Part shown: positions 1 to 64,000 of the stretch, piece after piece
Numbering within the stretch: position 1 is the stretch's first letter
Layout of the letters: the number at the start of each line of letters is the position of its first letter
From: Candidatus Humimicrobium oleiphilum
Lineage (GTDB): Bacteria; Actinomycetota; Humimicrobiia; Humimicrobiales; Humimicrobiaceae
DNA length: 64,000 nt
Assembly: GCA_002304935.1 (NCBI GenBank)
Contig: DBPS01000009.1
Location: 19,046 to 83,045, forward strand
Direction: 5' to 3'
Position numbers and translations under genes: made by a program
Notes under the pieces: model-generated
What the model was told of the DNA's origin: nothing
The model's input: the letters and a program-made list of their open reading frames with translations, nothing else
The model's database searches: none

Positions 1-224
1 TTTTAAAAAATTTAAAAGTAAAAGACAAGAATCTTATTATGGAAAGCTCTGAATTAAAAAAGAAAATAACTGATGCCGAGAATTATCTGAAAGGCGAAGG
101 AAAAATAGTTGTGAGATCTTCGGGAACAGAATCCCTTATAAGAGTCATGGTTGAGGCAAAAACCTTGGATGTTGTTGAAAAAATACAGGATGATATTTGT
201 AATTTTATTCTTACAATAAAATAA
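1..224 (+). CDS. glmM: phosphoglucosamine mutase, C-terminal fragment (gene begins upstream of window)
   Basis: C-terminal motif VVRSSGTESLIRVMVEAK typical of GlmM/phosphohexomutase C-terminus; immediately upstream of glmS. Confidence 0.7.
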   Translation, partial: LKNLKVKDKNLIMESSELKKKITDAENYLKGEGKIVVRSSGTESLIRVMVEAKTLDVVEKIQDDICNFILTIK

Positions 225-262
225 AAACAGGAATAATATTTTTAAGATTATGGGGAGAGCCA

Positions 263-2128
263 ATGTGTGGAATTATTGCTTATGTCGGTGAGAAAAAGTG
301 CAGGGGAATCATTATAAATGGTTTAAAAAGGCTTGAATACAGAGGTTATGATTCTGCAGGAATTGCTGTTCTTATGAAAGAGGATGGCAAAAAAAATAAC
401 AGGCAGTTTAAGCCCGATTCTTATGGCATACGGATTGCAAAGCAGGCAGGAAAAATAGCTGAACTTGAAAAACTGATAAAAGGCAGCGATATTGACGGCT
501 GTGTAGGTATTGGCCATACAAGATGGGCTACACATGGTGCACCGACTCAGATTAATGCTCACCCGCATATGGATTGCAACTCAAAGATAGCTGTTGTTCA
601 TAACGGTATTATTGAAAATTATGCAGAACTGAAAGAAGAACTTATTTCAAAAGGGCATAAATTCGTTTCAGAAACTGATACTGAGGTGATTCCTCATATG
701 TTAGAAGAATTTAACAATGGCGATCTACTTATTGCCATGCAGAAACTTCTAAAAAGAATCAAAGGTTCAGGTGCAATTGTTGCATTGAATTCCCAGGTCC
801 CGGATGAAATAATTGCAGCCAGGATAGCAAGTCCTTTAATCATCGGTATAGGCAGAGACGGCAATTTTTTAGCTTCGGATATGCCTGCAGTGCTTGAACA
901 TACAAAAAATTTTATCATTGTTAATGATTTTGAGACTATAAGGATTAAAAAAGACAGCATAGAAATATTTGATATAGATGGAAAGAAAATAACAAGAGAA
1001 CCCTTTAAAGCGAACTGGTCAATCACCAGTGCTGAGAAATCAGGCTATGAAGATTTTATGTTAAAGGAAATATTCGAGCAGCCTTTCGGGGTCAAGGAAA
1101 CAATGAGAGGCAGACTTATAGAAGGTCAGCTTGATTTTAAAGAATTAAATATGACATCGGAACAAATCAGAAGCCTGGAAAAGATACATATAATTGCATG
1201 CGGGACTTCTTCGCATGCTGCACTTCTGGGAAAACAACTTATTGAAAAATGGGCAAGGATTCCTGTTGAAGTTGAAGTTTCTTCTGAATACAGATATAAA
1301 GACCCGATTGTAGAAAAAAATTGTCTGTTTATTGCAATTACACAATCAGGTGAAACAATAGACACTCTTGCTGCCATCCGGGAAGCAAGATCTAAAGGAG
1401 CAAGGATTGTTTCCATAACAAATGTAGTTGGAAGTACTGTTGCCAGGGAATCAGATGCTGTCATATATACTCATGCGGGTCCGGAGATAGGGGTTTGTGC
1501 AACAAAAACATTTACTGCTCAAATGATCGTTATGTATCTTGTTGCAATTTATCTCGCAAAAGAAACAGGCAGACTTGACCAGGAAAAAATTAAAGAAATT
1601 CTGGATGAACTTGAAATATTACCCAATAAGATACAAAGCATGCTCAATAACTCCGAACAAATAAAAAGAATAGCTGACCAGCTATACAAATATAAGACCT
1701 TTTTATTTCTGGGAAGATTGTTCGGACTCCCTGTTGCACTTGAAGGAGCTCTGAAGCTAAAAGAAGTATCATACATACATGCAGAGGGTTATGCTGCGGG
1801 AGAAATGAAGCATGGTCCGATAGCCCTGACTGATACGAACACTACGGTAGTAAGCATTGTTCCCAGAGACTCTGTATATGAAAAAATGTTAAGCAATATA
1901 GAAGAGGTAAAATCAAGAAATGCTACCATTCTTTCTATTGCTACTGAGGGCGATATTCAGATATCCAGATATTCGAATTATGTTTTTTATGTTCCGAAAA
2001 CGATAGAAGAATTATATGGTATTCTGACGATAGTACCATTGCAGCTTCTGTCATATTATATAGCAAAAAACCTGGGAAGAAATGTTGACCAGCCAAGGAA
2101 TCTGGCAAAAAGTGTCACAGTGGAATGA
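263..2128 (+). CDS. glmS: glutamine--fructose-6-phosphate aminotransferase (isomerizing)
   Basis: N-terminal MCGI(I/V) catalytic Cys2, GIGHTRWATHG glutaminase motif, two SIS domains, C-terminal ...VTVE; 621 aa. Confidence 0.95.
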   Translation: MCGIIAYVGEKKCRGIIINGLKRLEYRGYDSAGIAVLMKEDGKKNNRQFKPDSYGIRIAKQAGKIAELEKLIKGSDIDGCVGIGHTRWATHGAPTQINAHPHMDCNSKIAVVHNGIIENYAELKEELISKGHKFVSETDTEVIPHMLEEFNNGDLLIAMQKLLKRIKGSGAIVALNSQVPDEIIAARIASPLIIGIGRDGNFLASDMPAVLEHTKNFIIVNDFETIRIKKDSIEIFDIDGKKITREPFKANWSITSAEKSGYEDFMLKEIFEQPFGVKETMRGRLIEGQLDFKELNMTSEQIRSLEKIHIIACGTSSHAALLGKQLIEKWARIPVEVEVSSEYRYKDPIVEKNCLFIAITQSGETIDTLAAIREARSKGARIVSITNVVGSTVARESDAVIYTHAGPEIGVCATKTFTAQMIVMYLVAIYLAKETGRLDQEKIKEILDELEILPNKIQSMLNNSEQIKRIADQLYKYKTFLFLGRLFGLPVALEGALKLKEVSYIHAEGYAAGEMKHGPIALTDTNTTVVSIVPRDSVYEKMLSNIEEVKSRNATILSIATEGDIQISRYSNYVFYVPKTIEELYGILTIVPLQLLSYYIAKNLGRNVDQPRNLAKSVTVE

Positions 2129-2132
2129 TAAA

Positions 2133-2516
2133 TTGAATATTTTTAATATAGGTACGGACCTGATAGAGGTTAAAAGAATAAAAAGGATTATTGAAAGATA
2201 TCCGGGTTTTCTGAATAAAATATATACTGAACTTGAGCAAAATTACTGCATAAAAAAAAACAAGGTCTTATATGAATGTTTTGCCTCACGGTTTGCCGCA
2301 AAGGAAGCAGTTGCAAAAAGCCTTGGACAGGGTATTGGCAAAAATATTTTTTTTAGGGAAATAAATATAGGAAACGATAAGGAAGGAAAACCTGTCGTAT
2401 CATTGAGTGGAAGAACTTTATCATATGCAAAAAAACAAAATATAAAAGATATCAGATTAACAATATCGTCTGCAAGAGAATACTGCATAGCATTTGCTGT
2501 TTCACTGTGTGAGTGA
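2133..2516 (+). CDS. acpS: holo-[acyl-carrier-protein] synthase (4'-phosphopantetheinyl transferase); probable TTG start 4 nt after glmS stop
   Basis: IGTDLIEVKRI ... FAAKEAVAKSLG motifs of AcpS; ORF track frame 2082..2516 overlaps glmS, TTG at 2133 gives canonical N-terminus. Confidence 0.85.
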   Translation: MNIFNIGTDLIEVKRIKRIIERYPGFLNKIYTELEQNYCIKKNKVLYECFASRFAAKEAVAKSLGQGIGKNIFFREINIGNDKEGKPVVSLSGRTLSYAKKQNIKDIRLTISSAREYCIAFAVSLCE

Positions 2517-2661
2517 TAATTTAAAGACCCTCGATTATTTTTGTGATAAAATATCTTAAATAAATCTTAATACTGCATTTTTTAAATTACAGGTCTTTGA
2601 TTTGATATTGAAGATAAAATAATTTTATATTGCAGGAAGGGAAAGAATTCAGGGAAAATAA

Positions 2662-4386
2662 ATGGATTTTAGCAATGATGATAATCTGATAAAAATACTC
2701 AGGGGCAGTGATACTGCAAAAATTGACCATGAATGCATAGAAGCAAATATTGATTCAAAATGGCTTATGAAAAATGCCGGCACTTGTGTTTCAGACTTCA
2801 TTATAAATTATTATTTAAATAAGGACCCAGATTTTAATATAACACAGGAAACAGGAGACAAAATAAGTCTGGTAAAAAAATACAGAAGCAAATCAGCATT
2901 AAAATTGAACGGCTGCATACTCTGTGGCACAGGTAATAATGGCGGAGATGGCTTTGTCTGTGCAATAAATCTTTTAAAAAAAGGAATCGATTTAACATTA
3001 TTCTGTTCAGGAGTTCAGCAAAAATTAAAAGGTGACAGTCTTTATTATTACAAAAAGCTCTCTGAAGTAAAAGAAAAAGCCTTGTCTCAGGAAGGCAAAA
3101 GTTTGGGTAATATAAAAATAATTTTTCCGGAAAACGAAAATGAGAGGACTTATTTTCAGGAATTAGAAAATCATCTTCAGGGATCTGATTTTATAGTAGA
3201 CGCAGTATTCGGGACAGGGCTGCATAATGAAGATATCAGAGGAAGAAGCCTGGAAATAATTGATCTTGTAAATAAGGCCGGGGAAATAAAGAAAGACCTG
3301 ATTATTTTTGCTGTGGATATTCCTTCGGGCATAGATTCTGACAATGGCAAAATACTCGGTAAGGCGGTAAAGGCAGATTATACCATTACGTTTGGAACAA
3401 AAAAAACAGGGCATGTCATTTATCCGGGTTCTGAAAATTCCGGCAGAGTTATAATTGCGGATATCGGAATCCCGGGCAGTATTTTCAGCAAATATGATAG
3501 TTGTTTTGAAGCTACTTTAAAATGGGTGGCCGGAAAACTTCCCGGCAGAGGCCTGCATTCTTATAAACATTCAGTAGGGAAATTGTTAGTCATAGCGGGT
3601 TCCCGGGGCTTTACCGGTGCCGCAGCGATGACCTGTCAGTCTGCAATGAGAGCAGGTGCAGGGATAGTAACGCTTATCTGTCCGGATGAGTTAAATGAAA
3701 TATTTGAAATTAAGTTAACCGAAGCCATGACATATCCTGTTGAACAGACAGAGTCGGGAAGCCTTCATTTAAATTCTTTCAAGGATATATTAAATGAAAG
3801 CAAAAAGTACGATGCGCTTGTAATAGGACCAGGTCTGTCCAGAAATCCAAGTACAGTTATGCTTGTGAGGGAAATACTTAAAAATATTAAAATACCGACA
3901 ATTCTTGATGCAGATGGACTTAGAGCCCTCGCCACCCCTTTAGAGATCCAGAATGATGATTTATTTAATCTTGAAAATGTAGTAATAACTCCTCATCCTG
4001 GTGAATTAAGCTCAATTCTCTTAAGGGAAAAAATAAAACCGGAAGAGAGAATGGAAGCAAATCTGGAATCTTCTGAAAAATTCGGTGTTGTCTCAGTCCT
4101 GAAAGGTTCTTCAACAATTATTACATACAAAAAGAATACTTTTATAAATCCTACCGGTGATTTTGCGCTTGCAACTGCAGGGACAGGAGATATACTGGCG
4201 GGGATCATCGGGGCATTTCTCTGCCAGGGGATGGACAGGCTCAGCGCCGCGGTCAGTGGTGTTTATGTTCATGGTCTTGCCTCTGATTTAATAAGTGCCT
4301 ATACCGGTAAAACATCAATGATAGCAACCGACCTCCTTGAGGGATTAAAAAAGGTATTTCTGGAAATTGAAAAATTAAAGTATTAA
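2662..4386 (+). CDS. nnr: bifunctional NAD(P)H-hydrate repair enzyme (epimerase + ADP-dependent dehydratase), YjeF-N/YjeF-C
   Basis: CGTGNNGGDGFV (YjeF-N) and C-terminal carbohydrate-kinase-like GTGDILAGIIGAFL motif. Confidence 0.9.
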   Translation: MDFSNDDNLIKILRGSDTAKIDHECIEANIDSKWLMKNAGTCVSDFIINYYLNKDPDFNITQETGDKISLVKKYRSKSALKLNGCILCGTGNNGGDGFVCAINLLKKGIDLTLFCSGVQQKLKGDSLYYYKKLSEVKEKALSQEGKSLGNIKIIFPENENERTYFQELENHLQGSDFIVDAVFGTGLHNEDIRGRSLEIIDLVNKAGEIKKDLIIFAVDIPSGIDSDNGKILGKAVKADYTITFGTKKTGHVIYPGSENSGRVIIADIGIPGSIFSKYDSCFEATLKWVAGKLPGRGLHSYKHSVGKLLVIAGSRGFTGAAAMTCQSAMRAGAGIVTLICPDELNEIFEIKLTEAMTYPVEQTESGSLHLNSFKDILNESKKYDALVIGPGLSRNPSTVMLVREILKNIKIPTILDADGLRALATPLEIQNDDLFNLENVVITPHPGELSSILLREKIKPEERMEANLESSEKFGVVSVLKGSSTIITYKKNTFINPTGDFALATAGTGDILAGIIGAFLCQGMDRLSAAVSGVYVHGLASDLISAYTGKTSMIATDLLEGLKKVFLEIEKLKY

Positions 4387-4456
4387 AATTGATTTTTATT
4401 ATTGTTTTTTTTAAATCTAATAATTATTTTACTTAAAAAATATTAAGGAGAAGATT

Positions 4457-4921
4457 ATGTCTGAACTTTCAGCAAAAGACATAATGTCTGGTAATGTCAT
4501 TACTATAAATAAAAATGCTTCTATTGAAGAATTATCAGCTTTATTAATAGAAAATAAAATAAGCGGTGTTCCCGTAGTTGACGATGACGGAATAATGGTA
4601 GGAATAGCAACGGAAGGAGATATAATAGTAAAAGATACTGATTTGCATTTTCCACGCTATTTCAAACTGCTTGACGGGATAATATATCTTGAGAGTTTCA
4701 CAAAATTCAAAAATAATCTTAAAAAGCACCTTGCAATAAAAGTCGAGGAAATAATGACCCTGAAAGTGGTTTCAGCCAGGGCAGATACTCCTGTATCTGA
4801 GATTGCTGAAATGATGGTAAATAACAGAGTTAACAGGATTCCGATAATTGATGAAGAGGGCAAGCCTGTCGGTATTGTTACCAGGGCTGACATTGTGAAA
4901 TCTTTTGCGAAAAACCAATAA
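4457..4921 (+). CDS. CBS-pair domain protein
   Basis: two CBS repeats (ISGVPVVDDDGIMVGIATEGDI... / VNRIPIIDEEGKPVGIVTRADI). Confidence 0.8.
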   Translation: MSELSAKDIMSGNVITINKNASIEELSALLIENKISGVPVVDDDGIMVGIATEGDIIVKDTDLHFPRYFKLLDGIIYLESFTKFKNNLKKHLAIKVEEIMTLKVVSARADTPVSEIAEMMVNNRVNRIPIIDEEGKPVGIVTRADIVKSFAKNQ

Positions 4922-4939
4922 GCAGGAAGAAATCTGGGT

Positions 4940-6154
4940 ATGAATAATTTAAACCACGTTTACCATCCTGATGATAGATTTGCCTGGGTGGAAATAAATC
5001 TGGATAATCTTGACAGTAATTTAAGATTAATAAAGAAATTTATTTTTTCATGTAATCCGGAAGCAGATAATAAGAAACCAGGCATAATGACGGTTGTAAA
5101 AGCAAATGCATATGGCCACGGTCTTTTGGAAATATCAAAAAGAGCAATTGCTTCCGGTTCCTCATCTCTTGGTGTAGCACTGATTCATGAAGGCCTGAGG
5201 CTGAGGAATGGTGGGATAAAAACTCCTATAATATGTATCGGCGCCCATTCGCCGGAAAAAGTAAAAGATGCAGTTGAGAATGATATATGTCTTTCTATTA
5301 CTTCATTAAACAGTGCAAAAATTATTTCAGGTATATGCAGTTCCCTTAATAAAGATTGCAGGGTTCATGTCAAGATTGATACAGGCATGAATCGTATAGG
5401 GATAAATTATAAAGATGCTGTAAAAGACATAATAGAAATATCAAAACTGACGGGCATAAAGGTTGAAGGTGTATTTACTCATTTTGCATGTGCGTCAAAA
5501 AAAGAAGATTCCTATAATACTCTGCAGTGGGACAGATTTAAAACAATAATGGATGAACTTAAAATCAGGTGTCCTGAAATCAGTAATTATCACTGTTCGA
5601 ACAGTGCGGCATTTTTAAGATATCCCAGAATGCATCTGGATATCGTAAGGCTGGGTATTATTATTTACGGCATCAACCCTTTTAATGATGATTATCGCGA
5701 TTTTTGCAGCAAAGATGCAATAGACTTTATTGAAAATCTTAAACCGGTATTAAGCCTTAAAGCAAGAATCTCTTTTATCAAAAGGATATCAAAAGGTGAA
5801 AATATTTCTTACTGTGGTACGTTCAAAACTAATAGGGATAGTATTATTGCAACTATTCCTGTAGGATATGCAGACGGCTATTCCTGGAATTTTTCCAATA
5901 AAGCATATACTATTTTTAATGATTGCTTTGCACCTGTTGTCGGTAATATTACAATGGACCAGACAATGGTCGATCTGACAGGATGTAGCGGAGCTATTGA
6001 TGCAAAAGCCGGTGACGAGGTGATTCTTATTGGCAGCGGCAGCAATAAGCAAATAACAGTAAATGAGCTGGCAGAGCTTATCGGAACTATTAATTATGAA
6101 ATAATTTGTATGATTGGTGACAGAATACCAAGGATCTACACGAAAGGCAGATAA
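4940..6154 (+). CDS. alr: alanine racemase
   Basis: PLP-lysine motif VVKANAYGHG, C-terminal beta domain; classic acpS-...-alr neighbourhood. Confidence 0.9.
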   Translation: MNNLNHVYHPDDRFAWVEINLDNLDSNLRLIKKFIFSCNPEADNKKPGIMTVVKANAYGHGLLEISKRAIASGSSSLGVALIHEGLRLRNGGIKTPIICIGAHSPEKVKDAVENDICLSITSLNSAKIISGICSSLNKDCRVHVKIDTGMNRIGINYKDAVKDIIEISKLTGIKVEGVFTHFACASKKEDSYNTLQWDRFKTIMDELKIRCPEISNYHCSNSAAFLRYPRMHLDIVRLGIIIYGINPFNDDYRDFCSKDAIDFIENLKPVLSLKARISFIKRISKGENISYCGTFKTNRDSIIATIPVGYADGYSWNFSNKAYTIFNDCFAPVVGNITMDQTMVDLTGCSGAIDAKAGDEVILIGSGSNKQITVNELAELIGTINYEIICMIGDRIPRIYTKGR

Positions 6155-6156
6155 AA

Positions 6157-6732
6157 ATGAAAGTTGCTTTATTCAATTGCAGTCCCAGAAAAGATGGCAA
6201 TACTTATGTTGGGCTTAAAATCATAGCCGATGAGCTTGAAAAAGAATCAATTACAACTGAAATAATACAGATTGGCTGCGAAAAGGTCTATGGCTGTGAT
6301 GCATGCGGTGTATGCAAAAAAACAAAAAGCGGTTTTTGTAATATAAAAGATGATATTGTAAATGATGCAATTAAAAAAGTTTATGAAAGTGAAGGTTTTA
6401 TAATTGGCTCACCCACTTATTTTGGTTCTGTTACTTCGGAAGCCAAGGCTTTTATTGACAGGCTGGGATACGCATCAAGAGCAGCGGATATGAAATTAAG
6501 CAGAAAAGCAGCAGCAGGAATAGCTATCGCCAGAAGAGCCGGAGCAGTTGATGCTTTGCTTCAGATAAACAAGATGTTTCTTATAAGCGGATGCGTAATA
6601 CCCTGTTCTTCCTACTGGAATATTGCAATCGGAAGAGAAAAAGGAGATATTCTTAATGACAGGGAAGGCGTGGAAACATTTGTTAATCTGGCCAGAAATA
6701 TGGCGTGGCTTTTAAAGAAGGTTTATGACTGA
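6157..6732 (+). CDS. isf: iron-sulfur flavoprotein (NADPH-dependent FMN reductase fold with compact 4Fe-4S Cys motif)
   Basis: flavodoxin-like N-terminus MKVALFNCSPRKDGNT, Cys cluster CDACGVCKKTKSGFC (CxxCxxCx7C). Confidence 0.75.
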   Translation: MKVALFNCSPRKDGNTYVGLKIIADELEKESITTEIIQIGCEKVYGCDACGVCKKTKSGFCNIKDDIVNDAIKKVYESEGFIIGSPTYFGSVTSEAKAFIDRLGYASRAADMKLSRKAAAGIAIARRAGAVDALLQINKMFLISGCVIPCSSYWNIAIGREKGDILNDREGVETFVNLARNMAWLLKKVYD

Positions 6733-6817
6733 TAACATATAAATGAAAGTTCCCATGCAGGGATACGCGATTGAAGCTATGTATTAAAATATTTTTTTAT
6801 AAATGATTGGAGATTAA

Positions 6818-7306
6818 ATGACAAATAAAAAACTGACAGTATCTGTATTGATCATAATCATTATTTTAGCTATTTCTCTTTTTGGAACAGGATGCGCGAA
6901 AAAAGATATAGTCGAGCCAGATTACAGCAAAGCTGTTGCAGAGGATTTTCTGGTTTCAGTTAGTGAAAGTAGTTATGATTTTCCTTCCACAGTGCTCAGT
7001 GAAAATTTTAAAAAAAGTCTTAAATCCATGATTAATAATGAAACCGGTCAGGAATATGCAAGCGATAAAGATGCATTTATTAATAAAATCTGTAAACCTA
7101 TTATTGAAAAAATAGGAACATATGAAAAAGGAAGTCTTTCTTTTGTAAAAACACTTACAGAAAAAGGATATGTAAGCGTTTTTTATAAGACCAGGTTTTC
7201 AAAGGAAACACAGGGAGATGTAACAGTCCAGTTTGTTTTTGAAGAGATTAATGGCAAAATGCTTGTCGGCGGATTGTGGTTCTCTTCAAAGACTCTGAAG
7301 CAGTAA
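6818..7306 (+). CDS. lipoprotein of unknown function (signal peptide + lipobox LFGTGC)
   Basis: N-terminal hydrophobic segment followed by Cys lipobox; no catalytic motifs. Confidence 0.6.
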   Translation: MTNKKLTVSVLIIIIILAISLFGTGCAKKDIVEPDYSKAVAEDFLVSVSESSYDFPSTVLSENFKKSLKSMINNETGQEYASDKDAFINKICKPIIEKIGTYEKGSLSFVKTLTEKGYVSVFYKTRFSKETQGDVTVQFVFEEINGKMLVGGLWFSSKTLKQ

Positions 7307-7371
7307 TCTACGGGTTCCTGATTTTATAAATTTCAAATAGTTAATTTTTTAATAAAGAGGAAGGAGGAGTT

Positions 7372-7716
7372 GTGCTTGTTTCAGCAAGTGAAGGTCAGAT
7401 AATCACCAGTGCATTATTCGGGTTTATGGGAATTTACATGTGTTTTATTGTATTTATAGCAGCAGTTTTTATTGCATTGTTTGTTTTCTGGATAATAGGT
7501 ATTGTAGATATTTCTCAAAGAAAAAATGAAGAATTTCCAAATCCGCAGGAGAATCCCAAATCAACCTGGCTGATAATACTGCTTGTAACTCTTGTAATTC
7601 CCCTTGCAGCCGGAATATCAGCAATTATTTATTATACGACCATAATCAGGAAATATCCGAGAGGCAAGTCTTCCCAAAATGCAGAATCATTGGAAGATGA
7701 TAACAAAAAACAATAA
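7372..7716 (+). CDS. small membrane protein, PLD-nuclease N-terminal (PLDc_N)-like
   Basis: two TM helices with W...D...W..I..PxxGxxxY pattern; GTG start with AGGAGG RBS. Confidence 0.5.
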   Translation: MLVSASEGQIITSALFGFMGIYMCFIVFIAAVFIALFVFWIIGIVDISQRKNEEFPNPQENPKSTWLIILLVTLVIPLAAGISAIIYYTTIIRKYPRGKSSQNAESLEDDNKKQ

Positions 7717-7740
7717 ATAAAAGAAGACGAATTAAAAAAA

Positions 7741-7989
7741 TTATTCATCCATAATATCTTTTATATCATCATCAATGTTTTTGGAAGTGAATGACTTGAA
7801 ATCGAAATCATCGATTATCCTGCTTATGTTTTTGGGAATGACTTCTTTTTCTTTTAAAAATTCAGTGATTTTTTTTATCCCGACTTTGCTGATTACATAA
7901 CCTGCAATACCGCCCAATACGGCACCTCCTGCAATATATGCAAAAACCTTTGAGTCAAATTTCTTTTTTTCAGAACTATTTCCGGACAT
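7741..7989 (-). CDS. small glycine-zipper membrane protein, unknown function
   Basis: 82-aa ORF, AYIAGGAVLGGIAGYVI helix, acidic C-terminus. Confidence 0.45.
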   Translation of the reverse strand: MSGNSSEKKKFDSKVFAYIAGGAVLGGIAGYVISKVGIKKITEFLKEKEVIPKNISRIIDDFDFKSFTSKNIDDDIKDIMDE

Positions 7990-8052
7990 ATATTTCCTCC
8001 AAAGATATTTTTAAAATTAATTGTAAATTAAATATATAAAATAAATATTCAT

Positions 8053-8081
8053 TTGACAGATAATTCCATATTATATATATA
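8053..8081 (+). promoter_or_regulatory. sigma70-like promoter (TTGACA-17-TATATA) for yhhQ
   Basis: TTGACA at 8053..8058, 17-nt spacer, TATATA at 8076..8081, ~45 nt upstream of start codon. Confidence 0.5.
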
Positions 8082-8125
8082 ATTGGTTTTTATTACAAAA
8101 ATTTAAAAGTCCATGGGTTCTTTAA

Positions 8126-8833
8126 ATGAATAATAAAGCAAATGAAATAAATCTGCCGGGTGAAAAGCAGTATAAATATTTTGAAATAATACTCGGTCTT
8201 TTTGTAGCAGTACTGCTTATTTCAAATATTGCTTCTACAAAAATAACACAGATATGGAAATTTACTTTTGACGGAGGAACTATTATATTTCCTCTTTCAT
8301 ACATATTCGGAGATATTTTAACGGAGGTATATGGTTACAAAAAGGCGAGGAAGGCAATATGGATTGGTTTTTTCAGTGCTTTTCTTATGTCGCTTGTTTT
8401 ATGGCTGGTAGGATTTCTCAAACCTGCTGAAGGCTGGAATCTGCAGACTGCCTACATTTCAATACTTGGACAGACTCCGAGGATAGTAGGCGCTTCCCTG
8501 GCCGCTTATTTTGCAGGTGAATTTACAAATTCAATAATACTTGCAAAGTTAAAAATACTTACAAAAGGAAGATGGCTTTGGACAAGGACAATTACTTCAA
8601 CCATAGCAGGACAGGCAGTAGATACAGCATTATTCTGTCTGATAGCATTTGCCGGACTTTATCCAGGCAGGCTTTTATTGTCCATAATAATTTCCAACTA
8701 TATTTTTAAGGTAGGTCTTGAAATAATAATGACGCCTGCAACGTATAGAATAGTCCATTTTCTAAAAAGGAGGGAAGGTACTGACTACTATGATTATAAG
8801 ACAGACTTTAATCCATTCAGAATAAGAGGGTAA
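8126..8833 (+). CDS. yhhQ: queuosine precursor transporter (YhhQ/VUT family, DUF165)
   Basis: FPLSYIFGDILTEVYGYKKARKAIW signature of YhhQ family; 6 TM. Confidence 0.8.
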   Translation: MNNKANEINLPGEKQYKYFEIILGLFVAVLLISNIASTKITQIWKFTFDGGTIIFPLSYIFGDILTEVYGYKKARKAIWIGFFSAFLMSLVLWLVGFLKPAEGWNLQTAYISILGQTPRIVGASLAAYFAGEFTNSIILAKLKILTKGRWLWTRTITSTIAGQAVDTALFCLIAFAGLYPGRLLLSIIISNYIFKVGLEIIMTPATYRIVHFLKRREGTDYYDYKTDFNPFRIRG

Positions 8834-8914
8834 GTAAAACAAAAAAGCACTAGTAAAATTAATCTGATTTATTTACCAGCGCCAGTTTGTTCTCAATTAC
8901 TTTTATTACTCTGT

Positions 8915-9013
8915 TTATTTTGTAAGCATGCCTATTCCAAGAATAGCCAAAACTATAAAAACCAGCCAGTAGTTTAAAAAAATAAAAGATGTTATTTTCT
9001 TTACCTTTTCCAT
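8915..9013 (-). CDS. unannotated 32-aa hydrophobic peptide (MEKVKKITSFIFLNYWLVFIVLAILGIGMLTK)
   Basis: AAGGAGGTGAAACAG-ATG RBS/start on minus strand; below ORF-track size cutoff; directly downstream of DUF1287 gene. Confidence 0.4.
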   Translation of the reverse strand: MEKVKKITSFIFLNYWLVFIVLAILGIGMLTK

Positions 9014-9106
9014 CTGTTTCACCTCCTTAAAGTCATCTTTAATTATAAATATGAATCGTTTCATATTTATATTATATATATTTGTTGATCTGTGTCAAAT
9101 ATTTTT

Positions 9107-10015
9107 TTACTGATTTAATTCCGGATAAGGGAATCTGTAGTGTCCGCTGACTTCCATTTCAGTAAGAGCATTGGTTTCAGTTATTTTGCCAAGGTCTTTT
9201 GTTATCATTATAATAAGAGGAATACCTTCAGGATTATTATGGTTTGAAATCATGCCTGCAATATCTTTCCCGGGGTTTTCGGCATCAACTGTAAAATAAA
9301 CGATATCCCCGGGCTGCCATTGAAGAATGCTGGCAGGGTCTGAAGCATCAAACTCAGTGGGAAGTTCCAGCGCATTACGCTGAAAGAACTTCTGCTGAAA
9401 ATATACGACCCTGAAGTCTGTTTTTTTATCAGGATTCTTGCTGCCCTTGATATCCATAGGGTATGCATCTATATGTTTGCTCATATCATCATATACAAGC
9501 TCCATTAAATCATAACCGCAATCATTTAAGACAACTGAAATAACATCAGTAGATATCCAGTATTTATCATTCGGATATCCTGTATCTGCATAAAACTGAT
9601 ACTGGTACTCAATATCTTCTTCAAGAAGCTTCATTAATCTTAATACTATTTTTTTCTGTTCTTCGCTTAGTTCAAATATGCCTGATTCATTTGCTGCTGA
9701 GGATTCCGTAGTGCCGGAAAATTCTTCAGTAGTAGCCAGAGCACTGCCCTCCTCTGACTCCGAACCGGTTATTTCATCCTCAGCCAGATTCTGATTTTTG
9801 AAATCAATCAATTCCGTTTCTTTTCCCTGGATATTTTCAGATAAAGGAAAATTAATAAAAGATTTAAACAGGTTCTGGGGGATTTCGATTTTTATTTCTT
9901 TATAGAAAGATTTCAGCATCCAGAACTGCAGGGCTGCCAGCGCAACAAAAAGCACTATTATAATATCATATCTTAATTTTCTTCTTCTTTGAGATTTTCT
10001 TATTCTGGTTTCCAT
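9107..10015 (-). CDS. DUF1287 domain membrane-anchored protein
   Basis: N-terminal TM, acidic linker, C-terminal YPND...GYDLMELVYDDMSKHIDAYP...FRVVYFQQKFF...GDIVYF pattern resembling DUF1287. Confidence 0.6.
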   Translation of the reverse strand: METRIRKSQRRRKLRYDIIIVLFVALAALQFWMLKSFYKEIKIEIPQNLFKSFINFPLSENIQGKETELIDFKNQNLAEDEITGSESEEGSALATTEEFSGTTESSAANESGIFELSEEQKKIVLRLMKLLEEDIEYQYQFYADTGYPNDKYWISTDVISVVLNDCGYDLMELVYDDMSKHIDAYPMDIKGSKNPDKKTDFRVVYFQQKFFQRNALELPTEFDASDPASILQWQPGDIVYFTVDAENPGKDIAGMISNHNNPEGIPLIIMITKDLGKITETNALTEMEVSGHYRFPYPELNQ

Positions 10016-10064
10016 GGACTTATATATTAGCTTAAAAATTCAATTAAATAAAGCAGGCTTTGCT

Positions 10065-10093
10065 TTGACTTTTAAAAACAATATTGTTATATA
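10065..10093 (+). promoter_or_regulatory. sigma70-like promoter (TTGACT-17-TATATA) for ior-paaK operon
   Basis: TTGACT 10065..10070, 17-nt spacer, TATATA 10088..10093. Confidence 0.5.
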
Positions 10094-10161
10094 TAAAGTT
10101 TATTATTTTTTTAAAAAATTGTTAAAATTACTTATTAAAATTTTTACTGCATCCAGGGGAT

Positions 10162-12051
10162 TTGATATTGGAAAAAGATGTTGTAATACTTACAGGAAAT
10201 GAAGCCATAGCATTAGGTGCCCATGAAGCAGGCGTCGGATTTGCGAGCGCTTATCCAGGGACTCCTTCCACTGAAATACTGGAAAATATTGCCAGATCAG
10301 GAAATATTTATTGCCAGTGGTCCACTAATGAAAAAGTTGCTTTGGAAGTTGCATCAGGTGCCAGCCTGGCAGGCAGAAGAGCTATTGTCGCAATGAAACA
10401 TGTCGGGCTTAATGTTGCTTCTGATCCTTTTATGACTCTTGCGTATACCGGCGTCAACGGAGGCCTGGTAATAATATCTGCAGATGATCCAGGCATGCAC
10501 AGCTCCCAGAATGAGCAGGATAACAGGTATTATGCAAAAATGGCAAAGGTGCCTCTTCTTGAGCCTTCAGATAGTCAGGAGTGTAAAGATTTTATTGTTA
10601 AAGCATTTGAAATAAGCGAGGAATATGATACGCCGGTCCTGCTAAGGACTACGACAAGAATATCCCATTCAGGTTCAGTCGTAAAAAAAAGTAAAGCAAG
10701 AAATCAGGAGACGGCCAGGACATATTCAAAAGATTCCATGAAGTATGTCATGATTCCTGCATTTGCCAGGAACAGGCATAAGATCCTTCTTGAAAAATTT
10801 GAAAAACTTAAGGAATTTTCCGATAAAACAGATATTAATAAAATTGTAAATTTAAAAGATAAAAAATCTTTCTGCAAGATAGGCATAATTTCAAGCGGAG
10901 CCTGTTTCCAGTATGCATCTGAGGCATTTAAAGACTATCCCATATTAAAATTAGGAATGACAAACCCTCTTCCTTTTGGTCTGATAGAAGATTTTGTATC
11001 TGACAAATCATTGATTATAGTTGTTGAAGAACTTGAACCATTCCTTGAGGAACAGATAAGAGCTTCTTTCTTAAATTGTAAAGTAATAGGAAAAAGTTTT
11101 TTACCCGGATATGGAGAGCTCAATGTTGAAATACTTAAGAGCCTGAATAAATTTATTGCCAGCGAAAATATCCTGGAATTTATTCATGAACATACATTAA
11201 AAGATTTGGAAAACAAGATAAAAAAGTTTAAAGAAAAAAATTCCTATATATCTGGAAATAAAGAAAAAAATGATATTAAAGATTCAGTAAAAAAAACAAT
11301 TCCTCCAAGACCGCCTGTTCTCTGTGCGGGATGTACCCACAGGCCTGTTTTTCATATTTTAAAAAAACTGAAGGTAATGGTGATGGGAGATATCGGATGC
11401 TATACTCTTTCAGTTCTGCCTCCACTTGACAGCCTTGACAGCTGTCTTTGTATGGGAGCTGGTGTGGGTCAGGCACTCGGGATTGAAAAAGCAAATGATA
11501 ATTATAAAAATAAAGTTGTTTCAGTAATCGGAGATTCTACTTTTTTCCATTCGGGGATTACTTCTCTTATTGATAATGTGTTTAACAGGGGGACCGGCCT
11601 TGTAATAATACTTGATAACAGAGTTACTGCCATGACCGGGCATCAGACAAATCCCGGAATAGGAAGTACTCTTATGGGTGAAGATACCCACATGATTCTT
11701 CCTGAAGAAATAGTAAAAGCTGTAGGGGTAAAAAATATACGGATTGTAGACCCATATGATGTCGATCTGCTGGAAAGAACAATAAAAGAAGAATTGAACA
11801 GGAAAGAACTTTCGGTCATTATCTGCCGTCAGGAATGTGCTCTTATAAACCAGAAACAAATACTAAGGGAATTCTATATAGACGAATCAGTATGTAAAAA
11901 ATGCGGAATGTGCATTAGGATCGGATGTCCGGCAATTGGATATGAAAACGATAAATATTTTATCAATCAGGCAATCTGTACCAGCTGTGGTGTCTGCTCA
12001 CAGATATGTCCGTGGGATTCAATTAAAGCAAATGAAGAGAATAACTTATAA
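10162..12051 (+). CDS. iorA: indolepyruvate:ferredoxin oxidoreductase alpha subunit
   Basis: TPP/pyrimidine-binding N-terminus, two C-terminal 4Fe-4S ferredoxin motifs (CKKCGMCIRIGCP, CTSCGVCSQICP); TTG start. Confidence 0.9.
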   Translation: MILEKDVVILTGNEAIALGAHEAGVGFASAYPGTPSTEILENIARSGNIYCQWSTNEKVALEVASGASLAGRRAIVAMKHVGLNVASDPFMTLAYTGVNGGLVIISADDPGMHSSQNEQDNRYYAKMAKVPLLEPSDSQECKDFIVKAFEISEEYDTPVLLRTTTRISHSGSVVKKSKARNQETARTYSKDSMKYVMIPAFARNRHKILLEKFEKLKEFSDKTDINKIVNLKDKKSFCKIGIISSGACFQYASEAFKDYPILKLGMTNPLPFGLIEDFVSDKSLIIVVEELEPFLEEQIRASFLNCKVIGKSFLPGYGELNVEILKSLNKFIASENILEFIHEHTLKDLENKIKKFKEKNSYISGNKEKNDIKDSVKKTIPPRPPVLCAGCTHRPVFHILKKLKVMVMGDIGCYTLSVLPPLDSLDSCLCMGAGVGQALGIEKANDNYKNKVVSVIGDSTFFHSGITSLIDNVFNRGTGLVIILDNRVTAMTGHQTNPGIGSTLMGEDTHMILPEEIVKAVGVKNIRIVDPYDVDLLERTIKEELNRKELSVIICRQECALINQKQILREFYIDESVCKKCGMCIRIGCPAIGYENDKYFINQAICTSCGVCSQICPWDSIKANEENNL

Positions 12052-12676
12052 TAGTCCGGATAAATATAAAGCAGTATCTGATGCTATTTTAAAAGAAACG
12101 GGAACAATTTCTGTTCTTTTTGCCGGTGTCGGAGGACAGGGGATACTTCTGGCTACAGGCATAATGGCAAGGGCGTGTCTTTTTGAAGGTTTTGATGTAA
12201 AAGTCTCTGAAGTTCACGGGATGGCCCAGCGAGGAGGAAGTGTCGTAGGGAGTATAAGGTTTGGGGAAAAAGTGTTTTCTCCTACAATTGATTTTGCAGA
12301 TTTTATTATTGCGCTTGAGGAATCAGAGCCATTAAGATATGTTGATAATCTTAAAAAGGACAGTGTGCTCATCTATAATACCTACAGGATTTACCCAACG
12401 ACTGTTTATGGCGGAAGCTGTAATTATCCTGGCAATATAAGAGAGATGCTTTTAAAATTTACATCAGATGTTTTTCCGGTAGATGCATATAAAATTGCAA
12501 GGCAGCAGGGAAAAAGCAAAGCTATGAATGTAGTTTTGCTGGGCTTTTTCTCTAATTTTCTTCCCATCAGCACTGACAGCTGGGAAAATGCAATAAAAGA
12601 TATTGTTTCACCGACAATTCTTGAAATAAATTTAAATGCTTTTAAAGCAGGCAGGAATCTTATTAATAATTTTTAG
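12032..12676 (+). CDS. iorB: indolepyruvate:ferredoxin oxidoreductase beta subunit (start uncertain; ORF frame opens at 11936)
   Basis: LFAGVGGQGILLATGIMARA ... EVHGMAQRGGSV gamma-domain motifs. Confidence 0.85.
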   Translation: MKRITYNSPDKYKAVSDAILKETGTISVLFAGVGGQGILLATGIMARACLFEGFDVKVSEVHGMAQRGGSVVGSIRFGEKVFSPTIDFADFIIALEESEPLRYVDNLKKDSVLIYNTYRIYPTTVYGGSCNYPGNIREMLLKFTSDVFPVDAYKIARQQGKSKAMNVVLLGFFSNFLPISTDSWENAIKDIVSPTILEINLNAFKAGRNLINNF

Positions 12677-12686
12677 GAGGTATAAA

Positions 12687-13085
12687 ATGCCGATAAAACA
12701 ACTAACTGTGTTTCTGGAGAACAAACTTGGAAGACTTGCTGAGGTTACAAGGATTTTAAAAAAAGAAAATGTCAATCTTCAGGGTTTTTCAACTACAGAA
12801 GCAAGAGATTACGGTATTTTAAGACTAGTAGTATCAGATGTTGAAAAGTCGAGGGCAGCTTTGAAAAAAGCAGGCTTTACAACTCATGTTGCTGACGCAA
12901 TATGCATAAGGGTTGAAGACAGACCGGGTGAACTGCTGAATGTTCTTGATACTCTTTCAGATGCTAAAATAAATATAGATTATATTTATGTTATTGCTGG
13001 AACGAGAGTAGTATTAAGTGTCCCGGAACTTGACAGAGCTGAAAAACTTCTGATTGAAAAGGGCTTCTTTATCTGCAGAGATTAA
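12687..13085 (+). CDS. ACT-domain protein (typical partner of phenylacetate-CoA ligase)
   Basis: tandem ACT repeats; AGGAGG RBS before ATG. Confidence 0.8.
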   Translation: MPIKQLTVFLENKLGRLAEVTRILKKENVNLQGFSTTEARDYGILRLVVSDVEKSRAALKKAGFTTHVADAICIRVEDRPGELLNVLDTLSDAKINIDYIYVIAGTRVVLSVPELDRAEKLLIEKGFFICRD

Positions 13086-13166
13086 GAAAGTAATCTATAA
13101 AATATTCTGCAGGCAGAGATTTATGACAGAATAGCTGTTTTGATTAAATATTAGTAAGGAAATGAA

Positions 13167-14483
13167 ATGGCTTTGGAATTTTTAAATGAAAGCATTGAAA
13201 CGGCAGACAGAAAAATCATTGAAGATATACAGACAGAAAGACTTAGAAACACCTTAGTAAATGTTTATGAAAATGTATTGTTCTACAAGAAAAGGCTGGA
13301 TGACTGCGGTGTTGATCCTTATAATTTCAAGGATATTGGCGAACTGCAGAAAATACCCTTTACAACCAAAGAAGATCTCAGGCTGAATTATCCTTTTCAT
13401 ATGCTTGCACGTCCTTTTGGGGAAATTGTAAGAATACACTCGTCTTCGGGAACTACAGGAAATCCTACAGTGGTGGCTTATACTGGCAGAGATATTGAAA
13501 TGTGGGGAAGCGTAATTGCCAGACAGCTTTTTTCTTTAAACCTGAGAAGGGGAGATATTTTTCAAAACAGTTATGGGTACGGACTGTTTACAGGCGGTCT
13601 GGGTCTTCATTATGGGATAGAGAAGCTTGGCGGAGTTGCTATTCCTGTATCAGGGGGAAATACAGAAAGACAGATTAAAATAATGCAGGATTTCTTATCT
13701 GATGTACTTTGCTGTACTCCTTCCTATGCTTTGCATATTGCGGAAGTCGGAAAAGAGCTTGGAGTTGATTTTTCAGGACTTTCCTTAAAAGCCGGTATCT
13801 TCGGAGCTGAGCCCTGGACAAACCAGATTAGAAAGGAAATTGAAAAGAGGCTAAAAATCAGCGCTTATGATATTTACGGTTTGAGTGAGGTGATAGGGCC
13901 GGGAGTTTCCTGTGAGTGTTATTGCAAAAAAGGGCTGCATGTAGCAGAAGATAATTTTATTGTTGAAACCATTGATCCCAAAACAGGTAAAAATGTGCCC
14001 GGTTCAGAGACAGGTGAGCTTGTTTTTACGACAATCACAAAGGAAGGCATGCCTGTTATCAGATACCGGACAAAAGACCTGTCAAATCTTGTCTATGATA
14101 AATGTGAATGTGGAAGGACCCATGTAAGAATGGCAAAACCAATAGGCAGGTCTGATGACATGCTGATAATAAGGGGGGTAAATGTGTTTCCTTCCCAGAT
14201 CGAGGAAGTGCTGATGAATGTAAAAGAAATAGAGCCTCATTATCTTATAGTTGTTGAAAAAAGAAATTTCCTTGATTTTATCGAAGTATGGGTAGAGGTA
14301 TCTGAAAATATTTTTTCAGAAAAAATGAATGCTCTTGAAATTTTTGAATCATCAATAGAGCACAAGCTTTATTCAGCTATAGGCATAAATATTGATGTAA
14401 AACTTAAAGAGCCAAAAACCATAAAAAGAAGCGAAGGTAAAGCCAGAAGGGTCGTTGATATGAGAAAAGGTGAAAAACCTTAA
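13167..14483 (+). CDS. paaK: phenylacetate--CoA ligase (aryl-acetate CoA ligase)
   Basis: SSGTTGNPT AMP-binding motif, PaaK-type architecture, 438 aa. Confidence 0.9.
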   Translation: MALEFLNESIETADRKIIEDIQTERLRNTLVNVYENVLFYKKRLDDCGVDPYNFKDIGELQKIPFTTKEDLRLNYPFHMLARPFGEIVRIHSSSGTTGNPTVVAYTGRDIEMWGSVIARQLFSLNLRRGDIFQNSYGYGLFTGGLGLHYGIEKLGGVAIPVSGGNTERQIKIMQDFLSDVLCCTPSYALHIAEVGKELGVDFSGLSLKAGIFGAEPWTNQIRKEIEKRLKISAYDIYGLSEVIGPGVSCECYCKKGLHVAEDNFIVETIDPKTGKNVPGSETGELVFTTITKEGMPVIRYRTKDLSNLVYDKCECGRTHVRMAKPIGRSDDMLIIRGVNVFPSQIEEVLMNVKEIEPHYLIVVEKRNFLDFIEVWVEVSENIFSEKMNALEIFESSIEHKLYSAIGINIDVKLKEPKTIKRSEGKARRVVDMRKGEKP

Positions 14484-14557
14484 TAATATCAAAGAGCAAT
14501 CAAATCAAATGAAAGAAAAGTAAAAAAGCTAAAATTAAGAGGAAACCAAAATATAGT

Positions 14558-15451
14558 TTGGAAAATCAAGACATAATAATCTCTGAAATCAATAAAATAA
14601 TATCTGAAGAAATAAAGTTTCTTAATAGATATTATGATTATGATCTGAAAAGATTTTTCTGTACGGAATTATTTTATGGCTCAGCTTTTCTTTCTTTTTT
14701 TAATATTAAAGATATCCGGGATTTCGATACTGGCAGGAATTACAGAATCAACAATCATCTTTATGGCAAAGCAAACTTTTCATTTTTTGATACTGGCAAG
14801 ATTATTGATCTTATTACCGGTATCGAGCTTCTTGCAATTGGCCTGAACATACATTCATCCCATGAAAACATACTGAGAAAGGTTTTTGGTAAATCAGAAA
14901 ATCCGGAGAAGATAATTGAAAAGAATTATACTATTGAGCTTTTATTCGGTGATATTTTTTATTCAAGGGCAATCTCATATCTTATAAATTTTGATGATTT
15001 TGTCATATTTGATAATATATTAAAGTCATTGCTATCGGTTCACCACTCCAGAATAATCATCCACCAGATGATAAAAGATGTTGTTAATGGCATTAAAAAT
15101 ATTTACTGGTTTTTCAATGAAGGTCTGACTGAAATAAAAATGTTAAATGCATTATTAAAAGAAATGTTTTTCACAGGGATAGGGGTATCAAATCTTGACG
15201 TCTCAGGAGAAAAAACCAAGGAATTTCTTGGAGTTATAGATAAAATAGTTTTATTAAAGACATATAATGATTTGGATGATTATACCAGGCAGGCATTATC
15301 TGAATCATCGGAAGCGATTCTATATAATCCCGCCGATGATTTTTACGCCAGGTCTGAAGACTTGAAAAAGAGTCTGGAAATAGAAATAAATAAACTTGAG
15401 CCTGAATGGATTAAAGACAATTTTTTAAAACTATCCTTTAAGTTTGTTTAG
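14558..15451 (+). CDS. polyprenyl synthase-like protein with degenerate first Asp-rich motif (probable non-catalytic subunit of heteromeric prenyl diphosphate synthase)
   Basis: aligns with downstream prenyl synthase: GIELLAIGLNIHSSHENIL vs GIEILHTASLIHDDIID; LLFGDIFYSRAI vs RYAGDYLFTYAF; second motif retained as YNDLDDY. Confidence 0.55.
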   Translation: MENQDIIISEINKIISEEIKFLNRYYDYDLKRFFCTELFYGSAFLSFFNIKDIRDFDTGRNYRINNHLYGKANFSFFDTGKIIDLITGIELLAIGLNIHSSHENILRKVFGKSENPEKIIEKNYTIELLFGDIFYSRAISYLINFDDFVIFDNILKSLLSVHHSRIIIHQMIKDVVNGIKNIYWFFNEGLTEIKMLNALLKEMFFTGIGVSNLDVSGEKTKEFLGVIDKIVLLKTYNDLDDYTRQALSESSEAILYNPADDFYARSEDLKKSLEIEINKLEPEWIKDNFLKLSFKFV

Positions 15452-15523
15452 AAGTTTATATGATTTTTATAAATTAACTGACAAATCAGGGTCAATTACT
15501 ATAAGATTAGAAGGCAAAAGATA

Positions 15524-17248
15524 ATGATTAAAACAGATCTGACATTGTTACACGCACCAAGCGTATATGATTTCAGGAAAAAGAATATTTTTTATGGTCC
15601 TATGAGCGATCTTGTTCCTTCATCCCCTATATTTGAAATGTATCCGATAGGATTTCTGACTATGTCGAACTATCTTGAGAAAAGAGGAATAAGCGTAAGG
15701 ATAATAAATCTCGCTTACCTTATGATGTCTGATAAAAATTTTGATGCAGAAAAATTTATAGGTAAAATAAAAACAAAAACTTTCGGTATAGATATGCACT
15801 GGCTTCCACACTGCCAGGGCTCTAATGAGGTCGCAAAGATAATAAAGCAGTATCATCCTGATACCCCTGTTATTTTTGGAGGATTTTCATCTTCTTATTT
15901 TTATAAAGAACTCATAAGTTTTCCCCATGTCGACTTTATCCTGAGAGGAGACTCAGCTGAAGAACCTCTGTATCAGCTTATGAGTGTAATTAAAAATAAT
16001 AAAGGTGATCTTTCGCTTTTAAAACAAATACCCAATCTTGTCTGGAAAGAGAAAAACGAAATCCATGAAAATCCGATAAGCTGTATATCAGAAGATCTTG
16101 ATGAAGTTGATTTTGATTACAGAATAATGTTTAAACAGGTATTAAAATATAGAAGCCTTAAATCTGTAGTTCCTTTCAATGGATGGATGGATTATCCGGT
16201 CACAACAATACCCGTCATCAGGGGATGCAACAAGAACTGTTCAGGTTGCGGAGGTTCAAAAGCAGCATTTGAACTTTTCGGGAAAAGGACCAGACCTGCG
16301 TTCAGGCAGCCTGAAAAACTTATTGATGAAATACTTTTAACTCAGAGATATATTGATGCTCCTGTTTTTATACTTGGAGATATAACACAGGGAGGAAAAG
16401 AATATCTTGAAGAATTCTTTAAAAATTCAAAAAGATTAAATAAAGATATGCAGATATTCTTTGAATTTTTTGAGCCACCGGACGAATGGTTTTACGACAG
16501 AGTCGCAGAAAATTTTAATTATTTCTGTTTTGAAATCTCGCCTGATTCTCACGATGAGAATATAAGACAGAAAATGGGAAAGCAGTTTACAAACAGCCGT
16601 CTTGTCTCAGGAATTAAATATGCGCTTAAAAAAGGAGCCCGGAGATACGATCTTTATTTCATGACCGGGTTACCGGGACAGACAAAAAGATCAATCATGC
16701 AGACTGTAGATTTTTGCAGGGAGCTTTATGAAACGCTTGAATGGGACAAAAGATTTATGCCGTTTGTTTCTCCCATGGCTCCTTTTATTGATCCCGGAAG
16801 CAGGGCATTTGAAAATCCTGATGAATTCGGTTATGTGATTACCAAAAAAACCCTTGCGGAGCATATTGAAGCCATAACAATGCCTTCCTGGAAATATATA
16901 CTTAATTATGAGAGCAAATCCTTAACAAGAGATGAAATGGTAGAAGCTACATACAATTGCGCAATCGGCCTCAATGCTCTGAAAGGCAGGGCAGGGAGCA
17001 TAAGCAGAAAAGTAATGGAAGAAAATGAAGAGAGAATAATATCTGCCAGAAAAATAATGTCTGAAATAGACAGGATCGTGTCTGATAAAAAAGATCTCTA
17101 TGAAAGCAGGAGTTTTGAAAGCTTAAAAGACAAAGCAATGGAATACAGTCTCTCTACAGTATGCGACAAGAAGGAGCTGGAATTTCCTTTTACAAAGAAG
17201 AATTTTAAATGGTGTTCAATAATAAGAACAGTTCTTTTCAATAGGTGA
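15524..17248 (+). CDS. B12-binding radical SAM protein
   Basis: N-terminal cobalamin-binding-like domain (YPIGFLTMSNYLEKRGISVRIINL ... DFILRGDSAEEP), CxxxCxxC (CNKNCSGC) radical SAM cluster motif. Confidence 0.8.
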   Translation: MIKTDLTLLHAPSVYDFRKKNIFYGPMSDLVPSSPIFEMYPIGFLTMSNYLEKRGISVRIINLAYLMMSDKNFDAEKFIGKIKTKTFGIDMHWLPHCQGSNEVAKIIKQYHPDTPVIFGGFSSSYFYKELISFPHVDFILRGDSAEEPLYQLMSVIKNNKGDLSLLKQIPNLVWKEKNEIHENPISCISEDLDEVDFDYRIMFKQVLKYRSLKSVVPFNGWMDYPVTTIPVIRGCNKNCSGCGGSKAAFELFGKRTRPAFRQPEKLIDEILLTQRYIDAPVFILGDITQGGKEYLEEFFKNSKRLNKDMQIFFEFFEPPDEWFYDRVAENFNYFCFEISPDSHDENIRQKMGKQFTNSRLVSGIKYALKKGARRYDLYFMTGLPGQTKRSIMQTVDFCRELYETLEWDKRFMPFVSPMAPFIDPGSRAFENPDEFGYVITKKTLAEHIEAITMPSWKYILNYESKSLTRDEMVEATYNCAIGLNALKGRAGSISRKVMEENEERIISARKIMSEIDRIVSDKKDLYESRSFESLKDKAMEYSLSTVCDKKELEFPFTKKNFKWCSIIRTVLFNR

Positions 17249-17289
17249 TTTGCAGACTGGTTTGAAAATTATATTATTTTATTAATTTA

Positions 17290-18282
17290 TTGATTATGTT
17301 CCGTAATTTTAAAAAAACCCGGTTTTTAAAAAGGGATCTGGCAGTACTTGATGATTATATCAAATCTATTGTCAGCAATCTGGATGACACGCTTGGCAAA
17401 GTGATTGCCAGCACTCTTCTGGCTGGAGGAAAAAGAATAAGGCCTGCATTATTTCTGATATGCGCCAAAAATAAAAAATATAATATAGACTATCTTTTAC
17501 CTGCAGCAGCCGGGATTGAAATTCTTCATACTGCTTCACTTATTCACGACGACATAATAGATAATTCCTTTTTAAGAAGAGGCAAAAAGACCATTCATAA
17601 TGTTTATGACAAAGATACAGCAAGATATGCCGGAGATTATCTTTTTACATATGCTTTCTATCTCCTGAACAGCTACTCAGATAATCTTATACATAAAGAA
17701 ATGTCAAATACTTCACAAAATCTTGTAATGGGTGAATTTGATCAGCTTAAAACCAAGAGCCTTCTAAGACAGTCTGAAAAAGTCTATCTCGAAAAGATAA
17801 ATGAAAAAACTTCTTCTTTATTTAAGCTAAGCTGCGTTCTTGGCGGTATTCTGTCAGATTCTGAAGAAAGCGATATAGATAATATGAGAAAATTCGGCGG
17901 TCTGCTGGGAATGGCTTTTCAGATAAATGACGATTTAATAGATATAAATATTAATAAACCTGCAGATAAAATAGACAAACCTATAGGGAACGACATAAGA
18001 CAGGGCAATATAACCCTGCCGATAATCTATGCCTTAAGGGATGAAAAAATAAATACCGAAATAAAAAAGTTACTTGAAAAAGAAGATTTTTCAGAAGATG
18101 ATGCTGATATGATATTGAAATTAATCAACAGTTCCGAAGTTGTCGGAATGGTCAGGCAAAAAGTATTTTATTATCTTGATGAAGCAAAAAAAATCGCTGC
18201 CTCAGTTAATGGCAGTTCAAGACGCAACGGTCTTATGGAAGTATGTGACTATCTGATGGGAGCGATAGAAATAAATCAGTAA
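17290..18282 (+). CDS. long-chain polyprenyl diphosphate synthase (trans-IPPS, HepT/IspB-like)
   Basis: LIHDDIIDNSFLRRGK (FARM) and FQINDDLID (SARM); small residues at -4/-5 of FARM suggest long product. Confidence 0.85.
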   Translation: MIMFRNFKKTRFLKRDLAVLDDYIKSIVSNLDDTLGKVIASTLLAGGKRIRPALFLICAKNKKYNIDYLLPAAAGIEILHTASLIHDDIIDNSFLRRGKKTIHNVYDKDTARYAGDYLFTYAFYLLNSYSDNLIHKEMSNTSQNLVMGEFDQLKTKSLLRQSEKVYLEKINEKTSSLFKLSCVLGGILSDSEESDIDNMRKFGGLLGMAFQINDDLIDININKPADKIDKPIGNDIRQGNITLPIIYALRDEKINTEIKKLLEKEDFSEDDADMILKLINSSEVVGMVRQKVFYYLDEAKKIAASVNGSSRRNGLMEVCDYLMGAIEINQ

Positions 18283-18324
18283 CTAAATATGTACAAACTG
18301 ACAAAAAATATTGAAAAGGCCTAG

Positions 18325-19290
18325 ATGAATTTTTATTTAAAAACTTTTATTGAAGTATTAAGTGTTACCATACCTATTTTTGTGGTGGTAGTTATAGGAT
18401 ATCTGTTCAGGAGAAGGGGGATAATTTCTGAAAGAGCTGTTCCTGCTTTAAATAAAATAGCATATTATCTTGGCCTTACGACACTAATTTTTACAAGCAT
18501 AGTAAAATATGACCTGAAAGAAATCTTTAATATCGGTATTGTTAAAACAATTTATACTACTTTTGCAATTTTTATTGTCATTGTTTTTATCTCTGTTTAT
18601 TTTCTGAAGGTCGGTAGAAAAACAAAGGGAGCCATGGCAATATCAAGTTTCAGATGCAATATGGCTTTTGTCGGGATACCAGTGATTATATCAGCATTTG
18701 GAGATATTGCCGGTGCAAAAACAAGCATAATAATCGGATTTATGACCCCTGTAAATATTATCTTTGCAATAATATTCTTAAGAGTCCTTGGCGGGCAGGA
18801 TAATGAAAGAAAAAACTATGGCAGGTTTTTCTTAAGCTTTCTGAAAGACCCTCTTCTGATTGCAGCAGTAGCAGGGATACTAATTTCCTATTTTAGTATT
18901 CCGCTTCCAAAAGCTTTGCTGGATCTGTTAAATATTCTTGCAGGGCTTGCAATACCACTGGCGCTTATAACAATCGGTGCTTCTTTTAGAATTGCCCACA
19001 TAAAACTTAATCTTAAATTTTTAATATTAACATCAATACTGAAACTTGTGGCAGAACCTCTTATTGCTTTTTTTATCGGAAAGTATATGTATGCAATTGA
19101 TCCTGTGGATATAAGCATCATCGTGATTTTATTCGGGATGCCTCTTGCAGTTGCAGCATATATTATGGGAAGAGAATATGATTCTGATTCTGATTTTATT
19201 TCATCAGCGCTGATTCTATCGACAGTAACTTCGGCTCTTACAATAACTCTCTGGCTTTTCTTTTTAAAAATATTTTTCCGGATGACCTGA
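18325..19290 (+). CDS. AEC-family (auxin efflux carrier) membrane transporter
   Basis: 10-TM architecture, AEC signature N-terminus. Confidence 0.7.
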   Translation: MNFYLKTFIEVLSVTIPIFVVVVIGYLFRRRGIISERAVPALNKIAYYLGLTTLIFTSIVKYDLKEIFNIGIVKTIYTTFAIFIVIVFISVYFLKVGRKTKGAMAISSFRCNMAFVGIPVIISAFGDIAGAKTSIIIGFMTPVNIIFAIIFLRVLGGQDNERKNYGRFFLSFLKDPLLIAAVAGILISYFSIPLPKALLDLLNILAGLAIPLALITIGASFRIAHIKLNLKFLILTSILKLVAEPLIAFFIGKYMYAIDPVDISIIVILFGMPLAVAAYIMGREYDSDSDFISSALILSTVTSALTITLWLFFLKIFFRMT

Positions 19291-19335
19291 GGACATAATA
19301 ATCGTGAAGACTTAAAGATATTATATATAATAAAT

Positions 19336-21678
19336 TCAGTACAGCATATTATAGATATAATAGCTTTCCATCACCTTTTTGATGTAATTTTTTGTCTCAT
19401 CATAAGTTATACTCTCTATGAATTCGTCAATATCAAAGTTTCCATAATTATTTATCCATCTCTGCATTGCTCCCGGTCCACCGTTGTAAGCGCCAAGAGC
19501 ATAGTACTTGTTATTTCCAAAATTTTTTAATTGCTGTGAAATATAATATGCCCCCATCTTTATGCTGGTTTCCGGGTCATGCAGCATATTGTCGTTATAA
19601 TTACCTATGCCGATCTGGCTTGCAATATTATTCCCTGTTGCCGGCATTATCTGCATAAGGCCCTGTGCTCCGGCATGTGAACCAGCATCAGCTTTAAAAC
19701 GAGACTCTTCCCTTATAATTGCAAGAATAAATTTTTCATCAATTCCATATGTCTGAGAATATTTTCTGATAAATTCTTTATAAGCGAAAGGATAGAAAAG
19801 ATAGTAGTAATAATCTTTCTGGCTGCCTGAAAGTCCTGAAGATAATTTTTTATAATTCTTCTGGACAATCAGAATTGAATTTTCATAATCCCTGCTTTTA
19901 AGATACATGGTAGATATTTCAAGTATTTTTGAAGGATCTGTATCTGTTTCTTCTCCTGAGGCTTCTATTTCTGAAGCGGCGCTATTATAAAATTCAATAA
20001 ATAATAATTCCTTTGCCTTGTTTATATGGGTTGCTTCCTCTTTTGTAGAGACAATCTGCGGCTCAAGATACCTGTATATCTCAGGGATAATTCCGGCAAT
20101 TTCAGGATTATCAGGATCAAGTTCCTTGTTAATTGCAGGGAAAACCACATCAATTCCAAGATTTTTAAGCGCATTTGATGATTCGAAACCATAATAAGAC
20201 AGAGGATTTACTGAAAATACACTTTTATACCCATCAATTGCTTCCTCTTTTCTTCCAAGCTTTTCAAGGCTTTTCGTTTTCCAGAAAAGACTTTTTTCTT
20301 CAAGAGACGTTCCCTTAAAATGTTTTGACATATCATCGAAAGTATAAAGAGAGCCATTAAAATCCTGAAGCCTGTATTTTATCCAGCCCAGCTCCCAGTA
20401 GGCATCTGATATTCTGTCGCCTGACGGGTATTCATCTATTATTCTCTGATAATAGAAAGCAGCATTCTGAAGGTCTTCAGCAATATAAGATATTCTTCCC
20501 GTCCTGTACAGGCAGTCATCGGCAAAGTTACTGGAAGGAAAAAGCTCAAGGAGTTTTTTATATTTCTTTATAGCTCCTTCATTATCATCTAAATTAGTCA
20601 GGCATCTTCCCAGGTAATAAAGACTGTCATCTGCAAGCTCGCCTACAGGATATTTATCAAAGTTTTTCTGCAGATATTCTTCTGCATTTTTATAATCATT
20701 CATATTATAAAAACTCATTCCTGTCCTAAAAAGAGTTTTGGAATAAATATCAGGATTGGAATTTTCCAGGTTTTTATCCTGAAGTATTTTGCTGAAGGTT
20801 TCAAGGGCAAGATCATAGTAATATATTTTAAAAAGTTTTTCTCCCCTTGAATACAGTTCACTGGCATCAGGCTTGAATTGCGGCAGGTTTTCAATATTTG
20901 CAAGACGGTTCAGATTATCAAATGAATAAACCGCATACTCAGTTTCCGGATAATCAAGATATATTTTTTTAAATACCGAATATGCTTCATCAAGCTTTTT
21001 ATTTTTTTCCATACATACTCCCTGCTGAAAAAGACCGTAAGGAGCAAGGGAAGAATCGGGATATTCTTTTATATAAGAACCATACTTTTCTTCTGCAATA
21101 GCATAATCTTCATTCAGATAATATGAATCAGCAAGTTCAATATATGATTTTTCCCTGAATATGCTTTCTTTGTAATTTTCAATTACAAGCTGATAATTCA
21201 TGGCACTTAAGTCATATTTTTCCTGAAGCAGCATGCTTTTTGCAAGGTAATATCTTATATGGTCTTCCAGTATCAGATACTTTGATTTTATCTTTTCCAG
21301 ATAATATTGTGCCTTTACATACTCTTTTTCTTCAAATGCTTCCACACCCAGAATAAAGTAATGTCTTTGTGTTTCAATATCATTGATATTCCCGCTATCC
21401 GCAGGCTTGTTGCTATTAAATACAATTGTGCTTGTCGTAGAAGTTTCATCTATTTCTGATGTCGATACAGTGGTGGTATCAGTATCTGAAGCATTTGTGC
21501 CGGTATTACCTGAACCGGTATCATTACTGGAATCAGTCGTAGAAGCTTCAGTATTTTTCTGTGGCGAATCAGACTTTTTTATTGCTGCACATCCCGGAAA
21601 TATCAGCGAAGAGATAATAAAAACAAATAAAAACAGAATAGCTGAAATCTTTGCCATAAGTCTTTTTTCTATACGCAT
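19336..21678 (-). CDS. lytic transglycosylase (SLT domain) with TPR repeats and Ser/Thr-rich linker
   Basis: C-terminal ESRFKADAGSHAGAQGLMQIMPATG SLT motif; TPR repeats; lipoprotein-type signal peptide. Confidence 0.85.
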   Translation of the reverse strand: MRIEKRLMAKISAILFLFVFIISSLIFPGCAAIKKSDSPQKNTEASTTDSSNDTGSGNTGTNASDTDTTTVSTSEIDETSTTSTIVFNSNKPADSGNINDIETQRHYFILGVEAFEEKEYVKAQYYLEKIKSKYLILEDHIRYYLAKSMLLQEKYDLSAMNYQLVIENYKESIFREKSYIELADSYYLNEDYAIAEEKYGSYIKEYPDSSLAPYGLFQQGVCMEKNKKLDEAYSVFKKIYLDYPETEYAVYSFDNLNRLANIENLPQFKPDASELYSRGEKLFKIYYYDLALETFSKILQDKNLENSNPDIYSKTLFRTGMSFYNMNDYKNAEEYLQKNFDKYPVGELADDSLYYLGRCLTNLDDNEGAIKKYKKLLELFPSSNFADDCLYRTGRISYIAEDLQNAAFYYQRIIDEYPSGDRISDAYWELGWIKYRLQDFNGSLYTFDDMSKHFKGTSLEEKSLFWKTKSLEKLGRKEEAIDGYKSVFSVNPLSYYGFESSNALKNLGIDVVFPAINKELDPDNPEIAGIIPEIYRYLEPQIVSTKEEATHINKAKELLFIEFYNSAASEIEASGEETDTDPSKILEISTMYLKSRDYENSILIVQKNYKKLSSGLSGSQKDYYYYLFYPFAYKEFIRKYSQTYGIDEKFILAIIREESRFKADAGSHAGAQGLMQIMPATGNNIASQIGIGNYNDNMLHDPETSIKMGAYYISQQLKNFGNNKYYALGAYNGGPGAMQRWINNYGNFDIDEFIESITYDETKNYIKKVMESYYIYNMLY

Positions 21679-21919
21679 AATTTAATCTGACAATTTGTTT
21701 TATAAAAAAATAAATCAGGTACATTAATGTACCTGCAGAAAACAGTATTTATTATTTTAAAGTATTAAACACACATAATCAAACTAGCTTCCTAAAAAAA
21801 TAAATGGAAAAATTGAATTAAAAAGTAACAGAGATCTGAATCTGACTTATTAACAACATGTTTTATATATTAATATTTAATATTACTTTACTTTTGTCTT
21901 CATTTAATATTTATTATTT

Positions 21920-22735
21920 TTGATTTATAATACAGTCATGGGGTTCTGGAGAAAAACAAAAAAAATCGGCCTTGCTCTTAGCGGGGGAGGGGCCAGGGGA
22001 TTTGCACATATAGGAGTTCTTGAAGTCCTTGAATCTGAAGGCATAAAAATATCTGCAGTTTCGGGAACAAGCATGGGCTCTGTAGTGGGCTCGCTTTATG
22101 CTTCAGGTATATCCGTAAAGGAGATACTCGAATTTATGGATTCCAATGACTGGAAAAGATTTCTTATAAGTGCCAATTTTACAATTCCCAACCTTCCTGC
22201 AATAAATTCAAGAAAAGTAAACAGAGTACTTTCAAGGCTTCTGGGAGAAAAAACATTTAAAGAATGCAGGATGCCTTTCTGTGCAGTAGCGGCAGATATT
22301 GTTACAAAGGAAAAAGTATTTCTTAAAGAAGGAAGGCTGATTGAGGCAGTGAAGGCTTCAATAGCGATACCGGGAGTATTCGAACCTATTGTAAAGGACG
22401 GGCAGATTCTGATTGACGGTGGTGTTGTCGAGCCGGTTCCCATAGAGGCGGTAAGAACAATGGATGTAGATTTTGTTATTGCTGTTGCGCTTGAAAACCT
22501 TGAAAGAAAAATAGTTCCTTCAGCAAGGACATCCATATTCCATATACTGGACGTTTCTCTTGCTCTTATGGAAAGAGAAATTTACAATAAATATTTTCCA
22601 GGAGCAAATGTCATAATACAACCTCATACCGGAGATTTTGGTGTTTTTGACTTTGGCAGGGCAAAAGAAATAATAGACACCGGCAGGATTGCAGCTCTGG
22701 ACAAGATCGAAGAGCTAAAGAAAAAGATCAGCTGA
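21920..22735 (+). CDS. patatin-like phospholipase
   Basis: GGGARG oxyanion motif and GTSMG nucleophile elbow. Confidence 0.85.
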   Translation: MIYNTVMGFWRKTKKIGLALSGGGARGFAHIGVLEVLESEGIKISAVSGTSMGSVVGSLYASGISVKEILEFMDSNDWKRFLISANFTIPNLPAINSRKVNRVLSRLLGEKTFKECRMPFCAVAADIVTKEKVFLKEGRLIEAVKASIAIPGVFEPIVKDGQILIDGGVVEPVPIEAVRTMDVDFVIAVALENLERKIVPSARTSIFHILDVSLALMEREIYNKYFPGANVIIQPHTGDFGVFDFGRAKEIIDTGRIAALDKIEELKKKIS

Positions 22736-22764
22736 TAATTTTTGTATGTAAAAAATAAAATATC

Positions 22765-23637
22765 TTATTCAAAATCCAGAGAGAAATCGGCTGCTTTTGC
22801 AGAATTGGTAAGCGCTCCAACGGATACAATATCAATACCTGTCTTGCATATCTCTTCCAGTGTTTCAAGCCGTATACCGCCGGAAGCTTCAATAATACAT
22901 GTTCTTCCAAGTTCTTCCCTAATTTTATTTACAGCATCTTTTAATTTCTTACAATCCATATTGTCCAGCATAATAATATCGGCCCTGCTCTTTATTGCCT
23001 GTTCCAGCTCTTCTTCTGTTTTTACTTCAACTTCTATTTTTAATGTATGCGGGATTCTTAAACGTATTTTTTCAATTGCCTGCGATACTCCGCCTGCTGC
23101 AAGAATATGATTATCTTTTATCATTACCCCGTCAAATAAACCGAATCTGTGATTAAAACCACCTCCGCACCTGACCGCGTATTTTTCAGGCAGCCTCAGG
23201 TTGGGAATAGTTTTCCGGGTCTCAGTTACTTTTACCCCATAACCAGAAGCTATGTCGGCAAATCTTTTTGTCAGAGTCGCTATACCCGAAAGATGACCGA
23301 TAAAGTTCAGAGATATTCTTTCAGATTTCAAAACAGACATTGTTTTTCCGTGAAAAGTACATATTTTTTCCTTATTTTTTATTATCTCACCATCATTCTT
23401 AAGGATTTTAAAGCTGACAGAGGGATCGATTGTTTTAAAAACATATTCTGCAAGACTTATGCCGCAAAGTACAGCTCCTTCTGTTTCTTTGCATATAATA
23501 AAACCCCTGGATATATTATCCTCTTCAAAAATATTTTCTGATGTTATGTCTCCGTATGCCCCAAGATCTTCAGCTATTGCTCTCTTTACTATATCCTCAT
23601 AACTTTCTTTGTGTATTTCTGAAATATTGTCTCTCAT
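22765..23637 (-). CDS. nadC: nicotinate-nucleotide diphosphorylase (carboxylating)
   Basis: QPRTase TIM-barrel motifs (RKTIPNLRLPEKYAVRCGGG). Confidence 0.9.
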   Translation of the reverse strand: MRDNISEIHKESYEDIVKRAIAEDLGAYGDITSENIFEEDNISRGFIICKETEGAVLCGISLAEYVFKTIDPSVSFKILKNDGEIIKNKEKICTFHGKTMSVLKSERISLNFIGHLSGIATLTKRFADIASGYGVKVTETRKTIPNLRLPEKYAVRCGGGFNHRFGLFDGVMIKDNHILAAGGVSQAIEKIRLRIPHTLKIEVEVKTEEELEQAIKSRADIIMLDNMDCKKLKDAVNKIREELGRTCIIEASGGIRLETLEEICKTGIDIVSVGALTNSAKAADFSLDFE

Positions 23638-23645
23638 TATATTCC

Positions 23646-25397
23646 TCAGCTCACGGGCTCAAAATAAATATCATTTTTTTTCTGGATTATATGTTTTTTC
23701 CAGTTTTTGTCATCGGTCTGCGGGAAATCACATCTCTGATGAGTCCCTCTGCTTTCTTCCCTTAAAAGGGCTGAAACCAGGATAAGTCTTGAAACAAAAA
23801 ACATATTCAGCAGCTCATTTGTTTCCATATCGGTTCTGTTATAAAAAGACTGATTTCCAAGATGTTCATCTACAAAAGCAAGCACCTTCTCCAGTCTTTC
23901 CTTTTCCCTCAGGATACCGACCCTGTTTGTCATAAAATATCTTAATTTTTCCCTGATTTTGCTTATTTCTTCCTTATCTGAAGAGCTGTTACCGGTTTTT
24001 GCTTTTTGTTTTTTCAGCCCTGCTTCTTTATTTGTTATATAGTATTCTCCTGACTGCCTTAATTCTTCTGAAACAATTATTTCTTTAATGACTTTCCTAA
24101 AATCTTCTGTTCCAGTGCAATTATTATCAGCATTTTCAAAAGAATTTTTGTTTTTAATGTTGTCGAGTATCTTATTATATATTCTTGTTCCAAAAACAAG
24201 ACCCTCCATAAGGGAATTGCTTGCCAGACGGTTGGCTCCATGTGCTCCTGTTGCCGCAGTCTCTCCACATGCAAACAGCCCTTTGATATTTGTCTCACCG
24301 TCAAGCGTGGTTTTGATACCTCCATTAAGATAATGTGCTGCAGGAGATACTTTTATCAGATCTTTTTTTAAATCCAGGCCGTTTTCCTTTAATTTTTTAA
24401 CTATATTTGGAAATCTTATATTAAGCAGGTGCTTGTCAATATGCGTTGCATCAAGAAATACATAATCTTTTTTGATTTTTTTCATCACCATTGTCATTTC
24501 TTTTACAACAATATCTCTTGGTGCAAGCTCTGCCAGAGGATGTCTTCCTACCATGAAACGATTACCGTCTATGTCTCTTAAAAAAGCACCTTCTCCTCTT
24601 AATGCTTCGGTAATAAGAAAAAGTTTATTATCATTTGTTTTAAATACTGTCGGATGGAATTGTATGAATTCGATATCCTTTATTTCTGCTCCTGCCCGAT
24701 AGCTCATTGCAATACCGTCCCCTGTGCTTACTGCAGGATTTGTGGTGATCTTATATAGCTGCCCTATTCCACCTGTTGATATTACTATATTTGAGCATGG
24801 ATGGATCTCTGTTTTTCCTGTAGCTGTATCAAGTACTACTATTCCGCAGACAGTATCGTTAATTGTAAGAATATCAAGGACAAAATTTTCAGGATAAAAC
24901 TCAATATTGTTTATTTTCTTAGAATAGATTATTAGTTTTTTTTCTATTTCCTCGCCTGTGGCGTCTCCGCCTGCATGGAGAACCCTGGGACTTGAATGGC
25001 CTCCTTCAAGGGTCAGCCCTATTTCACCGTTGGCTATGTCAAAAGAAACGCCATCTTCAATAAGGTCTTCAATCATTTCAGGGGCGTTTTTGACAAGTGT
25101 TTCGACAGCCTTGCTGTCGCACAGACCCTGTCCTGAAGTCATGGTATCTTCATAATGTTTTTTCCAGTTATCAGGATTCTTTATTGCCGCTGCAATGCCT
25201 CCCTGGGCATACCATGTATTTGACTCGGAGAGCGAGCTTTTCGTAAAAATCTTTACCTTTATGTGATTTGAAAGCCTTATGGCGGTAGATAATCCTGCTA
25301 TTCCGCTGCCTATTATTATGCAATCAGAAAAATCATGTATCCTTTCAAAATATGAAGGATTTATAAGAAAACGAGGGAATGTTTTTTTTATTTCCAC
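23646..25397 (-). CDS. nadB: L-aspartate oxidase
   Basis: FAD-binding IIIGSGIAG, succinate dehydrogenase/fumarate reductase flavoprotein fold; N-terminus may be shorter than ORF. Confidence 0.9.
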   Translation of the reverse strand: MEIKKTFPRFLINPSYFERIHDFSDCIIIGSGIAGLSTAIRLSNHIKVKIFTKSSLSESNTWYAQGGIAAAIKNPDNWKKHYEDTMTSGQGLCDSKAVETLVKNAPEMIEDLIEDGVSFDIANGEIGLTLEGGHSSPRVLHAGGDATGEEIEKKLIIYSKKINNIEFYPENFVLDILTINDTVCGIVVLDTATGKTEIHPCSNIVISTGGIGQLYKITTNPAVSTGDGIAMSYRAGAEIKDIEFIQFHPTVFKTNDNKLFLITEALRGEGAFLRDIDGNRFMVGRHPLAELAPRDIVVKEMTMVMKKIKKDYVFLDATHIDKHLLNIRFPNIVKKLKENGLDLKKDLIKVSPAAHYLNGGIKTTLDGETNIKGLFACGETAATGAHGANRLASNSLMEGLVFGTRIYNKILDNIKNKNSFENADNNCTGTEDFRKVIKEIIVSEELRQSGEYYITNKEAGLKKQKAKTGNSSSDKEEISKIREKLRYFMTNRVGILREKERLEKVLAFVDEHLGNQSFYNRTDMETNELLNMFFVSRLILVSALLREESRGTHQRCDFPQTDDKNWKKHIIQKKNDIYFEPVS

Positions 25398-25401
25398 TTC
25401 T

Positions 25402-26319
25402 TTACCCTGTAAATTCTTTCATTCTTTCAAGAGATGCCCTGGCTTTTCTGATTATCTCATCTGAAAGATTTATTTCATAGACATTGTCTTCCAGCGACCA
25501 CATTATTTTTTCCAGATTTATTAGTTTCATATTCGGACAAATCGTATTCTTTTGTGCAGGATAAAATATCTTTTCGGGATTAAGCTTCTGTAACCTGTGT
25601 ATAATACCTATCTCGGTGCCGATTATGAATTCATTATTTGAAGAATCATGGACATATCTCAGCATTCCGCCTGTACTTAAAACTTTATCTGCAATCTCAG
25701 TTACTTCAGGAGTGCATTCAGGATGTACAAGTATTTCAGCATTAAGATGATCTTTTTTAAGCTGAATCAGCAGTTTTGCATTTATCATTACATGGGTAGG
25801 GCAATATCCTCTCCAGAGGATCATTTTCCTGCCGGTCTGGCTCATCACATAAGTGCCCAGATATTTATCAGGAATAAAAATTATTTCCCTGTCGGCGGGA
25901 ATCGAACTCACTATACTGACTGCATTTGCGCTTGTACAGCATATATCAACCAGTGCTTTGACTTCTGCTGTTGAATTTACGTAGCAGACTATTACAGCAT
26001 CGGGGTGCTGCTCCCTGAGTTTTCTGACATCTTTTGCATTAATCATATTTGCCATGGGACAACCGGCGCTGTCATCAGGCAGAAGGACTTTTTTGCCCGG
26101 ATTCAGTATTTTTGCTGTTTCTGCCATAAATCTTACCCCGCAGAATACTATAGTGCTCTTTTTTATCTCAGATGCTTTTATGCTGAGCTCTAATGAATCA
26201 CCTACAAAATCAGCGATATCCTGCACTTCCCCGATCTGATAATTATGGGCAAGTATCACTGCATCTTTTTCTTTTTTAAGCCTGTTAATGCTTTCTATAA
26301 GTTCAATATTTATATTCAT
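25402..26319 (-). CDS. nadA: quinolinate synthase
   Basis: NadA three-repeat fold with conserved Cys ligands. Confidence 0.9.
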   Translation of the reverse strand: MNINIELIESINRLKKEKDAVILAHNYQIGEVQDIADFVGDSLELSIKASEIKKSTIVFCGVRFMAETAKILNPGKKVLLPDDSAGCPMANMINAKDVRKLREQHPDAVIVCYVNSTAEVKALVDICCTSANAVSIVSSIPADREIIFIPDKYLGTYVMSQTGRKMILWRGYCPTHVMINAKLLIQLKKDHLNAEILVHPECTPEVTEIADKVLSTGGMLRYVHDSSNNEFIIGTEIGIIHRLQKLNPEKIFYPAQKNTICPNMKLINLEKIMWSLEDNVYEINLSDEIIRKARASLERMKEFTG

Positions 26320-26668
26320 TTTGATTATTCCATATATTGAAATTTATTATTTTATGATGAACAGCTGCCAAATATTATTTTCCTGCCATCTTACAGATAA
26401 TAAGGAAAAATAATGTGCTCTTATTTTAAAATATAAATTAAAAAAAATAAAACATAACTAAAAAAGAAATACTTAAATAAAAAAATAAGGGATTTTATAT
26501 AATCAATTTACTTGATATTTTAAAAATCTTCTTTTAATGTTATAAATCTATTCACGGATCTATATTTTTAATGATTACTATTGATTTATTTTTATTATTC
26601 ATTTTATATAGATTCTCATAAATAAAAAAATATCATATTTTGCCGGAAATGAATTTTAAGGGGAAATA

Positions 26669-28738
26669 TTGAGACTAATAATAAGTGAAAAAGAAATAGC
26701 AGCAAGAAGAATAGCGCAGATACTTTCAGGCAACGGGGTAAAAGAAGAAAAAGTTTATGGTGTCCCGGTTCATTCCTTTTCTTATAACGGGGCAGACTAT
26801 AAATCCATAGGGCTTAAAGGACACATACTCCAGGTTGAATTTTCTCCTGAATATTCAAACTGGATGAAGGTTCCCCCTCAGGATCTTATTGACGCTGTTC
26901 CTGAAAAGAAGCCTATTGAAAAAAGAATTATCCAGGCTTTAAATAAAATCTCCGGCGATGCTGAAAGCATAATAATAGCAACCGACTTTGACAGGGAAGG
27001 GGAACTTATCGGCTATGATGCTTATGATCTTTTAAGAAGCAGGTTCGGAGAAATACCTGTACAAAGAGCAAGGTTTTCTGCCATCACGCCAAAAGATATA
27101 AAAAATGCATTTTCAAATCTGGACAAGCTTGATTTGAATCTTGCGTTTGCAGGAATGGCCAGGCAGGATATAGATCTTATATGGGGTGCAGTTCTTACCA
27201 GATTCATTTCCCTTTCATCTTTTCAGCTCAGAGAAAAATTTCTTTCTGTAGGAAGAGTCCAGACTCCCACGCTGGCAATTCTGGTTGAAAGAGAATTAGA
27301 GATTAAGAATTTTGTTTCAGTACCTTACTGGCAGATCAAAGCAGTGCTTGAAAACCAGGATGGAGAAAAATTTGATGCTTTTTATTATAAGAAAAAGATA
27401 TTGGATGAAACAGAGGCAAAGAAGATATTCGATAAGGTCGGAAGTAAAGGTACTATTTCAGCTATAAAAGAGGTCACCAGATCGATAAAACCGCCAGCAC
27501 CGCTTAATACGACCGGACTTATTGTTGCTGCAAGCTCTATGGGATTTACTGCACAAAAAACAATCAATACTGCAGAAAGTCTTTATATAAATGGTTTTAT
27601 AAGCTATCCAAGAACAGATAATACAGTATATCCTTCAACGATAGATTTAAAAGATACTATTTCGAACCTTAAGAAGAATAATAATTTTAAAGAAATATTT
27701 GATGCAGTCCTTTCACAAAAAGAGCTGAAACCTACCAGAGGAATGAAAAAAACTACTGATCATCCTCCGATTTACCCCGTATCAGCTGCAAACCGGAATG
27801 ATTTAAGCGATGATGAGTGGAAGCTGTATGAACTTATTGTAAGAAGATTTGCATGTACGCTTCTTCCGGAAGCTCTGGTTAAAAGCATGGCTGTCAATAT
27901 TGATATAAGCGGGTTGAAATTCGTTGCAAACGGTTCGACGATGCTTAAGGCCGGATGGACAGAATTCTATCCTTATTACAAGCATGTCGAAGTGGCTCTG
28001 CCGGATTTGAAACAGGATGAAGATATTTCTGTTATCAAAAAAGAGATAGAAGCAAAAGAAACAAAACCGCCGGCAAGATATTCGCAGGGCAGGCTGGTGG
28101 AAAAGATGGAGGAGTTCAATCTCGGTACAAAAGCGACCAGGCATTCTATTATTCAGAATCTGATCAGCAGGGGATATATTAAAGGAAATCCTCTTGAAGC
28201 TACAAATAAAGCTATTGCGGTAATAAGTGCCCTTCAGGATTATGCATCGAGGATTACAACTCCGGATATGACATCTGAACTTGAGACAGATATGGATGCA
28301 ATAACAAAAGGTGAGCTTGAAAAGTCTGAGGTTGTTGACATTTCAAAAAATAAATTAAAGGAAATCATGAAAACCCTTATTGAAAAGAAAAAAGAAATCG
28401 GGAAAGCAATCAGGGATGGAATAAAAGGTGATGAGATAGTAGGGAAATGCCAGTTACCTGATTGTGATGGTAATCTTATAATAAGGATGTCAAACAAGAC
28501 AAAGAAAAAATTTATCGGCTGCTCCAATTACCCTGATTGTACGCAGACTTTTTCCATGCCTCAGAACGGGCTTGTGCTGACAACTGATTCTGTGTGCAAG
28601 ACATGCAGCTATCCAGTCATAAGAGTGATAAGAAAAGGCAGAAAACCCTGGGATTTATGTATAAATCCGGAATGTCCGTCAAAAAATGAAAATTATAAAA
28701 ATAACAAAAATAAAGAATCAGATAAAAAAACTGATTAA
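26669..28738 (+). CDS. type IA DNA topoisomerase (topoisomerase III-like) with C-terminal zinc ribbons
   Basis: N-terminal MRLIISEK..ARRIA (TopB-like Toprim), TDFDREGE, C-terminal Cys4 ribbons; TTG start. Confidence 0.85.
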   Translation: MRLIISEKEIAARRIAQILSGNGVKEEKVYGVPVHSFSYNGADYKSIGLKGHILQVEFSPEYSNWMKVPPQDLIDAVPEKKPIEKRIIQALNKISGDAESIIIATDFDREGELIGYDAYDLLRSRFGEIPVQRARFSAITPKDIKNAFSNLDKLDLNLAFAGMARQDIDLIWGAVLTRFISLSSFQLREKFLSVGRVQTPTLAILVERELEIKNFVSVPYWQIKAVLENQDGEKFDAFYYKKKILDETEAKKIFDKVGSKGTISAIKEVTRSIKPPAPLNTTGLIVAASSMGFTAQKTINTAESLYINGFISYPRTDNTVYPSTIDLKDTISNLKKNNNFKEIFDAVLSQKELKPTRGMKKTTDHPPIYPVSAANRNDLSDDEWKLYELIVRRFACTLLPEALVKSMAVNIDISGLKFVANGSTMLKAGWTEFYPYYKHVEVALPDLKQDEDISVIKKEIEAKETKPPARYSQGRLVEKMEEFNLGTKATRHSIIQNLISRGYIKGNPLEATNKAIAVISALQDYASRITTPDMTSELETDMDAITKGELEKSEVVDISKNKLKEIMKTLIEKKKEIGKAIRDGIKGDEIVGKCQLPDCDGNLIIRMSNKTKKKFIGCSNYPDCTQTFSMPQNGLVLTTDSVCKTCSYPVIRVIRKGRKPWDLCINPECPSKNENYKNNKNKESDKKTD

Positions 28739-29546
28739 AACTGCAAGTTTTAATCTTCCTGAAGATATTACTGATTCTATCAGGCAGGCTTGTTCTGCTG
28801 AGAAAAATAATACTGCAAAAAAAATACTGGAACTTATTTTAAAAAACTCTGAAATTGCAGCTAAAAAAAAGATTCCTCTTTGTCAGGATTGCGGAAATGT
28901 ATATATAGATATAAAAATCGGTGAAAATATCTGTATTGAAAAATTCTCTTTCTTACAGGATATGGCTGATGAAGCAGTTGCCGAGGCATATAAAGAGAAC
29001 TATCTTCGCAAGTCAATTGTGTCTGACCCTCTTTTTGACAGAATAAATACAAAAGACAATACTCCTGCTTATCTGAGCATAGTGCCTGCTGATACTCTGG
29101 ATGGTCTGGAAATAAATGTATTTCTAAAGGGGGGAGGTAGTGAAAACTGTTCATTTCTTTATATGCTCACTCCTTCAGACAGTGCGGATGCAATAATCAG
29201 TAAAGTGCTTGATGCGGTAAGGCAGAATGTAACCAAATCATGCCCGCCTGTGATTATCGGGATAGGAATCGGAGCGACATCTTCTAAAGTAACAGAGCTG
29301 GCAAGAAAAGCTGCTTTCAGAAATCTTAAAATAAGAAATGCTGATGATAAATACAAAATTCTTGAAAACAGCATTCTTGAGAAAATAAATAATACAGGAA
29401 TAGGGCCTGCGGGTCTTGGAGGGATGACTACTGCACTTGCTGTAAATATAGAGTATATGCCATGCCATATGGCTACATTGCCTGTAGCTGTATCATTTGC
29501 ATGTCACTCTCTTCGAAGGGCAAGTTCAAAAATATTATTACCCTGA
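28686..29546 (+). CDS. class I fumarate hydratase / L(+)-tartrate dehydratase alpha subunit (Fe-S hydro-lyase)
   Basis: LCQDCGNVYIDIKIG and C-terminal PCHMATLPVAVSFACHSLRRASSKI motifs. Confidence 0.85.
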   Translation: MKIIKITKIKNQIKKLIKTASFNLPEDITDSIRQACSAEKNNTAKKILELILKNSEIAAKKKIPLCQDCGNVYIDIKIGENICIEKFSFLQDMADEAVAEAYKENYLRKSIVSDPLFDRINTKDNTPAYLSIVPADTLDGLEINVFLKGGGSENCSFLYMLTPSDSADAIISKVLDAVRQNVTKSCPPVIIGIGIGATSSKVTELARKAAFRNLKIRNADDKYKILENSILEKINNTGIGPAGLGGMTTALAVNIEYMPCHMATLPVAVSFACHSLRRASSKILLP

Positions 29547-30046
29547 ATATCATAAGCTACAAAAAGAGGAAAATCTTTTACTTCAATTTCAAAAACGGCT
29601 TCCGGTCCAAGATCATTGTATGCAATCTCTTTTATATCCTTTATTTTTGAAGCAAGAAAGGCAGAAATGCCGCCGGGAGCGATAAAGTAAATGCATTTAT
29701 ATTTTTGCATCAGCTTTCTTAAATGATTGTTTCTGTCTCCTTTTCCGATTATTCCCATTAACCCTTTCTTTAGCAATGGTTCAGTAAGACTGTCCATTCT
29801 CGCACTTGTAGTTGGTCCGACCGCTCCGCTTTTTCTGCCAGGTGGAACAGGGGAAGGACCTACATAGAAAATAACTGAACCTTTTAACTCAAAAGGCAGT
29901 TTCTGATTACTATTTATACTCTCGATTATTCTTTTATGGGCTGCATCCCGTGCGCCGTATATGATTCCGCTTAAAATGATTTCATCTCCGGCTTTAAGAG
30001 AAGAGATGTCATCTTCTTTCAGTGGGGTCTTTAGTCTTTGAGTCAT
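29504..30046 (-). CDS. class I fumarate hydratase beta subunit (Fe-S hydro-lyase beta region)
   Basis: LSGIIYGARDAAHKRI ... GPSPVPPGRKSGAVGPTTSARMD motifs. Confidence 0.85.
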   Translation of the reverse strand: MTQRLKTPLKEDDISSLKAGDEIILSGIIYGARDAAHKRIIESINSNQKLPFELKGSVIFYVGPSPVPPGRKSGAVGPTTSARMDSLTEPLLKKGLMGIIGKGDRNNHLRKLMQKYKCIYFIAPGGISAFLASKIKDIKEIAYNDLGPEAVFEIEVKDFPLFVAYDIQGNNIFELALRRE

Positions 30047-30116
30047 TTTTTATTTTAATATTTTCAGGTATTTTTTATATTTAAATAGTTTTAGAAAGAT
30101 AAATATGTTTAAAAAA

Positions 30117-30953
30117 TCAGAATTTATCCTGTTTGTTTTTTTTAAAATAATTATCATAACTATACAAAGGTTTGGTCCTGCGATTCTCAATTTTTTTTCT
30201 TGTTGCATTAAGGATAATTGCAATTACCAGAAACAATATAAACAACAGGACTATTCCCAGTATTACAAGAAGAAAATATGATAATAATTTTGTCTTTTCT
30301 CCTTCGACACTTATAAATCGCTGTTCTCCGTATTTAATATCCCAGACTGCTATCCTGTTTTCACCGGTAAAGTCAGAATTGCTCTTTAAAACCTTGAAAG
30401 GGAATTTTATCTGATAGGTGATCTTTAATATTTCCCTGTCTGTTTTGATAATGCTATCCAGGCGGTAAAGATCAGAGTTTACTCCTCCTGATTTAAGCAC
30501 TGATTCATCAATTTTCATATCCACAAAATCTTCAAAATTATACTTTGTGGAAAAAAATGATTCTGCCTTTTCTATCTTCGCATAAAACCTGTCAGGCGGG
30601 TTTTCTGAAAAGTTATCTATTGATACATGTGATAAAAAATTAATATCTTCAAAGTCAATTGTTGAAGTAAAATGAGTGTAGCCGTCTTTTTCAGAAGTAG
30701 TTATTTCTCCTTCGGGAAGGGAATCGAAGATTTTGTCAAAAAGAGGCTTGTCGTTTCCAATAGCGACTTCACCTTTTTTGATATATTCTGTTTTTACAGC
30801 AATGTCAACAATTCTTTTTCCCGAAAAATCACTATTGACTTCAGTATATATATCAAAAATTGTCTGGTCACAGGATACAAGCAAAAGCATAATCAGGACA
30901 AGCACTAAAACTATGAGGGAAAATTTAAATTTTAGCAAACCTGGTCTCATCAT
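30117..30953 (-). CDS. lipoprotein with C-terminal transmembrane anchor, unknown function
   Basis: signal peptide + LLVSC lipobox, C-terminal TM; no recognised catalytic domain. Confidence 0.5.
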   Translation of the reverse strand: MMRPGLLKFKFSLIVLVLVLIMLLLVSCDQTIFDIYTEVNSDFSGKRIVDIAVKTEYIKKGEVAIGNDKPLFDKIFDSLPEGEITTSEKDGYTHFTSTIDFEDINFLSHVSIDNFSENPPDRFYAKIEKAESFFSTKYNFEDFVDMKIDESVLKSGGVNSDLYRLDSIIKTDREILKITYQIKFPFKVLKSNSDFTGENRIAVWDIKYGEQRFISVEGEKTKLLSYFLLVILGIVLLFILFLVIAIILNATRKKIENRRTKPLYSYDNYFKKNKQDKF

Positions 30954-31168
30954 TGTTTAAAGAGATTACCTAATTTTTTAAATTATAGTTTAAAAAATGA
31001 AATATAAAAATCAATATACCAGAATATGCGAAAATTATTAATTTTTTATATCTTTTTTATAAAAAAAAGAAAAAAATAAATTAAAATTAAAATGATATAA
31101 TAAAAATTTAAATTAATTAAAAAGGAATATCTGTAGATTTTCTTAAAAGTCAGTAATTCAGGATTACC

Positions 31169-31888
31169 ATGGAATTGAAAAAGAAAATTAATAAAAATGG
31201 GTTTCTTATTGCAATTGAAGGTGTAGATTCAAGCGGGAAAGCTACTCAGGCTAAAATACTTTACGAAAACATAAAAAATGAAGGCCGGAAAGTAATGATG
31301 GTGGAATTTCCGGATTATAAAAGCAACTCGTCCGCACTTGTAAAGATGTATCTTAATGGTGATTTCGGTAAAAATCCAAAAGAAGTAAATCCTTATGCGG
31401 CGTCAGTTTTTTTTGCAGCAGACAGGTTTGCTTCATTTAATATTACATGGAAAAAATTTTACGAAGAAGGATATATCATAATTTGTGACCGGTATGTTAC
31501 TTCCAATATGATTTATCAGGCAGCAAAATTCGAAGATGGTAAAGAAAGAGATGATTATCTTGAATGGCTTGCAGATCTGGAGTTTGAAAAATTGAAACTT
31601 CCGGTACCTGACATTGTGATTTTCTTAAACATTTCTCCCCGATACTGTTCACATCTTATCAAGAGCAGGATGAATAAGATAACTGGTAAAAAAGAAAAAG
31701 ATATTCATGAAAAAAATGAAGAATATATGAAAAAAACTTATGAGGCTGCTTTGCTGGTTGCAAGAAAATATAAATGGAAGATCCTTGACTGCATTGATAA
31801 CGGACATCTGATGTCTATAGAAAAAATCAGCGGTCTTATAAAAGAACTTGTTGATGAAGAAACAGCAGATTGTTATAAAGGAAAATAA
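31169..31888 (+). CDS. tmk: thymidylate kinase
   Basis: P-loop IAIEGVDSSGKATQ, dTMP kinase fold. Confidence 0.85.
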   Translation: MELKKKINKNGFLIAIEGVDSSGKATQAKILYENIKNEGRKVMMVEFPDYKSNSSALVKMYLNGDFGKNPKEVNPYAASVFFAADRFASFNITWKKFYEEGYIIICDRYVTSNMIYQAAKFEDGKERDDYLEWLADLEFEKLKLPVPDIVIFLNISPRYCSHLIKSRMNKITGKKEKDIHEKNEEYMKKTYEAALLVARKYKWKILDCIDNGHLMSIEKISGLIKELVDEETADCYKGK

Positions 31889-31903
31889 AGAAAGTGAATT
31901 ATT

Positions 31904-32968
31904 TTGAATATAGAAAATATTGAATTCCTTGATAATGGCAACAGGGAAAATATTTTAAATATTAAAATGCTTAATCATAGTCTGAAAAAAAAGAACCTTG
32001 CGCATGCCTTTCTTTTTAATGGCAAAAATCCGGAAGGTCTTTTAAGGATAGCACTTTTATTTGTGTGCAGTATTTTTTGCAGGAACAACGGATGTCTTGA
32101 ATGCAGGGATTGTAAAAATGTTCTTAATCTGAAACATCCGGATCTTTTTTTGCTGAAGCCTTCAGGAGCTTCCTTAAGTGCTGAAGAATTCAGAAATGAT
32201 TTTGAGCAAAAAATAAACAAAAAAGCTGCCAGCAATACTCACAGGATTACAATAATACAGGAATGTGAGACAATGTCTGCAGGAATAGCAGACCGGTTTC
32301 TGAAAATACTTGAAGATCCACCAGGTGAAGACCTGATTTTTATTCTGCTTTCAGAAAATCCCGGTTCAATAAGAAAGACAATCAAATCCAGATGCCAGGT
32401 ACTTAACTGGCATTTTAATTCCGGTTTTTCCAGAGAGTATGGCGGCAAACTCCGGGAAGCTGCTTTTGTCACTGAAGATCTTTTAAAAAAGATAATATCC
32501 GGAAAAGCAGATATAAAGAATGTCCTTGATTTCAGTTCAGGGATAGATGAAATGATAAACAGACTTTCTTCTGGGTTAAATGACAGGCACAAGAAAGAGA
32601 TAGGTCTTATCAAAAAAAGCGGAATGGATGAAGAGTATATTTCCAGGCTGGTAAAAGATACAGAGGAATCGCAGAAAAGAGAAAAAAAGAAATTTTCAAA
32701 TTTAATAATCGCCCATGTTTTTGATATAATTTCTGCTTATGTCGAAGATATAATGGCAGCAATGTCCGGTTTCGGGAGCCAGTCTCTTAACAGAGAGGAG
32801 AATTATGAAGAAATCTGTAAGAATTATTGTGTCAGTCCGGAATATAAAAAAATATCACAATTTGGTAATATTCAAAATAAAATTGCATTAAACAGGAAAT
32901 CTTTGGCTGAAAATATTAATTATGAAATAGCGCTTGACAGGATTCTTTCAGAACTTGTCGTTGCATAA
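31904..32968 (+). CDS. holB: DNA polymerase III delta' subunit (start possibly ATG at 31967)
   Basis: LAHAFLFNG motif, AAA+ fold, Cys4 zinc module; conserved tmk-holB-yaaT order. Confidence 0.75.
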   Translation: MNIENIEFLDNGNRENILNIKMLNHSLKKKNLAHAFLFNGKNPEGLLRIALLFVCSIFCRNNGCLECRDCKNVLNLKHPDLFLLKPSGASLSAEEFRNDFEQKINKKAASNTHRITIIQECETMSAGIADRFLKILEDPPGEDLIFILLSENPGSIRKTIKSRCQVLNWHFNSGFSREYGGKLREAAFVTEDLLKKIISGKADIKNVLDFSSGIDEMINRLSSGLNDRHKKEIGLIKKSGMDEEYISRLVKDTEESQKREKKKFSNLIIAHVFDIISAYVEDIMAAMSGFGSQSLNREENYEEICKNYCVSPEYKKISQFGNIQNKIALNRKSLAENINYEIALDRILSELVVA

Positions 32969-32987
32969 ATATTAGAGAGGTGGTTTT

Positions 32988-33869
32988 ATGGCTGCTATAG
33001 TAGGAACCATATTCAGAAGAAATGGAAATGTATATTATCTTGATTCCTCAGATATCGCTCTTAATATGGGGGATAAAGTAATCTGCAGGCTTGAAGAAGT
33101 AATTGAAATTGGCGAAATAGTAAGTGTCTCAAGCAGGATCAGTGAAGACATAGTGCCAAGCATTACAAAGAAAATCATAAGAAAAGCAACATATTACGAT
33201 ATGTCTGTCGATGAGCTTAATAAAGCAAAAGAGGCAGAAGGCTATAAAAAATTTGAAGAACTTTCAAAAAAATATAACCTTCCCATGAAACTGGTGGATG
33301 TCCATATTATATTCGATAAAAGTAAAATGATTTTTTATTTTACTTCGGAAAAAAGAGTGGATTTCCGGGAAATGGTAAAAGAACTTGCATCTTATTTTAA
33401 AATGAGGATAGAACTCAGACAGATAGGTGTAAGAGATGAAGCAAAAATAGTGGGAGGCCTGGGTCCCTGCGGTATGAATCTCTGCTGCAAAAGTTTTTTA
33501 ACTGATTTTGAATCAATATCGATCAAGATGGCAAAAGATCAGAATCTGCCTTTAAATCCTCTGAAAATTTCAGGGATATGCGGAAGGCTTATGTGTTGTC
33601 TTAAATATGAATATGAGAGCTACAGGGATTTTGTCGACAATGCGCCTGAAAGGGGCACACCGGTAAAATGTAGCTATGGAAAAGGATTTATTTTCGGATA
33701 TGAACCTTTAAAATCTAATGTAATAGTTGAGTTTGAAAATGAAACCAGGGTCAGCATGCCTCTGGACGAGATAGAAATTGATCCGGAAGGAAAAATGGAA
33801 ATTACCGATAATGAAGCAGAGGAAACAGATATTCTGCCTGATTCTTTCGAAGACACTTATCCGGAATAA
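32988..33869 (+). CDS. ricT: PSP1-domain protein YaaT/RicT
   Basis: PSP1 C-terminal domain with GPCGMNLCCKSF ... GICGRLMCCLKYE Cys motifs. Confidence 0.85.
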   Translation: MAAIVGTIFRRNGNVYYLDSSDIALNMGDKVICRLEEVIEIGEIVSVSSRISEDIVPSITKKIIRKATYYDMSVDELNKAKEAEGYKKFEELSKKYNLPMKLVDVHIIFDKSKMIFYFTSEKRVDFREMVKELASYFKMRIELRQIGVRDEAKIVGGLGPCGMNLCCKSFLTDFESISIKMAKDQNLPLNPLKISGICGRLMCCLKYEYESYRDFVDNAPERGTPVKCSYGKGFIFGYEPLKSNVIVEFENETRVSMPLDEIEIDPEGKMEITDNEAEETDILPDSFEDTYPE

Positions 33870-33908
33870 AATCATTATTAATGGCTTTAAATATTTTTAG
33901 CCACGTTT

Positions 33909-33984
33909 GCCGATGTAGCTCAACTGGCAGAGCAACTCATTCGTAATGAGTAGGTTACCGGTTCAATTCCGGTCATCGGCTCCA
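33909..33984 (+). tRNA. tRNA-Thr (anticodon CGU)
   Basis: GCCGATG/CATCGGC acceptor stem, D-loop AGCTCAACTGGCAGAGC, anticodon loop TTCGTAA, GGTTCAATTCC T-arm, 3' TCCA. Confidence 0.85.
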
Positions 33985-34050
33985 TGAATATTGTTATTTT
34001 GTTATTTGTTTTTTATTATTTACATTATTTTTATTTTGAAAGAGGATATA

Positions 34051-35790
34051 TTGCTTCTGAACTGCTTAAAGAAAAGATTTCTTAAAGATATTATTACTCT
34101 TTTTCCTGAAATCGAAAATCAGGAAAAAGCTGAATATAAGAGTATCCTTGCTTCTGTCAGGATAGAGGAGCCGAAAAATCGTGAATTCGGTGACCTGACA
34201 ACTAATGCGGCAATGGTTTTAGCTTCAAAGATCAGGAAAAAACCATCGGATCTGGCAACTCTTATCAAAGACGAGATTCTTGGCAGATATGAAGAGATAA
34301 AAGAGATAAATATAGCCGGACCGGGATTTTTGAATATTAAATTAAAAGATTCGTTTCTAATTGAAAAAATACTTGAAGTATTCAAGCAGCATGACAGCTA
34401 CGGAAGCAATGATACAGCAAAAGGAACAAAAATACAGATTGAATATGTAAGTTCCAACCCGACGGGTAATCTCCATATAGGGCATGGAAGATGGGGAGTG
34501 ATGGGCGATATTCTTTCAAATATCTATTCGCTGAATGGATTTGATGTCTGCCGGGAATATTATGTAAATGATTACGGCACACAGGCAAAGATATTTGCAG
34601 AGTGTGTCAGATCCGTCTATCTTGAAAGGTTTGATATAAAATACCCTTATCCTGAAGAAGGATACCCCAGAGAAACTGTTTCAAAGATAGCTGATATCTT
34701 ATTTAATAAATTTTCTGACAGTTTCATAAAAGATAAAACAACTCTGGAATTTGATGAAATTTCTTTTTCCAGAAATGCCATCCGCATAATGGTCTCTCTG
34801 ATAACAGATACATTAAAGTCAATAGGAGTTGAATTCGATGTCTGGTTTTTTGAGAGCTCTCTTTACGGAGAAGGCTCATTTGATGCAACGCTTGATTTTC
34901 TTAAAGAAAGAAATCTGACATATGATGAAGAAGAAGCACTCTGGTTCAAATCAACTGATTTCGGAGATGATAAAGACAGAGTTATAATAAGAAAAGATGG
35001 AAATCCTACTTATTTTGCTTCCGATATCATGTATCTGATAAATAAAAAAGAAAGAGGATTTGAGTATCTCCTGTATATACTTGGTGCTGATCATCACGGA
35101 TACATATCCAGGCTTAAAGCAATTGCAAGTTCCATAGGAATGGATAAGGATAAAGTCTCAATCATAATCGGACAGCTGGTAAGAATAATCGAGGGCAGAG
35201 AAGTACAGAAGATGTCAAGAAGGAAAGGAAAAGGTTTTACTCTTGACGATCTTGTGTCTGAAGTAGGAAGGGATGCTGTAAGATATTTCTTTTCAATGAA
35301 TTCTTTTGACACTCATCTTGATTTTGATATAAGCCTGGCAAAGAAAAAATCAAATCAGAATCCGGTATTTTATGTACAGTATGCTTTTGCAAGAATAGGC
35401 AGCATAATACGAAAAACCAACGAAAACCGACCTGTCAATCTTGATGCGGATTTTGTTTCAGGTATGGAAGATTATGATTCGCAGGTTTTTGGGAATTTTC
35501 TTTTATCAATTGAAAAAAATGATTTTAAAAATCCAAGCGAACGCAATCTTGCCTGGACCATACTGCTTTTTCCGGATACGGTCAGGGATGCCTGCAGAAG
35601 CAATGCGCCATATTTTGTCAACCAGTATCTGTACAGGCTCGCAAGTGAATTCCATTATTTTTATAAACATAATAAGATAATAACTAAAGATAAAATAAAT
35701 ATAAAAAGGTTATTGCTTGCACTGGCTGCAAGGCTAGTCTTAAAAAAGGGTCTTGATATTCTTGGAGTATCGGCACCTGAAAGGATGTAA
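34051..35790 (+). CDS. argS: arginine--tRNA ligase (TTG start after AGAGGA RBS; ORF frame opens at 33991)
   Basis: class I HIGH motif PTGNLHIGHGRWG, KMSK-like region (QKMSRRKG), DALR anticodon-binding C-terminus. Confidence 0.9.
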   Translation: MLLNCLKKRFLKDIITLFPEIENQEKAEYKSILASVRIEEPKNREFGDLTTNAAMVLASKIRKKPSDLATLIKDEILGRYEEIKEINIAGPGFLNIKLKDSFLIEKILEVFKQHDSYGSNDTAKGTKIQIEYVSSNPTGNLHIGHGRWGVMGDILSNIYSLNGFDVCREYYVNDYGTQAKIFAECVRSVYLERFDIKYPYPEEGYPRETVSKIADILFNKFSDSFIKDKTTLEFDEISFSRNAIRIMVSLITDTLKSIGVEFDVWFFESSLYGEGSFDATLDFLKERNLTYDEEEALWFKSTDFGDDKDRVIIRKDGNPTYFASDIMYLINKKERGFEYLLYILGADHHGYISRLKAIASSIGMDKDKVSIIIGQLVRIIEGREVQKMSRRKGKGFTLDDLVSEVGRDAVRYFFSMNSFDTHLDFDISLAKKKSNQNPVFYVQYAFARIGSIIRKTNENRPVNLDADFVSGMEDYDSQVFGNFLLSIEKNDFKNPSERNLAWTILLFPDTVRDACRSNAPYFVNQYLYRLASEFHYFYKHNKIITKDKINIKRLLLALAARLVLKKGLDILGVSAPERM

Positions 35791-35810
35791 GGTTTTTGAA
35801 AGGAATTTAA

Positions 35811-37136
35811 ATGTTATTACCACTTACTGTAAGAAAAAATAATTCGGACCACCTGGAAATAGATGGTATTGATTTTAAAAATCTTGTTGAAAAATATGAT
35901 ACGCCGCTTTATATAGTTGACGTAAAAACTGTACAGAATCAATGCAGGGAATATATTGAAAGTTTTGCCAGTGATATTTTTGAAACAGAGATTATTTATG
36001 CATCAAAAGCTTTTAACTGTGTAGCAATGTGTCAGCTTGTAAATTCAGAAGGACTAAGCATCGATGTATCCACTGGCGGTGAATTGTTCATTGCATTAAA
36101 GAGCGGTTTTAATCCTTCCAAGATTTATTTTCACGGAAACAACAAATCAGAACAGGAGATAGAGTTCGGAATCAGTGAAAAAGTAGGATGTTTTATTGTC
36201 GACAACTTTGAAGAGATAGATACACTTGACAGGGTTGCAGGCAGCAAGGGGATTGTTCAGAAGATAATGATAAGGATAACTCCGGGAATACATGCATCTA
36301 CTCATGAATACATTCAGACAGGTAAGGAAAAATCAAAATTCGGATTTAATGTAAACGGCGGCTCTGCAATGGAAGCTGTAAAAAAAATAATTACGAAGAA
36401 GAACCTGAAGCTTGCCGGAATTCATTCACATATAGGTTCCCAGATTTTTAACATAGAACCGTATGAAAAACTTATTTCAGTGCAGTTAAGATTCATTGCC
36501 CAGGTACTTAAAGAAACAGGGCTTGTTCTCCAGGAAATAAATATAGGAGGAGGCCTTGGCGTAAAATATCTCCAGGAGGACAGGACTTCTTCGATTTCAG
36601 AATTTGCTGCTCTTGTAAAAGATTCTGTAGAAAAATATTCTGCCAGATATAATGTCAGGGTAAAAAAACTGATGCTTGAACCAGGAAGATCAGTAGTGGG
36701 TAATGCCGGAATTGCAATTTACAGGATAGGAGTGATCAAGCAGATTCCTGAAGTCCACAATTATATTTCTGTAGACGGGGGAATGAGCGATAATATCAGG
36801 CCTGTCCTTTACGGTGCAAAATACAGTGTTTTTATTGCCAGCAAAATGAGTATAACTGAAGAATTGAAAAATAAGAAAAACTGGAAAAAATATACTATTG
36901 TCGGAAAACACTGTGAAAGTGGTGATATTCTTATTGAAGAAGTTTTTTTGCCGGATTTGGAAACCGGTGATTTTATCGTCCTGGCAACAACGGGGGCTTA
37001 CTGCTATTCAATGTCAAGTAATTATAACAGCCAGCCACGTCCTGCTGTGATTGCAGTCAGAGATGGAAAGGACCAGGTCTGGATCGAACGTGAAAATTAT
37101 GAAGATTTAATTAAAAATCATAAAAAGTTGGTTTGA
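35811..37136 (+). CDS. lysA: diaminopimelate decarboxylase
   Basis: PLP-dependent fold-III decarboxylase motifs (YASKAF, GGGLGV, CESGD). Confidence 0.9.
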   Translation: MLLPLTVRKNNSDHLEIDGIDFKNLVEKYDTPLYIVDVKTVQNQCREYIESFASDIFETEIIYASKAFNCVAMCQLVNSEGLSIDVSTGGELFIALKSGFNPSKIYFHGNNKSEQEIEFGISEKVGCFIVDNFEEIDTLDRVAGSKGIVQKIMIRITPGIHASTHEYIQTGKEKSKFGFNVNGGSAMEAVKKIITKKNLKLAGIHSHIGSQIFNIEPYEKLISVQLRFIAQVLKETGLVLQEINIGGGLGVKYLQEDRTSSISEFAALVKDSVEKYSARYNVRVKKLMLEPGRSVVGNAGIAIYRIGVIKQIPEVHNYISVDGGMSDNIRPVLYGAKYSVFIASKMSITEELKNKKNWKKYTIVGKHCESGDILIEEVFLPDLETGDFIVLATTGAYCYSMSSNYNSQPRPAVIAVRDGKDQVWIERENYEDLIKNHKKLV

Positions 37137-37137
37137 A

Positions 37138-38463
37138 ATGAAAAATTCAAATGAAAATACAATAAATATCGGATTAATCGGTCTGGGTTATATAGGGACA
37201 GGAGTTTTCAAGCTTATTGAGAGCCAGAAAAATTATATTACCCAGAAAACCGGAAAAGTCCTAAGGATTATAAAGGTAGCAGATAAAGAGATTGCCAAAA
37301 GGTCGGTACCTTTTATTGAAATCTATAAAGATAAAGTTGTTTTTACCGACAAAGTGGATGAAATAATAAATGACAGGGAAATTGATATAGTGGTTGAGCT
37401 TGTAGGAGGGATTGAACCTGCCTACGATTATGTAATCAGATCCTTAAACAAGGGAAAATATGTTGTAACGGCAAACAAGGATCTTATCGCAAACAGGGGG
37501 GAGAGTCTTTTCAAAGCTGCTGAGGAAAATAATGTGGATATATTATTTGAAGCCAGCGTAGGAGGCGGAATCCCGATAATCGGTCCTATGAAAACTTCTC
37601 TTGCTGCCAATAACATCAATAAAATCGTCGGGATAGTCAATGGTACTACAAATTATATCCTTACAAGAATGCAGAAAGATGAATTAAGTTTTGAGGATGC
37701 CTTGAAGACTGCGCAGGAACTCGGTTTTGCAGAAAAAGTAAATCCTTCCGCTGATATTGAAGGCAGCGATGCAGCATGCAAGCTGGCAATCCTTTCCTCA
37801 ATAGCGTTTAATTCCAGGGTTACATTTAAAGATGTTTACAAAGAAGGAATAAAAATGGTGACACTTGACGATATCAGGTTTGCCAATGATCTGGGATATA
37901 CAATAAAACTGCTGGCAATCGGCAGCAATGAAGGGAATTCTGTATGCGCAAGGGTTCATCCGGCACTTGTTCCGAAAGATCATATTTTATCTTCCATAAA
38001 TTATGCCAATAATGCTGTATATCTTTATGGCAATTTTGTAGGAGAAGTAATGAGCTACGGACTTGGCGCAGGGGACAGGCCTACTGCGAGTTCGGTTGTA
38101 GGAGATATAATCCAGGTGGCAAAAAACCTTGACCGTCACAGAAAAAAACCGGTGTTTGGCTGCACATGCTTTATACAAAAAGAAATCAAACCTATTGAAG
38201 AGATAAACAGCAAATTCTATGCTCTTATAGAAGTCAAGGACCAGCCGGGTGTTCTTGCGAAGATAGCTTCAGTCTTTGGAAATCATAATGTGTCAATTGA
38301 GTCGATGATACAGAAACAGACTACTGAAAGCGGTTCAGCCCAGATTGTGTTCATTACACACAGAGTTCTTAATAAGAACATGAATAAATCAGTCAGGGAA
38401 ATTTCAAAACTTGATGTTGTAAGCAAAGTCCTGAATATGATAAGAGTGGAAGATCTTGACTGA
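37138..38463 (+). CDS. hom: homoserine dehydrogenase with C-terminal ACT domain
   Basis: NAD-binding GLIGLGYIGTG, catalytic domain, ACT domain. Confidence 0.9.
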   Translation: MKNSNENTINIGLIGLGYIGTGVFKLIESQKNYITQKTGKVLRIIKVADKEIAKRSVPFIEIYKDKVVFTDKVDEIINDREIDIVVELVGGIEPAYDYVIRSLNKGKYVVTANKDLIANRGESLFKAAEENNVDILFEASVGGGIPIIGPMKTSLAANNINKIVGIVNGTTNYILTRMQKDELSFEDALKTAQELGFAEKVNPSADIEGSDAACKLAILSSIAFNSRVTFKDVYKEGIKMVTLDDIRFANDLGYTIKLLAIGSNEGNSVCARVHPALVPKDHILSSINYANNAVYLYGNFVGEVMSYGLGAGDRPTASSVVGDIIQVAKNLDRHRKKPVFGCTCFIQKEIKPIEEINSKFYALIEVKDQPGVLAKIASVFGNHNVSIESMIQKQTTESGSAQIVFITHRVLNKNMNKSVREISKLDVVSKVLNMIRVEDLD

Positions 38464-38619
38464 GATTTTATTAATTATTATATGGTCATTATATACGGTC
38501 AGATTAAAATTTACGGGGGGAATGGGTTGTTAAAACAGAATTTATAGTAAAAGACCAGTCAAACGGAATTTATGATAAAAGAACAGTCAAAAAAAATTTT
38601 TACAGAAAAGGGATATAAG

Positions 38620-39678
38620 ATGACAGTTAGTTTTGAGGGAATAATAGAAAGATATCGCAGTTTTCTTCCAGTTGATAAAAATACTCCGATAGTCAGCCTG
38701 AATGAAGGATTTACTCCTTTGATAAGATCCGGATTTTTTTCAGGGAAATATAATGCAGACATATATTTCAAGTTTGAGGGGCTTAATCCTACGGGTTCTT
38801 TTAAGGACCGGGGGATGACAATGGCTATAAGCAAAGCAAAGGAAGCCGGAGCGAAGGCTGTAATGTGTGCTTCCACCGGTAATACATCAGCCTCTGCTGC
38901 AGCTTATGCGCGCAGAGGAGGCATGAGATGCATAGTAGTCATTCCTGAAGGAAAAATAGCTCTTGGCAAGCTTGCCCAGGCAATGATGCATGGAGCGGAA
39001 GTGCTTGCAATAGAAGGTAATTTTGATGATGCTCTTGATGTTGTAAGATATATAACTTCAAATTTTGATATAGCTCTTGTCAACTCCATCAACCCCTACA
39101 GGATAGAAGGCCAGAAAACGGCAGCATTTGAAATATGTGACTGGCTTGGAGATGCTCCGGATTATGTATTTATCCCGGTAGGCAATGCTGGCAATATCAC
39201 TTCTTACTGGAAAGGTTTCAAAGAGTATAAGCAGAAGGGTTTATCTGAAAAATTACCTTCGATGATGGGATTTCAGGCTGAAGGGGCTGCTCCGATAGTA
39301 AGAAAGCATATAGTTGAAAAGCCTGAAACAGTTGCAACAGCAATTCGTATAGGAAACCCGGCAAGATGGAAAGAGGCAGAAAACGCAGCGTCAGAATCCA
39401 GAGGATTCATAGATATGGTTTCTGACAGGCAGATACTTGATGCCTATAAGGCCCTGGCACTAAATGAAGGGATTTTCTGCGAGCCTGCTTCGGCTGCCTG
39501 CGTTGCCGGTCTTATTCAGACAGCAGAAAAAAACATAAATTATATTTCAGAAAAAAAGGTCGTCTGCATACTGACAGGCCATGGTCTTAAAGACCCTGAT
39601 ACCGCAATCTCTATTTCAGATGAGATAATCAGAGTAAAAAAAGATTATAATCAGATACAAAAAATACTTGGACTATGA
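38620..39678 (+). CDS. thrC: threonine synthase (ORF frame opens at 38572)
   Basis: PLP-lysine motif FKDRGMT, fold-II PLP enzyme. Confidence 0.9.
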   Translation: MTVSFEGIIERYRSFLPVDKNTPIVSLNEGFTPLIRSGFFSGKYNADIYFKFEGLNPTGSFKDRGMTMAISKAKEAGAKAVMCASTGNTSASAAAYARRGGMRCIVVIPEGKIALGKLAQAMMHGAEVLAIEGNFDDALDVVRYITSNFDIALVNSINPYRIEGQKTAAFEICDWLGDAPDYVFIPVGNAGNITSYWKGFKEYKQKGLSEKLPSMMGFQAEGAAPIVRKHIVEKPETVATAIRIGNPARWKEAENAASESRGFIDMVSDRQILDAYKALALNEGIFCEPASAACVAGLIQTAEKNINYISEKKVVCILTGHGLKDPDTAISISDEIIRVKKDYNQIQKILGL

Positions 39679-40610
39679 ATGAAAATAAAGTAATCACCAA
39701 AGTAAGAACCTTTGCAACTGCTGCAAATCTGGGTCCTGGCTATGACTGTGCCGGTATGGCTCTTGATCTTTACAATGAACATGAAGTCTATGAAAATCCT
39801 GATGGAAAGGATTGTGTTTTTATAGAAGGAAATGACAGGCACAAGATAGCGACTGACGGAAATAATCTGATTTGCAGGACCATCCGGAAGACATATGAAA
39901 TAAAAACCGGAAAAAAATTTGAAGACTTAAAAAAGAATTTCAGAATAGTCACCCATATCGGAGTTCCAGTGGAAAGAGGGTTGGGCAGCAGCTCGACTGC
40001 TGTAGTGGCAGGGCTTCTGATTGCTGATAAAATTTTTAATTTTAATTTATCGCAGAGAGAGTTGCTGAATATCGGCCTGGAAATAGAATCTCATCCTGAC
40101 AATCTTGCTCCATGCATATCCGGAGGGCTTGTCATATGTTACAGAAACAGAGAAAATGAGATAGATTTTAAAAGGATTGAAACCTGCGGCAAATTTAAAA
40201 TATTATTAATCATACCGAATCATAAAGTAAACACCAATGAAGCCAGAAAGCTTATTCCTGATTTTTTCCCGAAAGAAGATGTAATAACAAATATTTCAAA
40301 TTTTGCTTTACTGGTAGATAGTTTTGTAACTGGTGATTTTAAAAATGCACCGGACTTTATAAATGACAGGCTGCATCAGCCATACAGGAAGACAGTATAT
40401 CCGGATTCAATGATGATTGTGGAAGAACTAAATGAAAGGATAAGCCTTCCTGCAGCAATAGGAGGATCTGGTCCTACGGTCTTTGCAATAATTCCGGGGA
40501 ACAGGATGGAGGATGCAAAAGAATATGTTGAAGGAATACTTAAATTAAAATATCCTGAATTTGAATACAAGTTTACTTCCATAAGCAATAAGGGAAGTTA
40601 TTGTTACTGA
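39675..40610 (+). CDS. thrB: homoserine kinase
   Basis: GHMP kinase motif PVERGLGSSST; ATGA overlap with thrC. Confidence 0.9.
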   Translation: MNENKVITKVRTFATAANLGPGYDCAGMALDLYNEHEVYENPDGKDCVFIEGNDRHKIATDGNNLICRTIRKTYEIKTGKKFEDLKKNFRIVTHIGVPVERGLGSSSTAVVAGLLIADKIFNFNLSQRELLNIGLEIESHPDNLAPCISGGLVICYRNRENEIDFKRIETCGKFKILLIIPNHKVNTNEARKLIPDFFPKEDVITNISNFALLVDSFVTGDFKNAPDFINDRLHQPYRKTVYPDSMMIVEELNERISLPAAIGGSGPTVFAIIPGNRMEDAKEYVEGILKLKYPEFEYKFTSISNKGSYCY

Positions 40611-40654
40611 ACTGGTTATTATAGTATATGTAAAAAACTTCTAATTAATAAAGA

Positions 40655-41605
40655 ATGGAATACGTACTTGGAGTTGATGGCGGCGGAACAAAAACCCTGG
40701 CTGCGGCAGCAGACATGGATGGTAAAATCGTTGCTGAGATTCAGTTTGGTTCCTCAAATTTTAAAAGTTCCGGTTTTGAAAGAGCGAAAGATAATTATAC
40801 AAAGGGAATTCTTTCACTTGCCTGGAAATTAAAAAAATCCTTTAAAGATAAAACCCCTTTTTTTAAAAGAGCCTGCATCGGTCTTGCCGGACTAAATACT
40901 GCTTATGACCGTAAAATGTTTAATGAGCTGGTACTAAACGATGATCTGAGGCCCATACTTGATATTGATAATACCATAATGGTAAATGATACAGTAATAG
41001 GCCTTGCCGCAGGCTCAGTGAAAGAAAACAGATTAATAATTATCGCCGGGACCGGTTCCAACTGTTATGGAATAAATGATAAAGGTGTGCAGGCAAAGGC
41101 AAACGGATGGGATCACATACTTGGAGATGAAGGAAGCGGTTTTTCAATGGGAATACATACCCTTAGGGCAGTTATGAGGGCATATGATGGCAGAGGTCCG
41201 GAGACTCTTCTTACCAGGAATGTTTTTGAATACTTAAAAATAAAAGATATTGATGAGCTTAATATGTGGACATATGATACTGAATTTACAAAAGATCGTT
41301 TTGCCTCTTTGTCCCTGGTTCTTTGCAATACTGCCGAAATGGGAGACAGAGTTGCAATTAAAATATTAAAAAAAGAAGCACTGGAAGTAATTCTGAATAT
41401 TAAAACAGTTGCCAGAAAGCTTAAACTCGAAAATAAGGATTTTGATCTTGTTTTTGTTGGTAAAAATTTCAGATGTAAAAAATATTTCACTGATATTATT
41501 ATTGAAAAATTAAGAAACGATTTTCCTTTAATTAATTTTTTACCCCTTACAAACAGGCCGGTTGAAGGAGCAGTACGTCTGGCAGTAGCTAATATAAAAA
41601 AATAG
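40655..41605 (+). CDS. BadF/BadG/BcrA/BcrD-type ATPase (N-acetylglucosamine kinase-like)
   Basis: VLGVDGGGTKT phosphate-1 motif, ASKHA fold. Confidence 0.7.
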   Translation: MEYVLGVDGGGTKTLAAAADMDGKIVAEIQFGSSNFKSSGFERAKDNYTKGILSLAWKLKKSFKDKTPFFKRACIGLAGLNTAYDRKMFNELVLNDDLRPILDIDNTIMVNDTVIGLAAGSVKENRLIIIAGTGSNCYGINDKGVQAKANGWDHILGDEGSGFSMGIHTLRAVMRAYDGRGPETLLTRNVFEYLKIKDIDELNMWTYDTEFTKDRFASLSLVLCNTAEMGDRVAIKILKKEALEVILNIKTVARKLKLENKDFDLVFVGKNFRCKKYFTDIIIEKLRNDFPLINFLPLTNRPVEGAVRLAVANIKK

Positions 41606-41621
41606 CGAAGGTTTTAAGAAA

Positions 41622-43529
41622 ATGAAATGGAAATTGCTTGAACCCGTCAAAATTGGAAAAAAAATTTCAAAAAACAGAATAGCCATGGCTCCCATGGAAA
41701 CAAGAATGAGCACGATATATGGTGACATAACACAGAATATGCTTGACTACTATTCTGAAAGAGCAAAAGGCGGAGCAGGAATGATAATTATTGAGAACAC
41801 TTTTGTCGATAATAAGGCAAGCCGTTCCTCCCTCAGCTCTTCCGGTCTTTACTCCGATCATCTTATTGCTGGTAAGAACCTGCTTGCTGAGGCAATAAAA
41901 CAGGAGAACGCAATTGCAATAATACAATTAAGCCATGGAGGAAGACAGGCGAGGGAAGGTGCCACTCCTTTCGAAGCAGTAGCTCCTTCGCAGGTAATGT
42001 GCAGTATTACCCAAAGAGTACCAAAAGTATTATCAATTGAAGAAATTGAAGATATAGAGAATTCATTTGCAGACGCTGCCTTAAGGGCAAAGAACGCCGG
42101 ATTTGATGGAGTGGAGATACACGGCGCACATGGTTACCTGATTTGCTCCTTCCTTTCGCCGCTTACTAATCTGAGAAAGGATGAATATGGTGGAAATGTG
42201 GAAAACAGAGCAAGATTCCCTAAAAATATAATTAGAAAGATAAGGGAAAAAGTCGGAGAAGATTTTATAGTCGGATACAGGATAAGCGGTTCTGAATTCA
42301 TCCCGGGAGGCCTGGAAATAAATGACACCGCTGGTTTTGCTTCTGATATCCAGAAAGATATTGATTATATACATGTTTCAGCAGGAATATATGAAAGTCC
42401 TTCATTTTCAAACATACCTTCGACTTATGTTCCTGCAGGACAGCTGGTCCCGCTTGCTTGTGAGATTAAGAAAAAAGTATTAGTACCGGTCATAACTGTC
42501 GGAGCCATGAATCCAAGACTTGCCGAACAGGTTTTAAGAGATGGCAAAGCGGATCTAGCTGCCTTTGGGAGAGCGCTGATTGCTGATCCTCAGCTGCCAT
42601 TGAAACTGGCAGAAGACAGGGAAGAAGATATAAGGCCCTGCATAAGAGGGAACGAAGGATGTATCTCAAGATTTTATACCGGATGCGAAATCAGGTGCGA
42701 GGTCAATCCTGCATGCGGCAGAGAAGCCGGATATTCCACAAAGAAAACAACTGCTCCAAAGAAGATACTTATCGCTGGGGGAGGGGTAGCCGGCATGGAG
42801 GCAGCCAGAGTAGCTGCCAATATGGGACATAATGTTACTCTGGCTGAAAAGGATGGCAGACTTGGCGGGCATCTGATTGAAAGCACTACACAGGAATTTA
42901 AAAGTGATGAAGCAGGCTTTCTTAAATGGCTTGTCAGGCAGTTGGAGAAAAGCAGCACAAAAATACTATTAAATAATGCAGTAACGACGGATTTTGTAAA
43001 AAAGGAAAATCCGGATGTATTTATAATAGCCACAGGCTCGGATTATATACAATCTGATATTAAGGGAGCAGAAAAAGCCCTGCTTGCCGATGTTATCCTT
43101 AAAGATACTGAATCTGCGGGAAAAGATGTAATTATTATTGGCGGCGGTCTTGTAGGGTCTGAAACAGCATTGATGCTTGCAATTAATGGACATAATGTCA
43201 CAATAATTGAGCAGCTTGAAATGCTGGCTGTAAAACATGAACCCGGCACACGGGAAGCTTTAATTAACAGGTTAAAGCAGAATAAAGTGAAAATACTTAC
43301 CAGTCATGAAGTCCTGGAAATAAAAGACGGCAGCGTTATTGTAAAAGATAAAGCAGGGAATATTGCAGAAATAAGCGCAGATACAATTGTAACTGCAACA
43401 GGCCTTGTCAGCAGAGATATATCTGAACTTAAAAATATTATACCGAAAACTTATGTAATAGGAGACTGCGTGCAGGCAAGAAAAATATATCAATGCATGC
43501 ACGAAGCCTGGTCAGTAGGGGACGTATAA
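41622..43529 (+). CDS. NADH:flavin oxidoreductase (old yellow enzyme family) fused to FAD/NAD(P)-binding reductase domain (2-enoate/2,4-dienoyl-CoA reductase-like)
   Basis: OYE TIM barrel (HGAHGYLI), 4Fe-4S Cys motif, C-terminal GGGVAGMEAAR Rossmann. Confidence 0.85.
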   Translation: MKWKLLEPVKIGKKISKNRIAMAPMETRMSTIYGDITQNMLDYYSERAKGGAGMIIIENTFVDNKASRSSLSSSGLYSDHLIAGKNLLAEAIKQENAIAIIQLSHGGRQAREGATPFEAVAPSQVMCSITQRVPKVLSIEEIEDIENSFADAALRAKNAGFDGVEIHGAHGYLICSFLSPLTNLRKDEYGGNVENRARFPKNIIRKIREKVGEDFIVGYRISGSEFIPGGLEINDTAGFASDIQKDIDYIHVSAGIYESPSFSNIPSTYVPAGQLVPLACEIKKKVLVPVITVGAMNPRLAEQVLRDGKADLAAFGRALIADPQLPLKLAEDREEDIRPCIRGNEGCISRFYTGCEIRCEVNPACGREAGYSTKKTTAPKKILIAGGGVAGMEAARVAANMGHNVTLAEKDGRLGGHLIESTTQEFKSDEAGFLKWLVRQLEKSSTKILLNNAVTTDFVKKENPDVFIIATGSDYIQSDIKGAEKALLADVILKDTESAGKDVIIIGGGLVGSETALMLAINGHNVTIIEQLEMLAVKHEPGTREALINRLKQNKVKILTSHEVLEIKDGSVIVKDKAGNIAEISADTIVTATGLVSRDISELKNIIPKTYVIGDCVQARKIYQCMHEAWSVGDV

Positions 43530-43564
43530 TTTGGCCCCTACTCAGTAGGGACGTATAATTTGGC
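43513..43564. repeat. left arm of composite inverted repeat: two tandem copies of CAGTA-GGGGACGTATAATTTGGC(CCC) (overlaps stop codon of preceding gene)
   Basis: direct reading; cores at 43518..43538 and 43548..43564. Confidence 0.85.
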
Positions 43565-43838
43565 TCCTTTATTATTGATCAATATAAATATTTTAAATAT
43601 ATAAAATCAAATTAAGTTGTATCATCCTTAAGTATTAATAAAGCAATGTTTTATATTTAAAAATATTAAAATAATTTATTGAAGGCAACTTTTAGATGGA
43701 TTATTTAAATCATCAATTATTACCTAAAATGCTGTTTTTAATTAAAATTCAATATAACTATGGCAATTTCTGTACCATTGTTTATGGATAATCTGATTTG
43801 TATTGATTTGATTAGTAATGCATCTTTTAAAGAAGATA

Positions 43839-43884
43839 CCAAATTATACGTCCCCATGGAGAAGGGGCCAAATTATACGTCCCC
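43839..43884. repeat. right arm of composite inverted repeat: two tandem copies of GGGGCCAAATTATACGTCCCC in inverted orientation
   Basis: reverse complement of left-arm core at 43839..43855 and 43864..43884. Confidence 0.85.
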
Positions 43885-43989
43885 ATTTACAAATAAAGAG
43901 TAGTGTGATAATATACCTTAACCTGATTTTACGAGATATCAGGTAAAAAGTTGCTCTTTTAAAAAATAATAAAGTCGTTGAGCAGGAAT

Positions 43990-44320
43990 AGTAAGCATTG
44001 GGCGGCAAATAGAGAGTCACTGATGGTGGGAATGTGACAGCAAGGCCGGTGTCTGAATGGGCCTGTGAGATGCCTGGTAGAACTCCGGAAATCTACTTGG
44101 AGTGATTGAACAGGAAAGTAGACCAGGACGGTTTCCTCCGTTATCATAGGATAGGGTATGAAAGTACCTGAAAAGAGCACTGTTTTAATAGTTTTTATTT
44201 AAACTTTGTAATAGGTAATAGATTGCAGGATTATTAAGCAGTGAAGTAGAGTGGCACCGCGGGAAGCAAGACCTCTCGTCTCTACATTTCTAATTGTTTC
44301 AATCTGGTTTTTTTAGATGA
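43990..44320 (+). promoter_or_regulatory. putative T-box leader RNA upstream of trpB2 (T-box sequence AAGTAGAGTGGCACCGCGGG at 44244..44263)
   Basis: AGAGAG (GA/K-turn-like) near 5' end at 44011, GC-richer structured region, near-consensus T-box motif, U7 run at 44308..44314. Confidence 0.5.
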
Positions 44321-44487
44321 ACAGACTGGAACAATTGGGATTATTGTAGGATGAAAGAGGTTTTTTTATTTCCGGGTGCTTTTTATTTTTACCAGACAGA
44401 GAATAAATCAGATAAATGCTTAAAACCTGTAAATGACAGATTAACCTCTTTCAAAGTATTTTTAAAAAAACTTATGAAAGGAAAGAA

Positions 44488-45855
44488 ATGGAAGACAAAA
44501 CAAAAAAATATATATTACCGGAAAATGAAATACCTTCAAAATGGTACAACATTAATCCTGATCTGCCAAAGCCTATGGCTCCTCCGTGCAATCCCCAGAC
44601 CGGAAAACCACTGACTCCTGAAGAACTGGAAGTAATATTTCCAAGAAGCATAATAGAGCAGGAAATAAGCATGCAGAATTATATTGATATACCTCCCGAG
44701 CTGATTGACATTTACAGAATGTGGAGGCCTACTCCTCTCGTTAGGGCTGAAAGACTTGAACAAATGCTTGATACTCCAGCAAAAATATTTTTTAAGAATG
44801 AATCAGTAAGTCCGGCTGGGAGCCATAAACCTAATACTGCTGTTGCACAGGCTTATTACAATAAAAAAGACGGTACTGGCAGGCTTACCACTGAGACTGG
44901 TGCAGGCCAGTGGGGCTGTGCACTTAGTTTTGCAGGAGCACTTATAGGGATACCCGTAACTGTTTATATGGTAAAAGTAAGTTATGAACAGAAACCTTAC
45001 AGAAAAATGATGATGCATGCATATGGCGGAAAAGTCCATCCGTCACCATCAAAACTGACAGATGCGGGAAGAGCAATGCTTGCTCAGGACCCGGATTGTC
45101 CCGGAAGCCTCGGTCTTGCAATAAGTGAAGCTGTGGAAGAAGCAGTAAAAAGCGGAGGTGAAGCAAAATACAGCCTGGGAAGTGTGTTAAATCATGTTAT
45201 CCTGCACCAGACAATAGTAGGCCTTGAAACCAAGAATCAGTTTGAGAAAATGGGGATTACCCCGGATATTCTTATCGGCTGTGTCGGAGGAGGAAGCAAT
45301 TTCGGTGGTTTTGTTTTCCCGTTTATTCCTGAAAAAATTAAAGGCAAAAATATCAGGATGATAGCAGTGGAACCTGCATCCTGTCCGACCCTTACAAAAG
45401 GAGAATTCACTTTTGATTACGGTGATACTGCCAAGATGGCTCCAATAGTCCAGATGTATACTCTCGGGCATGATTTTATGCCTCCATCAATTCATGCAGG
45501 CGGTCTAAGATATCATGGGATGGCCCCTCAGGTCAGCATGCTTTATCATGAAGGACTGATTGAAGCAGTAGCATATCCCCAGAATCCATGTTTTGAAGCA
45601 GCAATGATGTTCGCAAAAGCAGAAGGAATAATCCCGGCACCAGAATCAAGCCACGCTATAAAGTGCGCTATAGATGAAGCATTAAAATGCAGAAAGACAG
45701 GAGAGAAAAAAGTGATCGCCTTTAATCTCAGCGGTCATGGGCATTTTGATATGACCGCATATGAAAAGTATATGGAAGGCAAGCTTACTGATTATGAATA
45801 TCCTAAGGAATTAATAAAGGAATCACTTAAAAAGCTTCCCAAAGTAGATATTTAA
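44488..45855 (+). CDS. trpB2: TrpB2-type tryptophan synthase beta-like PLP enzyme
   Basis: N-terminal extension typical of TrpB2 ([25 protein letters not shown]), PLP lysine motif SPAGSHKPN. Confidence 0.85.
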
Positions 45856-45910
45856 TATCTTACCCGGATATTTCTTATTTTATGGGTAAAAATAATAAAA
45901 ATATTTTGAA

Positions 45911-45941
45911 TGGAGCAGATTTGAATCTGCTCCATTTTTTT
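45911..45941 (+). terminator. intrinsic terminator after trpB2
   Basis: GGAGCAGATTTGAATCTGCTCC hairpin followed by T-run of 8. Confidence 0.7.
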
Positions 45942-46004
45942 GTAGAATATCCTTTTGATTTGTTACAAATATCATATAATATTTAAGAAAGTCTAAGGAA
46001 AAAT

Positions 46005-46760
46005 ATGTTAAAAGATGCCTCTTTTATTTTTGCGATTTTACTTGAAATAGGAGTCCCGATTATAATTGCTTCTTTTCTGGCAAAAAGATTCAGGGTCTCA
46101 TGGAAAATATTCTTTATAGGACTTATACTTTTCCTAATTTCACTCATAAGGATTCCATTGAACAGTATTGTTTCGGAATTCTTAAGATTTAATTTCATGG
46201 GTGAAAAGCTTCTAATTCTTTCCATATTATTTCCCTCTTTTACTGCAGCTCTTTTCGAGGAAGGTTTCAGAACTCTTGGAATCGGGCTGATTGTGAGACA
46301 AAAAAACTTTTACAAGGGTCTTATGTATGGAATAGGCCATGGAGGCGGAGGCGAGTCAATGATTTTTGTCGGTTTTTCGCTGCTTGCAAATTATGTGGCC
46401 TATAAATTACTGGGAACCCTCCCCATGCTTGCCCCCCTTAAGGAAAGTTTCGATTCAATGATATGGTATATGCCTCTTATAGGAGCGGGAGAAAGAATGA
46501 TGACCATAGTAATCCAGCTGGCATTCTCTGTGCTTGTCATGGCAGCGTTTCTCAGGAAAAAATATTATCTGATTTTTATTGCTTTCCTGATGCATCTGGC
46601 AATAGATTTCTTTACAGTATATGTGGCTTCAAAGACATCGATTTTATGGTCAGAACTTACCGTACTTTTTTTTGCTGCTATCTCTGTATTAATAATAATG
46701 TTCTTTTATCGTGATTATAAAAAATATGAGAAAAGTGATACTGGAAGCGGAGCAGCATAA
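46005..46760 (+). CDS. YhfC/CPBP-like intramembrane metalloprotease family protein
   Basis: multi-TM with EEGFR and GHGG motifs. Confidence 0.5.
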   Translation: MLKDASFIFAILLEIGVPIIIASFLAKRFRVSWKIFFIGLILFLISLIRIPLNSIVSEFLRFNFMGEKLLILSILFPSFTAALFEEGFRTLGIGLIVRQKNFYKGLMYGIGHGGGGESMIFVGFSLLANYVAYKLLGTLPMLAPLKESFDSMIWYMPLIGAGERMMTIVIQLAFSVLVMAAFLRKKYYLIFIAFLMHLAIDFFTVYVASKTSILWSELTVLFFAAISVLIIMFFYRDYKKYEKSDTGSGAA

Positions 46761-46932
46761 GAAATTTTATGGAACCAAAGCCAGTCCGGCCACCAGACGG
46801 AAAAAGTGAATTCAGCCTGGTCAGTAAAACGAGACAGTAAAAAAGTAAAGCCAGGCTGTAAAACTTTTATATTTCCACGTTATTTTTAGTCATCCGGCAA
46901 TATCAGCAAATAATTTTTTAAATAATCTCTCC

Positions 46933-48498
46933 TCATCCCAGTATTTTTTTAAGATCCTCTCCAGGAGTGCTTATAGGAGAAATATTAAATTTTTCTACCA
47001 GCACATTTAAAACATTGGAAGACACAAATGCCGGCAATGTCGGACCCAGATAGATATTTCTGATTCCGAGAGAAAGAAGCGTAAGCAATATACATACCGC
47101 TTTCTGTTCATACCATGAAAGTACAAGTGCCAGTGGTAGTTCATTGACTCCGCAATTAAATGCATCTGCAAGTGCCAGAGCAACTTTAATTGCAGAATAT
47201 GCATCATTGCACTGACCCATATCCATTATTCTTGGAAGACCCCCGATCTCACCTATATTCAAATCATTAAATCTGAACTTGCCGCAGGCAAGGGTAAGAA
47301 TAACCGTATCTTTCGGTGTCATGCTTACAAAATCAGTATAGTAATTTCTGCCAGGTTTTGCCCCGTCACATCCGCCTACAAGGAAAAAGTGTTTTATTGC
47401 TCCTGCTTTTACAGCTTCAATGACTTTGTCGGCAACTCCGAGAACAGTATTCCGAGCAAATCCGGTCATCAGCTCAGAACCACCGTTTATTCCTGTGAAA
47501 TGCATATCTTTATCCCAGCCTCCAAGCTCAAGCGCTTTTTTTATTACAGGAGAAAAATCTTTAATTCCGTTTTTACCTTCAGGGATGTGTTTCATTTCAG
47601 GAAATCCCACTACTGATGTGGTAAACACCCTGTCAGCATAGCTGGACCTGGGCGGCATAAGGCAATTTGTCGTAAATAGTACCGGTGCAGGAATATCAGC
47701 AAATTCTTTCTGCTGATTCTGCCAAGCAGTTCCGAAATTTCCCCTAAGATGGGAATATTTTTTTAATTCAGGATAACCATGAGCTGGTAGCATTTCACCA
47801 TGCGTATATATATTTATCCCTTTGCCTTCTGTCTGTTCAAGAAGCTGCTTCAGATCCAGAAGATCATGTCCTGTTATAACTATAAAAGGCCCCTTTTCAA
47901 CATTTGTTGTGACTTTTGCAGGAACAGGATGTCCGTATGCAGAGGTATTTGCTTCATCAAGAAGAGCCATGCACTTAAGATTTGCCTGTCCGAACTCCAT
48001 AATAATATCCAGCCATTGTTCAATGCTATGCTCTTCGGCCATGGCTTTAAGACCTTTGTAAAACCAACCGTTGATTTCATCATCACTTTTACCCAGAACA
48101 TAAGCATGCCACGCATATGCTGCCATTCCCCGCATGCCAAACAAAAGCGTTGACCTAAGAGAAACAATGTCTGTATCTCCGCTCCAAAGTGATTCTGCAT
48201 TAAAATCATTGCTACCTTTTAATCTGATTATTTCCTTTTGAACCTGTGAATTTAATACTTCGATACGGTTATAGTCAAAATTGACATTTGTTATTGTTGC
48301 AAAAAGACTTTGCATTACAAGTTCATCAGCTTCTCTGCCCGGACTTTTACCATCCGAAGCTATGGCAAGATTTACTAGAGAAGCAGTCAGCTTATCCTGA
48401 TTATTGGCTACATCTGGTTTTTTCCCGCACACACCGGTTTTTATGCATCCTTTGCCACCGGCAGTCTGCTCACACTGAAAACAAAACATTTCATTCAT
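46933..48498 (-). CDS. hcp: hydroxylamine reductase (hybrid-cluster protein)
   Basis: N-terminal CFQCEQTAGGKGC cubane cluster motif, 521 aa. Confidence 0.9.
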   Translation of the reverse strand: MNEMFCFQCEQTAGGKGCIKTGVCGKKPDVANNQDKLTASLVNLAIASDGKSPGREADELVMQSLFATITNVNFDYNRIEVLNSQVQKEIIRLKGSNDFNAESLWSGDTDIVSLRSTLLFGMRGMAAYAWHAYVLGKSDDEINGWFYKGLKAMAEEHSIEQWLDIIMEFGQANLKCMALLDEANTSAYGHPVPAKVTTNVEKGPFIVITGHDLLDLKQLLEQTEGKGINIYTHGEMLPAHGYPELKKYSHLRGNFGTAWQNQQKEFADIPAPVLFTTNCLMPPRSSYADRVFTTSVVGFPEMKHIPEGKNGIKDFSPVIKKALELGGWDKDMHFTGINGGSELMTGFARNTVLGVADKVIEAVKAGAIKHFFLVGGCDGAKPGRNYYTDFVSMTPKDTVILTLACGKFRFNDLNIGEIGGLPRIMDMGQCNDAYSAIKVALALADAFNCGVNELPLALVLSWYEQKAVCILLTLLSLGIRNIYLGPTLPAFVSSNVLNVLVEKFNISPISTPGEDLKKILG

Positions 48499-48625
48499 AT
48501 TCCCTCCTATTTCTTTATTAGAAAATAAATAACTTGTTATTAATAATTAAAAAATAAATTATAAATACCTGGTTTCATCATTTGTTATTGTGGTTTTTAT
48601 ATAATATTTGATAACCCGGTATTAA

Positions 48626-49387
48626 TCAAAAGCTTTTTTGAGCGTATATTTTAATGCTTGATGCATAATCTTCCCGGCTGTTAAAAGGATATCTGACTTC
48701 ATCTATAATTTTAATATTTATAAAGCCAGCTCTTTTTATGGAGTCCAGATAATCTTCTTTTAATATTGCACCAGATATACAGCTGACATAGGCAGCAATG
48801 TCATTCTTTATATAATCCGGAAGTTCTCTTATAAGAACTATATCTGATACCATCATCCTGCCTCCTGGTTTTAATACCCTGAAAGCTTCTTTAAATACCC
48901 TGTCTTTATCAGGGGACAGATTAATAACGCAGTTAGAAATGACAACGTCTATTTTATTATCAGCACATGGAATATTTTCAATTTCTCCCAACCTGAATTC
49001 TACATTCGAAAAATTTCCTTTAACTGCATTTTCTCTTGCTTTTTCCAGCATGTCGCTGGTCATATCGACACCTATGACTTTTCCATCCGGTCCTACCCTT
49101 TCTGCCGCCAGAAAACAGTCAAATCCTGCACCGCTGCCAAGGTCAAGAACAATTTCACCTTCTTTAAGAGACGCAATTGCAACAGGATTACCGCAACCGA
49201 GACCGAGATTTGAACCTTCAGGGACTTTTTCCAAATCTTCATCAGAGTATCCCATTTCAAGGCTTATTTCTCTTTCTATTCCCCTCTGTCCGCAGCAGTT
49301 GCTAAAAGAAGATGAGCAGCATGAGTTTTCTTTTGCAATTTTGGAGTAGCCTTCCCTTACAATTTTTTTTATATCTCTTTCTTCCAT
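48626..49387 (-). CDS. arsM: arsenite S-adenosylmethionine methyltransferase
   Basis: SAM-binding VLDLGSGAG, N-terminal Cys pairs (CCSSSFSNCCG), conserved Cys in C-terminal region. Confidence 0.8.
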   Translation of the reverse strand: MEERDIKKIVREGYSKIAKENSCCSSSFSNCCGQRGIEREISLEMGYSDEDLEKVPEGSNLGLGCGNPVAIASLKEGEIVLDLGSGAGFDCFLAAERVGPDGKVIGVDMTSDMLEKARENAVKGNFSNVEFRLGEIENIPCADNKIDVVISNCVINLSPDKDRVFKEAFRVLKPGGRMMVSDIVLIRELPDYIKNDIAAYVSCISGAILKEDYLDSIKRAGFINIKIIDEVRYPFNSREDYASSIKIYAQKSF

Positions 49388-49400
49388 TTAAATCCCTTGC

Positions 49401-49745
49401 TTATTCTATATTTAATTTTTTAATCTCATTATATAATGCAGCACCTTTTATATCCCCGTAAAATACAAGCTCTCCGTTGAGGCGTGTCAGTGGTAAAGGA
49501 TATCCGATATCTATTGCCTTTTTAACATTACCATACTGTTCCAGATCATTATTTTCTATATCGATAAAACTTAATTCTGTAATATCTTTTACATCACTGC
49601 CATTTATAAATACTTCCATTTTCCCGTAAAGCTCATCTGTCCTTATGGAAGGGCAGCCACAGCCGCCGCAGCTGCAGCTACAGGCTCCGCTGCCGGCATT
49701 CTGTTCCGGGATTCCGAAAACTTCGACTTTTGCTTTTTTAACCAT
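49401..49745 (-). CDS. ArsD-like arsenic metallochaperone (thioredoxin-like fold) with Cys-rich N-terminal loop
   Basis: C-terminal GYPLPLTRLNGELVFYGDI resembles ArsD GLPLLLLDGETVMAGRYP; N-terminal GACSCSCGGCGCP. Confidence 0.5.
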   Translation of the reverse strand: MVKKAKVEVFGIPEQNAGSGACSCSCGGCGCPSIRTDELYGKMEVFINGSDVKDITELSFIDIENNDLEQYGNVKKAIDIGYPLPLTRLNGELVFYGDIKGAALYNEIKKLNIE

Positions 49746-49979
49746 GTTTTATAACCTGCCTTTCAAAAATAAAATCATTATATATAGATATATTTATATG
49801 TATCGATATGTTATCTGATAAAAAATTAAATTGTCAAGTAATTTGATTTGAATTAACATATCGATAAAAATAAATATGCCTTAATAGTTTTTAAATTAAA
49901 AAACCAGTTGTTTATTTTGGAAAAATATAAAAATTGTAAGGCATATATATGAATATTGATTAAGGAAGAAATATTTTAA

Positions 49980-50363
49980 GTGGTTATGTTAAAAGAAATA
50001 GTAAAAATTAACAGGGCATTGTCTGATATTACAAGATTAAGGATAATGGCGCTTCTTTATAAGAAGAAGAAATTATGTGTATGTGAAATAAAAGAGGTAA
50101 TAGGCTTGTCCCAGCCAACGGTTTCAAGCCATTTGAAAATACTTGAAAGCGGACGTCTGATAAAAGGATTCAGGGAAGGCAAGTGGATGAATTATGAAAT
50201 TAACGAAAGTCTTGAAGAGAAAAAAAGAAAATATATAAAACTTATAATTTCTTTACTTAAAGATGACAGCCAGACAGCTGCTGACGAAGAAAAAGCAAAA
50301 AAAGCGGACAGATTCTGCCTTTGCAGGCAGCCTGGCAGAATTAAGAGAAATATTTCTTGTTAA
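49980..50363 (+). CDS. arsR: ArsR/SmtB-family transcriptional regulator
   Basis: ELCVCEIKEVIGLSQPTVSSHLKIL metal-binding/HTH motif. Confidence 0.85.
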   Translation: MVMLKEIVKINRALSDITRLRIMALLYKKKKLCVCEIKEVIGLSQPTVSSHLKILESGRLIKGFREGKWMNYEINESLEEKKRKYIKLIISLLKDDSQTAADEEKAKKADRFCLCRQPGRIKRNISC

Positions 50364-50469
50364 AAATTATTCTTAACCAGAAAAGTACATAGAATTATTA
50401 ACATAAATTTATCAAGCGCGGACAATATCCTTCCCGATATCAAAAAAATATTCTGAACAGGAGACTGAA

Positions 50470-50955
50470 ATGATTGAAAAAGTTGTTGAATTTATGATTT
50501 CTTATTTTGAAAAAGACAGAAAAATGATAAATCATACTTTAAAAGTATATGGATTTGCGCGGACTATAGGCAAACTGGAAAAGCTTCCTGAAGAAAATCA
50601 GCTGACGCTTGAACTTGCATCCATACTTCATGATATAGGTATTAAAGTATCGCGTGAAAAATATAATTCCTCAGATGCAAAGTATCAGGAAAAAGAGGGG
50701 CCTGCAATAGTCAGAAGCATACTGGAACCTCTTGGATTTAATGAAGACATTATAGAGAGAGTGTCTTTTATAGTAGGAAGCCATCATAGCTATGACAAAA
50801 TAGATGATGCTGATTTCCGTATAGTAGTGGAAGCGGATTTTCTTGTAAATCTTGATGAGGGTTTTGTTCCCATGAGTGAATTTGACTTTGTCAGAGAAAA
50901 CTATTTTAAAACAGAATCTTCGGCTAAAATGCTTGATTCCATGTATAAAGAATAA
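50470..50955 (+). CDS. HD-domain phosphohydrolase
   Basis: H...HD...H motifs (HTLKV, LHDIG, GSHHS). Confidence 0.75.
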   Translation: MIEKVVEFMISYFEKDRKMINHTLKVYGFARTIGKLEKLPEENQLTLELASILHDIGIKVSREKYNSSDAKYQEKEGPAIVRSILEPLGFNEDIIERVSFIVGSHHSYDKIDDADFRIVVEADFLVNLDEGFVPMSEFDFVRENYFKTESSAKMLDSMYKE

Positions 50956-51060
50956 AAATAGGTAATTTTATTGACAGAAATTGTTAAAAATAAATATAAT
51001 ATAGATAATTTTCTATATCATAGATAAATATCTATATTATTAATATGATTTTTTATCAAG

Positions 51061-51333
51061 GTGATTCCTGTGCAAAAAAAATATCATGATTTTGTCCAGA
51101 TGTTTAAAGGTATGGCTGATGAGACCAGGCTAAAGATATTGGACATGCTTTCCTCGGAAGAGTTATGTGCATGCAAAATACTGGAAGCATTTGAAATAAC
51201 CCAGCCAACACTTTCCTATCATATGAAAATACTGACTGACTGCGGTCTTGTAAATGCCAGAAGGGAAGGGGCATGGATGAAATACACTTTAAATGATGGA
51301 AACTTTAAAAAATTAAAAGAATATTTCAAATAG
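51061..51333 (+). CDS. ArsR-family transcriptional regulator (second copy)
   Basis: ELCACKILEAFEITQPTLSYHMKIL. Confidence 0.85.
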   Translation: MIPVQKKYHDFVQMFKGMADETRLKILDMLSSEELCACKILEAFEITQPTLSYHMKILTDCGLVNARREGAWMKYTLNDGNFKKLKEYFK

Positions 51334-51399
51334 TTGAAGCAGGGACAAAAAAGATAAAGGAAAATTAATTAGTTTTTTTTAATGAACAGGAGATAGGTT

Positions 51400-52416
51400 T
51401 TGAATATTTTTGTTTCGGTTTTTTCATGGCTTAATGATCAGCTATTAAAAATGGAATGGCTTTACAGGCTAATTCAGCTGTTAGTTGAAAAGGTTTTCAG
51501 GCTGGATATATCTTCACGCATCGGGGGAAGCCTGCATTTTTTTATATATGATACAATTAAGATTTTTATACTCCTGTCTATTCTTATTTTCGGAATTTCC
51601 ATAGTACAGAGCTTCTTTCCACCAGAGAGATCCAGAAAAATACTTGGAAGATTTAAAGGAATAGGGGCAAATACGATAGCAGCGCTTCTTGGAACTGTAA
51701 CTCCTTTCTGTTCATGTTCGTCAATACCTCTGTTTATAGGTTTTGTAGGAGCAGGTCTTCCCATCGGAGTTACTTTTTCTTTTCTGATATCTTCACCTCT
51801 AGTTGATCTTGCATCAGTACTTCTTCTTGCAAGTATTTTTAACTGGAAAATAGCAATTGCATACGTTATTGTCGGTGTCGTGCTTGCTGTAGTCGGCGGA
51901 AGCATAATGAGTAAATTAAAACTGGAAAGATATGTAGAGCCTTTTGTATTGGAAAACAGACTTGCACAGGCTGATACCCCGGAATTTTCAAGAAAGGACC
52001 GCCTTCTTTTTGCAAAAAGCCAGGTCACTTCAATTATAAAGAGAGTATGGCTTTATATACTGATAGGGGTAGGTATCGGGGCGCTGATACATAACTGGAT
52101 TCCTGAAAATATAATCGCTGCTGTTCTCGGAAAGGAAAATATGTTTTCAGTCATTATAGCTACAGTTATCGGCGTTCCCATGTATGCAGATATATTCGGG
52201 ACTCTTCCTGTTGCAGAAGCTCTTGCAGGAAAAGGTGTGGGAATAGGGACTGTGCTTGCTTTTATGATGGCAGTTACTGCACTTTCGCTGCCTTCAATGA
52301 TAATGCTAAAAAAAGTAGTTAAACTGAAACTACTTGTTATTTTTGCAGTTATTGTAATTATAGGCATTGTTTTGATAGGTTATTTATTTAATGCAATTGG
52401 ATTTTTATTTTTATAG
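51400..52416 (+). CDS. permease (DUF318-type two-repeat membrane permease commonly paired with ArsR and a small thioredoxin)
   Basis: 8-10 TM, TPFCSCSSIP motif. Confidence 0.65.
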   Translation: MNIFVSVFSWLNDQLLKMEWLYRLIQLLVEKVFRLDISSRIGGSLHFFIYDTIKIFILLSILIFGISIVQSFFPPERSRKILGRFKGIGANTIAALLGTVTPFCSCSSIPLFIGFVGAGLPIGVTFSFLISSPLVDLASVLLLASIFNWKIAIAYVIVGVVLAVVGGSIMSKLKLERYVEPFVLENRLAQADTPEFSRKDRLLFAKSQVTSIIKRVWLYILIGVGIGALIHNWIPENIIAAVLGKENMFSVIIATVIGVPMYADIFGTLPVAEALAGKGVGIGTVLAFMMAVTALSLPSMIMLKKVVKLKLLVIFAVIVIIGIVLIGYLFNAIGFLFL

Positions 52417-52470
52417 GCTTTGAATATTTAAACAACTATATAGATGACAGCAGGATAAGGTGTAAACGCG

Positions 52471-53079
52471 ATGGATGAAAATAATATTAACAACAATGAA
52501 GAAAACAAGATTGGGGAGAGCGGGCATCCGATTATTAATAAGAATACGGCAAATGATAAAAACAGGAAAAAAGCTCTCTTGGTGAAGATATTTGTTCCTG
52601 TGCTGATAGTCTTCATTATTGCAGGCATTTATTTTCTTAAAAATTATCCGAAAAAACCACCGGCTGAACCTATTCTTCCTGAGTATGCTCTTGATGCTAC
52701 CTATGATTTCAATCTTGAAGAAATATTATCTCTCGGACTTCCGGTTATGATAGACTTCGGTGCGGATTCATGTCAGCCCTGCAGGCAGATGGCACCGGTT
52801 CTGGTAGAACTGAATGAGGAACTGCAGGGAAAGGCAGTCATAAAATTTGTTGACGTCTGGAAAAATCCGAACATTGCCAGTGAAATTCCTTTAAGAGTGA
52901 TACCTACGCAATTCTTTTTTTATCCTGACGGTTCACCATATGTGCCTTCAGATGTACTGAGCAGTAATCTGATAACCTATCAGCATAAAGAAACCGGCAT
53001 GCACTTTTTTACAGCTCATGAAGGCGGCATGGATAAAAATTCTATTTTAAAAATACTTGAAGATATGGGAATGAAATGA
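52471..53079 (+). CDS. membrane-anchored thioredoxin-family protein (CQPC active site)
   Basis: single TM then thioredoxin fold with CxxC. Confidence 0.75.
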   Translation: MDENNINNNEENKIGESGHPIINKNTANDKNRKKALLVKIFVPVLIVFIIAGIYFLKNYPKKPPAEPILPEYALDATYDFNLEEILSLGLPVMIDFGADSCQPCRQMAPVLVELNEELQGKAVIKFVDVWKNPNIASEIPLRVIPTQFFFYPDGSPYVPSDVLSSNLITYQHKETGMHFFTAHEGGMDKNSILKILEDMGMK

Positions 53080-53768
53080 TTAACGACTGGCTTGAAACAA
53101 TAAAAAATATTATTATTTCAAATTTCTGGCTGGCGCCTGTTTTTGCATTTCTGGCTGGCGTTCTGACTTCTTTTACTCCCTGTTCCCTGTCAAGTGTTCC
53201 GCTTGTCATTGGATTTGTAGGGGGTTATGCAGGAAATGATACGAAAAAAGCTTTCAGATATTCCATTGTATTCTGTTTCGGCATGACAATTACCTTCACC
53301 ATATTAGGAGTACTTGCTTCAATTTTCGGAAGAATTATGCAGAATGCCGGTTCCTGGTGGTATATAATCCTTGGGACACTGATGGTTTTAATGGCTTTGC
53401 AGATGTGGGGCATAATAAATGTAATTTCTGCACAGGCTGATATCAGTAAACAGAATAAAAAAGGTTATTCGGGTGCGGTTCTTGCAGGTATTCTCGGAGG
53501 GTTTTTTGCTTCCCCGTGTGCAACACCGGTACTGGTTGTCCTTCTTGCCATGGTTGCTGAAAGAGGGAATATCGTGCTGGGAATAATTCTGCTGCTTTTA
53601 TATTCAGCTGGTCATAGCGTCCTTCTTCTGGTCGCAGGTACTTCAATAGGTTTTGTAAAACAAGTTTCATCATCACAGAAATTTGAGAAATACAGCAAAG
53701 TCTTCAATATAACAATGGGGATGATAATATTATTATTTGCTTTTTACTTATTTTATACAGGATTTTAG
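53076..53768 (+). CDS. ccdA: cytochrome c biogenesis/disulfide reductant transporter CcdA (DsbD transmembrane domain)
   Basis: two conserved Cys in TM1/TM4 (FTPCSLSS, SPCATPVL). Confidence 0.8.
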   Translation: MINDWLETIKNIIISNFWLAPVFAFLAGVLTSFTPCSLSSVPLVIGFVGGYAGNDTKKAFRYSIVFCFGMTITFTILGVLASIFGRIMQNAGSWWYIILGTLMVLMALQMWGIINVISAQADISKQNKKGYSGAVLAGILGGFFASPCATPVLVVLLAMVAERGNIVLGIILLLLYSAGHSVLLLVAGTSIGFVKQVSSSQKFEKYSKVFNITMGMIILLFAFYLFYTGF

Positions 53769-53782
53769 AAAGGAGGGCACAA

Positions 53783-54022
53783 ATGGAAATAAAGGTAATA
53801 GGACCGGGATGCAGGAACTGCAAAAACCTTCTTGCAATTGTAAAGCAGGTTGTCCGGGATACAGGAATTGAAGCTGAAGTAATCTATCTGACTGATATGG
53901 CTGATGTCATGAAAACAGGAATAATGCAGACTCCCGGACTTATGATAAACGGTAAAATCAAGACTGTGGGCAGAGTTCCAGGATTAAAAGAAATAAAGCA
54001 ATTCATATCCGAAGAAATGTAA
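53783..54022 (+). CDS. thioredoxin-like redox-active disulfide protein 2 (CxxC, 79 aa)
   Basis: MEIKVIGPGCRNCKNL motif typical of MTH895/TM0996-type proteins in ars operons. Confidence 0.8.
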   Translation: MEIKVIGPGCRNCKNLLAIVKQVVRDTGIEAEVIYLTDMADVMKTGIMQTPGLMINGKIKTVGRVPGLKEIKQFISEEM

Positions 54023-54063
54023 CATAATATTAAAAGTTTGAGAAAGCATGAAGAGAGGTTTTC

Positions 54064-55125
54064 ATGGCAAAAGAAAAGGTCCAGGGTATCGGTTTTTTTG
54101 AAAAATATCTGACTTTATGGGTTGTAATCTGTATGGTAGCAGGTATTCTTATTGGGAGATATCTTCCGTCAGTACCGGCTTTTCTTGGAAGATTTGAGTA
54201 CGCGCAGGTTTCTATACCCATTGCTGTGCTTATCTGGTTTATGATATATCCGATGATGATGAAAGTAGATTTTACCAGCATAAAAAATGTCGGGAAAAAT
54301 CCGAAAGGGCTTTTTATTACATGGGTAACCAACTGGCTTATAAAACCTTTTACAATGTATGGAATTGCTTTCTTCTTCTTTTATGTGGTTTTCAAATCGA
54401 TTATTTCTGCGGGACTTGCAAAAGATTATCTGGCAGGTGCTATTCTTCTGGGGGCTGCTCCATGCACAGCAATGGTTTTTGTATGGAGTCTTTTGACAAG
54501 AGGAAATCCAGCCTATACAGTAGTGCAGGTTGCTACAAATGATCTGATTATTCTTTTTGCTTTTACCCCCATAGTAGCATTTTTACTAGGTGTAAGTGGT
54601 GTCAAAATACCATGGCTGACTCTTATTTTATCTGTTGTCTTATTTGTAGTTATTCCTCTGGCAGGTGGTGTTCTTACTAGATTCCTTGTTTTAAAACGGA
54701 AGGGTATGGATTATTTTGAAAATAAGTTTTTACCGAAATTCAATAATGTAACTATTATAGGCCTGCTTCTGACACTTATAATAATTTTCTCTTTTCAGGG
54801 GAACGTAATAATTGCAAATCCTCTTCATATAATTTTAATTGCAGTTCCTCTTGTAATCCAGACTTTTTTGATTTTCTTTATAGCCTATCTTGCATCAAAA
54901 GCTTTAAAGCTTACACATGATATAGCTGCTCCTGCAGGTATGATAGGAGCCTCCAATTTTTTTGAACTTTCAGTAGCTGTTGCAATCTCTTTATTTGGTG
55001 CGAATTCGCCAGTTGCTCTTGCAACCATAGTAGGTGTACTTGTAGAAGTTCCGGTAATGCTTGTACTGGTCAGGATTGCAAATAGAACAACTCACTGGTT
55101 CCCAACAAAAAAATCAGTTAAATAG
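54064..55125 (+). CDS. acr3: arsenite efflux transporter, ACR3 family
   Basis: N-terminal GFFEKYLTLWV and 10-TM BART fold. Confidence 0.85.
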   Translation: MAKEKVQGIGFFEKYLTLWVVICMVAGILIGRYLPSVPAFLGRFEYAQVSIPIAVLIWFMIYPMMMKVDFTSIKNVGKNPKGLFITWVTNWLIKPFTMYGIAFFFFYVVFKSIISAGLAKDYLAGAILLGAAPCTAMVFVWSLLTRGNPAYTVVQVATNDLIILFAFTPIVAFLLGVSGVKIPWLTLILSVVLFVVIPLAGGVLTRFLVLKRKGMDYFENKFLPKFNNVTIIGLLLTLIIIFSFQGNVIIANPLHIILIAVPLVIQTFLIFFIAYLASKALKLTHDIAAPAGMIGASNFFELSVAVAISLFGANSPVALATIVGVLVEVPVMLVLVRIANRTTHWFPTKKSVK

Positions 55126-55211
55126 CAATAATTACGATAAATAATATTTGGTTTTTGAAAATAGAAAAACCTGGATTAAAGTACATGTTTTTTATTATTC
55201 AATTATAGTAG

Positions 55212-56603
55212 CTAATATTTGAACAAAGTCAGATTTTCAGCAATATGATGGAAATATTTTCCTGATTCCTTGATAGTTCTTTTCAGCTGAGGGTCCTTAA
55301 AATCAATACTTACAAGCCCGAATCTTCTTGATGGCCCGTATGCAAGCTCAAAATTGTCGAAAGTCGACCAGTGAAAATAACCAATTACAGGGATACCTTC
55401 ATTAATTGCTTTCATAATAAAAAAAAGATGTCCGTAGATACTTTCAATTCTCAAATCATCGTCATTTGTTGAATTTCCATTCTCAGTTACAAGTATGGGT
55501 TTTTTGTATTTTTCATAAAAAAATTTTATATTTCTATAGACCCCTTCCGGATAAATTTCAAAAATATCATCATGCTTCAGTCCATTTTCGTCCAGGAATT
55601 TTTTACCCTTTTCCGTATTAGCCAGAATTGCTGTCTTGTCTATAAGAAGTCTTCCATAATAAGAAAATCCAACGTAGTCGAATTTCCCGTTTTTGGTAAA
55701 GCGTTCATGGACACCTTCATTTTGAATTCTGTCAGCAAATTTTATTATCATTTTCTGGAAAATATTTTTTTTGCTGACCGGCTCCATGTACATATATGCA
55801 TGCGAAATACCGACGAGGATTTGAGGATATTGCTCTTTTATAAAGTCATATATTTTATTATGAGCTTCTGCCATATTTTTTAATGTTTTGTGCCATCTTA
55901 TAAGAGAAAACCTGCTTCCTGGAAATTCCGGAGATATATGCATCAGGAATGCGTATCCATTCGGTTCGTTAAAAGTATTTACGATATCAATATTCTCATG
56001 AAAAGTATCTAAAACCTTTTTGCTGTAATCAATATACATATCCACTGAATCTTTTGAAAGCCAGCCGCCTTTCCTGATGAACCATCCGGGATTAGAGAAA
56101 TGATTAAGTACAAGGCATACTTTTTTGTTATTTTTCTTAAGGGTTTCAAATATATACTTATAATGTTTTAGCACATCTTCATCAAGTTTTGAAAAAGGAT
56201 TTTTCTGCAATCCGGACCAGTCCATTGAAAATCTATAGGAGTTTCCAAGATACAATATGTATTCCATATCCTCTTTATAGCGCCCATAATGATCTATTGC
56301 TTTTCCCAGCAAGGTCCCATCCCTGCCCCTGAAACCCTTCCACTCGGTATTTCCTTCTCCTTCAATCTGAAATGCGCTTGTTGCAGTACCTATTATAAAA
56401 TCAGAGGGGAATCCGGGTATGAAGTTTGTTTCCCGGCTGAAAGCATTCTTTTTTAAATCTATATCCGGATCATGTATCATTTTAGAAGTAAGCATTCTAT
56501 TCATAATTGTTATGATTGTTATGAAAAAAATTATTATATATAATAATCTAAATAGCAATTTTTCTATCAGTTTTATAAAACCTTTTTTACTTGTCATTTT
56601 CAA
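55212..56603 (-). CDS. glycoside hydrolase family 1 (beta-glucosidase-like) with N-terminal transmembrane anchor
   Basis: TFNEP acid/base and VTENG nucleophile motifs; N-terminal TM helix. Confidence 0.8.
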   Translation of the reverse strand: MKMTSKKGFIKLIEKLLFRLLYIIIFFITIITIMNRMLTSKMIHDPDIDLKKNAFSRETNFIPGFPSDFIIGTATSAFQIEGEGNTEWKGFRGRDGTLLGKAIDHYGRYKEDMEYILYLGNSYRFSMDWSGLQKNPFSKLDEDVLKHYKYIFETLKKNNKKVCLVLNHFSNPGWFIRKGGWLSKDSVDMYIDYSKKVLDTFHENIDIVNTFNEPNGYAFLMHISPEFPGSRFSLIRWHKTLKNMAEAHNKIYDFIKEQYPQILVGISHAYMYMEPVSKKNIFQKMIIKFADRIQNEGVHERFTKNGKFDYVGFSYYGRLLIDKTAILANTEKGKKFLDENGLKHDDIFEIYPEGVYRNIKFFYEKYKKPILVTENGNSTNDDDLRIESIYGHLFFIMKAINEGIPVIGYFHWSTFDNFELAYGPSRRFGLVSIDFKDPQLKRTIKESGKYFHHIAENLTLFKY

Positions 56604-56686
56604 TTTTATTATTTTATATTCTGAATTTTCCGATTTGTTTAAATTATCTTTTTAAAATATTTTAAAAATCAGATATCAGGACCAGG

Positions 56687-56998
56687 ATGAACAGATTTCT
56701 CATAAAATTAAACAGAATACTATGTTATGTTTTGCTCCCTCTTTTTATAGCAATAATGATTACGGGATATACAAATACCGGACACTTCACTTTTTTAAAC
56801 AGAGGGATTGCAAACACTCTTCACTCTGTCTGGCTGAATATCGCTTTTCTTGTTCTTTTTACAGTCCATTCCCTTATCGGTATCAGGCTTGCATTAATCA
56901 GAAATAAAGCCACAAATAAGATTCTGGATATGATTTTAATAGTCACAGGAATTATATTCATAAGCGGCTTTACATATTTTGCATTCAGGGCAGGATAA
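56687..56998 (+). CDS. small His-containing membrane protein (DUF4405/cytochrome-b-like candidate)
   Basis: 103 aa, 3 TM, His in each hydrophobic segment (NTGHFTF, NTLHSVW, FTVHSLIG). Confidence 0.45.
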   Translation: MNRFLIKLNRILCYVLLPLFIAIMITGYTNTGHFTFLNRGIANTLHSVWLNIAFLVLFTVHSLIGIRLALIRNKATNKILDMILIVTGIIFISGFTYFAFRAG

Positions 56999-57002
56999 AA
57001 AG

Positions 57003-58205
57003 ATGAAGAGGAGAACCATAGCCATACTTTTAATTATTTTCCTGGCTGCCAGTCTGGCATTTTTCGGGTATTTCATAGGAAGAAACGAAATTAAAAAAGC
57101 AGCGATTGCCAGGGAGCAGAATCCTGCTTCAGATTTTAACCCAGGTGATATAAATGCAGACCTCATAAAGGATGATTTAGATTTTGCGGCTTCTATCCCT
57201 GAAATAAAAATGAAATTTACGGGAATGCTCGAAAATGAGCTGGAAATAACTTTTCTTGATATAGTTACAAAATTCAAGGATAAAATCATTGATTTTTCCG
57301 CCACAGGTGAGAGAAGTGACGGGGAAGTCATTTCAGTAAATTATACCGGTATCAGATTAAACGAGATACTTTCATCCCTGAAAATACTGGACAATTCCCA
57401 AAACCTTGTTGTATTTGCATCTGATTTTTATTCTATTGTGCTCAGTAATAATGAAATCAGAAATGACAATATATATCTTGTTTGGAAAAAAGACGGTCAG
57501 TACCTGAATCCTTCAGAAGATGGTTTTTTAAAAATAGTGATAGACGGCGGCAAGACAAATATGTGGATTAAAAATCCTCTTCTTTTTGATTTTGTAGGTG
57601 AATTTGATTACACTCTTCCTTTATCTGAGAACATGGTTTCTGAAAGTGTGATAACTTATATCACAGAAGAAGAACTTTTCAGGCTTCAGATATCTTCAAC
57701 GCCCCAGATCAGTACAGAGACATGGGTGCTGAAATTTTCAGGGCTGGTGGAAAACGAGTTTTTCATTACTTATGATGATATAAGAAAAATGCCCCAGAAA
57801 ACAGTGTACGCAACTCTAGAAACAATTTCCAACCCCATGGGAGGTCCCATGATAGGCAGTGCTTTCTGGACAGGAGTTCCGTTTTCCTATCTTCTGGAAA
57901 AAGCCGGGCTCAAAGAAGATGCTCTGGAGGTAGTATTTTATTGTGCAGATAAATATTCAACAAGCATTACTATTGATGAGGCATTAAGAGAAGATGTGGT
58001 ACTTGCATATAAAATAAACGGAGAACTTCTTCCGGATTATCACGGATATCCTGTAAGAATGGTTCTGCCAGACAAATACGGTATGAAGTGGGCAAAATGG
58101 ATAAACGAGATCGAAATAGTGGATTATGACTATAAAGGTTTTTGGGAAGAACAGGGCTGGTCTGATTATGCGGGAAGAGACAGACCGGACCAGCGTTTTG
58201 ACTGA
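57003..58205 (+). CDS. membrane-anchored molybdopterin-binding-domain (sulfite-oxidase fold) protein lacking the Mo-ligand Cys; tandem domain (ORF frame opens at 56979)
   Basis: C-terminal YHGYPVRMVLPDKYGMKWAKWINEIEIV Moco-domain signature; TLETISNP replaces the consensus LECAGN (Cys to Thr, as recalled). Confidence 0.6.
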   Translation: MKRRTIAILLIIFLAASLAFFGYFIGRNEIKKAAIAREQNPASDFNPGDINADLIKDDLDFAASIPEIKMKFTGMLENELEITFLDIVTKFKDKIIDFSATGERSDGEVISVNYTGIRLNEILSSLKILDNSQNLVVFASDFYSIVLSNNEIRNDNIYLVWKKDGQYLNPSEDGFLKIVIDGGKTNMWIKNPLLFDFVGEFDYTLPLSENMVSESVITYITEEELFRLQISSTPQISTETWVLKFSGLVENEFFITYDDIRKMPQKTVYATLETISNPMGGPMIGSAFWTGVPFSYLLEKAGLKEDALEVVFYCADKYSTSITIDEALREDVVLAYKINGELLPDYHGYPVRMVLPDKYGMKWAKWINEIEIVDYDYKGFWEEQGWSDYAGRDRPDQRFD

Positions 58206-58613
58206 TTAATCTTCAGCTATATCAAAATAAAATTGAATTTTTTTGACTATTTCCTGCTTTGCTGATTCATCACCGATAAACCCGCACTCATTTTCAAGTC
58301 TTTCCTTTTAGAACTAAATTATAGCTTAAGCAATGGTTCACTTTTAAATCATAAATTTAAAAAAAACGGTTCACTTTTAAAATGTAGATGACAAAAAAAT
58401 AAAATAACTTGATTTTTTTAAATTTAGTATTTAATATCAGTAAAAGCACTATTTTTTTAGTGAAAATTAATATTTTAGGGTGATTTCTTCATTTTTGAAG
58501 CGTTCCCATTTTTATTTAATTCTTATTCTTAATCTTTGAAGCAATAATTTTAATTTTTTATATAAATCCAAAAAAGAAAAATAGATTTATCTTACTGAAA
58601 GGGGTAATTTTTC

Positions 58614-60197
58614 GTGGAAAGTGAAAACAATACGGATAACCGGCAGATTCTTGAAACCAAGACTCTCGCTGATTTACAGATAATAGCAAAAAATTTTGGG
58701 GTTACTTCCGTAACAAAATATAAAAAGTCTGATTTAATCAATAAGATTATCGAAATCACAAATCCTCCGGCAGCCAAACCAACTGTCGATGTAACATCAA
58801 AGGAAACTATAACAATACAGGAACCTGCAGGAGAAGAAAACCATTTGAAATTTTCAGAAAGCAAGGCAGATAATGTATTGCCTGAAGAAAAACAGCAGGA
58901 AGAAAAATTAAAAGCGAAACCTGTGGAAACTGAAGAGGGAAATGAAGAAGAATTTGAAGAGATCGAGGTAAAAGAAGCTGAAAAAACTGCTGTATCAGAG
59001 GAAAAAGCTGAACCGGAAAAAGCTAAGAAATCATATGCTGAAAAAGAAGTTTATGAAGAAAGAATGAAAGGAATCCTGGATATACTTACAGACGGATATG
59101 GTTTTTTAAGGACATCCGGATATCTGCCAGGTGCAAACGATATATATGTTTCACAATCCCAGATCAGGAAATTTCATTTAAGGCAGGGAAATGAAGTATA
59201 TGGTGTTGTCAGGCCACCGAAAGAGAATGAAAAATATAATGCTCTTTTAAGAATAGAAAAAGTAGATGGTTCTGAGCCTGATGCCATGAGAAGGAGGGTC
59301 CCTTTTGAGGCGCTGACTCCCTTATATCCTATGCAGAGATTAAGGCTTGAGACTGTGCATGGCGGCATAACTCCCAGGGTTATCGACCTTGTTGCTCCTA
59401 TCGGAAAAGGTCAGAGAGGACTTATTGTCTCTCCCCCCAAGGCAGGCAAGACAACTATTCTGAAAGAGTTGGCAAACAGTATAGCTACAAATAATCCCGA
59501 AGTAGTAATAATGGTTCTTCTTGTAGATGAAAGACCTGAAGAGGTAACTGATATGGAAAGATCGGTTAAAGGCTATGTAATAAGTTCCACATTTGACATG
59601 CCATCAGAAAATCACATACAGGTATCAGAGCTTGTTATGGAAAGAGCCAAAAGGCTTGTTGAACAGGGGAAAGATGTACTGATACTTCTGGACAGTATAA
59701 CCAGACTTGCCAGAGCTTATAATCTTTCAACTCCTGCAAGTGGCAGAGTGCTTTCCGGTGGTGTGGACTCTACAGCTTTATTCCCTCCCAAAAGATTTTT
59801 CGGTGCAGCAAGAAATATTGAAAATGGCGGAAGCCTTACAATTCTTGCAACTGCCCTTATAGATACAGGAAGCAGGATGGATGAAGTCATATTTGAAGAA
59901 TTCAAGGGAACCGGAAATATGGAAATAAATCTGGACAGAAAGCTTGCAGACAAAAGGATTTTCCCTGCAATCGACATTACCCGTTCTGGAACAAGAAAAG
60001 AAGAACTGCTGATGAGTGAGGATGAAGCCAATCTTGTCTGGAGGCTCAGAAGGATACTATACGATAAGGAACCTGAGATAGCAATTGAGCAGCTGATAGA
60101 TTATATAAGAAAAACAAAGACAAACAGAGATTTCCTTCATATCATAAAAAACACTTTCAAGAGTGAAGAATCTCCATTTAATTCAAGAACCCTTTGA
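58614..60197 (+). CDS. rho: transcription termination factor Rho with ~130-aa E/K-rich N-terminal insertion
   Basis: [17 protein letters not shown] motif, Walker A PPKAGKT, RecA fold; GTG start. Confidence 0.9.
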
Positions 60198-60313
60198 TTT
60201 GCCTGATTTTTATGGTAATATATTTTGCTTAATTATTTTGTTGCGGCAATGTCCTGCAGCTTTATATTTTAATTTTTCATGAAAAATATTTTTAATAGAG
60301 AGGTAGATTTTTA

Positions 60314-60535
60314 ATGAAACAGGAAGGTCATCCGGAATATTTTGATTGTGTTGTAACGTGTTCATGCGGCAATACCTGGACCACAAGGTCAACCAAAAAA
60401 GAGCTAAAGCTTGATATCTGTTCAGCCTGTCATCCTTTTTATACAGGAAAGCAAAAACTGATTGACAGTGGTGGAAGAGTCGACAGGTTTAAAAAGATGA
60501 TGAAAAAAGTACAGAAAACAAACAATCCAAAATAA
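60314..60535 (+). CDS. rpmE: 50S ribosomal protein L31 (Zn-ribbon type)
   Basis: HPEY...CSCGNTW...[12 protein letters not shown]. Confidence 0.9.
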
Positions 60536-60717
60536 TTATTGTAAATATTTTTTTGTTTATTAAAGTAAGTTATATCAAGCAGATTAAATAAAATATAATT
60601 TTAATAAATTTGTTTTTTCTTTTGCCATATTTTTTATCGAAAATAATTAAAATCAATCTTTGGCTAAAAGAATTTCGTAATTTATAATTGCCATTTTAAT
60701 TTTTACCGGGAATTAAT

Positions 60718-61401
60718 ATGAAAGTAAAACTAATAAGATATACACCTGATCCGGAAAGGCTTGTTGCTGTTGCAGCAAGATTATGCTATTCACCTGTAGG
60801 CGTTGAAGATCTTGATGAAAAACTGGATATTGAATCTGCAAGAAAACTTGTCAGATTTGTTATAAAAAGCGGCCATCACAGCACTACAGAGCATATTTAT
60901 TTTTCTTTCGGGATTGAAGGTATTTCAAGAGCTTTAAGCCACCAGCTTGTAAGACACAGGATAGCATCTTTTAATCAGCAGTCTCAGAGATATGTCAAAT
61001 TTATTGAGAATTATGAGTATATTTTGCCTGATTCAATAAAAAACAATAAAAAATTTAGCGACAGGTTCAATAACCTTGTTTCAGAAACCCATGAATTTTA
61101 TGAAGAAATGGTAAATGAAGGAATTGAAGCTGAAGATGCACGATATATCCTGCCAAATGCGAGTGAGACAAAAATGATCGTTACAATGAATGCACGTGAA
61201 CTCATGCATTTCTTTACAGTCCGATGCTGCAACAGAGCACAGACAGAAATAAGAGAGCTTGCAACCATAATGCTTAAAGAAGCAAAGAAGGTTGCTCCTT
61301 CAGTTTTTGAAAACTCTGGGCCAAACTGTCTCAGAATGCCCTGTCCGGAAGGCAAATATTCCTGCGGGAATCCCCCAAAGGCAAGTGATTTTGATGCCTG
61401 A
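60718..61401 (+). CDS. thyX: flavin-dependent thymidylate synthase
   Basis: ThyX motif RHRIASFNQQSQRY. Confidence 0.9.
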   Translation: MKVKLIRYTPDPERLVAVAARLCYSPVGVEDLDEKLDIESARKLVRFVIKSGHHSTTEHIYFSFGIEGISRALSHQLVRHRIASFNQQSQRYVKFIENYEYILPDSIKNNKKFSDRFNNLVSETHEFYEEMVNEGIEAEDARYILPNASETKMIVTMNARELMHFFTVRCCNRAQTEIRELATIMLKEAKKVAPSVFENSGPNCLRMPCPEGKYSCGNPPKASDFDA

Positions 61402-62305
61402 AGCCAAAAAGAAGGTCTGTGATATAGGCGGACAGGCTGTCATAGAAGGCGTAATGATGAGAAGTAAAAACTTCTGGTCTATTGCTGTCAGGAAGCCGGA
61501 TGATACAATTTCAACCAATGTCTACAAGTCAGAACCGGTTTCAAAAAAACATAAGTTTTTAGGCTGGCCTTTCATAAGAGGAACAGTATCACTTGTTGAA
61601 AGCATGTCAATCGGATTCAGAGCGCTTAATTATTCGATAAATGAATCAACCGGAGAAGAAATCAAATTTTCAAAAAAAGAGATGGCGATTTCTGTAATTA
61701 TAGCAGTTCTGTTTACAGTGGGTGTTTTTTTTGTTCTGCCGACTGTGATTGGCAGAAGCTTCCAGTCAAGAATTGAAAATGCTTTTTTATTCAATCTTAT
61801 TGAAGGAGTTATAAGAATTGCTTTCTTTTTGTCCTATATCCTTATAATATCGCTTTTAAAAGATATAAGAAGACTTTTTCAATACCACGGTGCAGAGCAC
61901 AAAACAATTGCTGCTTTTGAACATGATGAAGAACTTGTTCCTGAAAAAATAAACAAATACACAACTATGCATATGAGATGTGGAACCAACTTCCTGCTGA
62001 TTGTAATGATTGTAGCTGTTTTCGTGTTTGCAATACTTGGGAAACCACCGATTTATCTTAGAATTATTTCAAGGGTACTGCTAATACCTGTAATAGCAGG
62101 AATCTCCTATGAGTTTATAAAGATTGCCGGAAAATATTCTGATAATAAATTTGTAAGGGTTCTTTTTTCTCCAGGGCTTCTTCTTCAGAAACTGACGACC
62201 AGGGAGCCTGATGACAAACAGGTTGAAGTTGCAGTTGCTTCTTTTAAGAAAGTTCTTGAAGCAGAAACTTCACTGAAAAATTCCAAATGCGATACGGGGT
62301 GTTGA
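61394..62305 (+). CDS. DUF1385 membrane protein (ATG overlapping thyX stop; ORF frame opens at 61292)
   Basis: YHGAEHKTIAAFE motif of DUF1385. Confidence 0.7.
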   Translation: MPEAKKKVCDIGGQAVIEGVMMRSKNFWSIAVRKPDDTISTNVYKSEPVSKKHKFLGWPFIRGTVSLVESMSIGFRALNYSINESTGEEIKFSKKEMAISVIIAVLFTVGVFFVLPTVIGRSFQSRIENAFLFNLIEGVIRIAFFLSYILIISLLKDIRRLFQYHGAEHKTIAAFEHDEELVPEKINKYTTMHMRCGTNFLLIVMIVAVFVFAILGKPPIYLRIISRVLLIPVIAGISYEFIKIAGKYSDNKFVRVLFSPGLLLQKLTTREPDDKQVEVAVASFKKVLEAETSLKNSKCDTGC

Positions 62306-62307
62306 TT

Positions 62308-63396
62308 ATGGCTGAATTTGAATTGCTGGATAAAATTGAAGTTTATGAAAAGAATTATTCTGAAATAATGCAGAAAATGGCTGAAGCCGGGAAATGCAAT
62401 GATATTGAGACGATAAAGGAATGCGGAAAAAAAATAGCCGACCTTGAGGAAATAATAGATCTTGCCAAAAAATACAGGACACAGTTAAATGCAATCGAGG
62501 ATGCAAGAGAGCTTATTAAAAATGAAAAAGATGAGGAAATGAAAGAATTTCTCAAAGAAGAACTTGCAGCCAGTATTGAGGAAAAAGAAAAGATAGAAAA
62601 GCAGATAAAAAGATTTTTAACCCCGAAAGATCCCAATGATAATAAAAATATTATTATTGAAATAAGAGGTGGCGCAGGAGGAGACGAGGCAGCACTTTTT
62701 GCAGGAGACCTTTACAGAATGTATACAAGATATGCTGAAAGCATGAAATGGCAGCATAAAGTACTTAGCTCAAACCCTCAGGGCATAGGCGGTTTTAAAG
62801 AAATAATATTTGAGATAAATGGTAAAGGCGCATTCGGTGATATGAAATATGAATCTGGCGTTCACAGAGTTCAGAGAATACCGATAACTGAGTCAAGTGG
62901 AAGAATTCACACATCTACCGTAACAGTAGCAGTCCTGCCTGAAGCAGAAGATGTTGATATACAGATAGATCCAAACCAGATAAGAGTCGACGTTTTCAGG
63001 TCAAGCGGACCGGGAGGGCAGTCTGTAAATACAACTGATTCCGCAGTCAGGATCACACATATACCTACCGGAATTGTAATATCCTGCCAGGATGAAAAGT
63101 CCCAGCTGCAAAACAAGGAAAGAGCTATGAAAATACTCAGGGCAAGATTGCTTGAAATAGAGCAGCAGAAGCAATTTGACCAGGAAACCCAGATGAGGCG
63201 CTCACAGATAGGGACAGGAGACAGGAGCGAGAGAATCAGGACTTACAATTTTCCCCAGAACAGGATTACCGACCACAGAATAAATTATACTACCCATCAG
63301 CTTGGTTCGATCCTTGAGGGGGAGATGAAAGAAATTATAGATGCGCTAAAGCTCGAAGATGAAGAAAAGAAACTTGAACAGATAGGAACTGTTTAG
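62308..63396 (+). CDS. prfA: peptide chain release factor 1 (ORF frame opens at 62287)
   Basis: GGQ motif (GGQSVNTTDSAVRITHIPTG) and PxT-type tripeptide (PIT). Confidence 0.9.
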   Translation: MAEFELLDKIEVYEKNYSEIMQKMAEAGKCNDIETIKECGKKIADLEEIIDLAKKYRTQLNAIEDARELIKNEKDEEMKEFLKEELAASIEEKEKIEKQIKRFLTPKDPNDNKNIIIEIRGGAGGDEAALFAGDLYRMYTRYAESMKWQHKVLSSNPQGIGGFKEIIFEINGKGAFGDMKYESGVHRVQRIPITESSGRIHTSTVTVAVLPEAEDVDIQIDPNQIRVDVFRSSGPGGQSVNTTDSAVRITHIPTGIVISCQDEKSQLQNKERAMKILRARLLEIEQQKQFDQETQMRRSQIGTGDRSERIRTYNFPQNRITDHRINYTTHQLGSILEGEMKEIIDALKLEDEEKKLEQIGTV

Positions 63397-63398
63397 AA

Positions 63399-64000
63399 TT
63401 GCAGAAGCAAGTCTGGACTATAAACAAACTGATTTCATGGACCATAGAATTTTTTAAACGGAAAAACATAAGCAACCCCAGACTTTCCGCAGAACTTCTT
63501 CTTTCACATATTCTGAATTTTACGAGAATGGAACTCTATCTTCATTATGATCTGATACCTGAAGACATTCAGCTTAAAAAATACAGGGAACTTATTTCAA
63601 AAAGATTGGAAAATGTACCAATTCAGTATTTGACAAAAGAAGCTTATTTTCGGAAGTTAAAGCTTTTTGTGGATGAAAGAGTGCTGATACCACGTCCGGA
63701 AACTGAACTTCTTGTAGATGAGGCTCTGGAAAAATTAAAAAAACTTTCTTTAAAAAAGAAAGAAGCAAAGATTCTTGAAATAGGCACCGGAAGCGGAGCA
63801 ATTTCCTTAAGCATTATTACCGAAATCCAGAAAATCTGTCCTGAAATATCTCTTGAAGTTATTGCAACAGAAAGAAGCGCAGGAGCTGTTGCAGTCGCGG
63901 AGAAAAATGCCAGGCTGATTTTAAAAGAAGAATATCCTGGTATTTTAAAAATCATTAATTGTAATATTCTGCCTGAGAATGATTCTGAATTTGATAACGG
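63399..64000 (+). CDS. prmC: release factor glutamine methyltransferase, N-terminal part (continues beyond window)
   Basis: HemK N-domain (WTINKLISWTIEFF) and SAM-binding EIGTGSGAISL; TTG start immediately after prfA. Confidence 0.75.
   Translation, partial: MQKQVWTINKLISWTIEFFKRKNISNPRLSAELLLSHILNFTRMELYLHYDLIPEDIQLKKYRELISKRLENVPIQYLTKEAYFRKLKLFVDERVLIPRPETELLVDEALEKLKKLSLKKKEAKILEIGTGSGAISLSIITEIQKICPEISLEVIATERSAGAVAVAEKNARLILKEEYPGILKIINCNILPENDSEFDN

Follow-up and report, generated by a model that had tools for sequence, protein, structure and literature searches.

A gene for a B12-domain radical SAM protein is flanked by two genes related to prenyl diphosphate synthases in Candidatus Humimicrobium oleiphilum. 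What does its product act on, and does the permease gene that follows serve the same pathway? The four genes occupy positions 14558-19290 of the window, the 64,000-nt stretch of DNA analysed here:

14558..15451, + strand: ORF5, trans-isoprenyl-diphosphate-synthase (IDS) fold, catalytically inactive; putative HepS/HexA-like small subunit
15524..17248, + strand: cobalamin-domain radical SAM protein (rSAM) of the TIGR04190 (Ta0216) family; proposed to tailor quinones, probably by C-methylation
17290..18282, + strand: HepT/HexB-like medium/long-chain trans-prenyl diphosphate synthase (PF00348, Asp-rich motifs), catalytic large subunit
18325..19290, + strand: AEC-family permease (PF03547), functional tie to the module doubtful

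As originally predicted, the genes are co-directional and closely spaced; all four are real and the intergenic gaps measure 41-72 bp. The remainder of the window contains housekeeping genes only. No men or mqn genes were found within the window or in the 10 kb upstream of it, where again only housekeeping genes are present. A promoter and terminator scan gave counts that did not differ from those in shuffled sequence. With moderate confidence, we read the locus as a divergent version of the gerC-type (hepS-menG-hepT) operon for isoprenoid-quinone side chains, in which rSAM is a quinone-tailoring enzyme.

Enzymes encoded at the locus

Judged by its sequence, the third gene encodes a complete medium/long-chain trans-prenyl diphosphate synthase resembling HepT and HexB, which agrees with its first assignment as a long-chain trans-enzyme. 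It scores 207.5 bits against PF00348. Both Asp-rich motifs are present (DDIID at residue 87 and DDLID at residue 214), and the first is preceded by TASLIH, which places the small residues Ala and Ser at positions -5 and -4; these are the features of a catalytic large subunit. Its two top NCBIfam scores are to the HepT model TIGR02748 (236.3 bits, the best) and the HexB model NF045628 (196.3 bits). Unlike HepT, it stays under the equivalog cut-off of TIGR02748 (456.55), and it is also below that of NF045628 (500). Among solved structures, B. subtilis HepT (9kp1_B, E 3.5e-49) comes nearest, followed by M. luteus HexB (3aqb_B, E 1.5e-43); both are among the top three PDB matches.

ORF5 (297 aa) has no sequence-family match. 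Its confident structural model shows a trans-prenyl-diphosphate-synthase fold that superposes on HepS, HexA and IDS large subunits, and the Asp-rich motifs are missing. Small subunits combine an IDS-related helical fold with the loss of these catalytic motifs, and therefore ORF5 resembles the HepS/HexA type, from which we infer a small-subunit role. The initial description of ORF5 as a degenerate, catalytically dead polyprenyl-synthase paralog thus fits the model. At the profile level the link to IDS is weak and runs via short IDS-like subunits, and none of 27 ORF5-family members matched PF07307, the Pfam family of HepS, or PF00348 at E<=1. ORF5 differs from HepS in falling outside PF07307 and in being nearly as long as a full IDS.

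Family match, domains and predicted structure agree that rSAM is a cobalamin-type radical SAM protein and a member of TIGR04190 (B12_SAM_Ta0216), as first proposed; its use of cobalamin is predicted. Its family score, 641.7 bits, exceeds the cut-off of 500, and residues 5-532 align to positions 1-526 of the 554-position profile. An N-terminal B12-binding Rossmann domain (PF02310, 35.4 bits against a threshold of 32.1) is followed by the radical SAM domain (PF04055, 53.7 against 29.5). The three cysteines of the CxxxCxxC motif, C235, C239 and C242, are invariant across 50 sequences. The predicted structure superposes on class B enzymes. Its best three structural neighbours are CysS, TsrM and MgmA, and TokK also matches. 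All four are cobalamin-dependent methyltransferases, with sequence identities to rSAM of 12-17% and with unrelated substrates (antibiotic precursors, tryptophan and protein glutamine). A PDB profile search with the rSAM alignment yielded zero homologues at E<0.01.

The original prediction drew parallels to the hopanoid methylases HpnP/HpnR and the archaeal GDGT ring synthases. The likeness of enzyme class stands: like HpnP/HpnR, GrsA/B, Gmm/Cgm/Pgm and Ted, which act on hydrophobic isoprenoid substrates and are found in anaerobes, rSAM joins an N-terminal B12 Rossmann domain to a radical SAM barrel. At family level rSAM has no significant match to the hopanoid models HpnR (41.1 bits, cut-off 650) and HpnJ (27.6 bits, cut-off 577.6), and its genomic context, unlike that of the hopanoid and GDGT enzymes, consists of quinone and respiration genes. 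It is not a member of the BchE family TIGR02026 either (50.5 bits, cut-off 481.35). The prediction was to fall if rSAM clustered with an unrelated family, for example BchE or peptide maturases, and the gene order was not kept in relatives; it clusters with neither, and the order is kept. We also considered an archaeal GDGT enzyme (Grs, Gmm, Cgm or Ted) or a butanetriol-backbone methylase, since Methanomassiliicoccales carry the family. Either identity, judged here by distribution and context, is unlikely because TIGR04190 is abundant in Bacteria and its context is that of quinones. Ted homologues, by contrast, are reported as archaeal (bioRxiv 10.1101/2025.10.20.683597).

TIGR04190 is large, with 868 clusters (50% identity) at E<=1e-30. 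Actinomycetota, Chloroflexota, Desulfobacterota, Planctomycetota, Bacteroidota and Thermoplasmatota together contribute thousands of members. In the literature searched, we found no functional study of TIGR04190/Ta0216, or of menaquinone together with a B12/cobalamin radical SAM enzyme.

Gene neighbourhoods and MenG fusions

The neighbourhoods of 80 rSAM loci were surveyed. Twelve related Actinomycetota MAG loci keep the order ORF5-rSAM-synthase-AEC permease, and the synthase invariably lies immediately 3' of rSAM in the window's clade. Three loci (L003, L004 and L012) have genes inserted between ORF5 and rSAM; from translations read by eye, the inserts seem unrelated (GGDEF-type, tRNA-synthetase-like, dehydrogenase-like and regulator-like).

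In more distant Actinomycetota the genes run small subunit-rSAM-MenG-large subunit-amidohydrolase and overlap or almost touch; at two of these loci (L015 and L021), which have a small IDS on one side and an IDS on the other, the gaps range from -1 to 9 bp. MenG in the Actinomycetota loci is identified by TIGR01934 (241 bits, cut-off 158). This operon with overlapping stop and start codons is retained while rSAM diverges down to 45% identity. In roughly 18 MAG loci, either Coriobacteriia-like or from Actinomycetes, rSAM-MenG-amidohydrolase stands beside multihaem cytochromes, CcsB or Rex. Antisense ORFs over MenG in high-GC loci had formed a gene cluster of their own (c14), which was rejected as an artefact.

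Other phyla show related neighbours. MenA lies 43 bp 3' of rSAM in a Cytophagia MAG (TIGR00751 113 bits, cut-off 102), and a Planctomycetota MAG has MenA and an IDS 3-5 kb upstream of rSAM. In a Dehalococcoidia MAG NuoD overlaps the stop codon of rSAM, the L080 cluster contains a UbiA-family prenyltransferase, and Methanomassiliicoccales have UppS-rSAM adjoining GGR, IDS and an Fpo-like operon. A 'MenG-like' gene near rSAM in an Anaerolineales locus (L072) was left out of the evidence because on inspection it is ArsM-like, with a Cys-rich N-terminus.

Two proteins join TIGR04190 to a full-length UbiE/MenG (PF01209, 240 and 235 bits). The two rSAM portions share just 48% identity, and the fusions differ in genomic context. 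The adjacency of rSAM to MenG and its fusion with MenG point to a step of quinone tailoring in anaerobes that is as yet undescribed.

The known operons nearest in layout are hepS-menH(menG)-hepT (gerC-type) of B. subtilis and hexA-menG-hexB of Micrococcus luteus, which encode heteromeric heptaprenyl and hexaprenyl diphosphate synthases, respectively. In both, and by our reading in the window too, genes for a non-catalytic small subunit and a DDxxD large subunit flank a tailoring gene. The sandwiched gene in the window differs, being a B12-domain radical SAM gene, and MenG is absent from the window locus. The Bacillus hepS-methylase-hepT arrangement had been cited as a parallel, and the relatives make it more than analogy: related Actinomycetota keep MenG between the subunit genes, straight after rSAM, and rSAM-MenG fusion proteins exist.

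Proposed quinone tailoring and its alternatives

In our model, the inactive ORF5 and the catalytic synthase would form a heteromeric medium-chain prenyl diphosphate synthase, whose all-trans product of about C30-C35 would supply the tail of a menaquinone-type quinone. The substrate of rSAM would then be (demethyl)menaquinone or menaquinol that already carries its prenyl tail, at the same late stage of the pathway as MenG. The likeliest reaction would be a B12-dependent C-methylation yielding a methyl-menaquinone-type product. The heterodimer, the chain length, the quinone substrate and the chemistry, whether on ring or tail, are what we infer; the folds, the motifs, the family memberships, the gene order, the neighbourhoods with MenG, MenA, IDS, Nuo and Fpo genes and the rSAM-MenG fusions are observations. 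Of the 'modified polyprenyl, quinone or lipid' first envisaged as the product, the evidence favours the quinone and not a generic polyprenyl or lipid.

rSAM could alter the polyprenyl chain, or else an isoprenoid lipid such as a membrane lipid or the phosphate of a polyprenol or dolichol, in place of a quinone, by methylation, cyclisation or desaturation at an unactivated carbon in the manner of HpnP/HpnR, Grs, Gmm/Cgm or Ted. Modification of the quinone's own tail is counted under quinone tailoring. A prenyl diphosphate synthase is the sole feature that the contexts in Bacteria and Archaea have in common: Actinomycetota and Planctomycetota have a trans-IDS there, Methanomassiliicoccales have UppS with GGR and IDS. 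Family proteins show 43-45% identity and 77 invariant columns, which usually means a common substrate class, and no quinone is known from Methanomassiliicoccales (PMC6019823). Isoprenoid chains are, moreover, well-documented substrates of class B radical SAM enzymes (bioRxiv 10.1101/2025.10.20.683597; PMC11214058; PMC13459092). We nevertheless consider this explanation unlikely. The fusion partner is not a synthase but MenG, an enzyme whose substrate is the prenylated quinone; the direct neighbours MenA and NuoD indicate a quinone; and the HpnR and HpnJ scores are negligible.

The same neighbourhoods could instead be inherited synteny with no common pathway, rSAM having an unrelated role in anaerobes, such as cofactor biosynthesis or the post-translational methylation of a respiratory complex or its maturation (cf. 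Mmp10 and MgmA, which act on MCR). The Actinomycetota linkage traces to one ancestral operon, and complex-I-like genes adjoin rSAM in both Dehalococcoidia and Methanomassiliicoccales. MgmA, ranked third among the structural matches, is a protein methylase, and BzaD, which makes the B12 lower ligand, is the second-best NCBIfam match of rSAM (56 bits). Roughly half of the 80 loci have no isoprenoid or quinone neighbour. Against this, the overlapping-codon operon survives the divergence of rSAM, MenA adjacency is of independent origin in two further phyla, and two diverged MenG fusions are hard to account for without a common substrate or pathway. Synteny without a common pathway seems to us quite improbable.

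We give very little credence to the proposal that the locus is a dedicated four-gene module in which the product of the three enzymes, be it a modified polyprenyl, quinone or lipid, is exported by the AEC permease. The permease (PF03547, 92.7 bits against a gathering threshold of 25.7; TIGR00946, 84.4 bits, cut-off 246) has about nine hydrophobic segments. Its gene is co-directional, starts 42 bp 3' of the synthase gene and trails the synthase in most loci of the window's clade. In none of the other lineages does it do so, and it is absent from all those that keep the rSAM-IDS or rSAM-MenG linkage. Prenyl lipids and quinones of C30-C35 are membrane-resident and need no exporter. The AEC family transports small organic anions, e.g. 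auxin, malate and malonate. Export is unsupported, since the permease adjoins the module only in the window's own clade and lipid export is not a known role of AEC proteins; it is probably a lineage-specific neighbour only.

Implications for the TIGR04190 family

Beyond this locus, we tentatively propose, as a possibility still open to considerable doubt, that TIGR04190 has gone unrecognised as a cobalamin-dependent tailoring enzyme for quinones that is widespread among anaerobic Bacteria and Archaea and non-homologous to the class C MenK/MqnK methylases. MenK, MqnK and MenK2 are HemN-like class C radical SAM menaquinone C-methyltransferases that do the kind of job proposed here, the extra methylation of menaquinone in anaerobes that gives low-potential methyl-menaquinones (PMC10114718; bioRxiv 10.1101/2025.09.17.676790). 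Their architecture, which has no cobalamin domain, was not found in rSAM. Thermoplasma acidophilum, the namesake organism of the Ta0216 family, makes a methylated menaquinone, thermoplasmaquinone, which accounts for 97% of its quinones under anaerobiosis (PMC10821996). TIGR04190 could be the missing enzyme for such thermoplasmaquinone-type methyl-menaquinones, or could serve another orphan quinone change, that of methionaquinone or omega-cyclic menaquinone.

A 2026 review on lipid-modifying radical SAM enzymes lists no class B enzyme for a quinone or polyprenyl (PMC13459092), and several rare quinones were still without known enzymes in a 2025 survey (bioRxiv 10.1101/2025.09.17.676790). If TIGR04190 tailors menaquinone, a widespread orphan family would gain a function, and the over-methylated low-potential quinones that serve as chemotaxonomic and redox biomarkers would have two non-homologous routes in place of one. 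Quinone chemistry in anoxic habitats would then depend on cobalamin availability, and the presence of the family in Methanomassiliicoccales would hint at an undetected prenylated electron carrier for their Fpo-like complex.

Gene layout and the predicted prenyl synthase subunits

The module consists of four genes whose coordinates and common + strand are exactly as originally predicted, with intergenic spacings of 72, 41 and 42 bp:

14558-15451, + strand, ORF5, first of the four co-directional genes
15524-17248, + strand, B12-binding radical SAM protein (rSAM; Pfam and NCBIfam)
17290-18282, + strand, polyprenyl synthetase (Pfam and NCBIfam)
18325-19290, + strand, AEC-type permease (Pfam and NCBIfam)

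No terminator-like hairpin was found among the four ORFs; scans for promoters and terminators scored about as many hits as in shuffled sequence and are therefore uninformative either way. A convergent gene begins at 19336. Its 780-aa product (19336-21678, - strand) carries TPR and SLT lytic transglycosylase domains, and the gene is syntenic in related Actinomycetota MAGs. The top NCBIfam model, the Borrelia BB0259 flagellar-assembly lytic transglycosylase, scores 175 bits, below its 234-bit cut-off. The gene is consistent with reports of flagella in deep-branching Actinobacteria (PMC10746217).

The first gene had been described as a degenerate polyprenyl synthase. Direct searches were negative: ORF5 matched nothing in Pfam, NCBIfam or the PDB sequences, BLAST found no similarity to the neighbouring synthase, and at a threshold as loose as E<=1 none of 27 ORF5-family members matched the HepS family (PF07307) or PF00348. 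This small family (38 clusters, annotated as hypothetical throughout) comes from Actinomycetota or 'Humimicrobiaceae' MAGs. In more distant loci, its position is taken by a clearly isoprenyl diphosphate synthase (IDS)-like protein of 180-280 aa, which matches large subunits (hhalign, 99.5%, E 2e-23) and the HepT model (45-79 bits). The ORF5 profile matches this protein weakly across equivalent helices (68%, E 4.7e-5). Therefore, the description holds in the sense that ORF5 is an inactive IDS-fold protein occupying the small-subunit position. In two relatives' loci (L004 and L012), unrelated genes intervene between ORF5 and rSAM.

The 17290-18282 synthase has both Asp-rich motifs (DDIID at 87 and DDLID at 214). 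The residues at -5/-4 ahead of the first are Ala and Ser, the pattern of medium- and long-chain enzymes. It scores highest against two NCBIfam models, HepT and the large subunit of hexaprenyl-PP synthase, each time under the equivalog cut-off, and among solved structures the closest are B. subtilis HepT (E 3.5e-49), a decaprenyl-PP synthase and M. luteus HexB. The synthase thus fits the catalytic partner of a putative heteromeric synthase, presumably of C30-C35 products.

Upstream of the module lie genes for IorA (709 bits against a 651-bit cut-off), IorB, an ACT protein and a PaaK-like ligase (Pfam/NCBIfam). Outside the window's own clade, neither these genes nor the AEC permease accompany the module. 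The order IorA-IorB-ACT-(extra gene)-PaaK (10162-14483) is syntenic with the module throughout that clade (L001-L012) and not beyond, and PaaK is duplicated in several members. The Ior/PaaK linkage seems to reflect the history of the lineage, not a common function. We likewise treat the permease as a neighbour rather than a component, and its distribution leaves the suggested export of a product unsupported.

Two other regions of the window drew attention. Class I fumarate hydratase parts, alpha-type (PF05681, 28686-29546, +) and beta-type (PF05683, 29504-30046, -), are convergent with a 43 bp overlap rather than co-directional, perhaps through inversion or a quirk of the assembly. At 48626-55125 lies what looks like an arsenic or metalloid island, encoding an ArsM-like methyltransferase (-), an ArsP permease, a thioredoxin-domain protein, a DsbD-type membrane protein and an SBF/Acr3-like carrier; a hybrid-cluster (prismane) protein gene (46933-48498) adjoins it.

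The radical SAM family and its neighbourhoods

NCBIfam places rSAM in TIGR04190 ('B12_SAM_Ta0216'; 641.7 bits, cut-off 500), an uncharacterised yet widespread enzyme family. All remaining class B (cobalamin) families scored at most 56 bits (BzaD 56, BchE 50, PhpK 44, HpnR 41; NCBIfam). An alignment of 50 bacterial and archaeal members, with identity down to 42%, has 77 invariant columns, and the C235-x3-C239-x2-C242 motif is invariant. Besides the MenG fusions described below, one long member is fused to TatC (P0284) and another to a PGA_cap domain (P0289).

We compared 80 loci from species-representative genomes. The 12 nearest ('Actinomycetota' MAGs, rSAM 55-70% identical), like contigs with 86-100% identity, retain the order IorAB-ACT-PaaK-ORF5-rSAM-IDS-AEC-SLT. 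The order is small IDS-rSAM-(MenG)-IDS-amidohydrolase in another Actinomycetota group (Geothermocultor, Subteraquimicrobium and relatives; rSAM 47-50% identical). In two of its loci (L015 and L021) the small-subunit stop overlaps the rSAM start, and subsequent gaps are 3-9, 4 and 7 bp. The menaquinone methylase MenG is identified by TIGR01934 (241 bits against 158), and the amidohydrolase, a TRZ/ATZ-type enzyme, is related to the deaminases of aminofutalosine, 5'-deoxyadenosine and SAH. In a third group (~18 Coriobacteriia-like or Actinomycetes MAG loci), multihaem cytochromes, CcsB or Rex precede rSAM-MenG-amidohydrolase. The three groups cluster together in a neighbour-joining tree of rSAM proteins, suggesting a single ancestral operon, small-rSAM-MenG-large-amidohydrolase, that decayed differently among lineages; in the window clade both synthase genes would have stayed while MenG disappeared from the locus. 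The Actinomycetota linkage is thus a matter of few independent events.

Three loci (L014 4212-5585, L015 1458-4330, L021 1455-4514) carry one or two extra B12 radical SAM paralogues between CcsB and the small IDS-rSAM-MenG-IDS operon, accompanied by a conserved 127-132 aa membrane protein of no assigned family. One paralogue resembles BchE, with 400 bits against a cut-off of 481. An Actinomycetes MAG (nzgw113, L080 245-9689) encodes a UbiA-family prenyltransferase, a 463-aa B12 radical SAM protein, two weak Peptidase_U32 proteins (possibly UbiU/UbiV-like), an EB_dh haem-domain protein, small IDS, TIGR04190 and large IDS. This extended cluster may represent an anaerobic route to an unusual quinone.

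In two of the best 150 family representatives, a full-length UbiE/MenG domain (PF01209, nearly the whole profile) is attached behind an entire TIGR04190 protein:

P0279, L091 1290-3770, 826 aa, TIGR04190-UbiE/MenG fusion, PF01209 240 bits
P0296, L092 8001-10682, 893 aa, TIGR04190-UbiE/MenG fusion, PF01209 235 bits

P0296, found on two contigs, has the usual amidohydrolase and TPR genes downstream; P0279 is flanked by ABC-transporter genes. Their rSAM halves are 48% and MenG halves 37% identical to each other, whereas each rSAM half is 57% identical to some unfused protein. The fusions are therefore probably independent of each other and not a sequencing artefact. MenG methylates prenylated demethylmenaquinone, and its fusion is the strongest single pointer to the rSAM substrate.

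Outside Actinomycetota, MenA lies 43 bp downstream of rSAM in a Cytophagia MAG (TIGR00751, 113 bits against 102). In a Planctomycetota MAG (L060 1946-8701), MenA, IDS and a PTO1314-like radical SAM gene precede TIGR04190 on the same strand. For the PTO1314-like protein the top model, the PTO1314 family of Picrophilus, scores 134 bits, under cut-off; two radical SAM families each named for a Thermoplasmatales gene co-occur here in a bacterial menaquinone cluster. In a Dehalococcoidia MAG, NuoD overlaps the rSAM stop and is followed by NuoH and NuoL/M, and a Hydrothermarchaeota locus places rSAM among multihaem cytochromes and a molybdopterin oxidoreductase. About half of the 80 loci (Anaerolineae, Desulfobacterota) were uninformative, with MoxR/DUF58, SurE, SelA or gyrB-parB as neighbours.

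Proposed quinone tailoring and alternative substrates

The reading that fits the locus best is a diverged gerC-type operon. Such operons have the order hepS-menH/menG-hepT in Bacillus and hexA-menG-hexB in Micrococcus luteus, and both heteromers (HepS/HepT and HexA/HexB) are among the PDB matches of the module proteins. Unlike in these operons, a class B radical SAM gene lies between the synthase subunits. ORF5 and the synthase would make the prenyl tail, and rSAM, like MenG, would come in late in the pathway and act on a prenylated naphthoquinone or naphthoquinol. The original interpretation is partly supported: its 'modified polyprenyl, quinone or lipid' can be sharpened to the tailoring of a menaquinone-type quinone.

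C-methylation, though unproven, would be the most likely chemistry. Most characterised class B enzymes are methylases, and these are also the closest structural neighbours of rSAM; TsrM sets a precedent by methylating an electron-rich aromatic carbon; and extra ring methylation of menaquinone is already known biology. Class B enzymes can also cyclise, desaturate (Ted), dehydrate (AprD4-like) and form thioethers. The extra ring methylation has so far been ascribed only to class C (HemN-like) MenK/MqnK (PMC10114718; bioRxiv 10.1101/2025.09.17.676790), which are not homologous to rSAM. The family is named for Ta0216 of Thermoplasma acidophilum. This organism makes thermoplasmaquinone, a methylated menaquinone reaching 97% of its quinones in anaerobic growth (PMC10821996), which is suggestive only.

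The Methanomassiliicoccales favour a different substrate, the polyprenyl chain or an unknown carrier: they are described as having neither cytochromes nor known quinones (PMC6019823), yet all seem to have an rSAM gene adjoining UppS. Their UppS-rSAM pair (including on three contigs of 1.4-2.4 Mb) adjoins a geranylgeranyl-reductase homologue, IDS and an Fpo-like complex operon. On L088 (2.45 Mb) and L089 (1.42 Mb), at ~9100-21700, UppS-TIGR04190 directly adjoins an 11-subunit Fpo/Nuo-like operon, with the reductase homologue and a trans-IDS intervening on L089. For an order said to lack quinones and methanophenazine, this context may indicate a prenylated electron carrier not yet described, or else a polyprenol modification. 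No men or mqn genes were found within the window or 10 kb upstream of it, so quinone synthesis by this organism is unproven. Given these tensions, together with the few independent events and the versatility of class B enzymes, we lean with modest confidence towards rSAM being a quinone-tailoring class B enzyme inside a heteromeric prenyl-PP synthase operon. The module would then be a variant of a known operon type, centred on a widespread family that is still uncharacterised.
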